Positions 1-64,000 of a DNA stretch of 64,000 nt are shown here, in pieces. Each line of letters starts with the position of its first letter. Positions within the stretch are counted from its first letter, which is position 1. Position numbers and translations under genes: made by a program. The notes below the pieces were generated by a model. The model did not search any database, was not told the DNA's origin, and saw nothing but the letters and a program-made list of their open reading frames with translations. Origin of the DNA: Blasia pusilla (taxonomy: Eukaryota); the NCBI GenBank assembly GCA_050084515.1, contig CM114271.1, positions 17,298,001 to 17,362,000 on the forward strand, in the 5' to 3' direction.

Positions 1-2
1 AG

Positions 3-960
3 GGCATTTGTGTGTTAGATCTCTTTGGTGGGATTAGCACTGGTTTGGCTGCAGTGTTGTAGGCCGGTATTCTTATGCGGAGATACGTGTATGTGGAGCG
101 AGATGAGACGGCCCACAGAGTCTCATCCCGACATATTGGTCAGTTGATGCGGAGATATCCTGAGTTGTTGCCGCCATTAGCTATTCGTGGGTACCAGCGT
201 GCTTTGCCGTCACACATTGCATTGTTGGGGGCGCAGGACCTTGAGAGGGTTGGTCTTGTGGATTTGGTGATTTCTGGATGGCCATGTCAGGGTCATACAC
301 GTGCAGGTCGTGGTGAGGGATTACACGACCCTAGGTCTCGATTTGTTTTGGGAGATGTTACGGGTGTTACGACATCTTCAGGTTCATCACACACGTGCTC
401 TAGCTTACATTCTGGAGAATGTTCCATTGTTGGATGACACTCGGACCCGGATGATGGCGAGTGTTCATAAGGTGTAGTGTTGGATTGGACCAGCAATGTT
501 TTTGGATGCAGCGCGAGTTGGCTCGCGTGCACATCATCCACGTTTGTGGTGGACAAACTTGTTGCCTAGGGAGGTTGTACGTCGAGCATATAATGCAGTG
601 CAGTGGGATCCTTGCCTTACAGTGGATAGTATCTTGGATATTGGGCGACTTTCTCAGGTGGTGAGGGTTATTGATCGATCACCCATGGCAATGGTGAACC
701 GTGTGGGCCAGCCTAGGATGACACTACCCACATTTGTGAGTTTTCCCTTGTCACATGCCTACAGGGAAGGTGGTCCCGAGCTTGTATGGGATTCTCATGT
801 GCGACAGTTGGTGGAGCCTAACGCTGATGAGAGAGAGCGTGCGATGGGATTTGCTACTGGTGTGACAACGGTTGCTTCCATTTCTGAGGCTTCACGACGT
901 CATGTGTTGGGTCAGGCCATGGACCTGAATTGTTTGACCTGGATTTTGAGTCTTGGTATG
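3..960 (+). pseudogene. C5 DNA cytosine methyltransferase domain inside the retrotransposon (stops, one frameshift ~345)
   Basis: Motif I VLDLFGGISTG (from nt 12), motif II YVE, motif IV GWPCQGH (~276-296), motif VI YILENV (ENV 415-423), motif VIII HHPRLWWTN, motif IX ERERAMGF, motif X LGQAMD, all in canonical order. Confidence 0.9.
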
Positions 961-1340
961 GCCGAGTTGCGTCGACTTCGGACTATGTCTATGGGTCTTC
1001 CACCCCTTGTGATGAGCTCGATGACTACCGGGATGGTAGAGACATCGGCTGAGGGCGAAGAGAATAGTATTTTGCATCCTTGGAGTAAATGGGATGTAAT
1101 GGATGGGCATGTGGAGTTGGTTGCTCATGCTGGTGGAGGAGTTATTTGCTCAGATGATGGTGTAGCTAAGGGTGTACCATCTTGTGAGAAGGTTGCATAG
1201 CAGCCAATGGCGTCGTCCTCTCCCTCTAGTGTGCCAGTGGAGGAGACTTGGGAGCCATTACTTGGGCCCAAGCTTACGGGAGGTGAGAAACGACGCTTGA
1301 CACAGTTCCTACGTGCTTATAGGAGTTTTTTTCCTTTAGC

Positions 1341-4300
1341 ATGAAGGAGTTGGATGCTTTGGTTGGACCCCATATACGGATTGATTTGGCTAGTGATACG
1401 CCAATCTTTCGTCGTCCCTACCGATATAGTGATATGGAGAGGGATCTGATTCAGAGTAGGACATTGGACCTTTTAGAGGCTGGATTAGTGGAGTTGTCGC
1501 ATGGAGAGTATGCATCAGCCACTGTCATGCCTGCTAAAAAGGATGTGCAAGAAACTACACGGATAGCCGGATGTGTGGAGATTACCGTCCTATCAATCGG
1601 CAGACCAAGGCCGATAGGTATGCCATGCTCATACCTGAGGATATCTTTGATGTGGTGGGACAGGCAAAGATTTTCAGTACTTTGGATCTTCGAGCAGGAT
1701 ACCATCAATTGCTGATTCGAGAGAGTGACAAGGCCAAGACAACATTTTGGGGTGTCAACTCTCATGGCAAAGATTGTTTGTACCAGTGGAAATTTGTACC
1801 CTTTGGGTTGAAGAATGCACATGCCGAGTTTTAGAGAGTGATGGACAGGATCCTAGCAGGGTTGGATTTTGTTCGGTATTACATTGATGATATCTTGGTG
1901 TTCAATAACACGGTGGAGGAGCATCAGATACATTTGCAGATTGTGTTTGAGCGGTTGAAAGCTCATGGTCTACGTTTGCATCCAGGAAAGTGTAAGTTCT
2001 TCCATGAGGATGTGGAGTACTTGGGTCATGTGATCTATCCAGGTGGTTTGGAAGTTCAGCATACAAAGGTGGAGGCTATTGCACTTATTCCTCGTCCGGT
2101 AGAAGTGAGTAGAGTTCGGGCATTCATGGGATTGCCGAACTACTATCGAAGGTATGTGAAGGGATTTAGTGCTATGGCAAAGCCTTTGCACTAATTGTTG
2201 AAATCAGATCAGGAGTGGCATTGGGGAGATGATCAGGAGAGAGCTTTTGTGGAGCTCAATGCCCAGTTGGTGGCGGCGCCTATCTTGAGGAGACATGTCA
2301 GAGGGCGCCCATTTCAGTTACACACTAATTGGAGTAGGTTGGGACTTGGAGCGGTGTTGACACAACATGATGATGAGCACATGGAGTTTGTGGTGGCCTA
2401 TGCAAGTCGTTCGAATAATGCAGCGGAGTCGCGCTATAGTTTATATGAGGGAGAGTGCTTCGCAGTAGTGTGGGCTGTTGTCGCGACCCTCATGACCAAA
2501 CAAGTGCCAAGCGGAACATCGGAACATTAGCAGACTCACGCTAAGATGGTTTGCGCGTTGGAGTTGTCTCAAAGAGGAGACAAGAGACGAGACGCGAGCG
2601 AGGAGTCGCGTTTCAGGTGTTATGGTCGCGACTGAGAAACCTGGACCAAACGCGGAATGAGACTTGAAAGAAGTCGAGTCTAGGAAGTGGGTTGCCAAAA
2701 GGAAGATCCGGATTTGGAACGCCACTAGCGTTTGAGAGTTTCCGACTGTATTTATGGCCATAACTTTTAGCACCAAGATGCGTTGGAAAGCTTATAGAGA
2801 TCCGGTCCAAACGCACCAAAGATCGCTGCAAACGCATAAGCAGCAGCCGAGATACGACCCAAAAACGACTGTGAGTGGAGTCGGGTTGAGGGCCACAGTG
2901 AAGGGCCCGACCCTCTTTTCCCAAAGGGGAGGGGTTATTGGAGAACCCCAGAAGTACTAGTAAGGGGGAAGGTCTCCGAGAGTGCTTGGAACCCAAACCC
3001 CACTTTGGGCGCCATGGGCGCTCAAGGGCATGGAACGGAACGCGAATTTGGGCGTTGGGTTGGAAAACCTGCACCAAGTCTATTGAGGCGATTTTAGACA
3101 TCCCTCTTGGATTTCACGCCGCGACTCAATTACTTGGGTCTTGGTTCGGAACTCACCCAAGGACCGTTGAACAGTTGGGATCGCTAGGCGCGCAAGTGCC
3201 GTTTCAGATCCCTGGACTAACCAGGAAGTCTGTTCCAAGTCTTGAAGGACTTGCCATGTTTTCGAAGCTAGGAACTAAGGAAGGTTGAGCTTGATGAGAC
3301 GCCGAGTTGAGGACTCGGTGGGTTGGAACGCCGGTTGGCCCAAACCCGACTAACGAGAGTGCGTGTTTGGGTGCAGATCGGCGATGAGTTCGTGACCTAC
3401 TGAACGCACGCTTCCGCAACACTAAAGAATGACGTTCAAGGAGAGTAGGGCGCGATAGCTGTGGCACACTTTAGGTGTTACTTGTTTGGCACATAGTTTA
3501 CCCTTGTTACTGATCACCAGCCGCTCAAGTGGTTGATGGAGTCTGACAAGCTTACAAGAAAGCTTGCACGGTGGGCTCTTATCTTACAGGAATATGACTT
3601 CCATGTGGTACATAGACCTGGAGTTGCCAACCTTGATGCTGATGGATTGAGTAGGAACCCATGTACTAGCCAAGAGGATGCAACTGGGGCTAGATGGCAT
3701 GGCGAGGTTGATGAGGAGATGGTGTCAGGTTGGCATGCATCTGCCTTTTTATGTTGGTTAGGGGTGGACTCTAGTATGGAAGACCATATGACATCTTACT
3801 CTAGTCAGAGGGTGGATGGCCAGCCTTTAGATCCTAAGGTTGGAGATGGTGGTACGGATCAGCGTGATATTCATGATGATGCGTTGGTGTTGGAGTTCCT
3901 ATGGACAAGTAGGATGCAAGGCATAGTGAGTGCCAAGGAGCGAGACCGTGTTCTTCAACGTGCTAAGAGATATCGATTGGAGGGAACACATATTCTCCGT
4001 GTGTGGGAGGATGGTAGAGTACGATTAGTGCCGCATTTGGCTCAGAGAGAGCGCATTGTGCGACATGCCCATGAGGAGTTGGGACATTTTGGGATAAAGC
4101 GTACGTATAGCTTACTCCTTGGCCAATATTGGTGGTGTGGCATGCATACTCAGGTGCAGCAGTTGGTGTCACATTGTATGGTTTGTGACCGGCTGAGGGC
4201 ATCATTCAATGCCCCTACACCATAGTTACACCCTTTGCCTATTATGGGGTTGGGTTACCGTTGGAGTGTGGACTTTGCGGAACCGTTACCGTTGACTCTA

Positions 4301-4960
4301 CGACATTATCCATATGTGTTGGTGATGGTGGAGCACTTCTCCAAGTGAATTGAGTTGGTGGCATTACCTGACAAGGCAAGTGACGGAACGACATATGTGT
4401 TTATTGATAGAGTGCTTAGTCATTTTGGTGCACCAGCTGAGGTGCTGACCGACCAGGGTACAGAGTTTCAGGGTGAGTTTCAGGTCTTGTGTGACAAGGC
4501 GTTGATTGATTATAACATCACGTCTCGAGATCATCCAGAGGCGGATGGTTTGGTTGAGCGTGTGGTTCACACAGTGAAGAGGGCATTGCGCAAGTATGGC
4601 CTATAGAAGGGGCATCTGGGAGACTGGGATATTCAGTTGTCATGATTAGCCGTGGGATATAGGTTCAATTGCCAAGCATCCTTGGCTTCCTTCTCACCTT
4701 ATTTGATGTTAAACGGCCGAGATCCAGACTTGCCAACAATAATTTTTCGGGAGTCTAGTGAGATGGTGAACCTTGATGACCTTGAGATATGGATGAGAGT
4801 GTGTTCTCAACGGGCAGAGTTTTTTCGGAGAGTTATGCCAACAGCCTTTGAGAATCTTGCCATTGCTCAACACAGGGATATGTTGCGGTATGCAACCATT
4901 CGGGATGGAGGTTATCGACCATCGATTTGTAGGTTCCATGTGGGGGACTATGTCTATTTG
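1341..4960 (+). pseudogene. Gypsy pol: reverse transcriptase, RNase H and integrase (interrupted by solo LTR 2479-3457)
   Basis: ORF pieces 1341-1715, 1571-1834, 1838-2194, 2195-2478, 3533-4225, 4355-4606, 4652+ join into one pol reading; removing the insertion and one TSD copy restores AVVWAVAHFRCYLFG. Confidence 0.93.
2479..3457. mobile_element. Solo LTR (979 bp) nested in the RNase H region
   Basis: Starts TGTCGCG, ends CGCGATA (decayed CGCGACA); perfect 5-bp TSD GCTGT at 2474-2478 and 3458-3462; homologous copies at 35.5-41.4 kb. Confidence 0.93.
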
Positions 4961-5164
4961 CAGCAGATTGCGCCGACAACGTTGGATGTGGCGGCAGGCC
5001 GCACTATTTTACGAGTGCGCGAGGTGTTAGCTTCTGGAGTTCTCATGTTGGTGGGTCGTGATGGAGTTGTTTGGAAGGACCACGTGCGTAATTGTGCGTC
5101 GTGTCATCTTCCAAATGTGGATAGTACTGTTGACCCACGCTTAGCCATGATACGTGCTAGCTTG

Positions 5165-5300
5165 AGGTGCATGTTGTGTGGGTCTGTTGGTAACGTAGCC
5201 CATATGTTGGTGTGTGATCGGTGTTCTAGGGGTTGGCACATGATGTGTTTGACTCCACGTATGGATGTTGTTCCTATTGGAAGGTGGGTTTGTGTACATG
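5165..5300 (+). other. PHD finger (C4-H-C3 type) at the C-terminus of the retrotransposon integrase
   Basis: CMLC-x8-LVCDRCSRGWHMMCL-x9-RWVC at the end of ORF 4652-5326; last Cys not in frame. Confidence 0.85.
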
Positions 5301-5386
5301 CACCCACGAAAGTGTATAGCATGTAGTAGATGTATAGGGCTATCTGGGAATTAGAGGGACCTAACCGCTATTTGGGGGGGGCGAGT

Positions 5387-5738
5387 TGTGGTACACTTAT
5401 GTTTGTGGATGCTCTCGTCTATGTTATGCATGTAGGTGAGTATGGTATATCAGCAATGTATGTTGTATAACGATGTGGATTCGTACGACACTTGTGAGTG
5501 TAACCCAAGTCTCTCCTTAGGAGAGTGGGTTTGGTTTGACATTGAGAAAAGACATGTCAAAATGCACACATGTGAGAGCTATGGTGTTGTGAGAGAGATT
5601 TGACCTTATTTTATTGGAGATATTTTGGTACTTCTCGCCTTTGTGTTTGGATGCCATGAGTTAGCATGCGATTGTGCGTGTTTGTGTGTGTTCGGCGACA
5701 GTAATGTATGTTGTGTACCGACGTGTATGTGCACAACA
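5387..5738 (+). repeat. 3' LTR (~352 bp) of the DNMT-Gypsy element
   Basis: Directly follows the PPT; TGTGGTACAC...GTGCACAACA imperfect terminal inverted repeat; internal direct repeat CAG(C/T)AATGTATGTTGT at ~5451 and ~5699. Confidence 0.75.
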
Positions 5739-5870
5739 AACTAGACAGCAAGAAAATATTTCACATGATACGAGAGGTGAAAAAAAGTTGAACTTATATG
5801 CAACATCAATAATCTCTTTTTTTCACTGGCTAAACACTAATTCTTCAAACACTATTTAATTTCCAAAGTG
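5739..5870 (+). repeat. 3' part of a small Helitron-like repeat family copy, interrupted by the Gypsy element
   Basis: CAGCAAGAAAAT...GCAACATCA...CTTCAAACACT closely matches the repeats at 56755-56880 and 57015-57140. Confidence 0.65.
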
Positions 5871-6544
5871 GCAAAAAGAACTTAAAAATCTGGTTCAACA
5901 TCCCATTGACGTAAGTGCATCCCATCACTAAGATCTTGTTGATACTAAAGGGGCCAGGTACTAAAATACCTTCCCCGTGACGGTATTTTCACGAGTCCGT
6001 CGCGACGTAACTAACCGCCTGAAAGTGGTATATATCTGGAAATCATGCCGACGACCAAAAGCCGACCCGGCATTGGCGGGGCCCGCGCAGACGGGCGGCT
6101 CTCAAATTGCGCGAATACTTACAGGACTGTCCTCAGCGTGCGGGTAGACTTCGACAGACATTTGTGACAGTTTGACATGTAACTTGACAATGCTCTACAG
6201 TGATGTCGCTCGTGTTTCAGGACTCGTTTTAGCAGATTGTAGACCACATTCTAATGAACGTTAATGTGTCCAAAACTCACCTACAGCCGCTGCAAACGAA
6301 AAGTTATAGGGGTTGTTGAAAGAGCCACGTGATTGTATTGTCCTCTTGACTTGGTTTGCGTGACGGATGGTCTCACGATGTTCTCAGGGATTGAGTTGCT
6401 CGTGTGTCTCTGATTGCAATTAGGTGCGAGTCCTGTGAAAATAGATTATGGTTGTAGTGGAGAAGAGCATCACAGCTTCGTCTCGCAACACAATTCGCAG
6501 GAGTGGTAGGATATACATTTTAGTGAACCTATCCTGCAGGTGTT

Positions 6545-9500
6545 ATGGCCTTCGTTGATCTGAACGATTCTCAGGCACGTCAGCGGATTGAACGAAAGCG
6601 CTTCTTGGAACGGAGAGTGGTGGAGACTCTAGCCTTGAAACCGCCAAAGCCTGGTCCGCTTTTGAAGGTATACTCCCGGATCTAAAGCAATGATATGTAA
6701 ATAATCTTGCTACCACCAGGTTACTACAATAATGATTTGTTGGAGCAGCGAAGATAACTAGCAAGCAGCACTTTGAGACATAAAATCTTCTCACCTTTGT
6801 CAAGTTAGCTCGATGTTGGTGATACGGGAGAGCACTTTACGAGTCCCACCCGGATATGTTCGACCTAGTTCAGCTGTAAAGACGCTCGATTGGCAGATCT
6901 ACGCTCCTGTCATCAGTCATCTGCGGGGATGGCCACACACCAACCGGGCTACAGATTGAACAAGATTTTAAACACGGCATTACCGCCTGCCCTAATCTTT
7001 GTTTTCCTTGCACCTTTCGTCCTACTAAAGCGTTGAAAGAAAAAATTGGAATGGAGATTCTAAAGTCGGCAAGAATATTCGATAGTCCGGAGGTTACCTT
7101 GCGCACAGGTTCTCGAAGACAGAAAATGGCGCTTCCAGCAGAAAAACCATGAGATTCCAATAGAAGCGGAAGACTTGTTAGAAAGCTCTTTCGGTTGACA
7201 TCATTAATGCACATGCTTTGGACGCAAGATGAATTTTTGAGGAGTCCATGTGAACAGCACAAATGGATTCGGTCCACGGATGGCCGGTCGAGGACACTTT
7301 CGCACATGGATGCAGGCTGTGGAAGAAATACTGGACATGAATAAAAGAACTTGGGGAACCCATCGCAAGGGGAAGGAGGGGAGACTCAGCGAAAAGAGAG
7401 AGAGAGAGAGAGAGAACAATGGAGGGAGACATAGATCCAAGAAAGAAGAGGCCTCCAGCTCTAACTCCAAAAATATTTGCAAAGCTAATGCAGGGGCAGT
7501 TTCTCGTGAAGGGAACAGCGATCAGCGAGGAAAATCCCGCCTCCGGATGGCGTAACGAAGTGATATACAGTCTGTGAAAGTAGACGTAGGTTGGTTCCCA
7601 CACGGCAACAGTTTTTAAGCCGAAAATTTTCGAGGCATCCCATCCAAGACAAAATTGGATGAAGTTCGTCCATTAATTTCATTCTAGACGTGTGCCTGAG
7701 TTCAAGTAATGAAGAGAAGGCATTGAAAGTATAAAAGGGATCGACCATCAAAGAAAGCAGAAGGGAGACTCAAGGAATCGAGCACCAACACGCCCACAAC
7801 CACAGAGTAAAGTCGGCTGAGTCCATGACAATGTGACAGAGGAATCGTATCTGTCCATGGAAGACATCCTCGAAACAGAAATGCGAACGAAACCTAAGCG
7901 AGTGTAAAACGAGGAGCAGGTGTCAGGGCGGTGACGGTCTCTTCTTAATACTGTCTCTGCTCTGCAGGAAACGGTTACCGGTGTCTTGTCAGGGTTGTCT
8001 TGTTGGGAAGAGTGTTCCACTGGTGCAGACCCGTTGACTCATTAAATTCCACAGGGAAAAGATATATGACAGTTTAGGGCAATTCGCACTAACCTGTCAT
8101 TCGTTGTAGGAAGGCGAACATGGAACTTACAAGCTTAGTCCAGATGAAGAGCAACAGGCCGTCAGTGAGTACCGAAGGAGATCTAGACAAGCGCGAATTT
8201 TGCAGGTGTCCTCATCCCAATTCCTGTTTCACCCTTTCTCACCGTGCATTCGATCAGTAACTATCTTTAAATCTAAGTTAGCCTTTGAGACGTTTTCCAG
8301 AATCCATTGCGTATTCAATTTGTTCATGTTTTTGCCCGCGCCATGCTTCGCGATCCTCTTATGCTGTGTGAGGGCTTCTCACCTTTAGACTCCATTATAA
8401 AAGATGCCACCTCCAACAGTATCGGCGTAAATTCCAACAGTATCGGCGTTTTGATTTGATTCTGCAGGTGCGGGCTCAAGAAATGTTACTTGCAGCAGAA
8501 CGAGTTGGAGAATTTCGTGAGCGCAAAAAGAGGGAGAAACAAAAACTGCTGCAAGTACTAAAGGTATCTGACTACAACACACTCTGTGAAATTCCTCACT
8601 TCTTATCTAAGTTGCATTGCTGCATACCCGAAGCACTACGCTTTTGAGGCTAGATGTCCTCCTTTGGTTTAATCGTCCCTTGTCCATGTTCACAAAGAAG
8701 AGAATCGAAACAACGAAACTTTTGTCAGCACGTCTCAAATAACGCTCCCATCGAAAACTTTTGTCCTTCCGTCGACCCTCTCAGTCATTGAGTTTCAGCT
8801 GCATTTGTCGTCACTTTAGGAATGCCCCTGGCCCTCTCTTTTTTGTCGAGTTCTTTGTTTTCTAAGATGAGACAGTAATTAATTGCCCATGAACGGAATG
8901 GGTCCCAGACATGGACCCAATGATTGTCATTTCTTGTAAATTTTGGTATGTACGGTAAGATGTTTCAAAAAACTTTCATAGCGAACAGAAAACTGAAAAT
9001 CATCTCGGTTGATTACTCTGGAGAGATATTCCTGGAGGGAGCGGGAAGTTTTAGATGATTGACATCTGATATGAAAAAAATTCTGGTAATTAAAATCGGT
9101 GAGACATTTCCGTGAAAGACTTTTCGAAGATGGAAATCTGATCCAAAGACTTTTCTAGTGAGGAAAAGCTGAGATGAAAAAATTACCAATTGGATGCTTA
9201 GGAGAAAATTTCGAAAGAGGGAACTTTGACTCGAAAACATTTGCAATTGGATATTTCCCACAGTGTAAATGTGATCTGAAACATTTTCCATTGGGTATTT
9301 TCGATAAGCTCAACAATGGAAAAATTCCCACATCTGAAATCTTTACACACATGTCAACATCCTGGAGTTTAACGTGGGAGGTTCAAACACAAACAAGAAT
9401 ATGGTCAGTTGTTCTTCTCTATTTCTCCCGCCATGAAATCCCACAAACTCTACTTGGAAAGGCTTGGAAGAGTTTATTATAAAACTTGGTGGTTCATCTC

Positions 9501-12500
9501 ATCTATTCCTTGCAAGATGATCGCACATCAGAAAGGCATCCTTGACTTCACAGTAGTTAGTTTGGTTACCTCAGCACTTCAGTAAAGGATCGTTTCGAGC
9601 TGATGTCATTCGTATAGTGGTGAGAACGATCAGGTTTTCAAACTTGACAAGATTCTAAAAACTAGAACCATATCGTTGACGTGGTTGGTCAATGAGTTGG
9701 TGAGCAAGTTTGAAACGCGTAATGCTTATGATTCTAGTCTTGTGACTAAGAGTATGTTGGAAACGCAGGAAGCATGGAAGGAAGAGCAAGGAAGACGAAT
9801 TGCTGACCTTGAAGGTGACTTTGTCCACTTTTACAAGGGCATTGGACAGAGTCACGATGCTGCTCAGACTGTGTCACAGAAACTGGTGAGTGCTTACAAA
9901 GTCTTGAAGTTGGAAGTTGATACTAGGCCGTGTCAGAAGTCCAGGAAGCTGGTGCCCACTTTGGCCTGTACATCTGCCGCTTGTCCGGATGGGAAATGGA
10001 GCTCTTTCTCAGGTCTCCATCTTTCCCTTTCTAGCTGAAAGAGAGATTCCCCGAACCCCAAGTACTCCTCATAGTGAGAATTTTGTGCTTCATCTCACTT
10101 CAGCTGGTCAGGACGTCATACAAACCTCCCACCCCATCGACTTGCGGAGTTAGTGGCTAGCCGTATCTGAGCGAAGTCAGCGACTAGTTCACCTTCGCGA
10201 GTTCAAGCCGGACAAACTCCTTTCGGGAAAACTTTGACATGCCCTATTGCACTCATCCACACAAATGAATTGAACAGTATATTATTGTTTTCTCTGTCCA
10301 TGACTTTCTCTGTGCATGTTCATTATGATTTAAGCTTTGGGACTGCAAAAAATACTTCCATCACCTTCTCTTGCTTGACCTTATCATAATGACTAGACCC
10401 TATGAAGCTGTTAGGCAACTGGCTCTCTTTGCAGGCAGAAGTGGCAGAAAAGAAGGCTAAAGAAGCTGAAGAAAGCAGAATATGGGAAAAAATGCGATTT
10501 CAGAAGGCTATGCAGGAGGTGAAGCCCTCTTTCTGCGTGCGTGCGTTTTAGACAGAAACGAAGCTTTGTAGATTTCCTTCTTCCAAACTCCAATTCCCAC
10601 CCAGAGTGATTCAAAATTAAAGGTAACCGAGATTGTGATGTCGATTTTTTCGAAGCATGCTAAGTGAGCAGCCCACATTTACGAAGGAGTTTCTGTAGAC
10701 GCTAACTGGAAAGTAGTAGAGTGGAAGACCAACTCTGAGAGATAGAAATGTAAAAAATGAAGGGGTCCGGTTTCAAGAATTTCCTATGCGTTTGCGTTGA
10801 TTTTAACACCACCAGATTCTTGCTAATTGCTTCCCCACCTGTTAATTCTCTATATCAAGTTACAAAAGGAACACTAAAGTGGTCGACAGAGGACTTCCAT
10901 CAAGGCTTTGACTTCACTATACCATATCTTTGAGGCTTCTTCTGATATCTAGCAGAAGAAAATAGAGTCAGTATCCACCCACTCTCAATTATCTTGTTCT
11001 TATGAGCTCTGGGCCACAAGGTTTTATACAACTCCACTTGTGGATACATCCATTGAAACATCATATTAGAGAAGGTGCACTAATCAATTCTGCTTGAGAT
11101 TGCACGGCATACAATCAGTAATATAGTAGGCTTGAGTCTGACCTGGCAACTTTTCCATTTTGCTTCTTGTCAAGGAAATCGCTCGGAAATCAGAGGCTGG
11201 ACACGAACAGAGTTTTGCCAAGGAGCGGAGGAAGGTTGTGAACCATGTAGCAGCTCTTGATCGACGACGCGCACGGTGCTTTCATGCTTTTCATGCAAGG
11301 TCTGAAATAAAACAAGAGAAGAAGCATACTGCAAGTGAAGGTAGCTATGTATCTGTCACTTTCTTCTATGCGTACTAGACATGTCAAATAAATAGCTGAA
11401 CTGGCCATAACATATTTTCGTGACCATGCTAACTCAAATGTACAAACACTATCTCTCCATGGAGACTCCCTCCCCCTCCTTCAACCATTGCCCCCTAGTT
11501 TGTGATCATTAATTCGCATCTCCATTTGCAGCCAAACGTGGCCTTGAGGTTCAAGGTTAACGATAAACGATTAACCCGGATCCCACATCTTAAGCAAGTC
11601 CCATGTTTGATCCGCCGCGCGTGAGAGTTGCCTACGTCCTGTTGAAATCAGAATTCTACTTCCTCACAGATCTACTTTTAAAACTTTTAAAAAGATAGAA
11701 AGATAGTAGATCCTGACAGGATCTTCCACTGAACCATGTACATGAGGGTAATCACTTACAAACCTGAAAAGAGCAAATCTGAAATGGATTGCATGTAGAA
11801 CTGATCTACAACTTCTATTGAGAACTGGGTGCTTGAAAAGCAACACCTTATTAGAATACACAAGTCCTGAAGAGAGGTGGTTGAAACCAAGATGCAGGAG
11901 TTTGTGCTAGATTGGTTCTTGGAGCATTCTCCACACCAATGCACATTCCTTCTTAGTTGATCAAGGCACCAGCAGAGGTTCCGGTATGTAGGAGCTAATC
12001 TCAAAACCCACAGTGAAGTGAATCAAAGAAGAAGGGAAGAGAGGGGGAGTTAAATAGTTTCCTACAAGAGACCAGCAGAAGGGACCACTGCATGGTAAGG
12101 CAAGGTGGAGGGGCCAGCACAACAGGAGCAGGCCAGCACATTATGAGCAGGACAGCACAACAGGCCAGCACACCATGTGCACAATTAAACATAATCAAAA
12201 CTCACAAGAGTAGTAAAAGAGGTAACTAGTAAACTAACTGAGACTTGTAACTATGATAAACTTCCAACCATAGTTTGCAGAACTAACCATAGTTAAAAAA
12301 CTGGAAGAAAACAGCAGACAATTTTATGTGATATCCTAACACGTCCCTCCCTCTCTAGCTAGGCCCCATGTTCCTCGTGCTTCATGGTCACCCACAAATT
12401 TTCATGATGACCCGGTGTCTCATGGGCCATTCTGCTTGCAGAACGTGACTTGACTCATATAACATGGGCTCACTTTAGAAGTGATTCATGGCTCTGGCAT

Positions 12501-13976
12501 CTTTCTTGTCGAGCGCCTTGGTCTTCAAGAGCCAACTAAACCCATGGCATTCACACACATCTTGGTTAGTCCATCTTATGGGCATACAAGACTTGGTTGA
12601 ACATTCAACGCAGAGAGTCCATCCTTACATTGATTTTGTACTGTTTCATGATGTTAAAACTAAATGATGAACATTTGAAACTCATAATGGTCCTACATAT
12701 TAGTGATAAGTAGAGGAGTTGAAAGAGGAACGGGTTTCGATTCAAGGCAGAATTTATTTACTTACCTTTCAAAATGAGGAGGTGAAAATGGGGAAATTTA
12801 AAATGAAAGGGGACAGTGACGAAATTTAAAATCAGAAGTGGATTAAGGAAGAAGGAACCCATGGACTTGTTTCTCCAAAACGAAAGTAAAGGGTATGTTC
12901 GTAATCTCCGACTTTTATGGTTTAAGTCTTGAGTCATGATCCTCGAATTTCTTCTCAACCCAATTTCTTCTTATTTAAATTTGGCAGCTATCCTTCACAA
13001 AGTGCCAATGTTGCACATGCTTGTCGCAATGGCCGAATGTTCTTGCTCGTCTTCTATCTTCACACACCAGGATTCACCCTCAGCTTGACTCGAGCTTTCG
13101 TAGTTTGTGCAGAGGACCCAGGAAGCTTCCTGCATATTGATTTCAATAGTCAGGATATCAGAAGAAATTTCATCCAGTCACGAATGCCCGGGGCTCCCAG
13201 TGATTACAAGGATACATACTTTCACTCCCGTTTTAGTATCTTCAAGGATCAGAGCAACCTTGGTCAATGCCCTGAAGATTCTGATCGACATCACCACGAA
13301 GCTGAGGTAGATGCCTGGGAAGCTGCGGAAGTTCGCATGAAGACTGTGGAACTGGAGAAAGAACGCAAGGCCGAGATAGACGAAGTATGGAACAAACGGA
13401 GGACTCAGAGAGGACAGACAGCAGTAGCTCATCTTCAGGTAGAGATGCTGCAGCTACTTTTCCTATCTACTAATGCACTAAAATCTCATTTAGTTATAAT
13501 CGTTCAATCCTGTCAAGTACCGTGAAGTACTGGGGAGGAAATTAAGGCTTCTATGCTTGCGGTAGGTAATCCATTAGGAACTTAAAAAAAGTGTTTTCGC
13601 TCCTTCCAGCAAAACTCTGACCAGAAACATACAGTATCCTTCTTGTTGTTGGAAATTTATAGTTACAAGGGAGTTTCACGCACACATGCCTTTCATACAT
13701 ATTTTCATGAGTGAAGACATAGTCGAACTATTTGAAAGTTCATAACAAAAAGTATGAGTTGAATCTCTAATTGGGAAACGTAGATTTTGAATGCCCCTTT
13801 TCTATTGCAGAAAACAGCTATGCTGGAAGCAGAGCTTGCAGTGGAGTTAGAGGAGGAGAAAGAGAGAAAGCGCCTACTGGACCTCATTGAAGAGCTGAGT
13901 ACAACTGTACACCCTCCTACGTACAAGCCTGATGTAATGGGAAGTCTCCAGACGAAGTGGTTGCGTCCCAATGAAG
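6545..13976 (+). CDS. CEP295/Ana1 (DDC8-like domain) centriolar coiled-coil protein, N-terminal exons: 6545-6667 (tentative), 8110-8205, 8468-8563, 9769-9885, 10435-10518, 11175-11340, 13113-13438, 13811-13976
   Basis: GT-AG junctions give one open frame: YKLSPDEEQQAVSEYRRRSRQARILQVRAQE...LKEAWKEEQGRRIADLEGDFVHFYKGIGQSHDAA...DAWEAAE...QRGQTAV, which parallels the animal CEP295 N-terminus as I recall it (LSPNEE...RLLQVREQE...EWEESQ...MGEGHRQA...DARLAAEEE). Confidence 0.72.
11640..12341 (-). mobile_element. Solo LTR, intronic, copy A (702 bp)
   Basis: TGTTG...TAACA ends; 5-bp TSD CGTCC at 11635-11639 and 12342-12346; reverse complement of 14986-15760. Confidence 0.92.
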
Positions 13977-14985
13977 GTTGTTACATGAAAGTGAATGTTC
14001 TTCCTCTGCTTGTCTTGTGTGCACTCTGTCGTTCAATTCTGTCTCCGTTGTGTCTTTCAGCTGTTCGCAACATCCGAGGTATAAGTACAACTCTTAATGA
14101 GTGGCGTACTTTCATTCTTATGTGCTTTGCAAGCGCATCGACTCATTTTCACATGCTTTCCCTATCACTAGGGTCTGCCTGTGGATCGATACTTGCTTTC
14201 CAATTTACCTCGAATAATTAGGTCCTTAATCAATGTTTTGAGGTCCTTAGTTATTGAAAACATGCCTACAAGTCTCAAAATTCAGTGATGTAGAAACAAA
14301 CAAACAACTCCATGTAGAGTTGGTCGTGTCTCTGCTGCCCTAGGAATTGTGTAGAAAAGATATAGCATTACTTGTGAAGGATTTTATCCAGAAAACTTCT
14401 GTCACTTCAGATTTTTTCCACTGTAAGTTTTGGTACTCTTTGTTTGGCCTTCAGCAACTGCAAGGGTTAAATGCAAACTTGAGGGACAGGCTTGAAGCAG
14501 TGTCCCAGAATGCACAGAAGCCATGACATCCGCATCCTCTGAAGCAGCCAGTCTTAGGAGTGAGATTCACTTCTGGTGTGACGATTCGTCAGTCCCATAA
14601 GATCTACAAAAACTCAAATGGTCGTAGCTGTACAGGAATTTGAAAATGACCACGACCCAAAACACCACTAGAATTTGGAATAAGTACTTAGTTACTGGTA
14701 ACATTAGGTTCCTTCGATTGAAAACCAATTTGAACAAAGAGGAAATATCTCTTGCCACTAGAATTTACGAAGTTTTTTCAAAGGCTTCTAGTCAAGAGGA
14801 ACTCCAAAATGTGTTGATACTTAGAGGCATTTTTAGTCTCCGATTTCATTTCAGATTTATTATGATGTAGGATAGATTTTTAACCAGAAACGTAGAGTAA
14901 CAAACTTCTATACTCTAGATACATAACTCAGTGTAGCTGTTTAGATCATTTTAAAAAAATTCAGGCAGAACGTGCATACAGAAGG

Positions 14986-15760
14986 TGGTAGGATTTCACA
15001 TAAAATTGTCTGCTGTTTTCTTCCAGTTTTTTAACTATGGTTAGTTCTGCAAACTATGGTTGGAAGTTTATCATAGTTACAAGTCTCAGTTAGTTTACTA
15101 GTTACCTCTTTAACTACTCTTGTGAGTTTTGGTTATGTTAATTGTGCACATGGTGTGCTGGCCTACCCTTGTTGTGCTGGCCTGTTGTGCTGTCCTCCCC
15201 CTGTTGTGCTGTCCTGCTCATAATGTGCTGGCCTATTCCTGGTGTCCTGGCCTGCTCCTGTTGTGCTGGCCCTTCCACCTTGCCTTACCATGCAGTGGTC
15301 CCTTCTGCTGGTCTCTTGTAGGAAACTATTTAACTCCCCCTCTCTTCCCTTCTTCTTTGATTCACTTCTACTCCTGCCCTCTAAGGCTGTGGGTTTTGAG
15401 ATTAGCTCCTACATACCTGAACCTCTGCTGGTGCCTTGATCAACTAAGAAGGAATGTGCATTGGTGTGGAGAATGCTCCAAGTACCAATCTAGCACAAAC
15501 TCCTGCATCTTGGTTTCAACCACCTCTCTTCAGGACTTGTGTATTCTAATAAGGTGTTGCTTTTCAAGCACCCAGTTCTCAATAGAAGTTGTAGACCAGT
15601 TCTACATGCAATCCATTTCAGATTTGCTCTTTTCAGGTTTGTAAGTGATTACCCTCATGTACATGGTTCAGTGGAAGATCCTGTCAGGATCTACTATCTT
15701 TCTATCTTTTTAAAAGTTTTAAAAGTAGATCTGAGAGGAAGTAGAATTCTGATTTCAACA
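14986..15760 (+). mobile_element. Solo LTR, copy B (775 bp), inverted relative to copy A
   Basis: TG...CA ends; 5-bp TSD GAAGG at 14981-14985 and 15761-15765; near-identical to copy A apart from two indels. Confidence 0.92.
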
Positions 15761-16430
15761 GAAGGCAGACTTCAGATGAGAAGTAAACTGACTTAAGTAA
15801 CCGTCTGCAAGAAAAAGTTGGAGACTTCACTACAGTATTACCAACAAAAACGATAATGAGTTAGAGCATATTTTTACTCAAACTCTCCCTCTGCACAAAC
15901 TCTTCCATACAGGAACTGAAATGTTGCCACCTCAAGCATCACATCAACGTCAGAAGCACAACAGGTCGTCCAATGGATCCTCCTCCCTAGACGTTAAGAT
16001 ATCATCTACCCTGTCCACAGACGCATCGCCCCGGAAGTCATGTACAGTATCCACTAATGAAACTGTCCAAGTAGGCTATAAGTCTGTCGCAAGGGAACAC
16101 AGGCAATCCGGCATAATTTTGTCGATAGTATGCCCTAACTGGCGGATGGCATGCATTCACACTTGATGCAGACTTCTTGGGATCCTGGTTAAGGCCCACG
16201 ATCAAACCTCTTCACCAGGGTGCCAGGATTGAAGAACTGAGCAACCGTCATAGAGAACTTGGGACATGCTGCCAGATCATTTGTAGTTCGGCATCTAAAA
16301 AGATGACCGGGATCACGTCCACTCTTCTTGATTGATGTGGCTCTGGGCCTGGTAACTGTAAAGTTGGTACACTTCTACAAATGTCTCGGAGGTTGCTGAG
16401 ACCTGATGAGCTGGACTTCCCAAAACAAAA

Positions 16431-16606
16431 TGTTTGTATATTAAAGAATTGACCCTCACAGCGAATATCAATATTTTGGCTTTCTCAAGATAAAGACTCA
16501 GGTCTCAAATTTGTGTTTGTATATTAAAGAATTGACCCTCACAGCGAATATCTATGGGCCTTCACAGTATTTTGGCTTTCTCAAGACTCAGACTCAGGTC
16601 TCAAGT
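16431..16606. repeat. Imperfect tandem duplication (~83-93 bp unit)
   Basis: TGTTTGTATATTAAAGAATTGACCCTCACAGCGAATATC at 16431 and ~16514; TTTTGGCTTTCTCAAGA...GACTCAGGTCTCAA also repeated. Confidence 0.85.
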
Positions 16607-18650
16607 TGATGTTAACACATGGAAGCATGCTTGAAGTAGGTTATCCCTGAGCAAGCAGCCTTACTGTATCAACTTCGCGATCAGTATGTTTTGGTGTATA
16701 TTCGCGGTCAACATTATGACAAGGTGCTTGGATCTTTAAGTCCTGACAACCTGGTGGAGAGATGTAATTGTAAGCCTTTACCACGAGGTAAAAGTAGCCT
16801 GGACTGTATGTAGAGGTGAAAGTATGCCAAGAAGTCCATGACATTGATCATGGATTGAAATTGAGTCTTGATAGCCCACCAGAAAACTGCTCAAACATCT
16901 GGCATTCAACAGCCAAAATTAGGTGAAACTTAATTTTTGCTTGAGTTACTGATATCAGATAGTTTAGTCCATCGCTGCTACTTTCCTGAACTTTGATTTC
17001 ATCCAAGGTTTCTCCTGAGAAGATCTTGGCTAGTGACACGACACCCCTTCGCTTAGAAGGACGAATTGGAGCATCACTTGGAAGGCGAGTCAGATATTTT
17101 TCCAGAGTTAGATAGGCCCAGTAATTTTGAGATAAGAGTTATAGGCCAAAAAAAGAGTTCAATTCATGAAATACTAAACGATAGAGGAAATGAAGGAAAG
17201 AAGTCTCTTGGTTCCAAGTGTCAGACTGTACTCACTAAGGAGTGCCTGTAGTGTAGCCTTGCGACCATAGACCCAGTGCCCTGCTGCTTGGTTGGACGGT
17301 GCTAGAGAGTTGTATGGGTGCAGAGAGAGGAAAATGTGAATGGGGTACCATATACGAGGGAGGTTCCAAGTGTCAAACAGACAAAGAGTAGAATGATGGC
17401 AGAGAAAGTGGGTTCCTACTGTTCTGCTTTACGAAACCAGTTTCCCTCAAGAGCCTGTACCCAGCATTCTACTGTCCCTGTGGTCATCCTTGAATGTGGA
17501 TATTCATCAAAACATGAAATAGAAGTCCCTTCCGGATAAGGACTAATGTGTGTGCAGTTCTATTACCCTCTTTGTCATGCGATTCCCTCAATGTTTTATG
17601 AAGATCCAGAGCTGGATTTCCTCCAGTCTCCACCACTCCTGGACCGGTCTTCATGCATATTGAGTGGCTCATTGAAAGTAAAAAGTCATTTAGGGCTTTC
17701 TCCAAGGGCTGTTATGGAACCTCCGCATTGGTATGTATCCCATTCAAAATTTGACACCGGCGTAGTAGTTGGACAACAATGAGAAAAAATACAGTTCATT
17801 ATACCCCAGTTCTACCTATGTTCCAAGGTAGCACAACAGAATATCCGAATGATATTCGCTAAGCTAATCAATTCATAAGTTAAGTCTTCCTTAGAACCCA
17901 AGAGCGAAATACTGGCACCAAGCCCTTTGTTGTTGACAGCTAGCTTTCTGTCGTTATTGTGAGGAGCATATGACTGCTTCTAGTGAGCTTCTCTGTCTAT
18001 AATGGTAAGAACCTTGACTGTTGGACTATCCACAAAACTTACTGCCCTGCGTATATTTAATGTGGAGCTCCTTCAATTACACTGTGTCGTTTCACTTAGT
18101 ATTTGTAAAAAGGAATCGCGGACGTTTGCCTTATGTAGAGGTCTGTACTTCGCGAATTCTTCGGAGTTTTTGAAACATTGACACAATGACTTGTCCTCAA
18201 CCAGTCTCTGGGATAGCATAAACGGCTGAGGTTCTTGTTCACCATAAAGCAGACAACTGAAAGAAACTTGGGCTTCTTGCAATGCCCCTGCAGGTGTGGT
18301 CCTGGACATCAACCATACGCCCTCCAATCGTAGCCTACCACCAAGACCAAAACCTGAATGGCAGACCAAGGGGGAAAGGGCAAAGTGGAACAAATGTCAT
18401 ACAGTGTAGACTTTCCAGAATCTTCCCTCCATTTTGGGAAGGTTGACAAACTCCCCTGGTATGCCACTTACCATCTTGCGTGTGCTTGAGTCGGTGCCTG
18501 AAAGGATCTGGACTTATCTGTCCGATCTGTGGCTTGAACCTGGAAAAGCAAAGACTAGCGTTATGTCCATCATTGGCGTTTGTCTTAGACGCATTTCTTG
18601 TTATATTTCTCAAACCCTGGCCGGGGTGGGATATATACTGGATTAGATAA
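16600..18650 (-). mobile_element. Highly degenerate non-LTR (LINE-like) ORF2 relic
   Basis: Minus-strand fragments in LINE ORF2 order: KTGPGVVE (KxPGxDG-like, ~17650), PITLISK (RPISLL-like, ~17135), LAKIF (~17025), VVKAYNYI (DxxKAYD-like, ~16775); boundaries uncertain. Confidence 0.5.
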
Positions 18651-18701
18651 TCCCTACGCTAATTTAGATGATCTCTAACGCTGATTTATGATCGTTGCCA
18701 G

Positions 18702-21700
18702 CAGAATTCGAGGGAGCAAATGCTGCTGCAGTAGAAATTTGTGGTGATGATGCCATGGTTGGAGCAAACCCCGATACAATATCTACCGGAGAAGCTGGTG
18801 TCTTGGATGTAGGATCAACACCACCAGCTCAGTTAGGAGACGTGAGTGAACAGGCGCAAATTGTTGAACAACCAGAAATGTCAGTTGGCGATGCTGAAGC
18901 TCATAGAGAGAGTGCTCAACAGAATGAAAGTAAAGATGAAAGTAACGATGAAAGCAACCTTATCGTTAGTGGCATGCATGATGATCAAGTTGTGTCAACT
19001 AAAGTTGCTACATCGAGGAAGCGTAGTACTATGGAAGATATGAAGTCGAGCTCTCATGCTTCACGCGTGAACATAACTGGGCTTTCTCTTAATCGACTAC
19101 ACGGTAGACTTAAGGACGAGGTTACCGGGTACTCTATCAATCCGATAAAACCCCCTGGCTGTACCCCAAGAGGTCAAAATGCATGTGGAAGTACCAAAAC
19201 GCTGAAGGACGGTAGATCGGGTTCACAAGTCCCATCCCTGCCCAACTTTAGTAGAAATAAGAGTATTAGGAAAGGAAACAAAAGTCCTCAGAAGGTTGAA
19301 AGCGTTTGTAAGCAAACATCCAAATGGCCTGATAGCCAGGAAACAGGTGAACAGAGTAACGAGTTGAGGAAAGTGCCAAAAGTTTTGGGGAAAGATCAAG
19401 CCAAGGAATCAGCAGAGAACTTGGAGACATCACTCGACAAACGGTCAGGTTTGCCAGCTTGCTTTCCACAATATGAAAGCTGTACACCAGAAGCAAGGAG
19501 GAAGTCTCCAAGAAGACCGAATGGCACTTGGCTTTCCAACATATTCGACAAGCTGACCTGGTGGAAAAGCGATGCCACTAAGAAAGACCTTCCCAGCTCG
19601 TTGGTTGCAATTATCGGAGAGCAAGCCGAAGGTGTAGGGTCTAGTTCAGGTGGAAAAAGCTGCAGAGTCGCTGCCACAGATGTTGGGAAAGAGACAATAT
19701 CCAGATTAGATCCGTTGAATCAAACCGATGGTTCCAAGTGTGAAGTGCAGCAGCTCATCAGGAAGAAAACACCGATCACATTGGGGAGCGTTGGAGAGTT
19801 CGAGACTTTGAAAGAACCTCAGCAGCGGAATGATGAACAGACGGAGCGGTTAGAAGTTTACACGACGGAAATCTTCGGAATGGAGGAGTTGGAAGCCTTA
19901 CGGTTGGAACTTTATGGTCCGCGGACAGGTACCCCAAGCCACAAAAAGGTTAGACCTGACAAAGAGAAATCCATGCCAGTCTCCAGTAAACAACGCGACA
20001 ATTCTGTGGTGTGTGTGGAGCAGTGTAATGACCCAGTACCCAAGTGTAATGACTCAGTACCCAAAGCACACTCAATTGATGGACGCAGAAATCCATCAGC
20101 CATTGCCCAAAGCAAAGAAAAAGAATTACCACAATCCGGTGCTCAGAGAGCCAGGAAAGACTCTACAACTCAATACACTTGTGGAATGTTTGAGACCGAG
20201 TGTTTTCCAGACACGAAATCTGCGAAAGGAACAGCCGAAATAACTGGAGTGAAAGGCGACGTGTGCAGCAGGGGGGCTGACAGCGAGCCTGTGGAAGTAC
20301 AGAAGAATAACGATGTTCTCGTAGAATCCAGTGGCCGTGGCCAACTTCTAGAGTTCCCAGGCAAACCACCACCAAATTCCCAAAAGCATTGTGTGTCATC
20401 CACTTTTAATTCAGTTGCGACAGTAGGGAATGAGAGCGGGGCACCAACTGAACCAATGTCAGCTCGTGAGGTGGCTGAGAAGCTTATTCGTGCTTGGAGG
20501 GCAGGGCAGCTTGGTGGAAATGTCGACACCACACTCGAGCGAGCTCGACAAAAGCTTACACCGATGTCAAGAAAGAGGAGAGCAAGAACTGATGAAGAGC
20601 CACACTTCAGTGCCAGTCTGACAGGGACGACACTCAAACTAGAACACCTCCGAGGGAAGATTAATAACAGACCATCACAGACTAACACAACAAAACTCAG
20701 AAAGTCGCGAGCGTTTGCTTCATCCCAGAGTGCTGTTTTGCAAGAGAAAAAGCAACCCAACACCAAGAGTTTATCTGAAGGCAAGGAAATTGCTAAGAAC
20801 TCAAAGACACCCTCAGAAAAGCTTCAGATTCCTAGCAAACTAACCACGCAGCATTCTCAATCCACTCGGGAAACTAAAGCATCAGAAAATAGTTGTGTTC
20901 CAGATATGAACCTGAAAGTAGAGGACATTGTTCCAGAAGCAAGATCCTTAGACTTTATCCTTGGCTCCCTCTCTGCACAAGTCAGAGAGCTGGATGAAAG
21001 GCTCCGAAATGTTACTTTTTCTTGCTCGAGAGAAACCACGGACTCTCTCGTTACTGATGCCTCTAACCTATGCGAGGAGCACAAGAGCTCTTCAGATCCT
21101 ACAGAAGCCATGTCAAACACAAAATTGGCAAGTACGTTAGGTGTTATTGGGAATAAAACACGACCAGAGTTGCAATCTTCGGGTAGCAGAGAACCCGAAA
21201 GATTGAAAACTACTCCAAGCCTTACTCCAATCGCAGAAGAGAGCGTACATAAAGGGAACGCTCATAAAGCAGTGCCATTGAATTCACCAAAAACTAGCAA
21301 ATACAAATCTAGCAGGGTAGATGGAAAATGTCCTTCTCCGCAAAAATGTCAGGAAAGAACTTTTCTCAGTGCATCCAGATCAACAGCTATTCGGGACGGC
21401 CGATCACCAACTTCTTCTTTGGGGGTTTGTTTGGAGGATATGGCTGACCTTGTGAAAGAAATGAATGGGTTACCTGCTTGTGAGAAGATACGAGCTCAAC
21501 TGGCACAGGATTCCTTGCTGGTGAGTCTTCCTAAATGGACTGAAACCGATGCCATTCAGGCCAGCAAGCAGGATGGTAATTTCTCCGAGACCGCACTCTC
21601 TACTGCCACAAAAACTACCAAAAAGTGCTTGCTGTCTCCCGTGATGATCCAATACGGCCGAGACGAGGCAGTTGATCCCTCCAGATCATATGCTGAGATG

Positions 21701-24134
21701 TGCTCTCAGAACGCTGGACCTACCATTTTGCGCAAATCGGCAACTTTGGACACAGAGAGGCTAGTTCACGATGGCAAGAATCCTGGTATACTTCATTCCT
21801 TACTTGTGATCCTCTTTTTTGAGTCGGTAGTTCATTTCGTTGTATTCTAAAGCGTGTCGGCATGAACCAATCTAACCAATCTACACAAGTCTTAATCCAT
21901 CATGAGAACAAGATGGGGATTTCACACAACATTTCAAATTGGAAATGGTTGTATTATATAGATACGTTTGTAAATCTATCCCTGTGTCAAAGGACACGGT
22001 AATGACGGTAGTTGCAGTAAAGGCCGAGATACAACATAAGGTGTGCACATCCGTCGGATGCCAAGTCAACATATGTCGGCAGAAAACTAATGCGGACGAG
22101 GCTCTGCTGTGATCCCCGTTTTAGACTCCATTTCATGTTATTATGTGGACGTGACAAAAGAGAGAGAACTTGTTGAAAAAATTCAATGGCATTACTGAAT
22201 GAGTAGAGGCGGTGACATATTATACATAGAATGGGGTGCCCTAGAACAGGACACAGCCGAAACTTGCAGAGTGGATTTTTTTCGTCTTAGATAGGGTATC
22301 TGGAGATAAATAATGAATCCCTCTCTTCGCTAATTGTGCAGGGATTGTAAACTCTTCGACAGATCTGCGTTCGAGGAGCTCTTTGTGGCAGCCTGAGCGA
22401 GCTTCGCTCTCCTCCATAAATCTAGCTGAAGCAATGAGCCTGGAAGCGAATGAGGACCAGACGCTGCTGTCTACCTCTATGGATTTCTCTCCTTGGAAAA
22501 CAGAAAACCTTCCAGATTTTTTCTCTTCTCTTGCAAGCTTGGGTAGGGGCTTGAATTCCACGAAGGAGCGTGAACCTTCTCCTGGGAATAGCGATGGTGA
22601 CTGCTCCCCAGGAATCAGACCACTCTATTGCCATATGAAGGAGGGCTCTAAATATGTCCTGAAAGGGAGCAAGCTCAAGAGAAAGTCCAAAGCGTTTGAA
22701 AAGAAGAGAGTCGGTCGAGTAAAAGGTAAGCAAAAGAAGTCTTCGCAGAAGCTCTTCAGTTCAATAGCATTACCTCCAAAGCTTCCTGTTGCAGACTCAC
22801 CCAAACTTAGCACGCTTCGAGCTCGGAACCTGTCCCCTCTGAAGTTCCGTAGTAAAGAGTTCATGTTGGCGAAGACTCCACCAACCAATTCCAATTTGAG
22901 CACTCGAAGCTTGCCAGCAGAACTCCCTCTGTCCGTTTCTATAAAAGAAGTACAAAAGTGGTTGTGTAGAGACACGGCTGGATGCCCTACTTCGGCTCCT
23001 CATGACTCTCTTTCCGGAAGAAGCACATTACCTGTAGCTCCTTGGACTCAACTTCCGGGCCCTAGGAGGCCTGAAGGCATGAAGACGGCCAGTAAGTGGG
23101 ATTCAAGTACAAGTCAGCAAGGGAAATCTCGATCATCACAGTTATCGATGAGAAGGGCAGACGGAGCCGAAAGGCAGCCGATGGATCAAGGAAAACGCCC
23201 TTTGGTGTGTACTCAAACCAACTCTTGTCTTCATTCTTGCAGCATAAAGTGTCCAGTAACGCATAAGCTACACTGAATTAGATGTCCACAAGTGCAGCTC
23301 AAAGTTACCGAGGAGCTGTCGGTTGGTGGAGGCGCGACATTCGCATCAAACACCGCAGTCCCGGGTCTCAATCTATCTGTTGGATGTAATTGATGTTCAA
23401 CAGCTGGAAGATAATCATATTCGTCAACTCCTACATCACCCAAGAGCTCTGTCTTAAGAAATGGCTTTGTTCACTGGTCTCTGAGGAAAAAACAAACCTG
23501 TTCTTGATCGAAATTAATCGGATCTCTCACCCTTGCTCTGAGATTGCCATCAATTGGGGTCTGTGGTCACAAGGCTACAAGAGTCACTAGTGAATGAGTG
23601 CAGTTTGAGGTTAACATCAAGCGGTCGATTTTGATAAGATCTTCGAGTAGAAAGGCTTGTACAGGTTGCCGTCATCTCAAGTGATCTTGGCTCTTCTCAT
23701 AGTGGACTTGGCTCTTTCCATTGGAGGTTAAAACACACCGGCCTGAGGGATTCGTAATTTTGCTGCAGAAGCAGTAGAATTTTGAGAGCTCTGTACATGC
23801 ACCAACAACAGAGGGCTCGTAAACAGTGTGGCAACTGGCTTAGCTAGCTCGCAGGCGGAAGTCTGGCAGTGACGTGAACGTAGTATTTAGAGAGTGTACT
23901 TGAACACCGTCTTGGGGTCTTTTATCTCGAGATTCTGTTTGATGCAAGGCAGATTCTTATGATGTTTTCTGAGCCCATATGTCTCAACAATTCCAAAGAA
24001 GGAAAGCACAAAGCCTACTTTTAGTTTTAGTTTTAGTTTTAGTTTTACCGTTACCAAATGTGTTTCCTTCGTATTGCAGGAATTAAAGCAAAGGCCGGCT
24101 TCTGCAGGGACTATCCCAAGGGATTTGGTGTAGT
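18702..24134 (+). CDS. Large low-complexity/disordered exons 18702-21785 and 22342-23204 plus uncertain terminal exons (e.g. ~24080-24134); probably the continuation of the CEP295-like gene
   Basis: 1051-aa Ser/Lys/Glu-rich ORF with CTAAC branch point and CCAG acceptor at 18701; phase-1 junction 21785/22342 keeps frame; phase compatible with donor after 13976; 3' exons not resolved. Confidence 0.65.
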
Positions 24135-25731
24135 GATGTGGCTTTCTCTGCTGATCGACTATCTGCCTGCCAACAATCTGCCGTGAATAGGTAAAATGTA
24201 GCTAGTGGGTTCTTGAGTGGGTACTATCACCTCGAGATCTACTTCGTGGAAGTGCAAGTAGAGATGCATCCGGCCTTGGAAAACACTCATAGTCTCATCC
24301 GAGAGCGGTTAGATGTTCGTGGCGTGACTTTCATGGTTTTGTTCTAAAAATCGATCATCCGTAAGCATAGGGTTTTCCCAGGTCGTATTTCGTCCTTAAA
24401 TTTATGTCTTCGCGGCACCGCCCAAAACTATCTTTCCACTACAATGTGATCTGAACAGATATTGAATCTTAAGTTTAGAATGCACCGTAGATGCTCAACA
24501 GTAAACATACCTCATTTTTTCATGAGTTTTATCACTCTAGGTTCATTCTTCAGTTCATCACTTAGTATTTAAGAAGAATCATTACGCATATACAGTGAAT
24601 ACACAACAAATTCTTGCGGCTCCAAAAATAAGGAGCTACCCATCACAAGAGGATGGGAAACTGCATGCATAAAAATAAGCTCCGAAATTCGAGATGAGAG
24701 AAAAAGGAATCCCTTCCAAACTACTATGGCCACCAAAGAAAAGAGAAAAGAGAAGAATCAATATGGAGAATGCAACCACCGTTGCATTCCCACTGTGCAC
24801 CTGCATCTAATTGTGTATGAATGGAAGTTTGTCACGGGGGTAAGGAGATTTCCTCCTAATGTCTATGCTCTTTACACCTAGATTACCGGCATCAGGGACA
24901 AAGTGCATCTAAAATTTACATACATCTCTAAGATTACCTTGCATAGCCAGCCATAGCCAGCCTAAACCCCAAAGTCCTGCACTGCAGTTTATAACACAAT
25001 TCATTTGACGCCACCCGACTCTGTAGGCCCTATTCTTGTTTAACTAGGCCACAACCATCCAACTCTTTCGACTATCGAATTACACCTGCAGACAAACAAC
25101 AAACACAGCTAGCTTGCATGGCCAGCAGACAAGGTCCACGATCTGAATACCTCAAGTACTTTTAACAGCCATAAGCCATTCATTTTCTATCCTGCGGCAG
25201 ACAATAGTTGCACAAGATATCTCTTTGTATCTCCTCCACATTGATGCCATGGAGAAAGAAAGCACGCTCCTTGGTCAAACAAATAGACTGAGATCTGAAA
25301 ATCACTTTCATATACTACTTATCCAAGAGTTTACTTTGTAGAAATTTTTCCAGTCCTTGAGAAGGGTACGTGGTAACTAATCAATCACATCTCGCAGCCA
25401 GCCAGTAGTGATACTTGAAAAGAAGACAAGTCTTTATAGCCTTAAAAGGTTTAGCCTCACTTGCATGCCGTTAACCTTGTCATTTGCTCATTCAAGAACT
25501 TCCACGGAGCGCACCTGCATGATCATCTTGATTCCCTGCACCATGCATACTGGATCCCAGGACTTTAGGGATACCCTTTCTCCTGTTTCAGAGTTTGCAG
25601 TTTGGGACAGTCCCAAGGAAGTGACCGCTGGCAAAGGTGAACTTAACCACCTTCCAAGGCAGACACTGACCAACATTTGTTCGAAGACCCATATACCATA
25701 CCTCATGCCAGCCATCCTATGCCTCTACTTC

Positions 25732-28700
25732 TCAATCTTCAGGAAAATTAGCTGCAAGATCCCAATAATGACCAACACCAGCATCAGCCAGGTACTTCCT
25801 GGCAGCAGCTTCTGTCCTACATTGCTGAATTAAAAACCTGTCGAAATTGGGTTTTGCCACACTGCCCTGCCAAACCAGCACACACTTATTCACACCTCGG
25901 TCTACTTCCATTCCTTCCTCATCTTCCTGGACCGCAGTAGCCCACTTAATGCGCCGTAGCATTAATTTTGCATAGCGTTTGATGGACTTATTACCTCCCT
26001 CCACAACCACAATCGCCATGGTATCAGACATGACCACACACCCTGTCAGACGGTTCTCCTGGGCATTCATATCAACTTTGAACCTTGTCTGAGGGTGAGA
26101 CAGATCATTCACTCTGTATACAGAGACAATGGTCTCTATTGTGTTGTGGTCCTCAAATAATTTCTTCTCCTTCTTCTCACGTCGTTCTGCAGGAGTCAGC
26201 TTCCGGGCAAGGTTTCGATCAGTATGGGCTTGTTCTCTCTCTGCAGCAGCACTTCGAATCTCTTGCTCAAGCCTGGTGGGATCCTGTGTTGCTTCTGCAC
26301 CTAAAACCTTCATGAGATTACTCATTTTGACCTTGGCTTTTGGAGGCTCCAATAAGCCCTGTCTTATCATCTCTTGTCTGTCCTTCTCCTTTGCCAGCCG
26401 CCGTTGTGTTCGTAACTTCTTTTGCTCCTTCTTGGTCAATTTCAGAGGTTGAGGGGCAGGAGGTGCTGGTTCTGCAGGGGGTTCAATAGGCACTGGATGC
26501 TCGACGTAGATAGTTATTATCTCTGACCTGACCCGTAACTCCCCTTCCAGTATACCATCATAGCTCCTAGAGACCAGCAAGACAGCGTCCCTATATCACC
26601 GAGACACAACATTTGAAGTAAACAACAAAGAAAATGGGATGTCACACAGAAGTGAGGTAATGATGCACATACAAAGTTGGGAGTCATGATCATTTTCAAC
26701 ACTTGAACCCTCCCAAACTAGAAAGAAGATTTGAGGGTACTTCTGTCAGTTCCTACCTTGACCAATTGTGTGAAACGGGGACACTGGCCAAGAGCAAGCT
26801 CCAGTTATTGAGAAAGGCGCTAGAAGGCAATGAATGAACATCCTAAGATTACTGAGCAACAAACTGAAAAAACTGTGGCTTTGCCATTCCCTGCCACTAG
26901 TATAATTTTTGGGTCCATCACATTCTCATGAACTGTATTGAGTAATTCACATCACTATGACATAAAACAACCTTTTATGTTACAACCTTTTACTTAGCAA
27001 CAGGAAAGGAATTGACATCCAAGGACACGAGCACCAAGAAATCTTCATGCCTTTTGCTTCCCCAGAGTTGAAAAGACGTACCACCATTCCACATCAGGGA
27101 TAGGGTCCTTTACTTTCTCCTCTTTCATGGGAACCCTCTCTGTTACTTCAATGAGGTTTGGATTGATATCTGACTCAGCTTTTGCCTTGGCAAGCACTGC
27201 TTGCTTCATCTTCATCTCCTTGGCTTTGGCGTCCCCAAATTGACTCTGATCCAAACATACTGAAACAGTCAGATTCATCAGTTCCACTGCTAGAAAATAA
27301 TTGAGTTGTGCGTACCATGAATATGAACTCACCATGTCCAACATAATCTCATGACATACGTATGAAAGCATGATGTTCAATAAAGAGAAATGGATGTGAA
27401 GCTTTGTGGGCTGTTTCCTACCTTGAGTCTCAACATCTCAGCTTGCTTGGACCACTTTCCCTCCTCAACAAACTGGAAAGCTGACCGTTTTGCCTTGACA
27501 AGTTTTTTCTTGTCAGTGCCCATCCTTGGATCAAAAAAGGGGTTATCCACGGGATCATCTTCCAACTCTGGTCGTAATATTTTGAAAGCTTCTTTCTTTT
27601 GCTTGTTTATATTCACCTGTAGGATGTGGAACCACGTCAAAATAAAACACATTCAAGACAAAATCAGTACAAAACCTACAGCAACACTTGACCTACTGTT
27701 CTCTGCCATGATTCTGGATTGAGTCAACGAAGGCATAGGCCTACCCTCTGAATAGCAGTTGTAGATATCGCAAGCTCATTATCTACATGGCCTGGGCTTA
27801 TAAGAACAAATTTGATCCTTTGAAACATACTTTTAAAGTGCTGATGCTCGTAATTTTGGGCTTGTCCACCACATTGCCATTCTCATCGACTTCTCTACCA
27901 TGGGCATCCAATCGCAACACTGGCGCCTTCACCATCTTTGCTTGAGCTGCAGCTGCCAGCTCCTCGGCAGTTGGAGGCGTCACCATAGATAGCATGGGTA
28001 GGGGACCTTGTTGGAAACCCCAACGAGAAGCTAGTTCTTGTGCTCTCTTGACTGCTTCATAGTTTGATATGCCACCAAACTGAGGAAGTAAACCTTGTAG
28101 TCCAGGCACCATCCCGGGAAACCCAAAAGCACCCAGATTATTGGCCATGGCTCCTGGCATGATCAGACTGGGCTGTGTTGGTGTAACTGGTACTTGAGGC
28201 AGACGTGTCTGCGATTGAGTAGACCCTGACTGTGGTGCTGAAACAGTTGGAGTAGAGCTGACCTTGGCCGCCGCTTTTATCTAGCATGACGGTAATGGAA
28301 GATGAGTCTGCGATCGAAGAACACAAACATAGAATATTGAAGCCTTGACTAGACTTGGATCCATGTCACTCTGCTAGCTGAACTTCACAACTATTAAGAT
28401 AAACGTGAACTTGGTGTATATTGAAGACAAGTAAGCAAGATGCATTGGACAACATACCGGCAACTTTTTTAACTTCTCATTGAGCTCCTTTTGGTGTTGC
28501 AGAAGTCTTTGTGCTTTGGCCAGGACATTCTCTGCACCACCGACACTACTAGACCGTTTCTGAGAAACCCCATCTTGTGGCGAATCAAATCTGGAAATGT
28601 GACCAGAACCTTGAACCTTTTCAGTTGCACTAGAACCATGTGGAGATGGGGATGCAGTGGTGGTAGAAGGTGTGATATCTTCAGCGGCATCCTGCATTCC

Positions 28701-30211
28701 AGAACCACGTTTCCGATGTTTTATCCCGAAGAAGTCCAAAAGCATTGTCGTCTCTCTACCGACACTTCATCAAGCCGAGATAAGCAATGAACTTTGAAAT
28801 GCTGGTACGACTCCTGACAAGTCTCCTGGTCATGGCATCCCCTTCTTCAACCTTGGGTTTTGTTCTGAGTTTTCCAATCCCAATTTGGGTTGGCAGGAAC
28901 ATGGTGAATGAGATGGTAAGAAAATGAAGGATGTCATTCGCCTAAACAAGCTTAAGAGAACGTAGCCAAGGGGAGAGGGGAAACCGGGTGAGGAGAGGAA
29001 GAAGCCAGGGGCGAGATTCCAATGCAGGCAATAGGATGCTACCAACAAGGGATTCCAATCATTCAACAAAACCCGGTACATTCGAACTTGTCCGAAGTCT
29101 CCGGCCATCTGCTTGAACCCCTGGGCACAAGCAGTGATTTAACCCATCGAAATGGCTTGAAGGGGAAGACCGAATGTAAAATTACTTATCAGTAGGTCTT
29201 TTAATTGTAAGAGATGTGTCAGTTAAAAGCCATGTGAAGTCGAAAAACAAGCTCACTGCTTCATTTAGTGGTAGTGGAATTCGTAGAAGCGTATCCAAGC
29301 ACTAGTGAGAAACAAACACAGTCCCTCTTACCTGTGACGGGTTGTCATTCGATGAATGTGAGGTCTTCGCCTTCTTCGCGGGCTTTTCCCCACCATCCCT
29401 GGGATCGGGATAATCTGCGTGTGCAGTCTTCGCTTTCTTGGAAGATTTCTCCGGAGCATCTCTGCCTTCCCTACCATTCGCACTATCATTGCGCGCCATT
29501 CTGGCCACCTTGGCTGACATACTTCGATGCCGAGCCGATTTCCACTCTAAATTTGGATAATCATCCCGATCCACCTACAGAGCTCACACCGTCCCGGTTG
29601 TCCTTCTCATCGACTTCGGTGAACACATCTGAACGTGCGCAAAATCTGCGATGTCCGAGCAAAGATCAATATCTCGCCCCAACCCCAATTCAAAGAAATA
29701 TCGACAGATTCACACGCTTGGAGACCTACACCCTACACGCGCGCGTGGAAGCGTTCGGCTGGAGATGAGAATGAACGAGAGATCGCAGTACTCAACGACC
29801 GCGGACACATTACCACAAATGAAGTCCAAGCGCTCGAAGACACACCGCCGGCAAAAGCAGAAAACTCTACATCATTCTAAAACTCCTGACCGCTAGATAT
29901 CAAGCTGTAGTTCCGTGCGAGAAATGAATCCACAACACAAGATAGACACACAAGCACACACACCAACACAGACAAACAATCAAAGGCTTCCCTCATGCGA
30001 CAGGGCAATGCTTTTTTTTTGAAGAAAAAAAAACCGAATCAGAAAATTGAACCGCACACCACCAATCCCACTCACGCGGAAGGAAGCAATTGTCGACAAG
30101 CCCTACTATCTCCCAACCCTCGAGGGAGCGCTCGCCCACATACGCAAACGCAAAGGCATATTGAAAGCCGCGCAGTCGACCACAGGCGCGCGTCGCTCAC
30201 ACCGCATCCAT
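25732..30211 (-). CDS. PRP3: U4/U6 small nuclear ribonucleoprotein Prp3; exons 30211-30203 (tentative), 29574-29332, 28691-28458, 28280-27831, 27616-27422, 27245-27082, 26590-25732
   Basis: Hallmark motifs STLKVNINKQ, FFDPRM, IPDVEWWD, YVEHPVPIEPP, LTKKEQKKLR, KVKMSNLMKVLG, QDPT, NAQENRLTG, VVVEGG, C.LVWQG; frame-consistent GT-AG junctions. Confidence 0.95.
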
Positions 30212-30437
30212 TTTTCTTCCCACGCTACAATGGAAGCGGGGCCATTCTCCGTCCGCAGCCTAGCTAGCTACCACCGCGCTCGCTGCACTCCCTTCCGTGT
30301 TGGGATTCCCCGACGCGAACTACGTTCGGTCCCTCGGGGCCATCATTCTCCATCCGATCGCGTTGCAATTTCCTTTCCCGAGGCCAAAGCTCCTCCCTCA
30401 CACGGGACGGACGGGTTTCCTCGTGCATCCGATCCGA

Positions 30438-30496
30438 TAAACCCTAAACCTCGCTACTCCAAACCCTAACACACAAACCTCGCTATCAACCCTAAC
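30438..30496. promoter_or_regulatory. Telo-box cluster (AAACCCTAA) upstream of PRP3
   Basis: AAACCCTAA at ~30439 and ~30461, AACCCTAA at ~30488, at the edge of a GC-rich 5' region. Confidence 0.65.
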
Positions 30497-33400
30497 GTCT
30501 CGAACATAATTCTTCTTCTTAGATAATTGCACTCTTGAGTTAGAAATTCAAAAACCATCATATATATGAATGAAAGATGAAACGTCCATATAATATACAT
30601 CCATACAAATTTCATCTAATATCGAATTTTCGATGGTTGCCCCATCTAAGGCTAGAGGAGAGACTAAGTAGAGTTTAGAGGCATCAAAACCTCCCATAAA
30701 TGTCGCAGAGTTATTATGAGAATATTTGTATGTAATTAGAATGTTATTTAATGAAATTGTAAAGTGGAAAAACATGGAAGAAAATATTTAGGCTAATGCA
30801 TGTCACAAACATTCTTGCTAGCTATTAGTAAAGTAATAAAAGAGTGTTTAAAGAATTTTGTTAGGATTAATGATGTTGCACACAAATTCAAACTTTTCTT
30901 TTTCCATTTAAATTCATTTTCCTTCCCCAAAATATAACATGTGAATTAATATAATTATTTTTTTAAATAATCAGATTATTTATTTCAAATTTTAAATATG
31001 ATTTTTATTTTCTAAAATCTTAGAAAAGTAATAACATTCCACTGTTCTTAGTAATTATAATCCTCCATTCAAATTTAAATGATATCCCAATACACTAAGT
31101 AATTTTATCTTTCCATCAAAGTTTGAAAAAAGAAATCTACTCTTCCATTAAATATTTTTTCCTTTCTCCATCAAATATGAATCGAGGTAAAAATTCTAAA
31201 TTTTTGGTTATTTATCATAATAGTTTTATTTTATTAATATTTATAATCACCCATTATAATATTAAATTAATTTCTAATTGATTAATATATATTCCATTCA
31301 AATCCTGTTCTTTTTCTATTTCTACCCATCTAACGGGGCTAAGGCAAAAAAATTCAATAGTGTTGGCTATTTTGTCCTATTGTCCCGCTATCTTGTCGTA
31401 TTATGCATATGTGGTCACCAATTATTATATAGTTAAGAAGAGAAACCAGCGTGTACAACTATATTGTAAAAAAACCATTCGAATTTTAAAAATGGTTCGT
31501 CATATGAAACCATTTTATTATTCCTACCTCATTGCCATAAGTCAAGCAAAGAGCGTTTCAAACCAAGAACATATTCTCCCTTCCTAGTTTAAATCAATCA
31601 TAAGATTGTTCGCATGATTATCTTTTTTTTATGCACCATTTTTTTTTCATTAAATCAATCATAAGATTGTTTACATGACTACTTTTTTCATGCACACATT
31701 TTGATTTTTTTCATTAAATCATATGCATAAGGCTTTTAAGGGAGATGAAAATTTCATAAATGAGTAAAGAAAAAAATGCAAAAAAATCACCATTAGTTGG
31801 ATTGAAATCAATTCTTTAAATCTATATTATTATTGGAGAATGCCTTCCTGGGTAGCAAAAATCAAATGAGCTTGAGCAAGATGCACGATTACCACAAAGG
31901 ACACTATTATTCCAAATGTATCAAGTAGTCTATTTCCAACCAAAAAAGTGAAACAATTATTTCCGTAATTGCGCATTCTCATTAACTTTTTAAGATTTAA
32001 CATTTTGATATTGAATGCATCTAAAATAAATAAACACGAATTCTTGATCAAAAGCATTACGTCTACAATCATTGTTCTTTTATTGAAAAAAATTGAATAA
32101 ATGTTAGTATAATGTAGTAGGTTTACTCAATGAGGATAAAAATGTACTATTCAAAACTCTAACCACTTTAAATTTTGGCATGGAAAATAAAATTTTCAAT
32201 AATTATTTCAAAAAAATGAAATTTTTTAGCAAAGATTTCACATGGATGTTTATGATAAGATATTTGTAGTAAATTTATTTTTAAATGTACTATTTCCTAT
32301 GAGATATCTCCCATAATGGGAATCGTGTTATGCAAACTTTCATAGTTGAATATTTCTACTAAACCTAGCTAACTATAAATTATTACATGTAAGGTCTTTG
32401 GAAACATGTCATAATTCTAGAGTTTCACATAACCAAAGAAAAGACAAATAAGAATATAGATAGTTAAGGGCAAGAGGCCAACAAGTATATATATACATAT
32501 ATCAATATTTACTTCTATTTCATAGAAAAATGAATTTTTAAATACCTTAAACCTCTTAGACTTAGTATGGCTTGGGACAATCAATTCAAGTGGAGTTGAT
32601 TCACATTCAACAACCCCCAAGGACTTAGAGCACACTTGTTTTCACTAGTACTCTAAAGTAAGAACCATTGCTACAAACTATAATTTTCTAATGCTAGAAA
32701 ATTATAATAGGCTTGCGTATTTAAGAATTAATCGATCTAAAGTAGATAAATCAAATTTGACTCAAAATAGAGGGACAAAGCCAAAAATGTATGTTTTATT
32801 TTTCTCGGCATTTTATTGACCAAATTTTATGATTTCCATGTGATAAAATGTGGGAATTTTTTTAAATGACAATTACCATATCGAAATTATTATCGAAGAG
32901 TGCCCCTTCATTTTTCAAACACCTCTCCAATTGACACTTGGCACTCTCAACCAATAGGATTGCTCGCATTCTGAGCCAATACAATTGCTTGAAGTTTATA
33001 TAAAATTGAGTCTAGATTCTAATCTAGTCGTAACTAACTACTAAACCTCATATAAGGAAAAAACCATTAAATTAAAGCAAACATTAGATCTTTTTTAGTA
33101 GAGATTCTCAATTGAGTCCAACAATATCTAGAATAGTAAAATAATTAACATTAAAAAGTGAATCATAAAATAAGTTTAAGAAAAAGTAGATACAAATCCC
33201 ATATATCAAACATTGAATGAAAATCAATATTACGCATAAATTATAAATAAATAAAAATAAAATAATGAAAATATCCAAAAACTAATAAATTCCATATTTG
33301 GAGAACAAAACCTTAGAGATAACACAAGTAGCCCAAAAGAAATCATTGAAAAAAAATAAAAGTAGAAAAATAAAATTAATAATGATGAATAAATGATACT

Positions 33401-33929
33401 ATCCTAATGGTGTTTTTAAGTTCAAATTAACTTAAATAATAAATGAAACTTTAATTTTAAATTTTTTATTTTTTAAAAAGACTGAAATAAAATCGATACC
33501 TAAATTGTCCAAGTCAACGAGAGCGAAGTCCAGTGAACTAAGATTGCGCGTGAACAAAGAGAGGCCAGGTCGTGAGAAAAACGGCACAAGTGCAACACAA
33601 GAGACCAGCAAAAGAACTTGTAGAAGGAAGAGCAGCAACGAAGAGGAGAGGGGTTGTGTGGGAGCTAGAGTTTAGGGCAAGTTTGTAGTCAGGAGAATCG
33701 CTTAGGTGTAGAGGCCAAACGGCTTTGGCGGGTGAGGTAAGGCATATTCAAATATGATCGATTTTGTTGATATTTTGGGAGAGTAAGAGACATTGAAAGA
33801 GTGCCCTAGGCATCATCTGCAGTGATTGAGTCTTTAAAATTGCTCTCAAGTGGCGTTGAGATTGTGTGTGTGTGTGGAAAGATGCAAGAAAGCAAAAAAG
33901 AGTAGAATTTCTTTATATGTACACATAAA

Positions 33930-33932
<3 letters not shown>

Positions 33933-33963
<31 letters not shown>
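33933..33963. repeat. (TC)n microsatellite
   Basis: Direct reading. Confidence 0.95.
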
Positions 33964-33966
<3 letters not shown>

Positions 33967-34399
33967 GAAGGGGCACTAGTCCACAATTTTTCACATAGCT
34001 ATTGAAAAACGTTGTTCAAAGCCATCAATATCAAGAATGCCCAATCGCATATACTCCTACTAACTTGCTTTAGTATTATGAAATAATCTCAAAACACCTT
34101 AAAAATAGAACACTCTTTTAGTTAGGAACTTACCTAGACTGTTATTATATCTTGATTGAAGAAGATGGCCTCTTGAATCTTCCAAGCCCATTGCACATCC
34201 TCTATGACCTCGGTAGTATGTGGAGTACTCGCCATAATTCATGAAATGCACGATACGAGGTCAACTCTCTATGGATCTTTATAATTAATGGATGCAAAAA
34301 AATATTTCTTTTGTGTTATTAACATATGACCAACAAAAGCATGTAAAAATATATCCCAAAATCAAGAAAAGCATGACATTAAAGCATATTATGTTTAAT

Positions 34400-35300
34400 T
34401 AAAATAATTTCATGCCTTTGAAATTAAATACGCTAATAGCTCGTCATAAACCTCTCCCAATAGTGTGCACTTTCCATGACTTAGAGCCACCACAAGTGAG
34501 CATTTTATTATCAACTGGGGTGGGCCCCTTACCTAATACACCAACATTGGAAATAAATATAATTTTTTAAAAATCAGATATATTACTTCAATGCAATTAC
34601 ATGAAGATTGACCTATGTTTTTTCTACATGAATAAACTCATTTATCTTTATTTGCATTAAACTCAATCACATGTACTATATATAAAGCCAATTTTTGCAA
34701 CCTCAATACTTCTTCTTTGTGCAACATCAACCATCGTTTGGGCCAAGTTTGCAATTTTCCTACGTAATTTTGCTTGACTTTAATTCATGTATTGCCTTAC
34801 GCTTGACATCCTCAATCCAATATTACTTCTATTGTTACTCAAACTATGTGGTCATATGTGAATGAATGATGATTTGCAAAGCACAAGCAACCAAGAAATC
34901 AATCTCTTCAACTATTCACATGCATTAGCAAGTGTGAATTGTTACGAAATATGGCAAAGATCTAGTAGTGAAAAACACCTTAGAGCCTCCACTCATAAGT
35001 GGAACATCAAAGACACCCTTCTCCTTCTTGGAATGTGATGTAGTTTTGTCTTGCAAATCCACTTGTGTAAAAGCCAACAAGGTCTATATGGGCCAACAAG
35101 GAGATGTCTCTAATATAGCCATTTTCAAACATACATCATGGATAATATTACATATATGAATATAATTCTCCACTTGTTGTCTTCTTCACTTCATAACTTC
35201 AACTTTCACTTTAGTTCTGTGAGACAATCAATAGTTTACAAGGCGCTTCCATTCTGTCGTCTTATGATCAAGATGAAAATTTATCCTATAATGCCACCTT
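34400..35300 (-). mobile_element. Possible very degenerate hAT-type transposase relic
   Basis: Weak minus-strand remnants such as PYFVTIH (~34950), resembling the hAT HCxAH region; no intact ORF. Confidence 0.25.
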
Positions 35301-35534
35301 TTTGCTATGAAAAATATTTTCATCGCATATTTCTCAGTCTTCATTAAGGAAGCTATTTTCTTCCTTAGGCCATACGCGTTTAGCCACTCCCACCTATATA
35401 CTCCCAAGATTTTCCCTCATCGATACGCATTGTTGACATGCAAATACTATATTGCTTATCTATGTCCACACAAACTATGTATAGACAACACATTAAAATA
35501 CCTTTACATCAGAGAGCCATATCTTGAAACCAAA

Positions 35535-36290
35535 TACTGCGACCCTCGTAACCAAATAAACACCAAACACACGTCAAGGGAAACATCAGAACTTTAGTGT
35601 GTTCATGCTTTGATGATTTCGCTTTGGAAAGGTCTCTTCAAAAAGTCCAAGAGACGAAATGCACAAGAGAGTTTGTGCATTTCATGCATTTATGGTCGCA
35701 ACTAAGAATCCTTGACCAAATGTGAACCAAGACTTGAGATAAGTTGAGTCTAGGAAGGTTGGTTGCCAAAGAGGTGAGAACCACTTTTGCAGCACGACTA
35801 GCGTTTGGGGATTTTTACTGTGTTTTGGACCATAATTTTTAGTCTCAAGATGAGTTTGGGACAAGTAAGGTGGCTTCGGAATCTTATGCCAAGACGATTA
35901 CAACACCAAAGATTAGAGAAAATGCTTAAGCAAAGCTTGAGATATTGGCCAAAAATGATTGTAAGAGGAGTCGGGTTGAGGGCCAAATTGAGGGGCCCGA
36001 CTGTCTTTCCCTAAAGTTAGGGGAAGGGCGGGGATCCCCATAAGTACTAGTAAGGGGGAATGTCTCTAAGGATTCTTGGAACACGAACCCCTTTTTGAGC
36101 GCCAAACGACGTCTCAAGGACACGGGATGGAACGGGAGTTTGGCGTTGAGGAAATCGAAACCCAAATCTGATCCAAGGGAGTGGATTTTGTAAGTCACAC
36201 TTGGATTCCAACTCGTGACTCGCGGTTAGAGACTCATTGGATGTCCATCGGACAGTTGGAACTGCCAGGCATGCAAACGTCGTTTGAAGA
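35535..36290. mobile_element. Truncated LTR, same family as 2479-3457
   Basis: Shared blocks GCGACCCTC, GAGTCTAGGAAG..GGTTGCCAAA, GGAGTCGGGTTGAGGGCC, AAGTACTAGTAAGGGGGAA. Confidence 0.85.
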
Positions 36291-36528
36291 ATAGAGGTGA
36301 TGGGGAGATTTTATTTTGAATCTTTTTTTCTTATGAAAGCCTATTTTAATTTGTGACTCCATTGTAACTGCCATTTTACGAGTCTAATTTATGCAACTCA
36401 ATTGCAGTAAGACAAAACTTTGTGAGTTGGTGTAGTTTTTGGAAATCGGCCCAAAATTAATAGTCATTTTCCATTTTTTACTATAATGACTTGTATAGAC
36501 CTTGTAATAAACTCGCAAAAGACATTAC

Positions 36529-36987
36529 ATATAGTGACCCTTATAACCAAACTTGCGCCGTTGCGAAACATTGGGATTCTAGTAGACTCACACTATGATG
36601 GATATGTGTCTATTGAAGGAGATATAAGATGTGAGATAGGAGCAAGGTTGAGTGTTTCATTGTAAATCGTTGCAACTCAATAAACCTAGACCAAACATGA
36701 ACCAAGACTAAGAAGAGTCGGTTGCCAAAGAGGATGAGAATCGAAATTGGAATTTGACTAGCGTCAAGTTGACACGAGGCAAACCAAGGGAATGCAATGG
36801 ATCGAGACGATGGCATTGGGGGTGACCACGAAGAAATTCCAAGGGAGAAAATTTCAGAGGTCACCCTTGGATTCCATCCCACAACTCATTTCTTGGGTCT
36901 TGGTTAGGAATTCATGTGAGGTCCATTAGATAGTTGGAACTGCTAGGGATATGAGCACTGTTGTAGGTGCTCAGACTATGTGGAAAG
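36529..36987. mobile_element. Internally deleted LTR fragment of the same family
   Basis: GTGACCC..AACCAAA start, GGTTGCCAAAGAGGA, TTCTTGGGTCTTGGTT..GAA blocks match 2479-3457. Confidence 0.65.
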
Positions 36988-39900
36988 TATTGAAGATTGA
37001 ATTCCAATGAAGCTCATCAGACATCCAAACTACTACATTCGGTACTTACACGAAGTAGGCAAGCTTAATCTTGGCTAGTCAGTTAAGCGCGATTATCTTA
37101 ACTAAGGTTAGTTAATCACAGTTAGTCTAACTCAAGACTATGGTTAAGGTTGCTTGAACATACCCTATATAATTGAGAAGATGAACAACCTCCACTCATT
37201 CTCTCATTGCATAATTCTGTTCTCCATGGTGGTGTGTAAGTGTGAGAGTCATTTCCCACCAGTTATGCTTCTTTAGTAATTTTCTACATGATATTAGAGC
37301 GATACGAGAACATCATTTGAAATTCTTGGTGTTTGAGGAGAAAAGAGAGGCAAGAGAAGGCACGATTTTAGTTTGGGAGAAGGAAATTTCATCAAGAGCT
37401 TAGTATCAAGATTTCATGTAAAGTTGTAATAGTGACAAAACTTTGGAGGCAGTTTTGAGGGCTTTCCCGATCAATTTAGCAATCTGGGCCGCATAGGTTA
37501 GAGAAAAGCCAAAGAATTGTTCTAACATTCTTGTAGAGCTTGTCAAGATATTTTCTAAGCATCCAAAATTGCTTGATTTTGACATTCTGAGCAACTGCAT
37601 CCTGCACACCTTTCCTTGCAATTAGTGAATGAAAGTTACGCAGTTTGCTCTCTACGGGCCAATTTTGACTAGTTCTCCCATACAATTGATCAATTTTGGA
37701 AAATTTAAGGTCAAATTCTCTTTAGGAGTGGTTTTTGCTTCAACTAGAGCAATAGAGAGCCTGAAATTATATTTTTGAGAGTAAAATCGTTCTTCATGGA
37801 ATATTCCTCAACAACAATCACAAGCGAGAAGCTACACAAGCTGAACTATAATGCATGGAAGTTTCGAATAAATTTTTTTCTCATGAGTCAAGAATTATGG
37901 GAGCTTGTTACAAGTGATGAGGCCAAACCAAAAGGTGACTCAATAGACTTGAATGTTCGCGCTTAGAACAAATTCTTAAGGCAAGTAATTCACTTCATTT
38001 CAATAACGATCATTTTGCCAATAATAGATCATATTCAAGATGTTGATACTCTGAATGAGACTTGGGATGCATTGGAAAAGTTATTCCATACATCTACGAA
38101 GACCATAAAGCTTGAAACATAGTCGCACGTTTTATGCGTTAGTGGTCGCGACGAGGAAGTCTAGACCAAACGCAAACCAAGACTTGAAATGAGTTGAGTC
38201 TTGGAAGGTTGGTTGCCAAAGAGGTGAGAACCAATTTTGGAACACGACTAGCGTTTGGGAAATTTGACTGTATTTTGGACCATAAAGTTTAGCTCCATGA
38301 TGCATTTGGAAAAACTAAACATGCGTTGGAAAGCTTATCTTGAACGCTTCGAATGCACTAAAGATATCAACAAACGCATAAATACATGTTGAGATATTCG
38401 CCAAAAATAATGGTGAGAGCAATCGGGTTGAGGGCCAATCTGAGGGGCCCGGTTGTCTTTCCCTAAAGTTAGAGGGACCCAAGTGATCCCCATAAGTAAT
38501 AGTTAGGGGAAGTCTCTCCGAGAAGTATTGGAACACGAACCCCACTTTGAGCACCAAATGGCGTCTCAAGGGCACGGGATGGAACGGGAGTTTGACGTTG
38601 GAACTCAAAATCCAAACCTGATCCAAGGGAGTAGATTTCGTAAGCCACACTTAGATTCCGACCCGTAATTCATTTTGTATGAGTCTCGATTAGGGACTCA
38701 TTGGATGTCATTGGACAGTTGGAACCGCCAGGTGCGAATCTCCAGGCGTGAAACGCCGTTTGAGGTTCGTGAACCGACTAGAAAGTATGTGCCAAGTCTT
38801 TTGAGACTTTTCTATGTTGCAAACCGCAAAACTAGGTGGGTTGAGCTAGATGAGAGGCCGAGTCGAGAACTTGGCAAGTTAGAACCGCTGATTGATCCAG
38901 ATCCGACTAATTTGAATGCGTGTTTGGATGCAGATCAGCGTTGAGAGCGTGGCCTACTGAACGCACGCTTTCGCAACAACAAAGATTAACTTTCAAGGAG
39001 AGTAGGCGCACGATATCAATAGATATTGCCTATAAATTCCCCAAGTACTAGTGCACGATCAGGTGAGGTCCTAGATTTGTTAGTTAAAATTTTCAGTCCC
39101 TCGACGGGAAGAGTACGTATTTGGTCTCTTGACATTAGTTAGAGATCGAGTGAGGAGTCAAAAGCATCCACCTCTGAAGAACAACTTCGTAGATCAAGTA
39201 GAGTCACACATCAAGTTCATAGATTTATAAATGAAGGATTCCTTGTGACACATCATGCATGTATGATGACTATCCCTTAAGAATAGGAGCCGAGTTGTTT
39301 TGAAGAAGCTACAAGCAAGGTTAAATGGATTGAAGCTATGGAGGAAGAGCTTGCTGCATTAAGACATCAACATACCTAGGAGCTAGTTGATATACCTACT
39401 GATGAGGAAGCTATTGGTTGCAAATGGATTTACAAAGTCAAGCGCAATCAAGATGATATAGTGAATAGATACAAAGTCGGATTGGTAGTCATCATATACC
39501 CAAGGGCTATGCACAATAATATGACATCGATTTTGAGGAGACATTTAGCCCTATTGCAAAGATGGCGACTACGAGAACACTAGTTACAGTTGTAGTAAGT
39601 AAGTGGAGATTACAACACATGGACATAAAAAATGCCTTTTTGAATGGAGATCTATATAAGGAGATATACATGACTCAACCACCTAGATATGAGCATCGAG
39701 AGTTTCCATTCTGCACATGCAGGTTAAAGAAAGTTCTATACAGGCTTAAGCATGTTCCAAGAGCTTCGTATGGCAAGATCGCTAGATTACATATGGCTTA
39801 CAAGAGTTGGGCTTTAGGGCATGTGATTCTTACTCCTTATTATATATCTTGAGAGGACAAGAACATAGGGTTGTATGTTGATGACCTCTTAATTACTATG

Positions 39901-40697
39901 AATATTGAGGATATGGTACAATGACTCAAGCTAAAGTTCTAGATGTGATATGAAGAACTTGGAAGAACTCAAGTACTTCCTTGGTGTTGAGTTTATCAAG
40001 CTTGGAGAGAGCATGTGGTTATTACAACAATAATTTTCTCTTCACATACTTTCAAAATATAGTATGACGGCTTGTAAGCCCATCCCTACACCATTGACCA
40101 GAGTGTGAAGCTAAGAGTGGACGAAGGAGAGTTGCTTGCAGATTCTAGTATGTACAGGCGAATGGTTTGAAGTTTGATCTATCTGAATATAACAAGGCTA
40201 GATTTGAGCTATGCAATTGGCCTAGTGAGGAAATTATCCAAGCACCTTAAAAACCTAACTTGATGATGTGAGGAGGATTATGCGGTATGTGAAATTCTTT
40301 GTTGAATTCGAGCTTCAATTTGAACCTTCTCAGAGTTTACAATTAGAGGGATTCACATATGCTGATTGGGCAAGAAGCGTGTTTGAAAGACACTCCACAT
40401 CTGGAAAGCGCAAATATAAGTTGGGCTTCAAAGAAGCAACCTACAATTGCTTTATCTTCAACAAAGACTCAGTATAGAGGAGCAACCAATGCAACACGTG
40501 AGGCGGTCTGGCTTTATCGATTACTTGTTGAGATTGATGTTAGTAACTTAGGATCTAGTGTAATATATGTAGATAATATTAGTAATATCAAACTTGCTAA
40601 TAACCCTATGTTTCATGCTCAAACTAAGCATACTGAGGTGCATTATCATTTCATTAGAGAGAAAGTGTTTGTAGGAGAAATTGATCTTGTGTATATA
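36988..40697 (+). mobile_element. Decayed Ty1/Copia retrotransposon (5' LTR ~36988-37288, PBS 37289-37300, gag ~37796-38120, RT/RNase H ~39290-40697); protease/integrase not seen
   Basis: TGATATTAGAGC (decayed Met-i PBS TGGTATCAGAGC); gag NYNAWKFRI...QELWELV; RT HMDIKNAFLNGDL, LYVDDL; RNase H ISWASKKQPTIALSS, MFHAQTKHTEVHYHFIRE. Confidence 0.88.
38120..39015. mobile_element. LTR of the 2479-3457 family lying inside the Copia relic
   Basis: Ends GGAGAGTAGGCGCACGATA like the 3457 end; left end truncated; no TSD seen. Confidence 0.85.
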
Positions 40698-41366
40698 TGT
40701 CGTGCGCCTACTCTCCTTGAATGTTAATCTTTGTTGTTGAGGAAGCGTGCATTCAGTGGGACACTCTCAACGCTAATATGCATCTAAACACGCACTAATA
40801 TTACTCGGTTCTGGATCAATTAGCCATTCAACTTGTCGAGCTCTCAACTCGGCCTCTCATCAAGCTCAACCTTCCTAGTTTCTCGGTTTACAACACAGGC
40901 AAGTCTCAAAAGACCTGGCATAGACTTTCTGGTTGGTTCACGAACCTCAAACAACTTTTTTTGCGTGGCGCTTCCAATTGTCCAATGGACATCCAACGAG
41001 TCCCTAACCGAGACTCACACAAAATGAATCACGGGTGGGAATCCAAGAGTGGCTTACGAAATCGACTCCCTTAGATCAGGTTTGGGTTTCGAGTTCTAGC
41101 GCCAAACTCTTGTTCCATCCTATGCCCTTGAGATGCCGTTTAGTGCTCAAAGTGGGGTTCGTGTTCCGAGACTCCTTGGAGAGACTCCTCCTTACTAGTA
41201 CTTCTGGGGATCAGGGGGGTTCCCCTAACTTTAGGGAAAGACAATTGTGCCCCTCACATTGGCCCTCAACATGATTGCTCTCATAGTTGTTTTCGGCCAA
41301 TATCTTAGTCTATAATTATGCGTTTGCTCAAATCTTTGGTGCGTTGGAAGCGTCTCAAGATAAGAT
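40698..41366. mobile_element. LTR of the same family in opposite orientation, truncating the Copia RNase H
   Basis: TGTCGTGCGCCTACTCTCCTTGAA is the reverse complement of the family terminus. Confidence 0.85.
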
Positions 41367-41412
41367 TTAATTATTCATTCACTACTCCTTGAAAAAAAAA
41401 CAGATTTACTTG

Positions 41413-44400
41413 CACTAGTCAAAAAGTTCTTATGAGTTTATATTTCACACCCCTTGCCAAAGGAACCTCTTGCATCTTACTTTTTTTGAAAGTGGGATCA
41501 TCCATGTCAAATCCTTTCAAAACAGAACTCTTGCAAGGATTCCTTTGGCAAGAGGTATGAAATATAAAATCATCAGACCTTTATGATTAGATACCTCCAA
41601 ATTTCCAAGTATTAAAGTAATGGCATGTACTCATACTGCAATAAGATAATTTATTGAAGCATGACTCTTACTTTATCCTTGGGCTTATACGGGATATCTC
41701 ATCCTTGTGCTCATGGTTCTCCTTGACCAACCAATCCCATGTACGTTATCATAGATAATACGTCAATATTTCATGTTGCTTGTTGGGTGGCGGACCAATT
41801 GGGGCGGGGAGGGTTTTCGGGTTTGCCTTCCCTCACATTCTTCCAATGCAAATTCTTTTCCCTAAGAACAGACATTAAGCTTGATTTACTATGGAATAGA
41901 TCATGGTTGTCAGGGTCATGCAATCTTCTATCTTGGATGGACAAGGACAACCAATCTATGTGGACATATTTAACACCACCTGAATTCCTTTGGGAATTCA
42001 TGATGGTCCATCTCAAATTTTCCAAAACTCTTACCCAATTCTCGGAAATGCCATGTGTGGCGTCACGGAGATATCCACTCTCTTTCCCACCCAATTTCAA
42101 AAGTTTGTCTTGAGCCGACACCATTCATCATGTGGCAATTCAAGGGAGGCCATGATGCATGCTATAATCCCTGCAAAAAGAGAGGTTGGCATTGTACCCG
42201 ATGCGCATCGAGGTGAGGTCTCATGACACATTAACACTTTAGAGACACCGCCACAGGGGAGTGGGGGAAGCTCAAAAATTCTCATTTTGGTATTGTGTTG
42301 CCAATGGTTTTCCATGATGGGCTACCTAGCTCTAAAGCTATACTTGCATGACTGAATATGCCAATGGATGACGAATGACTACAAAATTCCACTTGCAACC
42401 AGACACATCCTAATCATGAACCTGATCACAAGAGTCTTTTAGAAACCACCACGATTACATTTCATTCTTCCAAAACATATCTAATGCATAATGTTGATAC
42501 AAAACCTAATATTATATAGTTTTGCAATTATGGCCGCTCGATCAAAAGATTAGAACTCTCAAAATCAGAGGGTAGGTAATGATGAGTCTCTATATGAATT
42601 CATACCACCTACTTAGTGAGCATGTTTAGAACCTCAATCCTCTTTGTATCAGAAGTGGCTACCCTGCAATCTCCACCAAAATACCACGGAATTTTGTTCA
42701 AACACAAATCTCTCATCCGCCAACCTGAAAATCAAATCTAGGAAATATGATCTCTCAAAGGAGCCTAAAGTGTGGGATTAACTTTGTGGTGGTGGTAATA
42801 GAACCACCATCTATCCTTGCCACATGTTGCATGGTCATATATAATTTGATCGCATGCATAACCCTTGCTCATAGCCTTCTTCAAGCAAATCCAATGCCAT
42901 GCAGTGGGGCACCTACGACAATAGACTATGTCCTCCCACAACTCCTCATCGTGCTTGTGGCATCTTGGGCAATAATGCATGGGGCAAGACTCCACTCCCG
43001 TAGACAAACAAGTAAAGCAAAAAAACCTCACACAAAAGGTATCTGGGCACTTTCTCGCACAAACCCCAGAATCTGCGCTCTCTGCAAAACTCCCCTCTAG
43101 ACCACACCTGGCACACTTGGTGAATTGCTTCACACAATCCTGCCACAACCAGCTCCCCTCATGGTTAGGTGGGAGGTTGACCCCTAGACAAGAGTTCTCT
43201 ATAGCCACCCCCCTGATTCTACAGTTGCGTGGAAGTGCATAGTACAAGGCCCATCGCAAACAACCAGGTCCTCCCCATCATCATAGATTGCATAAATGTG
43301 GGTTGCCTTCTACAGGACCTGGAGTGCACTATATGGCGCATAAGTGTTCATCTCGGGAGTTTTCTTGGCCGGGTACTTCGGGCGCGCCATCCTTGTATGT
43401 TGGTTATTCTTGGATTTCTGCACACAAGACAATAAATGACTTCAAAAATATCCATATAGGGTATGTATGTCTACAATATTAGATAGGAAAATCTGGACTC
43501 TATCTTTTGTGAAGCCAATTGAGGAAAATGATAAATTTCCAAGAACCCATGTCTGAATTCCACATTGAACCTTACCTGTAACTATAATTTGCGAATGTAT
43601 ACGAATGGGGTAAAATGACACAAGCGGGAGACGACCAGGATAATGTGCAAAATAAGAAATTGTGCACACACGATTTACATCCATCATTTTATGGTCTAAC
43701 AAGGTGTGACTTGGAGCCTTATGCCGTGCAATTGCAGATCCCTCATATTAGGTAGGTAAGAAGTATTTGAGATGTTGATAAGAAGGAGGACATACCATAT
43801 GAACACTGTATTAATATAAACACCTTACAATATCCATGCATACTGAAACTTCATGTCATTCCCAACCCTATCCAGACATTAATATATATTGTTTTGAGTT
43901 CATCAACTGAGTGTCCATTTTATGAGTGTATGTGGCCTAAGACTTCAGCCTAGCTAGATAGAAAATTGATAGCGGAAAATTTAGGCTTGAAGAAAGTCCA
44001 CAAGATCACTCTCCCTTGAAGGTGAAACCACTAGGCTCATCAGGCAATGCCAGGGTCCTATCTTGTGGTGGCCATGCACAATCACTACTATAGCAAGGGT
44101 AGAAGGTGTGATCACACAGAATGGATCCATCACACACTCTACGCCCGGTTAGGCATGCTGTTGGTTAGCAAGGGTCAATGCTGGTAGGACACAAGGCACT
44201 CGATTGAGGGCAACAATTCTCTATGGAGAAAAGCATATTGAAATCCATGCAGATTCTTCGAGTGACATTGATCATGGATAACTCTTTGTCGTTGCAAACA
44301 TGGGGCTCGGAGTGGAAGCGCCCGCCACCGTGTGAGAATATCCAAAAGTCTACATCATGGTAAATGTGAAGTACCACATTGTCGACGATACCCAAGTGAA

Positions 44401-47400
44401 TGTAACACTTCATAGACTCCAACCTCCCATCATACTCACCCCACATCAACCATCTCAAGGAAAAGCAACATGTACGAGACCCACTAACTTCAAAGACACA
44501 AAAAACTCATGTGTCATGATCGTGCGCAACAACCTTGCTATAGACGATGTCCTCCATAATATCTGAAGGGAGTGTTGCAATGTGGTGCATAGCATCCAAT
44601 CGACCTTGCTAAATAACAAGTGAAGATTACTATTAGGTGTAGAAATTCAATGCATACTTAATTTTTTGCTTGATTCAAGCATGGCAAACAAAAGCTTACA
44701 AATGGATTTCAGTGGATGTGAAGGTTACTTGTAGCCTTCACGACACTTGGATTTCCAATACTCAATCCTCCGGTACCTGTACATAGAACAAGTTAAAGTT
44801 AAGTAGCATAAGAAGCATTTGTTTCTACAGGAACAATTACTTCTTACTGATTGTTTGGTTGCATACATCCACGTAATAGGGTCTTTTATCGTCCAAGGTC
44901 AAGAGTGTAAGCGCACCATGACCCCTCAGAATAAGCCCAATTCCATAAATGAGGAAAAATAAGTGTGACTCAATCAATGACCCTAAAAAATGGATCCTCT
45001 TATTTTCTTATTGTTTACAATTACAAATGTAACCTGTAAGCCATATGAAGGGCCTCAAGTTAGGCTACAAATCTGACTCGTTGCCATACTGCAGCATCAA
45101 GGCATATGTTTAGGCAACATATGCAAACTTTCCCTGAAATGGTTATACGACTTGAGCAAATGCATACTAAGTTCCCATGGGTGACAACTTCCCAAGTATA
45201 ACAATACTCAAGAATAACCTCCACCGTGTGGCCACCAATAGAACGGGCATATTCAAGCAAGGCTCGTGCCTTCCTAACTATGGGATGATCCTCCCTAGGG
45301 AGAATTTCCCTGCATCATGACAGATATGAAGGGTGACTTTGCGGGTGACCCCAAGCACTGGCCATGCTAATAGTGCTCCTCTATCCTCCATCCACATAAC
45401 AATATTTACCAATCGCACATATACGTGGCAATCTTCTAGGCGGAATAGCCAGTTCCTAGTCTGCCTTTGTCGTCTTTTTGGGGTCCAATAACGCTCAAAA
45501 TAAGCATGAAAGTAACAAATGTTTTCCCTTGGAGAATTTGGGAGGGCAAGGACATGGTCCAAGAGACTAGTAGGTCTGCTCATGGTAAAGATCTTCACCT
45601 TCACTTCAAGAGGAAGGCTTCTCGATCTAGACAAAAAGTACCCTGAGTCGTTTTGAGCCATTGGTTGAAATAAAACACCCGCCATCACTCTGATACCATC
45701 CAGAGACATGAAGGATGTAACATTCCTAAGACTTCTCTCTCCATGGTGCACAAGGCTACAACTGCCCGATATTTAATGACAACAAAACTTCTCTCTCCAT
45801 TCAAGTGAATATCCTAAATATTTACTAAACTACAAAAGAGTAGTTCAAAACTAAGTATACAAAGGACCACTAAGTATTCGAATAGACAAAGAAGTCACCA
45901 TACAGATCGTCCACCTCTCCCTCAAGTATCCACCTCTGGATCTTTTCATGGATTAGTACAGGGCATCTTTGATATTGAGGAGGGATTGTTTTTGTACAGA
46001 AGATTTTTGTTATTGCAGTTCTGACTCACATGTCCATTAAGATATCCAATAAATTCCCACAAAAAAAATCCATGAATTTCAATCAGATTTCATACCTTTT
46101 TAACCGCGCCCGGTTAAAACGTAGCTTCCAAACTTTTGTATCTGCTTACTATATGCTCAGACTCCTTCAACGCTCTACCAACCACCAACGATTATGAGAA
46201 TCGAGAATTTTTCTCTTCATCCACCATAGAGATGGGCCATACATGAGTACAACTAAAAGAGTGGACCAAGGGACACGATGCAATAGGAGCAAAAAACGGT
46301 GCTTCACTACAAGAATAAGAACGTCGCTAAGCCATTGGACCCTAGAAATATGAATTAGCTAGTTTGAGATGAGGTAGAAAAGAGTTCGGTTGAGAGAGAG
46401 AGAGATGTGTGGGATGGCAACACCAAAAAAAATGACAGGCTTGAAGTTGTACAACTGACATTATTTTGGGATATGATGCAACTAGTGCACAATCAGACAG
46501 AGTTGGTGTGATATCAGAACTTGGAGTGGTATCCCTATATTGGTCTAACACTCAAATCTCTGCACAAGGCTTCCCCTTGTCATCGACATTGTTTGGGCTT
46601 CACATGGATGATTGGCGATCCATCTGAACTAGCACAGTGCTTAGTACCACTACTGTTGTATGGGATGACACTCTCAAGCTGAAAATGACTATTTCTAGTC
46701 TAATTGAATAACTTCCATTCCGACATCACTTCCATTTAAATGGTGGCAAGTAATGTGAAGGAAACAATCATACTACTTAAAGAACTAGGAAATAGTCACC
46801 AATACCATTACCAACCTTTCAAAGAGATAAAGTGTTGACAAATGGAAATCTGGGTCACTTCACAATCAGTTGAAAGCAAGCTCCAACAATAGTTCTTTGT
46901 TGAAAGGGAAAAGAATTTGTACTTCAACAAAATAAATTCATGGTCTCTCATCGAATATGATAGTGCCCAAAAACACTCTTAAAATTATCTGAAGTTTGAG
47001 TTGTAGACTTAGCAGTACTGTACCTCCCTCAGCCAACCAAGAAGATTCAGTTAGTTACTTGCAATAGGCAATATCTGACCAACAATCAACATGATTCCTT
47101 GACAAACAATTTTCCCATCCCACATGTGAAATCTGGTCAAGGAATGCGATTCCACAAACTTGGCTGGAGATGTGCAACTTTCGACACGTTAAATCTCAAA
47201 GCAGATTCAGGAAGAAGGTACTTTGGAAGTTTTCCGAGGGAAAGAGTAAGAATAAAATCCACACTGAGAGGAAACAAGCTGAGATCCACGAGTGTAACTC
47301 CGAGTCCTGCATGTGATCGTCTCTAATATCTCTCATAAGTAATTTTGAATGACTAAGACACCAATGTTGTGATTAGATACATGCCATCTCGGTTTTGATG

Positions 47401-49889
47401 AGATACCTAGAGTCGTTGCTTGGGAAGCTACGGCACCGCCACTCTGCCAAGAGGAGTTATGAGTGGTACCAAAGTACGAAGACCAAAATCGAACGGAACC
47501 AAAAATGTATCACTCCTCGGACATATTGTAATCCAAAGGGCTTTCAAGAACAAATGTTCATCTACTGAAATTATAGAGGCTTTTACATCAATATCACCCT
47601 AGATGAGGATTCTATGCTTCTCAAAGGTGACAACGGTTGATGCAATTCAGGTTCTTCCGTAGTGCTGAGACATTGTAAATCGAACCATTCCCGGACTACG
47701 CTTAAGAGAGCCGGATTTTTGTGGCTTGAGAACCAAATTTCTGTTGCATGATCGGTCTCTCACTAATCGTAGACTGGTATATGCTAGGGACATTAGGCGT
47801 AAGAGAGGAAATGAAGTTGTACAAGAGGGAAGCGGTAGAGAGTTTGACATTTATACGTCAGTAGGAGCTACTCACCAAGACTTCTAACCCATATTCCTTG
47901 GAATGATCATTATTGGAGTGAGAAATTTGTGGCAAAAGATGATTAGTTGGTTGCGTTGATATTCTCTTCCCATAAGAATTTTCAGAATCACATGGAGGAT
48001 TGTCAAATTCCCTTATCGTGGCAAAGACCCTAGCCTCTAGGTTTCTCAGTTCGTGGCTAGGCAGGACCATGTTCAGATTGCTAAAATCTGGCAAAAGTGT
48101 GTGAAAACTAGAGAACATTAACTATACTATAAGACCTCTAAGGGTAGAGCTTGTCCACACACACAAAGAGGCACTAAACTGTATCAATGACTCAACATCA
48201 ATCAACTCCATGCTTGTAATCAACTCCTCAACACCCGGGAAAAAAATAAACCACTCACTCTGAACTTTGGTATCTCCGTCCTTATACTACCGAGTGTTTA
48301 CAACGCCCGATCGCCTCATATTTGTGATAATATATTACAAGAACAATCCTTGGAGCGTGGTACAGCTCCTCACGAATGCAATTCCACAAACCTTGCTGGA
48401 GATGCCACATATTCAAAATGTTAAATCTTAGAGCAGATTTAGGGAGAAGGTACTCCTGGAAGTTGTGCGAGGGAAAGTATGGAGGAGAAAATAAGGCCTT
48501 CACGAGGAAGACACCAAGGATACGGGCTTCAAAAGAACTCATCAAAATCTCAAGAGAGGAAGAGAGAGGTTGAGAGGAGAGTCATACCCGAAACTTTATA
48601 GCAATTGTTTTGCACGTCCACACAACCCGAGCAGCAAGAACTGTATGCCCACTTTGATTCACAACAACACCCATCAATCTTGCAAGGGAGAACAAGAAGA
48701 GCTCGTCCTAAGTGTGAGAAAACAGAAAGTGACAAAATTACTGAAATCTTTATAAAACTTGGAGATACAAAGTGGCCTAGTCCGTCCGTGCGCTCACAGA
48801 AGAGCTTCGATGGAACTTGAACATGGAGATAACTCGACATACGAGAATGCGCTACCGCTGCGGCTCTCGACTATTTGACTACTTGGGAAAACTAGGGTTT
48901 TTACCTAGTAACGCTACTCCTAAAACCACCTACGTCATATTACTATGACTCCTTTGACCTCTAAGTCGGAACCATTAATCTAGGCTTCTCCTCATACAAG
49001 GGAGCCGATCAGATTAATGATGCTTAGAGAAAGTGGATGTTGAGAATCCAACACTGAGCTGCAAAGATAGAGAAATCAAACATAAGACATCAGTTTGTTT
49101 CTAGTAGTGTTTAGAAATGTGAAACCTTTGGCGCAAAGGAGAAAGAGAGACAAGAAACATGCAACGCGAAATTGTGAAATCTGAACTGATCGGGTTCTCG
49201 CACTATCTCCCCCACTGTGTGCAATCAAAGGCCTTCTCCAAACCTTTTCTGAAGGTGGAGCTTCCGAAAGGGACTTTCCATGATACCAAGGCAGAAATCA
49301 GTTGGCTTCCACAATCGACCTCATCAAGCCTTCTCTTGAGAGTGTCAAAAGTATGATACCAACCTCGGACCAGAAAAGTGTCTACCATGAACTGAAAGAC
49401 GCATGAGAGACCGCACGAAAGAGAAAAGGCGCAGACCTGTATTCCTACCTTGGACGTTATTCAACAAAGCGCTGCAGGGTGTAGGTGTTTAGCTAGGGTT
49501 AACTTGTTAACTTTTATTTTCCCGTTATCAACTAATCTAAACTCTCTAAACCTTAGTTCATTTGAGTCTTCTTTGGCAACACCTACTAGCACCACTTGTA
49601 TATATTGCATGTGAACTAACCTTATATTGGCTTCCTAATAGTCCCCAAGAGGACTTATCATTGTTCATACAATAAAGAAATTCACAAATTATCGCCCATG
49701 AATTAGTAAGAAAACTAAACTCTTCCATCCTCTATGAGTTTAACCTAGTAATTAAATGTGACTTGAAGATCATATGAGTCATTCATGAGTGATTTGATGT
49801 GTTTTAGAGTAACTAGGAGTAGTTCAAATGACTCTTAGTAGTATGAGTCACTTTTACCTGGGTTTAAAATAGTCCCTTTTCTACTAGTG
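41413..49889. mobile_element. Putative large CACTA-type element with decayed cargo
   Basis: CACTAGTCAAAAAG at 41413 and CCTTTTCTACTAGTG ending 49889 form imperfect TIRs; inverted repeat ~41437-41569; flanks TTG and TAT do not form a TSD, so the two ends may belong to different copies. Confidence 0.4.
42830..43294 (-). pseudogene. EDM2/NSD-type multi-PHD finger cluster (frameshifted)
   Basis: YAIYDDGEDLVVCDGPCTMHFHAT (TAT codons one G>A from TGT, restoring CAIC), then CARCGLEGS...CPDTFC..FFCFTC...CPMHYCPRC...CRRCPTAWHWICL. Confidence 0.72.
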
Positions 49890-50260
49890 TATGGCTTCAC
49901 AATGCGGGAAAGCCCTCAATTATGACCCATGCCCTCATGATCATCCATGCCCCTCACATATGTATTGGTTACAAAGGCATGTAAGGTTAAACTTGTAATC
50001 TAGTCCCATATGGCTCAATAGTTTTTGGATGGGTGATCTGGAGTTGGGGGAGGCGATGCCCTTTGGTAGGAGTATATCATGCAATAGGCAGAACAATGCG
50101 TCCATGAACATGTTCAAAACAAAGTATTGCTCTAATAAGTTTAGTAGAATTAAGATAAGAGCCATGCCAAATGTTTGAGCACTATAATATAATAGAACTA
50201 CACCTTCTTGTCTAGATGACTCAACATCATAGAAATGGTTCACCATGGAGGAAATCATTT
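49890..50260 (-). pseudogene. CACTA (TnpD/Tnp2-like) transposase N-terminal fragment
   Basis: LHDILLPKG...KLLSHMGLDYK...CLCNQ followed by a PHCEA remnant (CPxC-like); truncated at the CACTA-like end 49889. Confidence 0.65.
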
Positions 50261-52927
50261 TTAATGTCTATCTTACACACATCAAGATTGCATGTGGGCA
50301 AAGTCTGTATACAAAGATATGTTCATGTCTGTGGACTTACATTCATTCTATGAAAGGATTTGTCCATGTGGGCCCTATGGTACCTTCAGATCCTACCACT
50401 CGATGAGGATACCTTTGGATCCAATGGAAATTCATTGTCCATCAAAAAATTAGTTTTACCTCATAAGACTCTTGTTTCTCTCAGTTTCTCTCAGTTTCAT
50501 CTTTCCATAGACCCTTTCTTATTTTCCTCTCTTTTGGTTAGTTTTACTTACTCTTATTCTATTTTGAGTTGTGCTACTTTCAAGTGTTTCTAAATAGACC
50601 TTACATCCTCCATGTCGTCATTAGGGAATTGATTGGAAGCCTCTTCGGGGCGATCGATATGACTTATTTTTTCACGATCTAATTTGCCATAACTTTTAGT
50701 GTATCCTTCCTCACACTTGTATCCCGCACTGTCGTTGCTTGGTGGAGATCTTGGTTGATGCTCATGCATTGTAATTTTACCTACGAGGAAGACAAAAGTG
50801 TATTCCCTACCATGAAAGGATGCTCCAACTTGAGATGCTTCCGAGATGGGGGGAACCTATACGCATATGTTGATATATTGGAATATTTTTTGGGGTTAGA
50901 ATTTAAGTACACCAATATAAAAATAAAAATAAACATTCACAAACAAACATAAACGAGAATATTACTAGTGTTTTACTATACACTAGTAAGATGCCTCTAC
51001 AGTGCATAAGTTTGAGAAAGCATATTGTGTAGTTCATGCCCTCCACGCAATTAATTTTGATTGATTATATTTTGCACAAAAACAATTGTTGCACTGAGAG
51101 ATTTTTTCTTGCCCATAGTGTGTAAAATATTTCTTGTTATTCCAGTGTAATGTATCACTCAAACATATGTTTGAAAATCAAGAAGGAATTCTCCATAATA
51201 ATATAGATTTATAAATAATGTGTATCTTATTTTTTCTTGGATCTTCTCCATTATGTGCTAGCAAATATCTCATTGCTTATCCTGATGATTTTGGTAGTGA
51301 CGGTGAAAATGTAAAAATCTTTATCCCGTTGCAAACCAAACCACTTGTATCATCCCTCCATGTGCGTTGCATTTCCATAAAGATGGGATGATGGAATGTA
51401 CCCAACTATGTTATCACCATTTATATATTGTCAATAATGAGAGTTCCTCACACTAAGAGCATGTGGGATCAAGAGATACTCCGAGAAAGATGAAGCCATA
51501 TTAAAAATTTTCCTCCATAACGTATGGGAGTATATGACATCAACACACATGAATGAGATGGGGGAGTCATCCCCACCACATATATTCCTTGTCAATGACT
51601 ATCCTATCTAACATGAGTATTCCAAGACCCATCCTAGGATCTAAAGTCAAATACTCCATGGTCTATATCCTATCCCATACCTCTAGAAGTTCACCGATAG
51701 GCATGCTATAATGATATCCCTATAGGGTCACAATTAATGATATGTTTTCACAATCATCCAAGGATGTATTGGAAATGCAACCCTTTGGGGATTATACTAT
51801 TAGAATACTATATTGAAGAACATGTCGACCATAGGGCCATATTTTTCAGATACAAAGGTACTTCCCTATGGATCCAAATTTAAGGTTGTGTCCTCTAACT
51901 ACCAGATGAGATACTAAAGTGCTCACTGTTGGATGGTCAACCTTGATTTCAAGGAGAGACAATGGTGGCATGGGCATGGATTGGAGAACCAACTTTATAG
52001 ACTAGCAGATAAGTGCACAAATATCTCACTTGCATTGATTCATGCATGGGAGGATGTATTTCCAATACATCCTTGGATGACTGTGCATACATACCATGCA
52101 ATCGATTCAAGGTTGCACGTAGACAAAGTCTGTGTCCACGGACTTATGTCCGTTGCGAGGACAGACATGTCAGTGCGGGCTCTTGGGGCCCACATTACCC
52201 GCTGCCCGCACTCAAGCCCACGCACACCGAGCATTCCACCCTTGCTCAGCCAGTGCCCATCATGCCAAATGCTCATTTTTAGGCCATGCCTGCGTCGTGC
52301 CTTGTGATTCATCGCTTCCGGCCCTAGCCAACATACGGGCTCTAGGGCCCGTATCCATCCTGCGACCAAGCCCGCATTGCAGCCCGTATGCGGGTCTGTG
52401 AGCATGCGACTAAGCCCGCATCGAAGCTTGCAAGCCCGCGACTGAGCCCACAACCAAGCCCCCCCCCCAAGCCCGCTGTTAGCCCACCGTAGCCCACGCG
52501 CCTTCCTATCCCCGCCCTTGCCCATGCGGGCTGTGCCCAATTGGGTGATGCCACATGGTGGGACATGAGTGGCTGGGGCCAAGTTTTAACTTGGCCCCAC
52601 TCCACTCCCCTCCCTTAAGTGTGGAAATCTCCTGTTTCACTAAAGAGTGAACCCGAGTGTTTAGATTTGTTTAATTGGTTCTCCTTAGCACATCAAGGAT
52701 GTGGAGGTGATAAAGGAACCTTATCTAAACACGCCCATATCTACCTACTCCCTTTGAGTGCCCAACCCAAAACTTACACCCCTTTTCCATCATTCACGCG
52801 CTTGTATATTTTGAGCCGTTCTTTTAGCATCTTGCTTCATTATCTTTTCGGTATTTTCTTATCTCAACATGTAGATTTCTTTCCCTTGTACTTTTAAAAG
52901 ATTTATTATCTTCTTCAACCGAGGGAA

Positions 52928-54287
52928 ATGTCTGGTGGGGCTGGGTCATCGAGAGCGGTAGGGAATCAAAACGAGTCCAACCTTGATGCCAAGAGGCGAA
53001 GAGTAAATCCCAGTAATGATTTTAACATGGCAATAAGAGAGGCATGGTTAGACTAGTTTTTCCAGCTTTCATTAGATAAGAGACGATCTTATATTTCAAG
53101 GGGTATGGATAGTTTCCATGACTACACCTTGGAATTGCAAAGATTTTCCCATAAAGTGGCATAGGCAATTAACTCAGAAGTGGATGTCACGGAGGCTGAA
53201 AGATTAAATAAGTTTCGTGCCCAACAAGGTGTTCACCTCAAGAGAGCATATGTCGATCCCCTGACATATAAGGAGGAGAAGTTGAATATTGCAGAGTCGG
53301 ATCTCCTAGAAAGATTTTGTGTAGAGTTAAGAAGTGCTCAACGTCTTTTCAGGGGACGCAATACTACTTTAGGGCTAACATTGACAATTCCATGTGCAAT
53401 ATATTGATGTCTAATAAAAATGTAGTAGTAGGAGATGATCTGAGCGATATTGTGGGAGTTGGTTTACACGGGATTGTGTACCATTGTAAAATAAATGGAA
53501 CCCATGGCTTTAGGGAAGATATCTACTATTGCATGAAGGTGTACAGGGAATCATCTATATTGATTTTCTAGAACGTTCTAAAAAATCAATATTGCGGGCG
53601 CGAGGAGTTTTTTGCGAGTATTTTATATCAAGGTGTTTTTTGCATGGAGGGAAGGTTGATCGAGGATCCACTGTGTGCCATCTATCCATATTGGAATGGT
53701 GGGCACCTTGAAAATTGGCTCTGAGGATGCCATAACTTGAAGAACGGCGAGGGTAATCTAGGAGAGTTAGAAAAGATGAGATGTCTGGAAATAGCATCAA
53801 ATGTCGTCCAACTTGTGGTTGCCCTTATTGGTACCATGGACACTGTCCACAAGCGTAAGGTTTTTCATACCAACCTTCATGCTAGGAACATTTTCATCAA
53901 TTTTGGATCCAACTCTAGCCCATACATCGATGTTGGAGATTTTAGAAATGCCATGTGGACTCATGAAATCTTAGAGTCACCTCATAGATGGTGGCAGCGT
54001 GACCAAATTTTTTTATGTTGGGCATATAGCACCTGGAGTTGACAGCATGGTCTCAAAATCTCCTCAATAGCAAGGCCACAGAAATCTATGCCCTAGGAAT
54101 GATTGTGAAGAATTTGAACTATGTGACATATAACCTCTCTTTTGGGAATGCCCAAGTGAACGTGAGCTTTACTTATTTGGAAAGGATTCGAAAGTGGGCA
54201 TTAGCTTTGAATCCCTTTGATCGCAAAAGCCTTGAGTATTTTATTGCATATATTAGAGCAAATACAAAAGTATTAGGTGTAGACTAA
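52928..54287 (+). pseudogene. Decayed, apparently intronless protein kinase
   Basis: VGVGLHGIVY (Gly loop), YCMKVY, VFHTNLHARNIFI (catalytic loop), VGDF, IAPEL-like, TEIYALG; multiple stops and frameshifts. Confidence 0.72.
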
Positions 54288-54534
54288 GTAGTTTCGCGAT
54301 TAAGGCTAGTAATAGTGATAGTGTGATTATAAATCCGTTTGAAGATTGAATATTTTTTATGAGAAATGGAAGACTTGGTTCAAAAAATGAATGTGTTACT
54401 ATGAATTTTTGTAAATCATGAATCTTGTTTTATCTATGGATGTATCGCATGTCATCATATCACCTTTTTGGAATCATTTATAAATCACCTTTGTTTTTAT
54501 ATTTTGGTAAAAGACAAGATGGAGTTGCCATGTC

Positions 54535-56280
54535 ATGAAGACCGTAGCCCTCACAACAATGATGACAATGGGAGAGGGGAAGAACCCCTCGATACACCGA
54601 CACCTAGAGATCCCCGTAACAGTGAAAAAGAAGGCAGTCTCGGAATTCATCACGGAAGATGAATTGAAGGCACACTTGGAGAGCTCCATTGACCCACAAG
54701 TTCTAAAGGGAGAGTTCAAGAAGTCGCAGCTAAAGTGGTCGGACCGTGCGATTGGAGAATTTGCAAGGAAAGTGGAAGAGAATGACTGGACAAAGGATTG
54801 GGCTTTATTCAGTGGTGTCAGAAAGTACGAAGACCTCCCCAAGAAGAAGATGAAGTTAGTGAGCAAGGTATTTGTTCAGCTCAAAGTTATGAGTTGATGA
54901 AGGATATGGAGGTTCACTTTGGCGATGTGGATGAGGGGCCTTCGAGAAGAGATAAGAGACCAAGAGAAGAAGACAGTATAACCCCACCGCCACACTTTAA
55001 ACGAGCAAAAGTGGAAGCTTCATCACCACGACCGTCATCACGCCATTATCAGCTAGGTGGATTGTTAAGAAGCCTTAGAGCCAAACTATCTTCCTTGGAT
55101 GGTCATAGAAGAAATCATCGTGTTGAACAAGATATACATGACGAGAGTGGAGAAGAAGGGCGAGTGTAGATGGGGACAAAATTTAGATGAGATGGTTTGA
55201 ATGACCTCCACGTAGGTCGTAGTATAAGCTTTGATGAGCCCGGGGAGAGTTTAGATCACCGTGTACATAACATACATGGTCTTCCCCAAACCTTTCGTGG
55301 GGAGAGTGCTCCACGGAATACAACATTTTGAAGGGGAAGTATGAACAACTATATGAGGAGCACATATCACTGAAGAGAGAGATGGGGAGGCTTTTGAACG
55401 AATCTATTGCCAGAGATGACCTCCATAGAAGGCAAAGAGTTATAATGGCGGACCACACACGATAGTGGAGGAGAGAATACAAAAACATCATGGCAAGACA
55501 ACAACAAGAGATGGATGAACTGTTACGATGGAGAGCAAGGGATAGCGTGGGAGAACTCACCTCTGAGACAATTCTAATTGAGGATCGTCCGGTGAAGGAG
55601 GTTGATATAATCTTATTTCAACCTATCGAGCAGTTGTGGCCTCCAACTCTACGCGCAACATGGGACAATGTCGTAGATCCAAATGTTGCAAACTATGCCT
55701 CTATGATGTTGGCACCAATATCTCTTAATCCGAGCAGACAAGGGCAAGATCTTACAGATTGGATGAAGGCAATCGCAGTAAGTGAAGGAGGGGCCCTCAC
55801 GCTAAGAAAGTGACCCAAATGTATGATTTGCTTCAATCACATTGCTTCAGAAAGTTGCTACATAACATGCACTTGTAAAGTTTGTTATTGGCATCCATAT
55901 TGACTTCAAAAGGCGATGCTATTATCTCACAAGTGTCCAACTTGTAGATAAGCTTGGTCATGAAGACTCTATCAGCTTTTTGCGCTCTTGATGGCAATAC
56001 ACCATCCACATATCACAAGCAAATCCAAGAGCAAGAAAATTTCACTTTCAGTTTGGGACATCGTAGGCCCCCATCAAACTATAACCCCAAAGTGAACATA
56101 GATGGGATGGTTCAAGCAAAAATCTCTTGTCAGCAGAGGATTGATCGAGAAATATGAGCATGACTAGTTCGCTTCATTGACATGTACGATCGAGGAGACT
56201 TCATCCATGGAACAGTCATAGATCTAAAAAATCGAGAGACGGAAATATTTTTCTTTGCTCAGGGGTTGAATTCACATGAA
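54535..56280 (+). pseudogene. Decayed coiled-coil protein with a RING-like finger (55820-55948)
   Basis: CMIC...CTC...HPY*...KCPTCR spacing is RING-like (TGA at a Cys position); upstream ORF pieces 54535-55813 are charged and coiled-coil-like. Confidence 0.55.
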
Positions 56281-56424
56281 GTTTGAGACACCCTCAAAAT
56301 GAACTACAACTTGTGCTAAACTATCATCAAAATCCATCGGTGGATGATCTTATTTTGAGGAGAAACTAGTCAAAAAATTAAAAAATGACAGAGCGGCTTA
56401 GACCGCAAATTGCGGAGCGAAACC

Positions 56425-56547
<123 letters not shown>

Positions 56548-56691
56548 GGCTTAGAACAAGGAAATTTGAGGCAGTAGAACCTACATTTGCCATGGTTTGC
56601 TATGGGATACTTGAGAATGGGTACGAATCTTTCCATGTGGCTCGAAGATCAAAGCAGGTCAAAGTTCAAGAGTTTTTAAAAATATAGGAAA

Positions 56692-57164
56692 TCTATATTC
56701 TTATGGGAGAGTTCCATTTTAATTTGCAAACACCTCTCTTGTTGACATGTGGTAATTGGGCAGCAAGAAAATGTTTTACATGCTACGCGGAGCAAGAAAA
56801 CAAATGAATTTATGTGCAACATCATTAGTCTCTTCCCTCCACAAGCTATATACTAACTCTTCAAACACTTTTTTATTCCCTTTGCATCGCATGGGCATAC
56901 ACCAACTCTTCGAACACTTTTTTATTTCCTTTGCACCGCAAGGGTATCTTATCTATATTATTATGGGAGAGTGCCTTATTGATTTGCAAACACCCCTCTG
57001 CTTGACACGTGGCAACTGGGCATCGAGAAAATGTTTCTCATGCTACGGGCAGCAAGAAAAAATCTGAATATATGTGCAGCATCATTAATCTCTTCCTTAT
57101 ACGGGCCATACACTAACTCTTCAAACATTTTTAATTTCCCGTGCATCGCACGGCACCTTAGTAG
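56692..57164 (+). mobile_element. Two tandem non-autonomous Helitron-like elements (56692-~56945 and 56952-57164)
   Basis: A|TCTATATT 5' ends; 3' hairpin CCGTGC-ATC-GCACGG (~57139-57153) followed by GTAG|T; the two copies are similar to each other. Confidence 0.65.
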
Positions 57165-57321
57165 TTTTATGTACCAAAAACTCTATCCTCACGATGGATA
57201 TAAGTCGTTGGACACTGACTTTGTTTACACGTAGCCTTGGATATGATTTATGATCGATAACTTCTTGTCACTCCAGTATTGCTCCATGTAATTTTTATGT
57301 GGAAGAATTCTAGGGCTAATA

Positions 57322-57487
57322 TATACTATTAAGAGAGGATGGGATTACAAAATCCCTCCTTGTAATGTTGACAAATGTCCTTTGAAGACGCTCTCCTATC
57401 CACATCATGTGTCATTTTAAGTTAAGGGTAAGGAGTTAAATCATTTAAGTTAAAAGATGATGTAATCTCCCATCCATTGCTCACTAG
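57322..57487 (+). mobile_element. Possible third mini-Helitron or MITE
   Basis: TATACTATTAAG 5' end, CTAG|T 3' end, internal inverted repeat GGATGGGATTACA / TGTAATCTCCCATCC. Confidence 0.4.
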
Positions 57488-57865
57488 TGTCCTTGTGATC
57501 TTTGATATTATAATAGTTATAAGATCTAAATGGTCAAAAACCTTCATTGTGGGCATTTCTTTTGAAGTTTCCTTTGCCAAAGTTTATTTGGTGCCAACAA
57601 TATTTTGATTGTTGTTGCTTCCTACCAATGTAGAACCCTTATGGTTCACACCACTTTTCTTTCTTTTTTCCCTGTCGACGAAATATGTGGGGTTTATTTG
57701 AAAATAAAAATAGAAAATGGCGTGAATAGTAGCATTAGATTCAATCCAGCATCCCTGTCCCCACCACGGGGTCTACCGGATTCCTCCCGAATTAGAAGGC
57801 GACACCTGTACGACGGGTTTGAATGCATGTCTTCAGAACCCCGTCTTTAGAGTGGTCCCCTGCGT

Positions 57866-57952
57866 ACGTGTCACTCAGAAAATCAGCTACTTATGCCTGG
57901 CGCCGTCCGCTGCCGCCACCTAGACCACTGCCACCTGTTATCCCTACGTGTA
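57866..57952 (+). promoter_or_regulatory. ABRE-like ACGT elements upstream of the LTI65-like gene
   Basis: ACGTGTC at 57866-57872 and ACGTGTA at 57946-57952, ~230-320 bp before the ATG. Confidence 0.6.
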
Positions 57953-58181
57953 CGACGCCTCCCGTGCGACGCTGCCTCTCCCATAAAACTCAGTCCCCGC
58001 CATCGCTCACTCCATCGCATACTCTCTCTCTCTCTCTCTCCCGCGCCCTCTGCTCTAGCGCCTTATTATACGATTTGGGAGGTCTACTTTGAATCGTTCA
58101 GGAGCTCGAACAAAAGCTCATTCTACACGAGGAAATCGAGCGAAGAGAGTTTGGTAGTCGAAGAAGTAGAAGCAAGCGGTT

Positions 58182-61002
58182 ATGGCACAGTATACATCGT
58201 CGGATGTCGCAGAGCAGCAGAAGTCGGGCCTTTCACCGATGTGTGAGTAATTCACTCGTGTGCCTGACGTATATTCATGTGGTATCACGTGGAATAGATT
58301 TTGTGATAGTGGTTGACGAGGAGTTTAAAGATGTGTTGCTTGACTTGGCCGAGTGAAGTGCGATCGTATGGGAGTCCTGCTAGTCAGTGGAAGTAAATGG
58401 TCGAATATGGATATGGAAGCGGGTTCAGCGGTAGAGCTCGATAAGTCCAGCGTAGATATGCAATGTCTTGGTACCGATCCGTAGGGTGTGAGACGCTCTT
58501 GATTCGGTCTTTCAGCGTGCACTGTCGCCTGCTGATCGTGAACTAGCTTAATGGAAACTCGTTAAAAGAGTGTGCCAGTTTTCCCGAACCGTTGTGCACA
58601 AACTGGTTTCCATTCAAAGGGCCTGCTTGAAGAGATTTACTTCGACGATTACTCCTAACTGATTCCAGATGTAGTGCACTTCTTGTCTTCGATTTTTCTA
58701 CTGAGGCCAGGTCCACGTGCAAGTAATTGATACGGCCAAGAATTTGATCCATTCATTGGAAATTACCAGGTTCAGAAATTCATTGCGTTTCTTGACTAAT
58801 AATGGCGAGTTTATTTGGCAGCCGAAGATGCAACTGAGTCTGGAGGTAAGAAGTCAATGATGGATAAGATTAAGGACAAGACTAAATTAAAGACGAAGAA
58901 GCTGAGGAACAAACTGAAGCCCGGTTCAAATACCGAAGCTGATGCAGCTACAGGTGATAAAGTGGAAGAGGGTAGCAGCAGCAGCAGCAGCAGCAGCGAT
59001 GAAGAAAATGATGCCCCTGCTATTAATTCGGTACGGCTTCTTGGAGATAGAATCACTCTACGTCCATTTTTATGAATGGAGGAAAGATTGCAGTTGGTAA
59101 ATTGTTGTTTCGAGGCTTCTAACTTGTGGACTTGACGGGAGATTGAGTGGCTCTTTTAGGCTCTGCAAATAAGTCTCCTTTGCATTCCTAGCAATGTTAC
59201 CAATAATGTTATCTCGGAGTTCAGCTGTGCGGAACTGAGTGAGGTGCTTTGACCTTCACAGTTTACGGGAATTACCCAGCCTGAGCGTCAGCGAGAGTTG
59301 TACTCATCGAGGAACTCGGTCAACCGGGAAGGTAGTTTTCAAATCTTTCAACTCTACTAGAAAGTTAGTCTGTCGCCAACTTGCACGCGTGGTCGACTGT
59401 TGCAAGCAGTTAATTTATTCCCCGAACTGATCCATGGGATGTCATGTTAAAGCATTCCAATAAATCACACTGAACATGCCGTGTTTCGAATCTACTTACC
59501 AGGAGATTGTCACGGGAATAAATTCTGATCTAGGAATTTGTCTCGGAAATCAGATATAACCGCTGGAACTGATGCAGGTGCTTTTGGTGGATCTGCGGAC
59601 ACCTCAACAGTAGACGACGCAGGGCTCTCCAAACAATTTGAAGGCCTGTCTACAGATGAAAGCAAAGATCGCAATACTATGGACGCGAGAGCTGGAGGTA
59701 CACATCATGGAATTGTATAGATCTGTTCCGTGCGGAATAGAATGCATGTTGTGATCAATGTAATCATAAATTTCGCTGAACGATACAATCTGTAGGATTG
59801 CATGTGTGATGACATAATTATGAATACCTGTGAAAAGTCGACTGACATTTGCCCGTCCCGATTTGTTGCCTGTGACCAGGAAATGTAGACGTAAGCAGCG
59901 CGAAAACTGGTAGTCAGGAAGACAGGGCAGTGGACAAACGCGTAGACCAAGAGTTAGGAGACAGTATAGTTACCGCGAAGTTGAAGGGCGGAAATCTTTC
60001 AGGTCCAGTAGCTGATGAGTCGACGCAATCCAGTGATAAGGGGATTTCCGAGCCAGGAAAAACTTGGTCTCAGTGGGTTGGAGAGAAAGTAGGTTACGGA
60101 AGGGACACATTGGCGGCAAAGCTGCCATCGACAGGAACGCCTTCATCAGAAACAGGAGACTATTCAGATGTAAGGCCGAATGATGTTGATGTTGGCAAGA
60201 CTGACGAGACGACTCGAGTAGCGAAGGGAACTACCGATGGATCCACTGATGCTGCAAAGCAAAGCTACACCCAGAAATTTACGGGTGCAATTTACGGAGC
60301 GAAGGACTCATTAATGACATCAGCTACACCCGGAGAGCATGAGAAAGCGCTATCACAGAAAGTGACAGAGACTGTAAGCAATTTGCCTACGACGATTAAA
60401 TCCACCTTGGGATTCGGAGGAAAATCTGCGCCGGGTGCGTCGACGCCCACCACTACCCCCGTGTCGGGGGTTTCCTCTATGAGTTCTCCTCTTCCGAAGG
60501 AGGAGTCAGCAGCCGCACCTCAGTCTCCGGGCATTGTCAGCCGGTTCACATCCATGTTCGGGAAGAAGTCGCCAGGTGAAAGCGGTGATACCCTCCCCCC
60601 ATCGGCCGCAGGTAAATTCTGGCCAATCATCTCTTCGTCTTAGTGTAACGAAGTATGATGAATCCCACAACTAGTTGCTCGTCGGATCTAAACTCTCTTT
60701 TGTTTGGCTAACTTACAGCTTAACCCCCCGTAAACTACCAATTTGTGTTCACGTAGCTAGTAAATAGATTTCATGTGCTAGATTATATTACTCAAAATGG
60801 TGGGTATTTTCTGGAAGGTATGCAGTACTGATTTGTCTTCTGGAATGCTTGCAATACTGGTTCTGTCAAGGCTATTGGATAATAGTACCCTGCAGTCGCG
60901 AGATACTTGATTGAAACATGAAAATTGTATTCAGTAAGCGCGGATTGGTATTGTGCAGAATCTACGACGGACATTCCTACTACTGCGTCTGGACCATTGT
61001 GA
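58182..61002 (+). CDS. LTI65/LTI78 (RD29B/CAP160-like) hydrophilic dehydration/cold-induced protein; exons 58182-58242, 58822-59030, 59262-59331, 59554-59697, 59880-60611, 60959-61002
   Basis: Phase-consistent GT-AG exon chain; KKSMMDKIKDKTKLKTKKL (LTI65 N-terminal-like), SYTQKFTGAI, PGEHEKALSQKVTETV (PGEED-motif-like); hydrophilic S/T/G-rich. Confidence 0.8.
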
Positions 61003-62339
61003 AAGAATTGGCGATGTTATTCGATGTTGTTTAACTAGCGGAGGGAAGAAAATTGCTAGCTAAGAATAACACGTCCAGTATCTGGAACGTTGGTTTGAAT
61101 CTACGAGTCTGGCGGATGAAGTAGTTGTTCGTCTACAAAACTTTGTACATATCCGAGATATTGTCATGGAAAATATCTGTTCCTGAAATTCGAGGATGGA
61201 GAAGTGTAGAAATTTAGAGTCGCTGTACTAGAAATATTTTCGTTGGGGGTCTGATGCTTGGATTTGACCCTAAACGTAGTTAAGTTTTGAGTTTATCCCC
61301 ATATTATGCTTTTTCCACTTATCTGCTATTTACGTACTCTCGAACTGAAAGGTGTGAAGGCCGAAAGGTGTGAGGGAAGGCACTTGACTTTATATGTAAG
61401 TTAAATTTTCAACACATGGTGTTTGCATTTACCGAATTGCAGTAAACTCTTTGAAAGTAGTATATCGTCATAGGAATGTTAGGCTTGATCGCCAGGTATA
61501 TTACACGATATCGTCATGGTTTGACAGAGCATTGTAGTTCACATACAGCTTAAAAATCGTATTCACGTCCGAATCAATTGAAAATGTCACGATATGTCCA
61601 ATAATAGTGAGCTCGGAGGAAATAAACAATGAAAAAGTCTTAACTTGACGAAACGATTGATCGAAGTTTTACAGTCTCCTTTTACACGAACGAAAGTTTA
61701 ACGAAAAACTAATCGCCGGGATATTGATGAGAATATAAGCTTTGACAAGCTCGGCTACAATATTTGCACCGAATGAAACGGCTGTTCATCTACCGTCTGC
61801 CAAAACATTCGTGCACTATAGTACTTAAAGGACAGTTAGATTTATTCTAGGATATACCGGGACCTATATCTACCATCTCTATTTAGATCATAATTCCGCT
61901 GTGAAATCTCTGCAATCAGCAAACGCAAGACCGGAAGCGAACCACTCGCAAGAGCAACCGCACGCGTCATGAAAGCTATTACGGTTAGAGTAGTGACTTC
62001 GGGCATGAGACTCATGAACTCATTTTCCGCCCGAAGATCCATTCGATTTCCACGCAAGTGAAAACGGCGCTACCTCACGGTAAACGAGAGAGTCCACCGA
62101 AAACTATCTAACATGTGTGAAAATTGCGAAATGAATTAAAATTGCGTTTTTACTCTCTTAATCAAAAGATGTGACGGTAATTGTGTCACTTCAGAGATGT
62201 CTCATATCATAGCTCATGTTTCGCAAGATGAAACGTTATTAGCAGTAATCAATGGTCATAAGTAGAACATTGATTCTAATCTAAATCGTCCGTATGACTC
62301 GATCCATGTGATCAATTCTTGGATCAGTATTATAACTAA

Positions 62340-64000
62340 TTGATTTCTTACATTCCCACTAAGGGGAACAAATCAGTCATTTTTATTACTAGTTAACCCT
62401 AGAGATTTAATATGTTTTTTATGAGGTCCTTTTTGTAACCTTAGAAAAAACTCAGGGGAACAAATCAGCCATTTTCATTACTAGTTAACCCTAGAGATTT
62501 AGTATGTTTTTGATGAGGTCCTTTCTGTAACTCTTAGTAAAATTATATGTAGTCATCTCTGCAGTTGAAATATAGGTCAAAATAATTTCGCCACTTGATA
62601 CTTGATCTTTGATATAGAGGTATTGAATGTCGATGTGTTTGGTGCGGTCATGATGTTTTGTAGAACTGACCAAAGCAATAGCACTCTGGTTGTCACAGAA
62701 AATCTCAGTTATCTTATGAGCAAAACCACTTTCGTACAGTAATCTTCTGATCCAAATAGCTGTAGTGCTAGTTTTAGTCATTGCAATGTACTCAGACTTG
62801 GTACTTGAAAGAGCAATTGACTTTTGTTTTCTACTTGCCCAACTTATTGCTCCTCCTGCAAGGAGAAAGCAAAATCTGCTAGTAGATTTTCGGGAGTCGA
62901 TATTGTCTCCATAGGTAACATCAGAATATCCTTGAAGATGAAAAGGAGTAGATGAGCGCTCATATTGGAGAAAGTAATGTTTTGTCCCTTGGAGATACCT
63001 GAAAATACGTTTGACAGCAGTCCAATGTATTGGACCAGGATTGGTCATGAAGTGTGCAACAGTGCTAAGAGAATAGGCAATATCCGGGCGAGTGCACACC
63101 ATTGCCCACATTAAACTTCATGTAGCACTTTTATAAGGAATAGAAGGCATTGCTGCAATGTCAGCACGATCAACAGGAGATTGATCTTGACTAAGATGAA
63201 GGCCAAAAGCAAAGGGAGTGGAGATAGGTTTGCAGCCCAGCATGTTGAACTATTTGAGTTTGTTGGTGATGTAAGTTGTCTGGTTGAGCCGGATCCATCC
63301 TTGTTGTAAGTCTCGTTGGATATGAATTCCCAGAACATGATAAGCTTCACCAAGATCAGTCATTTCAAACTCTTGGCGGAGCTTCGTTTTGAAAAAAATG
63401 AAGCAGCACAGAACTGGAGCTGGCAATGACAGTGTCATCCACGTAGAGAGCAGGGATCAAAAAATTGGAATTCTTGTTCGGAATGTAAATATTAGAGTCA
63501 GCAGTGGTGATGACAAAACCAATGTCTAGTAAAACATAGTGACGGCGTTCATACCACATATGGGCTGATTGCTTCTAACCATAAATCGACCCTCCGAGAA
63601 GGCAGACCAAGTTATGATGGGGAATTGGCAAGCCTGGAGGAAGGGCCATGTAGATCTTGTGTTGCAGGAATCCATATAGAAAAGCAGCGATTACATCTAA
63701 TTGATGTAATTCCAGGTTGAAATAAGCAGCGATAGCAATAAGAATACAAAGAGATTGAAGTTTAACAGTGGGAGAAAAGGTCTCTTCGTAATCAAGATCA
63801 GGAACTTGAGTAAATCCTTTAGCAACCAGACGGGCTTTGAACTTGTGGATCGTGCCATCCACATGAGGTTTAATTTAAAAAACCCAACGGCAGCCAACTG
63901 TGCTTTGATGAGGAGGAAGGGAACCAAAGTACAAGCCTTCATTCGAGCTATATTCTGAAGTTCAGCAGAAATGGCATCCTTCCAATGTGAAGAGCCAGGT
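62340..64000 (-). mobile_element. Decayed Ty1/Copia retrotransposon RT/RNase H and 3' end (continues beyond the window); 3' LTR starts at 62352 going left, far end unresolved
   Basis: KARLVAKGFTQ, QLDVIAAFLYG, LYVDD, TRPDIAYS, ISWASRKQKSIALSS, RTKHIDIQY; purine tract then TGTAAGAAATC on the minus strand. Confidence 0.93.

Follow-up and report, generated by a model that had tools for sequence, protein, structure and literature searches.

The window, by which we mean the whole 64-kb stretch of DNA that was analysed, opens inside a retrotransposon: from position 1 to about position 5490 it holds an old, inactive Ty3/gypsy-type copy, cut at its 5' end, of the kind that carries a DNA methyltransferase (DNMT). 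The layout is protease (PR) and DNMT, an in-frame stop, and then reverse transcriptase (RT), RNase H, integrase (IN) and a PHD finger (Table 1). The element is of the published KnitGypsy-Dnmt3 type, described from Klebsormidium nitens (de Mendoza et al., 2018; PMC5890265). The Ty3/gypsy pol order PR-RT-RNase H-IN, with an integrase of the DDE type, can be read from Pfam matches to the open reading frames (ORFs) of the window together with those of a near-intact relative, locus L035, and a DNMT3-related C5 methyltransferase lies within the element next to pol.

Table 1. Features of the element at the start of the window
Feature	Position	Strand	Evidence or remark
C5 DNA methyltransferase remnant, DNMT3-like, cut by the window start	1-1197	+	tblastn; weak Pfam DNA_methylase match
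In-frame TAG, end of the PR-DNMT frame	1198-1200	+	Context TAG CAG CCA ATG; RT frame continues behind it
Reverse transcriptase, split over three ORFs, with a frame change and an internal stop	1323-2194	+	Pfam RVT_1; tblastn
RNase H, N-terminal part	2195-2494	+	Pfam RT_RNaseH_2, E 1.5e-23, ORF 2195-2530
Foreign repeat of about 0.95 kb inserted in the RNase H coding region (borders approximate)	2495-3457		blastn
RNase H end, integrase zinc-binding domain (about 4040-4198) and catalytic core (4349-4606)	3458-4606	+	Pfam; tblastn
Integrase C-terminal region: helical linker and SH3-like beta-barrel, with conserved NCxxCHLP motif at its end	4646-5167	+	
PHD finger	5168-5293	+	Pfam PF00628; seven of eight zinc ligands
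Non-native tail VHAPTKVYSM and stop	5294-5326	+	DNA alignment with six relatives
G run (8 G), polypurine-tract-like, directly 5' of repeat B	5374-5381	+	Sequence
Terminal repeat B, the sole one remaining in this copy	5384-5490	+	77-79% identity to repeats B1 and B2 of L032

The copy carries several frame changes and internal stops. In the methyltransferase remnant, to which the DNMT regions of relatives align over 3-954 (tblastn), the frame changes (63-437 against 271-477) and a stop interrupts it at 475-477; the weak DNA_methylase match covers the stretch with the PCQ motif, and the remnant is homologous to the K. nitens protein P0022. Two of the RT pieces match RVT_1 (E 3.5e-7 on ORF 1538-1834 and E 3.1e-14 on ORF 1835-2194), and the RT of relatives maps to 1553-2218 (tblastn). 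Copies of the foreign repeat that splits RNase H, 69-70% identical to it, are found by blastn on the minus strand at three other places in the window (35562-36148, 38121-39015 and 40707-41368). RNase H picks up again near 3452, behind the repeat (RT_RNaseH profile positions 73-105), and the stretch that follows, itself interrupted between 4225 and 4349, matches Integrase_H2C2 with an E value of 2.3e-15 and rve with one of 2.9e-4, which in this decayed copy is under the cut-off of the profile; the INT of relatives maps to 4013-4567 (tblastn). The window copy is dead, and nothing in it is functional today. A PRP3 exon lies about 20 kb from the element, the surroundings of which are no obvious gene desert, a point that counts against the targeting role proposed below for the finger.

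An earlier note, made from the letters of the window, had read a PHD pattern at the end of the integrase C-terminal ORF, and the profile search bears this out. ORF 4646-5326 on the plus strand (226 residues, with the C-terminal end CMLCGSVGNVAHMLVCDRCSRGWHMMCLTPRMDVVPIGRWVCVHAPTKVYSM before the stop) matches PF00628 over residues 175-217 (profile positions 1-45 of 47) with an E value of 1.3e-7 and 31.9 bits, against a curated gathering cut-off of 24, and so the pattern is not a chance one of cysteines. The zinc ligands present are C175, C178, C190, C193, H198, C201 and C216; the final Cys of the C4HC3 set of eight is gone. A DNA alignment with six relatives (L032, L030, L012, L052, L054 and L005) reveals a 98-bp deletion immediately 3' of the C216 codon (5291-5293). 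Lost with it were the coding end '...PRCTLEG stop' and, behind that, some 74 nt of the 3' untranslated region, so that both the eighth ligand and the native stop have been lost and the ORF now ends in a tail made of formerly untranslated sequence. A one-base frameshift as the reason for the absent last Cys is ruled out by the same alignment. The finger thus lies inside the span of 5090-5326 given for it in the note, but that span starts too early, within the NCxxCHLP motif of the preceding domain, and takes in the non-native tail.

The integrase C-terminal region can be aligned with relatives along its full length (in one of them it gives an MLVIN_C match at E 9.7e-6), and the finger follows it directly. 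The ORFs upstream match Integrase_H2C2, rve, RNase H and RT, which places the finger on an integrase, of which it forms the native C-terminal end. The finger stands, as the note had also proposed, at the place behind the SH3-like integrase C-terminal domain that a chromodomain usually takes: Pfam gives no Chromo match in the window ORF, nor one at E <= 1e-5 in any of 51 relatives scanned. No second integrase-PHD copy was found in the 64-kb window by tblastn.

The finger was further said to lie just upstream of the polypurine tract. This agrees with the run of eight G before repeat B, and a run of at least six G precedes repeat B in all five related loci inspected (L032, L052, L065, L071 and L072). 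In place of the two identical LTRs of Ty3/gypsy elements, these relatives carry split direct repeats, A...B-A-B, and so combine a DIRS-like repeat layout with gypsy domains. The layout is not visible whole in the window, where only B survives: similarity to relatives stops at about 5490, the end of repeat B, and repeat A has no match in the window copy. Ends of the form TG...CA and a 4-bp target duplication were recognized by eye in three of five full elements inspected, which fits insertion by a DDE integrase.

The PHD finger in the wider family

Comparisons were drawn from protein databases and metagenome contigs; the protein sets were collected by similarity to the integrase-PHD region, with related clusters, and counts taken from them are not independent samples. 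The best named relatives are proteins of Marchantia polymorpha (78-80% identity), and Calypogeia fissa and K. nitens were also matched. PF00628 was present in 17 of the 21 matches of the protein search that found them and in 47 of 51 relatives scanned, the scores of relatives ranging from 27.6 to 49.5 bits. When 1.84 billion cluster representatives were searched exhaustively with HMMER, 2727 matched at E <= 0.001 and 233 still did so at E <= 1e-30. Of the best 150 matches, almost all extend through query residue 217 or thereabouts, and so include the finger. When the integrase of K. nitens was used for searching, 120 proteins were listed, all except nine of them with PF00628 and with named sources that include Haematococcus, Tetrabaena, Pleodorina and Volvox.

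Altogether 284 proteins were gathered, of which 280 match the integrase C-terminal region of the window; 251 of these matches extend to the finger, and the complete C4HC3 pattern is seen in 242 of the 251. The eight ligand columns are among just 11 invariant columns in an alignment of 29 sequences with a mean column identity of 25% (A5), and they are invariant in alignment A1 too. In streptophyte-type subfamilies the finger ends the polyprotein within about 10 residues. To judge from these sequence comparisons, the finger appears to have been under selection for a long time throughout a large family that takes in liverworts, Klebsormidium-like algae and chlorophytes.

Individual copies present a more mixed picture. 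A scan of metagenome contigs for closer relatives (alignment A2) gave 80 loci, 72 of them with the finger region fully inside; the finger is complete and free of stops in 31 of the 72, the other 41 being decayed like the rest of their elements. The low proportion reflects decay after insertion, and is no argument against function in active copies. The earlier note had named, as grounds for giving up its reading, intact copies that lack the PHD or have it in another frame, and this is not what the intact copies show: the fingers of protein P0016 and locus L035 are both in frame.

Methyltransferase, integrase and the stop between them

The near-intact L035 has one stop in 7.2 kb, and its finger is intact. 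Its ORF1 (976-5085) encodes an aspartyl protease (a weak Asp_protease match) and the DNMT, the top 29 PDB matches of which are all to DNMT3A, 3B or 3C; ORF2 (5086-8229) encodes RT-RNase H-IN-PHD, with Pfam matches to RVT_1, RT_RNaseH, Integrase_H2C2 and rve. The two ORFs are in the same frame, with one TAG between them. This stop is a feature of the window subfamily, being found at an identical alignment column in 12 of 12 copies (9 TAG, 3 TAA), with a conserved ATG two codons behind it and the subfamily consensus TAG CAA CCC. It is lacking in P0016, a single ORF of 1516 aa in the order DNMT-RT-RNase H-IN-PHD, and in K. nitens P0022; in both, DNMT reads into RT. In the window subfamily, then, the conserved stop makes the DNMT and the integrase-PHD products of different reading frames. 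A Tobamovirus-like readthrough motif, TAG-CAR-YYA, was considered for the boundary and is not established: it is exact in only 2 of 25 intervals (those of the window and L035), against a background of 27 matches in 814,194 bases. The linker between ORF1 and ORF2 of L035 varies too much for tblastn to align it across subfamilies.

The earlier note had suggested that the co-occurrence of PHD and DNMT be checked across family members, and the association is indeed close. Of the 284 proteins, 134 were found to have a DNMT by a jackhmmer profile made from that of P0016, in proportions that follow the length of sequence available upstream of the integrase C-terminal region: 72 of 75 proteins with at least 1300 residues there, 93 of 99 with at least 1000 and 108 of 139 with at least 700. 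The shortfall at 700-1000 residues is largely due to proteins consisting of ORF2 only (P0006-P0015, for example), which begin behind the DNMT/RT boundary. At the level of loci, a DNMT is present in 24 of the 27 that have the RT of the element and at least 1800 bp further upstream; the three exceptions (L004, L013 and L026, with RT and no DNMT upstream) may be 5'-truncated or truly DNMT-less. Five proteins (P0023, P0173, P0237, P0247 and P0250) have a PHD and no detectable DNMT. For such an association, common descent is explanation enough.

Two architectures can be distinguished. The DNMT stands before RT in 10 proteins and in the window, and between RNase H and integrase in 124 proteins of a chlorophyte type, which continue for a median of 305 residues behind the finger. 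After the PHD, these chlorophyte relatives have a barrel that is Tudor-like and then another methyltransferase-like domain, of Rossmann type; Pfam gives sub-threshold matches only, at E values of 0.001-0.007 (a Tudor family) and at 18.3 bits against 22 (MethyltransfD12); a profile of the extension compared with PDB sequences found nothing except PHD among the 60 matches listed.

Predicted fold, likely ligand and proposed mechanism

L032, at 81% identity the intact relative nearest to the window copy, was modelled with AlphaFold. The pLDDT of this prediction is 78.1 on average, about 90 in the barrel (residues 102-152) and 87-94 in the finger (residues 171-223). The modelled finger has the cross-braced two-zinc fold. 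Foldseek superimposes it on DPF3 at 0.6 A (49 columns, 39% identity), DPF2 at 0.6 A, BHC80 and ATXR5-H3 at 1.1 A each, and BAZ2A 'in complex with unmodified H3K4 histone peptide' at 1.3 A, the range of 0.6-1.3 A also covering BAZ2B. Barrel and finger together match the Tudor-PHD cassettes of PHF1, MTF2 and UHRF1/2 only at a large rmsd, 12-14 A, so that the packing of the domains gives no clue to the ligand.

The family profile matches 125 distinct PDB sequences. The 60 listed comprise KMT2C/D, CHD4, PHF12, DPF2/3, the first PHD fingers of KDM5 proteins (lid, 5A, 5B and 5D), ATXR5, WSTF, KAT6A/B, BAZ2A/B, PHF21A (BHC80), ORC1b, UHRF1/2, AIRE, EHD3, PHF10, RCO1 and Cph2; no chain of the ING, BPTF or TAF3 type, fingers of which are readers of H3K4me3, occurs among these 60. 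Fingers such as the nearest neighbours of the family read the unmodified H3 N-terminus. The motif of the family, C-D-x-C-x-x-G-[WY]-H, is without the tryptophan two residues ahead of the His that forms the H3K4me3 cage of BPTF- and ING-type fingers, and the finger keeps the loop P-x-G-x-W-x-C-x-x-C (P210 invariant, W214 at >=90%) by which fingers like those of the nearest neighbours hold the H3 N-terminus. In sequence as in modelled fold, then, the finger most resembles those that read the H3 tail in its unmodified state (BAZ2A, BHC80, DPF3 and KDM5 PHD1), and, judged from these nearest neighbours, the unmodified H3 N-terminus is its likely ligand. Several H3K4me0 readers use acidic residues in the first loop; these are absent from that of the window subfamily (GSKGGAAH) and present in that of another (QRTDDADQ), and specificity may therefore differ between subfamilies, or be for something else. 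The ADD domain of DNMT3 enzymes, with which the earlier note had compared the finger, binds the H3 tail unmethylated at K4. The analogy may hold at the level of the likely ligand, as the nearest solved relatives read unmodified H3K4 or the H3 N-terminus, but not in structure: no ADD-containing chain is among the profile and Foldseek matches listed.

Putting these comparisons together, we think it probable that the finger tethers the complex of integrase and cDNA through the H3 tail, presumably in its K4-unmethylated state, and so biases insertion as a chromodomain does. In active copies the finger would bind the N-terminal tail of H3, probably unmethylated at K4; the complex would thereby be held to nucleosomes of a particular chromatin state, and insertions would be steered away from H3K4-methylated promoters, much as is presumed for the chromodomain of chromoviruses (for the analogy, see PMC6673714 and preprint 10.64898/2026.05.21.726589). 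The DNMT3-like enzyme, as a separate product of the upstream reading frame, would act independently of the finger.

Tethering through H3 has to be weighed against other accounts of the finger. That its Cys/His arrangement arose by chance, or is a meaningless relic of the window copy alone, is scarcely credible: the copy is degenerate and short of one zinc ligand, but its finger scores over the curated Pfam cut-off, and the presence of complete fingers in hundreds of relatives from distant green lineages refutes the idea at the level of the family. A finger that is functional with a ligand other than a histone (a host protein, nucleic acid or an integrase subunit, in the service of, for example, nuclear import, multimerization or non-histone tethering) seems to us rather unlikely. 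Conservation is a mark of function and says nothing of the ligand, the first loop of the window subfamily, devoid of acidic residues, speaks for such a role, and the packing against the barrel is uninformative; on the other hand, the close solved neighbours listed are all chromatin proteins, several of the closest having been solved with H3 tail peptides, and the loop that would hold the H3 N-terminus is retained.

The earlier note had raised a coupling of reader and writer that would mimic the logic of DNMT3. On this account the PHD would sense H3K4me0 and thereby direct or license the DNMT3-like enzyme that the element encodes, so that inserting a copy and methylating DNA de novo would be a single histone-guided act, as with the ADD of DNMT3. 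We regard this as distinctly improbable. Among solved structures the DNMT is indeed nearest to DNMT3A/B/C, and the finger resembles readers of H3K4me0 in sequence and predicted fold; the strong co-occurrence of the two domains, in proteins and in loci, would be expected of such a partnership, but it is accounted for by common descent alone, and a few members have the PHD with no detectable DNMT. In the window subfamily, moreover, the domains are about 1000 residues apart, the DNMT in ORF1 with the protease upstream and the PHD at the end of ORF2, and the stop that separates them in every copy compared leaves no single allosteric unit. A DNMT-IN-PHD product is more readily conceivable in the chlorophyte type, in which the DNMT abuts the integrase, and internal-deletion derivatives (L002 and L003, L005, and P0003) also bring the DNMT near the integrase C-terminus and its PHD; the derivatives seen, however, have all decayed and keep no ORF longer than 233 aa.

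Returning to tethering through H3, it can be extended to a wider scheme of three parts, which taken jointly is tentative and rather doubtful. The PHD-integrase and the DNMT3-like enzyme might form an old, co-inherited 'chromatin kit' of one clade spanning chlorophytes and streptophytes; the integrase might pick out silent chromatin by way of H3K4-unmethylated nucleosomes, with the abundant ORF1 product (Gag-PR-DNMT) then methylating the new copy or its surroundings, so that the element would build its own safe harbour; and the chlorophyte integrase might add to this a Tudor-like reader and a second methyltransferase-fold domain. If all this were true, the chlorophyte integrase would be the most heavily 'epigenetically armed' one described.

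The textbook example of histone marks being read by a retrotransposon is integration guided by a chromodomain. If an unrelated second reader did the same work at the same place on the integrase, chromatin-guided integration would have evolved more than once, here with a PHD that has been kept across hundreds of members of a family that also writes DNA methylation. Marchantia and Klebsormidium, for both of which there are methylome and histone maps, would then offer a tractable system, and the question is opened of how transposable elements exploit the chromatin of their hosts rather than merely suffer it. The value of the observation is limited by the dead state of the window copy and by what has been described before: the family itself, PHD fingers in transposable elements, and LTR elements that combine reader and writer.

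Relation to known systems

The nearest known system is KnitGypsy-Dnmt3, which in the description available (PMC5890265) shares with the window family a pol of gypsy type in which a methyltransferase related to DNMT3 precedes RT, and with the relatives of the window copy the A...B-A-B arrangement of repeats, called there 'the same as that of a DIRS retrotransposon'. The K. nitens protein P0022 (KFL_009030040) is a direct homologue of the window integrase and DNMT. It reads through from DNMT to RT, whereas the window subfamily has its conserved stop, and the host is an alga, K. nitens, where that of the window is liverwort-like. A search of that paper's main text and of one supplementary text file found no mention of PHD. 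Both K. nitens protein models compared are partial and end ahead of the position of the finger; P0186, the nearest relative of the K. nitens integrase (79% identity), has one.

Chromoviruses resemble the window family, as far as the sources consulted describe them, in having a domain of histone-reader type behind the GPY/F, SH3-like module of the integrase and in the presumed guidance of integration by chromatin. They differ in domain content, with a chromodomain where the window family has a PHD zinc finger, and in the ligand, H3K9me as against the unmodified H3 N-terminus predicted here. PHD fingers themselves are widespread in mobile elements: many retrotransposons encode them (PMC6673714), they are a common accessory domain of the transposable elements of Chlamydomonas (PMC8557442; PMC9940879), and a figure legend for Gypsy-7a_cRei names PHD beside INT (PMC9940879). 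Other known bearers of PHD are REM1 of Chlamydomonas, CR1 LINEs and Chlamys PLEs; the portions of these descriptions available report no DNMT in any of them or in Gypsy-7a_cRei, and it is by such descriptions only that they are set apart from the window family, the Tetrabaena, Pleodorina and Volvox matches of which come from hosts related to those of Gypsy-7a_cRei and REM1. REM1 is presented, in the part of PMC2774666 consulted, as a chromovirus that keeps just the GPY/F module and chromodomain of the integrase, with PHD unmentioned there, and a literature search on PHD in the 'Chlamyvir' lineage yielded nothing usable.

The combination of a chromatin reader with one or more DNA methyltransferases in a single LTR retrotransposon has a counterpart in the EpiLTRs, which carry a chromodomain, DAM and DNMT in one element according to the available text of preprint 10.64898/2026.05.21.726589, where 'streptophytes (Gypsy-DNMT3)' are mentioned also. 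It is the chlorophyte relatives of the window family, with their Tudor-like barrel and second Rossmann methyltransferase-like domain, that invite the comparison. The reader of the EpiLTRs is, however, a chromodomain, and their DNMT, placed at the 3' end of pol, is sister to DNMT4, whereas that of the window family is DNMT3-like and lies upstream of RT or of integrase.

Outside mobile elements, the cellular PHD readers BAZ2A/B, BHC80/PHF21A, KDM5 PHD1, DPF3 and AIRE are nearest to the finger in sequence and predicted fold. The ADD of DNMT3A, 3B and 3L would likely share its ligand, by the same comparisons, but consists of a GATA-like finger plus a PHD, where the window finger is a plain single PHD, carried on an integrase and not on a methyltransferase. 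In the openly accessible article text that was searched, no element with a DNMT was found described as having a PHD on its integrase, and no account of the family in Marchantia turned up. Already in print, to go by the parts of the sources consulted, are gypsy elements that carry a DNMT, retrotransposons with PHD fingers, and single LTR elements with both reader and writer; what is added here is a PHD, of a reader type, on the integrase of the published DNMT-gypsy lineage, together with its liverwort members and the conserved ORF boundary between writer and reader.

Coding layout and internal-deletion derivatives

In the Ty3/gypsy copy at the start of the window, the frame encoding protease and the DNMT3-like methyltransferase (PR-DNMT) is separated by an in-frame stop codon from that encoding reverse transcriptase, RNase H, integrase and the PHD finger (RT-RNaseH-IN-PHD). 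The stop is kept in all 12 of the copies of the window's subfamily in alignment A3 (consensus TAG CAA CCC ATG), and the near-intact relative L035 has one at the same boundary. Such conservation between the two frames suggests programmed readthrough or re-initiation, by which the methyltransferase would be produced with Gag-PR, in amounts exceeding those of reverse transcriptase and integrase.

Internal-deletion derivatives (loci L002, L003 and L005, and the protein P0003, which is Mp_7g09570, annotated as a Marchantia gene) lack both RT and RNase H, along with the greater part of the integrase, and retain PR-DNMT together with the integrase C-terminus, including the PHD finger. The breakpoints are identical in L002 and L003, and different in L005. 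Every DNA copy of these derivatives that was seen is decayed, with longest ORFs of at most 233 aa.

Termini, decay and surroundings of the element

Five full elements (L032, at 2202-11405, L052, L065, L071 and L072) have split direct repeats in the layout A...B-A-B and ends of the form TG...CA, and by eye three of the five are flanked by 4-bp target duplications (CATA, AATC and ATGT). The window copy has the B repeat once only, the product that unequal recombination between the two B copies would give. Its RNase H region is interrupted by a repeat with three additional copies in the window (69-70% identity); a Pfam search with the ORF at 2902-3288 of the inserted repeat gave no match.

Inspection by eye of the integrase-PHD translations of loci L001-L080 showed, in many copies, stops as well as changes of the types Cys-to-Tyr, Trp-to-stop, Gln-to-stop and Arg-to-Trp/Lys. 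They resemble the outcome of C-to-T or G-to-A transitions, which are expected in methylated repeats.

Three host-gene-like ORFs lie in the neighbourhood of the element, one of them a PRP3 splicing-factor exon. A short way 3' of the element, a 120-nt stretch (5746-5864) is 77% identical to a pair of tandem units at 56691-57140.

Features of the window and of L035
Feature	Position	Strand	Remarks
Boundary stop	1198-1200		alignment A3
Boundary stop, L035	5083-5085		TAG CAG TTA
Repeat in RNase H	about 2495-3457		~0.95 kb
Further copy	35562-36148	minus	
Further copy	38121-39015	minus	
Further copy	40707-41368	minus	
1052-aa ORF	18692-21850	plus	host-gene-like; no Pfam match
PRP3 exon	25735-26595	minus	Pfam PRP3 3.4e-47, Prp3_C 1.3e-44
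170-aa ORF	42768-43277	minus	host-gene-like; sub-threshold PHD-variant match
Two tandem units	56691-57140		~190 nt each; spacing 260 nt; 82% identity

Extension beyond the PHD finger in chlorophyte-type relatives

The integrases of chlorophyte-type relatives (P0114, P0021, P0028, P0112 and others) carry some 300-400 further residues C-terminal to the PHD finger, in which Pfam gave Tudor and D12 (Dam) matches, both sub-threshold only. In the AlphaFold model this extension contains a Tudor/PWWP-like barrel that matches the PHF1 Tudor domain (rmsd 2.6 A, TM 0.8). The model also has a Rossmann methyltransferase-like domain, matching COMT, METTL21A, TrmN and METTL5 (TM about 0.25-0.43); this domain may be a second methyltransferase on an element that already carries a DNMT.

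Follow-up and report, generated by a model that had tools for sequence, protein, structure and literature searches.

An intact, transcribed gene of the liverwort Blasia pusilla and its probable relation to the animal centriole protein CEP295/Ana1

An intact, transcribed nuclear gene was identified in the liverwort Blasia pusilla, which is probably the green-lineage counterpart of animal CEP295/Ana1. It is located in a window of 64,000 nucleotides (the whole stretch of DNA that was analysed; assembly GCA_050084515.1, contig CM114271.1, positions 17,298,001 to 17,362,000 of the forward strand). Judged from profile comparisons, the N-terminal domain of the encoded protein is almost certainly homologous to the DDC8-like (CEP295NL) domain of CEP295. 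Orthology with CEP295 together with a centriole or basal-body role appears fairly likely from the sequence. In animals, CEP295/Ana1 is described for the proximal centriole wall, where it acts in centriole elongation, stability and centriole-to-centrosome conversion (PMC5007451, PMC12704290). The searched literature treats CEP295/Ana1 as an animal protein and no plant member is described there. Table 1 of a 2017 survey marks Ana1/CEP295 for human and fly only, not for Physcomitrella and Arabidopsis (PMC5371999), and according to Tsuchiya et al. 2016 no potential homologue was found in Chlamydomonas (PMC5007451). Within the CEP295 family, the liverwort protein represents a novel, green-lineage form.

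The initial annotation had proposed eight small exons between 6545 and 13976 which splice into an open frame. This was borne out: the exons give a single open frame of 391 codons with the ATG at 6545, all borders are GT..AG, and five of the seven junctions were found in RNA-seq data. The interval is the 5' third of the gene only, which runs on via a 3.1-kb exon 9 to the stop codon at 23274-23276. The complete CDS (6545-23276, + strand) has ten exons, 5,190 nt and 1,729 aa, with GT..AG at every intron border. All four window-side blocks that had been pointed out, KLSPDEE, ARILQVRAQE, EAWKEEQ..IADLE..IGQSHDAA and DAWEAAE, are contained in the spliced translation. The exons and their support are as follows.

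6545 to 6667, + strand: exon 1, open frame with GT donor and tblastn match with P0002 residues 1-41; codes for an N-terminal helix conserved in liverworts and not shared with animals
8110 to 8205, + strand: exon 2, begin of the CEP295NL-like domain (HGTYKLSPDEE ... ARILQ), open frame and tblastn; aligns with the animal block RLSPNEE...RRRKLRLQ in the profile comparison
8468 to 8563, + strand: exon 3 (VRAQE ... LLQVLK), frame, tblastn and RNA junction 8563/9769
9769 to 9885, + strand: exon 4 (EAWKEEQ ... GIGQSHDAA), frame, tblastn and RNA junctions at both ends
10435 to 10518, + strand: exon 5, 84 nt, in frame, RNA reads; left out in some reads (junction 9885/11175)
11175 to 11340, + strand: exon 6, frame, tblastn and RNA junctions 10518/11175 and 11340/13113
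13113 to 13438, + strand: exon 7, second conserved block (YKDTYFHSRF ... DAWEAAE ... RGQTA), frame, tblastn and RNA; 62-63% identity to Marchantia orthologues
13811 to 13976, + strand: exon 8, end of the N-terminal domain, frame and RNA; minor alternative acceptor at 13784, in frame
18705 to 21785, + strand: exon 9, 3,081 nt, RNA junctions on both sides, open frame and tblastn with P0002 residues 455-1477; codes for the Ser/Lys/Thr/Pro-rich middle of the protein, as judged by composition
22342 to 23276, + strand: exon 10, C-terminal region including the stop, frame, tblastn and RNA junction 21785/22342

Transcription was examined with raw reads from the RNA-seq runs X17-X19, which bear the same species label, and with contigs of X2. 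The junctions 8563/9769, 9885/10435, 10518/11175, 11340/13113 and 13438/13811 were detected within 6545-13976. Together with 13976/18705 and 21785/22342, seven of the nine junctions of the whole gene are covered. The junctions 6667/8110 and 8205/8468 are not among the RNA joints listed; here the support is the continuity of the Marchantia orthologue in tblastn only. Spliced sense-strand reads are present in three RNA-seq runs. The RNA depth over the exons was low, about 1-6 at 6-12% sampling, and consisted mostly of first mates on the - strand, which is the expectation for + strand RNA in most stranded libraries. The sequence AACCGYC, which we take to be the DUO1-type MYB site, was counted six times in the window versus 6.8 expected. 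One of the copies lies 530 bp before the ATG, but the count provides no evidence.

Full-length orthologues were found in four liverworts, in gene models of Marchantia, Riccia and Calypogeia, where they are annotated merely as hypothetical proteins. The orthologue of Marchantia polymorpha is MPTK1_5g11210 (Mp5g11210). Thus, the description of the gene as under-annotated is not supported as worded, since gene models exist for the orthologues of Marchantia polymorpha, Riccia and Calypogeia and only a functional name is missing. Residues 1-1665 of the window protein align with the Marchantia polymorpha orthologue with 40% identity. Beyond the N-terminal domain, 716.8 bits were reached against the liverwort profile (residues 439-1699). 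Two motifs of the green lineage are intact in the window protein:

20942 to 21004, + strand: green-lineage motif 1, RSLDFILGSLSAQVRELDERL, residues 1138-1158, in exon 9
22404 to 22496, + strand: green-lineage motif 2, SLSS...DFSPW, residues 1440-1470, in exon 10

The core of the first motif is invariant in all four full-length liverwort orthologues, and the unnamed proteins P0058-P0060 have a similar LDxxLGxL...LD motif. Conservation of the second extends across the liverwort orthologues to P0013, an unnamed protein of 2,109 aa; in animal CEP295 this motif scored no better than in shuffles. Among the matches listed in word-indexed searches, which scored up to 8,000 candidates, the named ones belong to liverworts and one fish; three unnamed proteins were found in addition.

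These data also bear on the question whether the locus is a gene copy that is decaying or not translated, so that its open frame would be a remnant. The large introns are full of transposon fragments, the RNA depth is low and alternative junctions occur (skipping of exon 5, the acceptor at 13784 and 9402/9768, which is joined in a contig of X2). Such a copy is nevertheless extremely improbable, with 5,190 nt free of stops over ten exons, GT..AG throughout, spliced sense-strand reads in three runs, the above similarity to the liverwort profile and to Marchantia polymorpha, and both green-lineage motifs unbroken.

The homology to CEP295 was investigated with a liverwort-only N-terminal profile (A2) against 1.84 billion representative proteins. 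There were 55 matches at E ≤ 1e-3, roughly 25 of them apparently non-animal, including 15 long ones (1,127-2,405 aa) and several CEP295-like proteins of 200-570 aa. No other family was present among the 55 matches, and no generic coiled-coil protein among the 15 long ones. Fourteen of the long proteins matched within their own first 25 residues; the fifteenth aligns in the second block of the domain. The ALMS motif was detected above the Pfam cut-off at the extreme C-terminus of seven of the 15, and in an eighth below the cut-off. P0030 belongs to Atlas clusters named 'Centrosomal protein of 295 kDa' (score 0.96), with PF28375 CEP295NL on 100% of the members. PF28375 is also present in P0061, a protein from fish whose name starts with 'centro...'. 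The initial annotation had suggested such a profile search of the spliced peptide; its result is CEP295-type matches and not only generic coiled coils, and the shuffle and reversal controls fail. The CEP295-side blocks quoted there were recovered from proteins of the CEP295 family as well: RLSPNEE, LRLLQVREQE and AEWEESQ in P0055, QKIQNLE in P0029, GEGHRQA in P0030 and DARLAAE in P0031.

Comparison of the liverwort profile with 12 animal CEP295 sequences by hhalign resulted in a probability of 99.0 and an E-value of 9.4e-18 over 286 columns with 27% identity (query 43-375, template 9-302). With an HMM from animal N-termini only, 56.1 bits were obtained for the 391 spliced residues of the window and 39.8-63.9 bits for the four full-length liverwort orthologues. 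The unnamed matches P0012, P0013, P0018, P0027 and P0044 have near-equal scores with both HMMs and bridge the liverwort and animal groups.

A resemblance of two charged helical regions by composition, without common ancestry, has to be discussed at this point. E, R, A and K are abundant in the N-terminal region. For the Calypogeia domain, AlphaFold2 predicts long single helices (51-210 and 285-367) with a mean pLDDT of 79.5 and a pTM of 0.35, and similarity is reached more easily by long-helix sequences than in a globular fold. The N-terminal profile gave no match at E ≤ 1 among PDB sequences. The per-exon and large-ORF Pfam scan of the window gave only two sub-threshold chance matches, DUF4224 and Sas10. 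For the liverwort orthologues no Pfam family was found at E ≤ 1, with a Pfam copy that did not contain PF28375; a precomputed PF28375 match exists for one of the four full-length orthologues, that of Calypogeia. Atlas feature scores of the Marchantia N-terminus were 0.86-0.87 and thus under the 0.9 line, with a fragment of FSIP2 as top match. The controls speak against mere composition: the true hhalign score of 144.3 compares with 30.2 for the reversed profile and 27.4 for the best of 30 column shuffles, and the peptide from the window, shuffled 1,000 times, reached at most 2.6 bits with the animal HMM. Furthermore, the conserved blocks keep the same order across the 286 aligned columns, and the 15 long matches in 1.84 billion proteins are all of one kind. 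Hence, a compositional resemblance is largely refuted already by the shuffle and reversal controls and is very improbable. Residues about 45-375 are, on this comparison, a predicted long-helix domain homologous to CEP295NL, at the extreme N-terminus as in the animal proteins.

For the rest of the protein no animal counterpart was found. From residue 392 to 1729 the protein is rich in S, K, T and P; this body is mostly non-globular and belongs to no Pfam family (no match of exons 9 and 10 at E ≤ 10). The ALMS motif (PF15309) was detected neither in exons 9 and 10 at E ≤ 10, nor in P0002-P0004 at E ≤ 1, nor in P0005 at E ≤ 0.01. Not every family member has this motif; it occurs in 24-72% of the members of CEP295 Atlas clusters. 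After residue about 380, no alignment of the liverwort sequences with the 12 animal CEP295 was obtained (hhalign probability 0.04). Accordingly, a PICA motif is not detectable by this comparison. The designation as a CEP295/Ana1 homolog is supported for the N-terminal DDC8-like domain and does not extend to an ALMS motif or to anything after the domain. As far as sequence comparison goes, the absent ALMS motif and the unalignable remainder count against a full CEP295 orthologue.

It is thus possible, if rather unlikely, that the protein is a relative by domain only, with a CEP295NL-type helical domain in common, and works elsewhere on microtubules. It could act at the polar organisers of liverwort cells in division, or in the spline and multilayered structure of the spermatozoid. 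The polar organisers of liverworts are centrosome-like and have no centrioles, as stated in the 2017 survey (PMC5371999), and the low-level transcription in three RNA-seq runs would fit as well. Vertebrates, too, have a short paralogue with the domain alone, and the CEP295-like matches of 200-570 aa point in the same direction, as does everything past residue about 380, including the missing ALMS motif. On the other hand, the domain lies right at the N-terminal end of a long protein (about 1,700 aa), 14 of the 15 long matches are built likewise, and no second family was found with the profile. Moreover, it is through this domain that CEP295 is targeted to the centriole in human cells, according to Tsuchiya et al. 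(PMC5007451).

Comparison with known systems gives a mixed picture. Like vertebrate CEP295 (KIAA1731), the liverwort protein has the DDC8-like/CEP295NL domain at the very start, followed by a long, largely non-globular body. The shared blocks are, in common order, YxLSPxEE, R(I/L)xQVRxQE, W..EQ...LE, G(E/Q)(G/S)H..A, a T-x-(Y/F)-H block, DA(W/R)xAAE and RGxxA. Unlike vertebrate CEP295, it has RSLDFILGSLSAQVRELDERL and SLSS..DFSPW, common to unnamed alga-like proteins, and no C-terminal ALMS motif. It is also shorter than human CEP295, which has 2,601 aa. Drosophila Ana1, with 1,729 aa, is similar in overall size. Fu and co-workers, cited in PMC5007451 and PMC12704290, reportedly found in 2016 that Ana1 binds Cep135 and Asl. 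Ana1 is regarded as the fly member of the family and shares the conserved DDC8-like region with CEP295 (PMC5007451). According to the same paper, the PICA motif comprises 43 aa in the C-terminal part and is required for centrosome formation in human cells. In the profile comparison, nothing in the liverwort protein could be aligned with the middle and C-terminal parts of the animal proteins, to which PICA and the CEP192-binding region belong (PMC5007451). The same domain occurs in vertebrate CEP295NL (DDC8). Clusters of the Atlas under the name 'CEP295 N-terminal-like protein', annotated with PF28375, rank among the closest to the N-terminus of the Marchantia orthologue; their score of 0.87 is a lead only. 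In contrast to the short CEP295NL with the domain alone, the liverwort protein adds about 1,350 residues conserved among liverworts.

A precedent is given by MpBLD10/PpBLD10, an animal and algal centriole protein in bryophytes, fast-evolving and of weak similarity. BLD10/CEP135 acts in the basal bodies of Marchantia and Physcomitrium and is needed in sperm, as reported in a preprint (bioRxiv 10.1101/2021.07.25.453666). It belongs to another family, and its function and phylogenetic profile are experimental, whereas the liverwort CEP295-like gene is known from sequence.

On the preferred reading, that of a CEP295 counterpart, the N-terminal domain would most likely recruit the liverwort protein to the wall of the centrioles built de novo in spermatogenous cells, because the human domain brings CEP295 to the centriole: a human Cep295 mutant without the DDC8-like domain shows no centriole localisation (PMC5007451). 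At the centriole wall, the protein would aid elongation, stability and maturation into basal bodies. As supposed in the initial annotation, the gene may also be one that is expected in flagellated plants and lost in angiosperms. A candidate binding partner is the divergent BLD10/CEP135 active in Marchantia basal bodies; in animals, the partner reported to act upstream of Ana1/CEP295 is CEP135 (cited in PMC5007451), and the downstream ones are CEP152/Asl and CEP192. The remaining residues would be lineage-specific and presumably bind plant partners instead of CEP192/CEP152. Spd2/CEP192 is marked '+' for human and fly only in Table 1 of the 2017 survey (PMC5371999).

We give even chances to a wider view. 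CEP295/Ana1 would then be no animal invention and would go back at least to the ancestor that green plants share with animals. In this view, the liverwort gene is its functional orthologue and the missing step after BLD10/CEP135 in de novo centriole assembly, and C-terminal motifs of plants would replace the CEP192/CEP152-binding parts. In a bolder form, liverworts may also use the CEP295-like protein in their centriole-free, centrosome-like polar organisers.

With the liverwort homologue and the unnamed alga-like intermediates, the family would date back to an ancestor shared by plants and animals. With Mp5g11210, a concrete candidate is available in the model Marchantia for centriole assembly from nothing in the sperm lineage, beside BLD10. 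The ancient part of CEP295 would be the centriole-targeting N-terminal domain, and the lineage-specific parts would be ALMS and PICA in animals and two other motifs in the green lineage.

The eight exons assigned by the initial annotation to 6545-13976 splice from the ATG at 6545 into one open frame of 391 codons, and all window-side peptide blocks quoted there were found in the spliced translation. The exons of this interval are real, but they represent only the 5' third of a CEP295-like gene with 10 exons, spanning 16.7 kb:

6545-6667, + strand, exon 1, starting at ATG 6545
8110-8205, + strand, exon 2
8468-8563, + strand, exon 3
9769-9885, + strand, exon 4
10435-10518, + strand, exon 5 (84 nt, in frame)
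11175-11340, + strand, exon 6
13113-13438, + strand, exon 7
13811-13976, + strand, exon 8
18705-21785, + strand, exon 9
22342-23276, + strand, exon 10

The full coding sequence (5,190 nt) encodes 1,729 amino acids with a single, terminal stop codon, and all introns have GT..AG borders. As had been claimed, the gene would be missed by an ORF track; each exon is a mere short open stretch in the stop-to-stop ORF list.

Reads of three raw RNA-seq runs labelled Blasia pusilla (X17-X19) and the contigs of X2 were mapped onto 6200-24000. GT..AG junctions were detected at 8563/9769, 9885/10435, 10518/11175, 11340/13113, 13438/13811, 13976/18705 and 21785/22342. Nearly all junction reads had the first mate on the - strand, which, as in most stranded libraries, fits RNA of the + strand. 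Read depth on the exons was low, at roughly 1-6 for a sample of 6-12% of each run, and 6667/8110 and 8205/8468 were not among the junctions listed; these two were placed by the open frame and the Marchantia orthologue, continuous across both. The gene is alternatively spliced, in minor forms. Exon 5 is skipped in frame via 9885/11175 (four reads in X17), seven X17 reads (first mate on the + strand in six) extend exon 8 in frame by 27 nt through an upstream acceptor at 13784, and an X2 contig splices 9262-9402 onto exon 4 (junction 9402/9768).

Pieces of an LTR-retrotransposon-type polyprotein, split over several frames, occupy 1-5400 of the + strand. They lie directly upstream of the gene, and hence only about 1.1 kb is left for a promoter. 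The neighbouring gene, on the - strand at 25732-28766, encodes the splicing factor PRP3; its upstream exons probably account for the additional open stretches as far as 28766. The following Pfam matches were obtained:

1835-2194, + strand, RVT_1
3497-4225, + strand, RT_RNaseH and Integrase_H2C2
within ORF 4646-5326, + strand, PHD finger
ORF 25732-26595, - strand, PF08572 (PRP3) and PF06544 (Prp3_C)

Two copies of one repeat, in opposite orientation, are located at 11550-12350 (intron 6) and 14980-15760 (intron 8); their peptide HKLLHLGFNHLSS... is read at 11664-11906 (-) and 15494-15796 (+). On these copies, where RNA depth was 10-60, the reads show numerous variant letters, indels and loose ends, so most of them come from other transcribed genomic copies. 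About 100 reads per run cover a 30-base island in intron 8 (17252-17283). Beyond it, to the left and right, these reads run into sequence that is unrelated but constant (agreement 1.0), and a few link 17253 with 23556, the two lying on opposite strands. The island looks like a short stretch common to an abundant RNA encoded elsewhere. The G+C content of 30001-36000 was 0.30-0.36, compared to 0.40-0.50 in the remaining window, and its ORFs are short and AT-rich.

With exon 7 alone as query, four longer liverwort proteins were matched, and a fifth was found in a further search:

Marchantia paleacea Mapa_000871, 366-aa fragment, exon 7 match
M. polymorpha MPTK1_5g11210, 1,771 aa, exon 7 match
Calypogeia fissa, unnamed product, 1,666 aa, exon 7 match
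Riccia fluitans R1flu_016372, 1,719 aa, exon 7 match
Riccia sorocarpa, further search

Over residues 1-1665, the window protein is 40% identical to that of M. polymorpha (59% for the N-terminal fragment), and a liverwort profile past the N-terminal domain scored it with 716.8 bits. By these sequence comparisons, the window is from another liverwort and carries the full-length orthologue. The gene had been called under-annotated; this holds for the missing functional name, all orthologues being 'hypothetical' or unnamed, but the gene is already modelled in related liverworts.

No family match was obtained in the window exons or the liverwort orthologues with our Pfam copy, because the model PF28375 was missing from it. 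This family, the DDC8-like domain, is named CEP295NL in the Atlas, and the Calypogeia orthologue has a precomputed match to it. The Marchantia N-terminus adjoins the Atlas clusters 'CEP295 N-terminal-like' and 'CE295' with scores of 0.86-0.87; its top match is an FSIP2 fragment. As these scores are below the 0.9 line, this proximity is a lead only.

The profile A2, built from the N-terminal 350-380 residues of five liverwort proteins only, was compared with 1.84 billion representative proteins in a search that used no word index, and matched 55 at E<=1e-3. Among 15 matches of at least 1,127 aa, 14 aligned within their own first 25 residues at profile positions of about 40-207; the fifteenth (P0032) begins inside the domain and aligned in the second block. 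The human CEP295 blocks quoted in the initial annotation recur at the N-termini of the matches. Seven of the 15 end in an ALMS motif (Pfam) that passes the cut-off, one has it below the cut-off, and seven had none. An N-terminal domain with a far C-terminal ALMS motif is the layout of CEP295. P0030, one of the proteins found, belongs to Atlas clusters 'Centrosomal protein of 295 kDa' (score 0.96; PF28375 on 100% of members), and a fish protein from a later search has PF28375 and a name starting with 'centro'.

As profiles, four full-length liverwort proteins were aligned with 12 animal CEP295 by hhalign (probability 99.0, E 9.4e-18, 27% identity over 286 columns); positions 43-375 of the query matched 9-302 of the template. 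The N-terminal alignment alone scored 144.3, compared to 30.2 for the reversed profile and 27.4 for the best of 30 column shuffles. In the reverse direction, an HMM of animal N-termini only gave 56.1 bits for the spliced 391 residues, at most 2.6 bits for 1,000 shuffles of this peptide, and 39.8-63.9 bits for the four full-length orthologues. Mere compositional coiled-coil resemblance, named at the outset as the alternative, was ruled out by the reversed and shuffled controls and the animal-only HMM scores. Several unnamed proteins (P0012, P0013, P0018, P0027, P0044) scored about equally with the liverwort and animal HMMs and thus bridge both groups. Profile searches in both directions, backed by controls, establish that the region is homologous to the CEP295 N-terminal domain. 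Past residue 380 or so, the liverwort and animal profiles have nothing in common (hhalign probability 0.04).

By profile comparison of the liverwort and animal C-terminal parts, the latter including the PICA region, no similarity was detectable. ALMS (PF15309) was found by Pfam neither in the window's large exons (E<=10) nor in the liverwort orthologues. Two other motifs are strongly conserved in liverworts, RSLDFILGSLSAQVRELDERL (20942-21004) and SLSS..DFSPW (22404-22496). The former recurs in P0058-P0060 and the latter in P0013; in animal CEP295 SLSS..DFSPW scored no higher than in shuffled copies. P0013, P0044 and P0058-P0060 are unnamed proteins (938-2,109 aa) of alga-like character and high alanine content; all have a CEP295-type N-terminal domain, and some also bear the two liverwort C-terminal motifs. 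In the main rival reading, which we consider less likely, the liverwort protein would have only the domain in common with CEP295 and would serve another microtubule structure, e.g. polar organisers or the spline. Full CEP295 orthology and a basal-body role are moderately likely.

For the N-terminal domain of the Calypogeia protein, AlphaFold2 (34-row alignment; mean pLDDT 79.5, pTM 0.35) predicted a short helix (8-28) and two long helices of 160 (51-210) and 83 residues (285-367). Mean pLDDT was at least 90 in nearly every ten-residue block of the long helices and low in the linker between them (about 211-286). The domain looks like an extended helical rod, which, upon presumed pairing, would probably form a coiled coil.

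Centrioles of liverworts are restricted to the sperm lineage. Their formation in this lineage only is described in PMC5371999. CEP295/Ana1 is a protein of the proximal centriole wall required for elongation, stability and centriole-to-centrosome conversion (PMC12704290). Human Cep295 without the DDC8-like domain fails to reach the centriole; without the PICA region, a motif of 43 residues according to Tsuchiya et al., localisation is kept and centrosome formation abolished (PMC5007451). The basal bodies of Marchantia and Physcomitrium depend on a divergent form of BLD10/CEP135 (bioRxiv 10.1101/2021.07.25.453666), a reported upstream partner of Ana1/CEP295 (cited in PMC5007451). In the most economical reading, the liverwort protein would dock on nascent centrioles by its conserved N-terminal rod and recruit plant partners by the rest of its length, which is lineage-specific; of this, the homology alone is shown, and docking, timing and partners we infer.

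A plant CEP295 homologue was not reported in literature joining CEP295 with Marchantia or Physcomitrella, and no plant member was found in literature on Ana1 with spermatozoid and basal body, on Mp5g11210, or, among the records listed, on CEP295 and the last eukaryotic common ancestor. Table 1 of PMC5371999 marks Ana1/CEP295 for human and fly only, and Tsuchiya et al. (2016) state that no potential homologue was found in Chlamydomonas (PMC5007451). The CEP295NL family of Pfam 38.1 evidently reaches one liverwort sequence already, thus the link is implicit in databases; an explicit statement of it was not found in the literature searched. Judged from its sequence, the liverwort gene adds a green-lineage form to a family that has until now been regarded as confined to animals. 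If P0013, P0044 and P0058-P0060 are green algal, the CEP295 family would be present in green algae.
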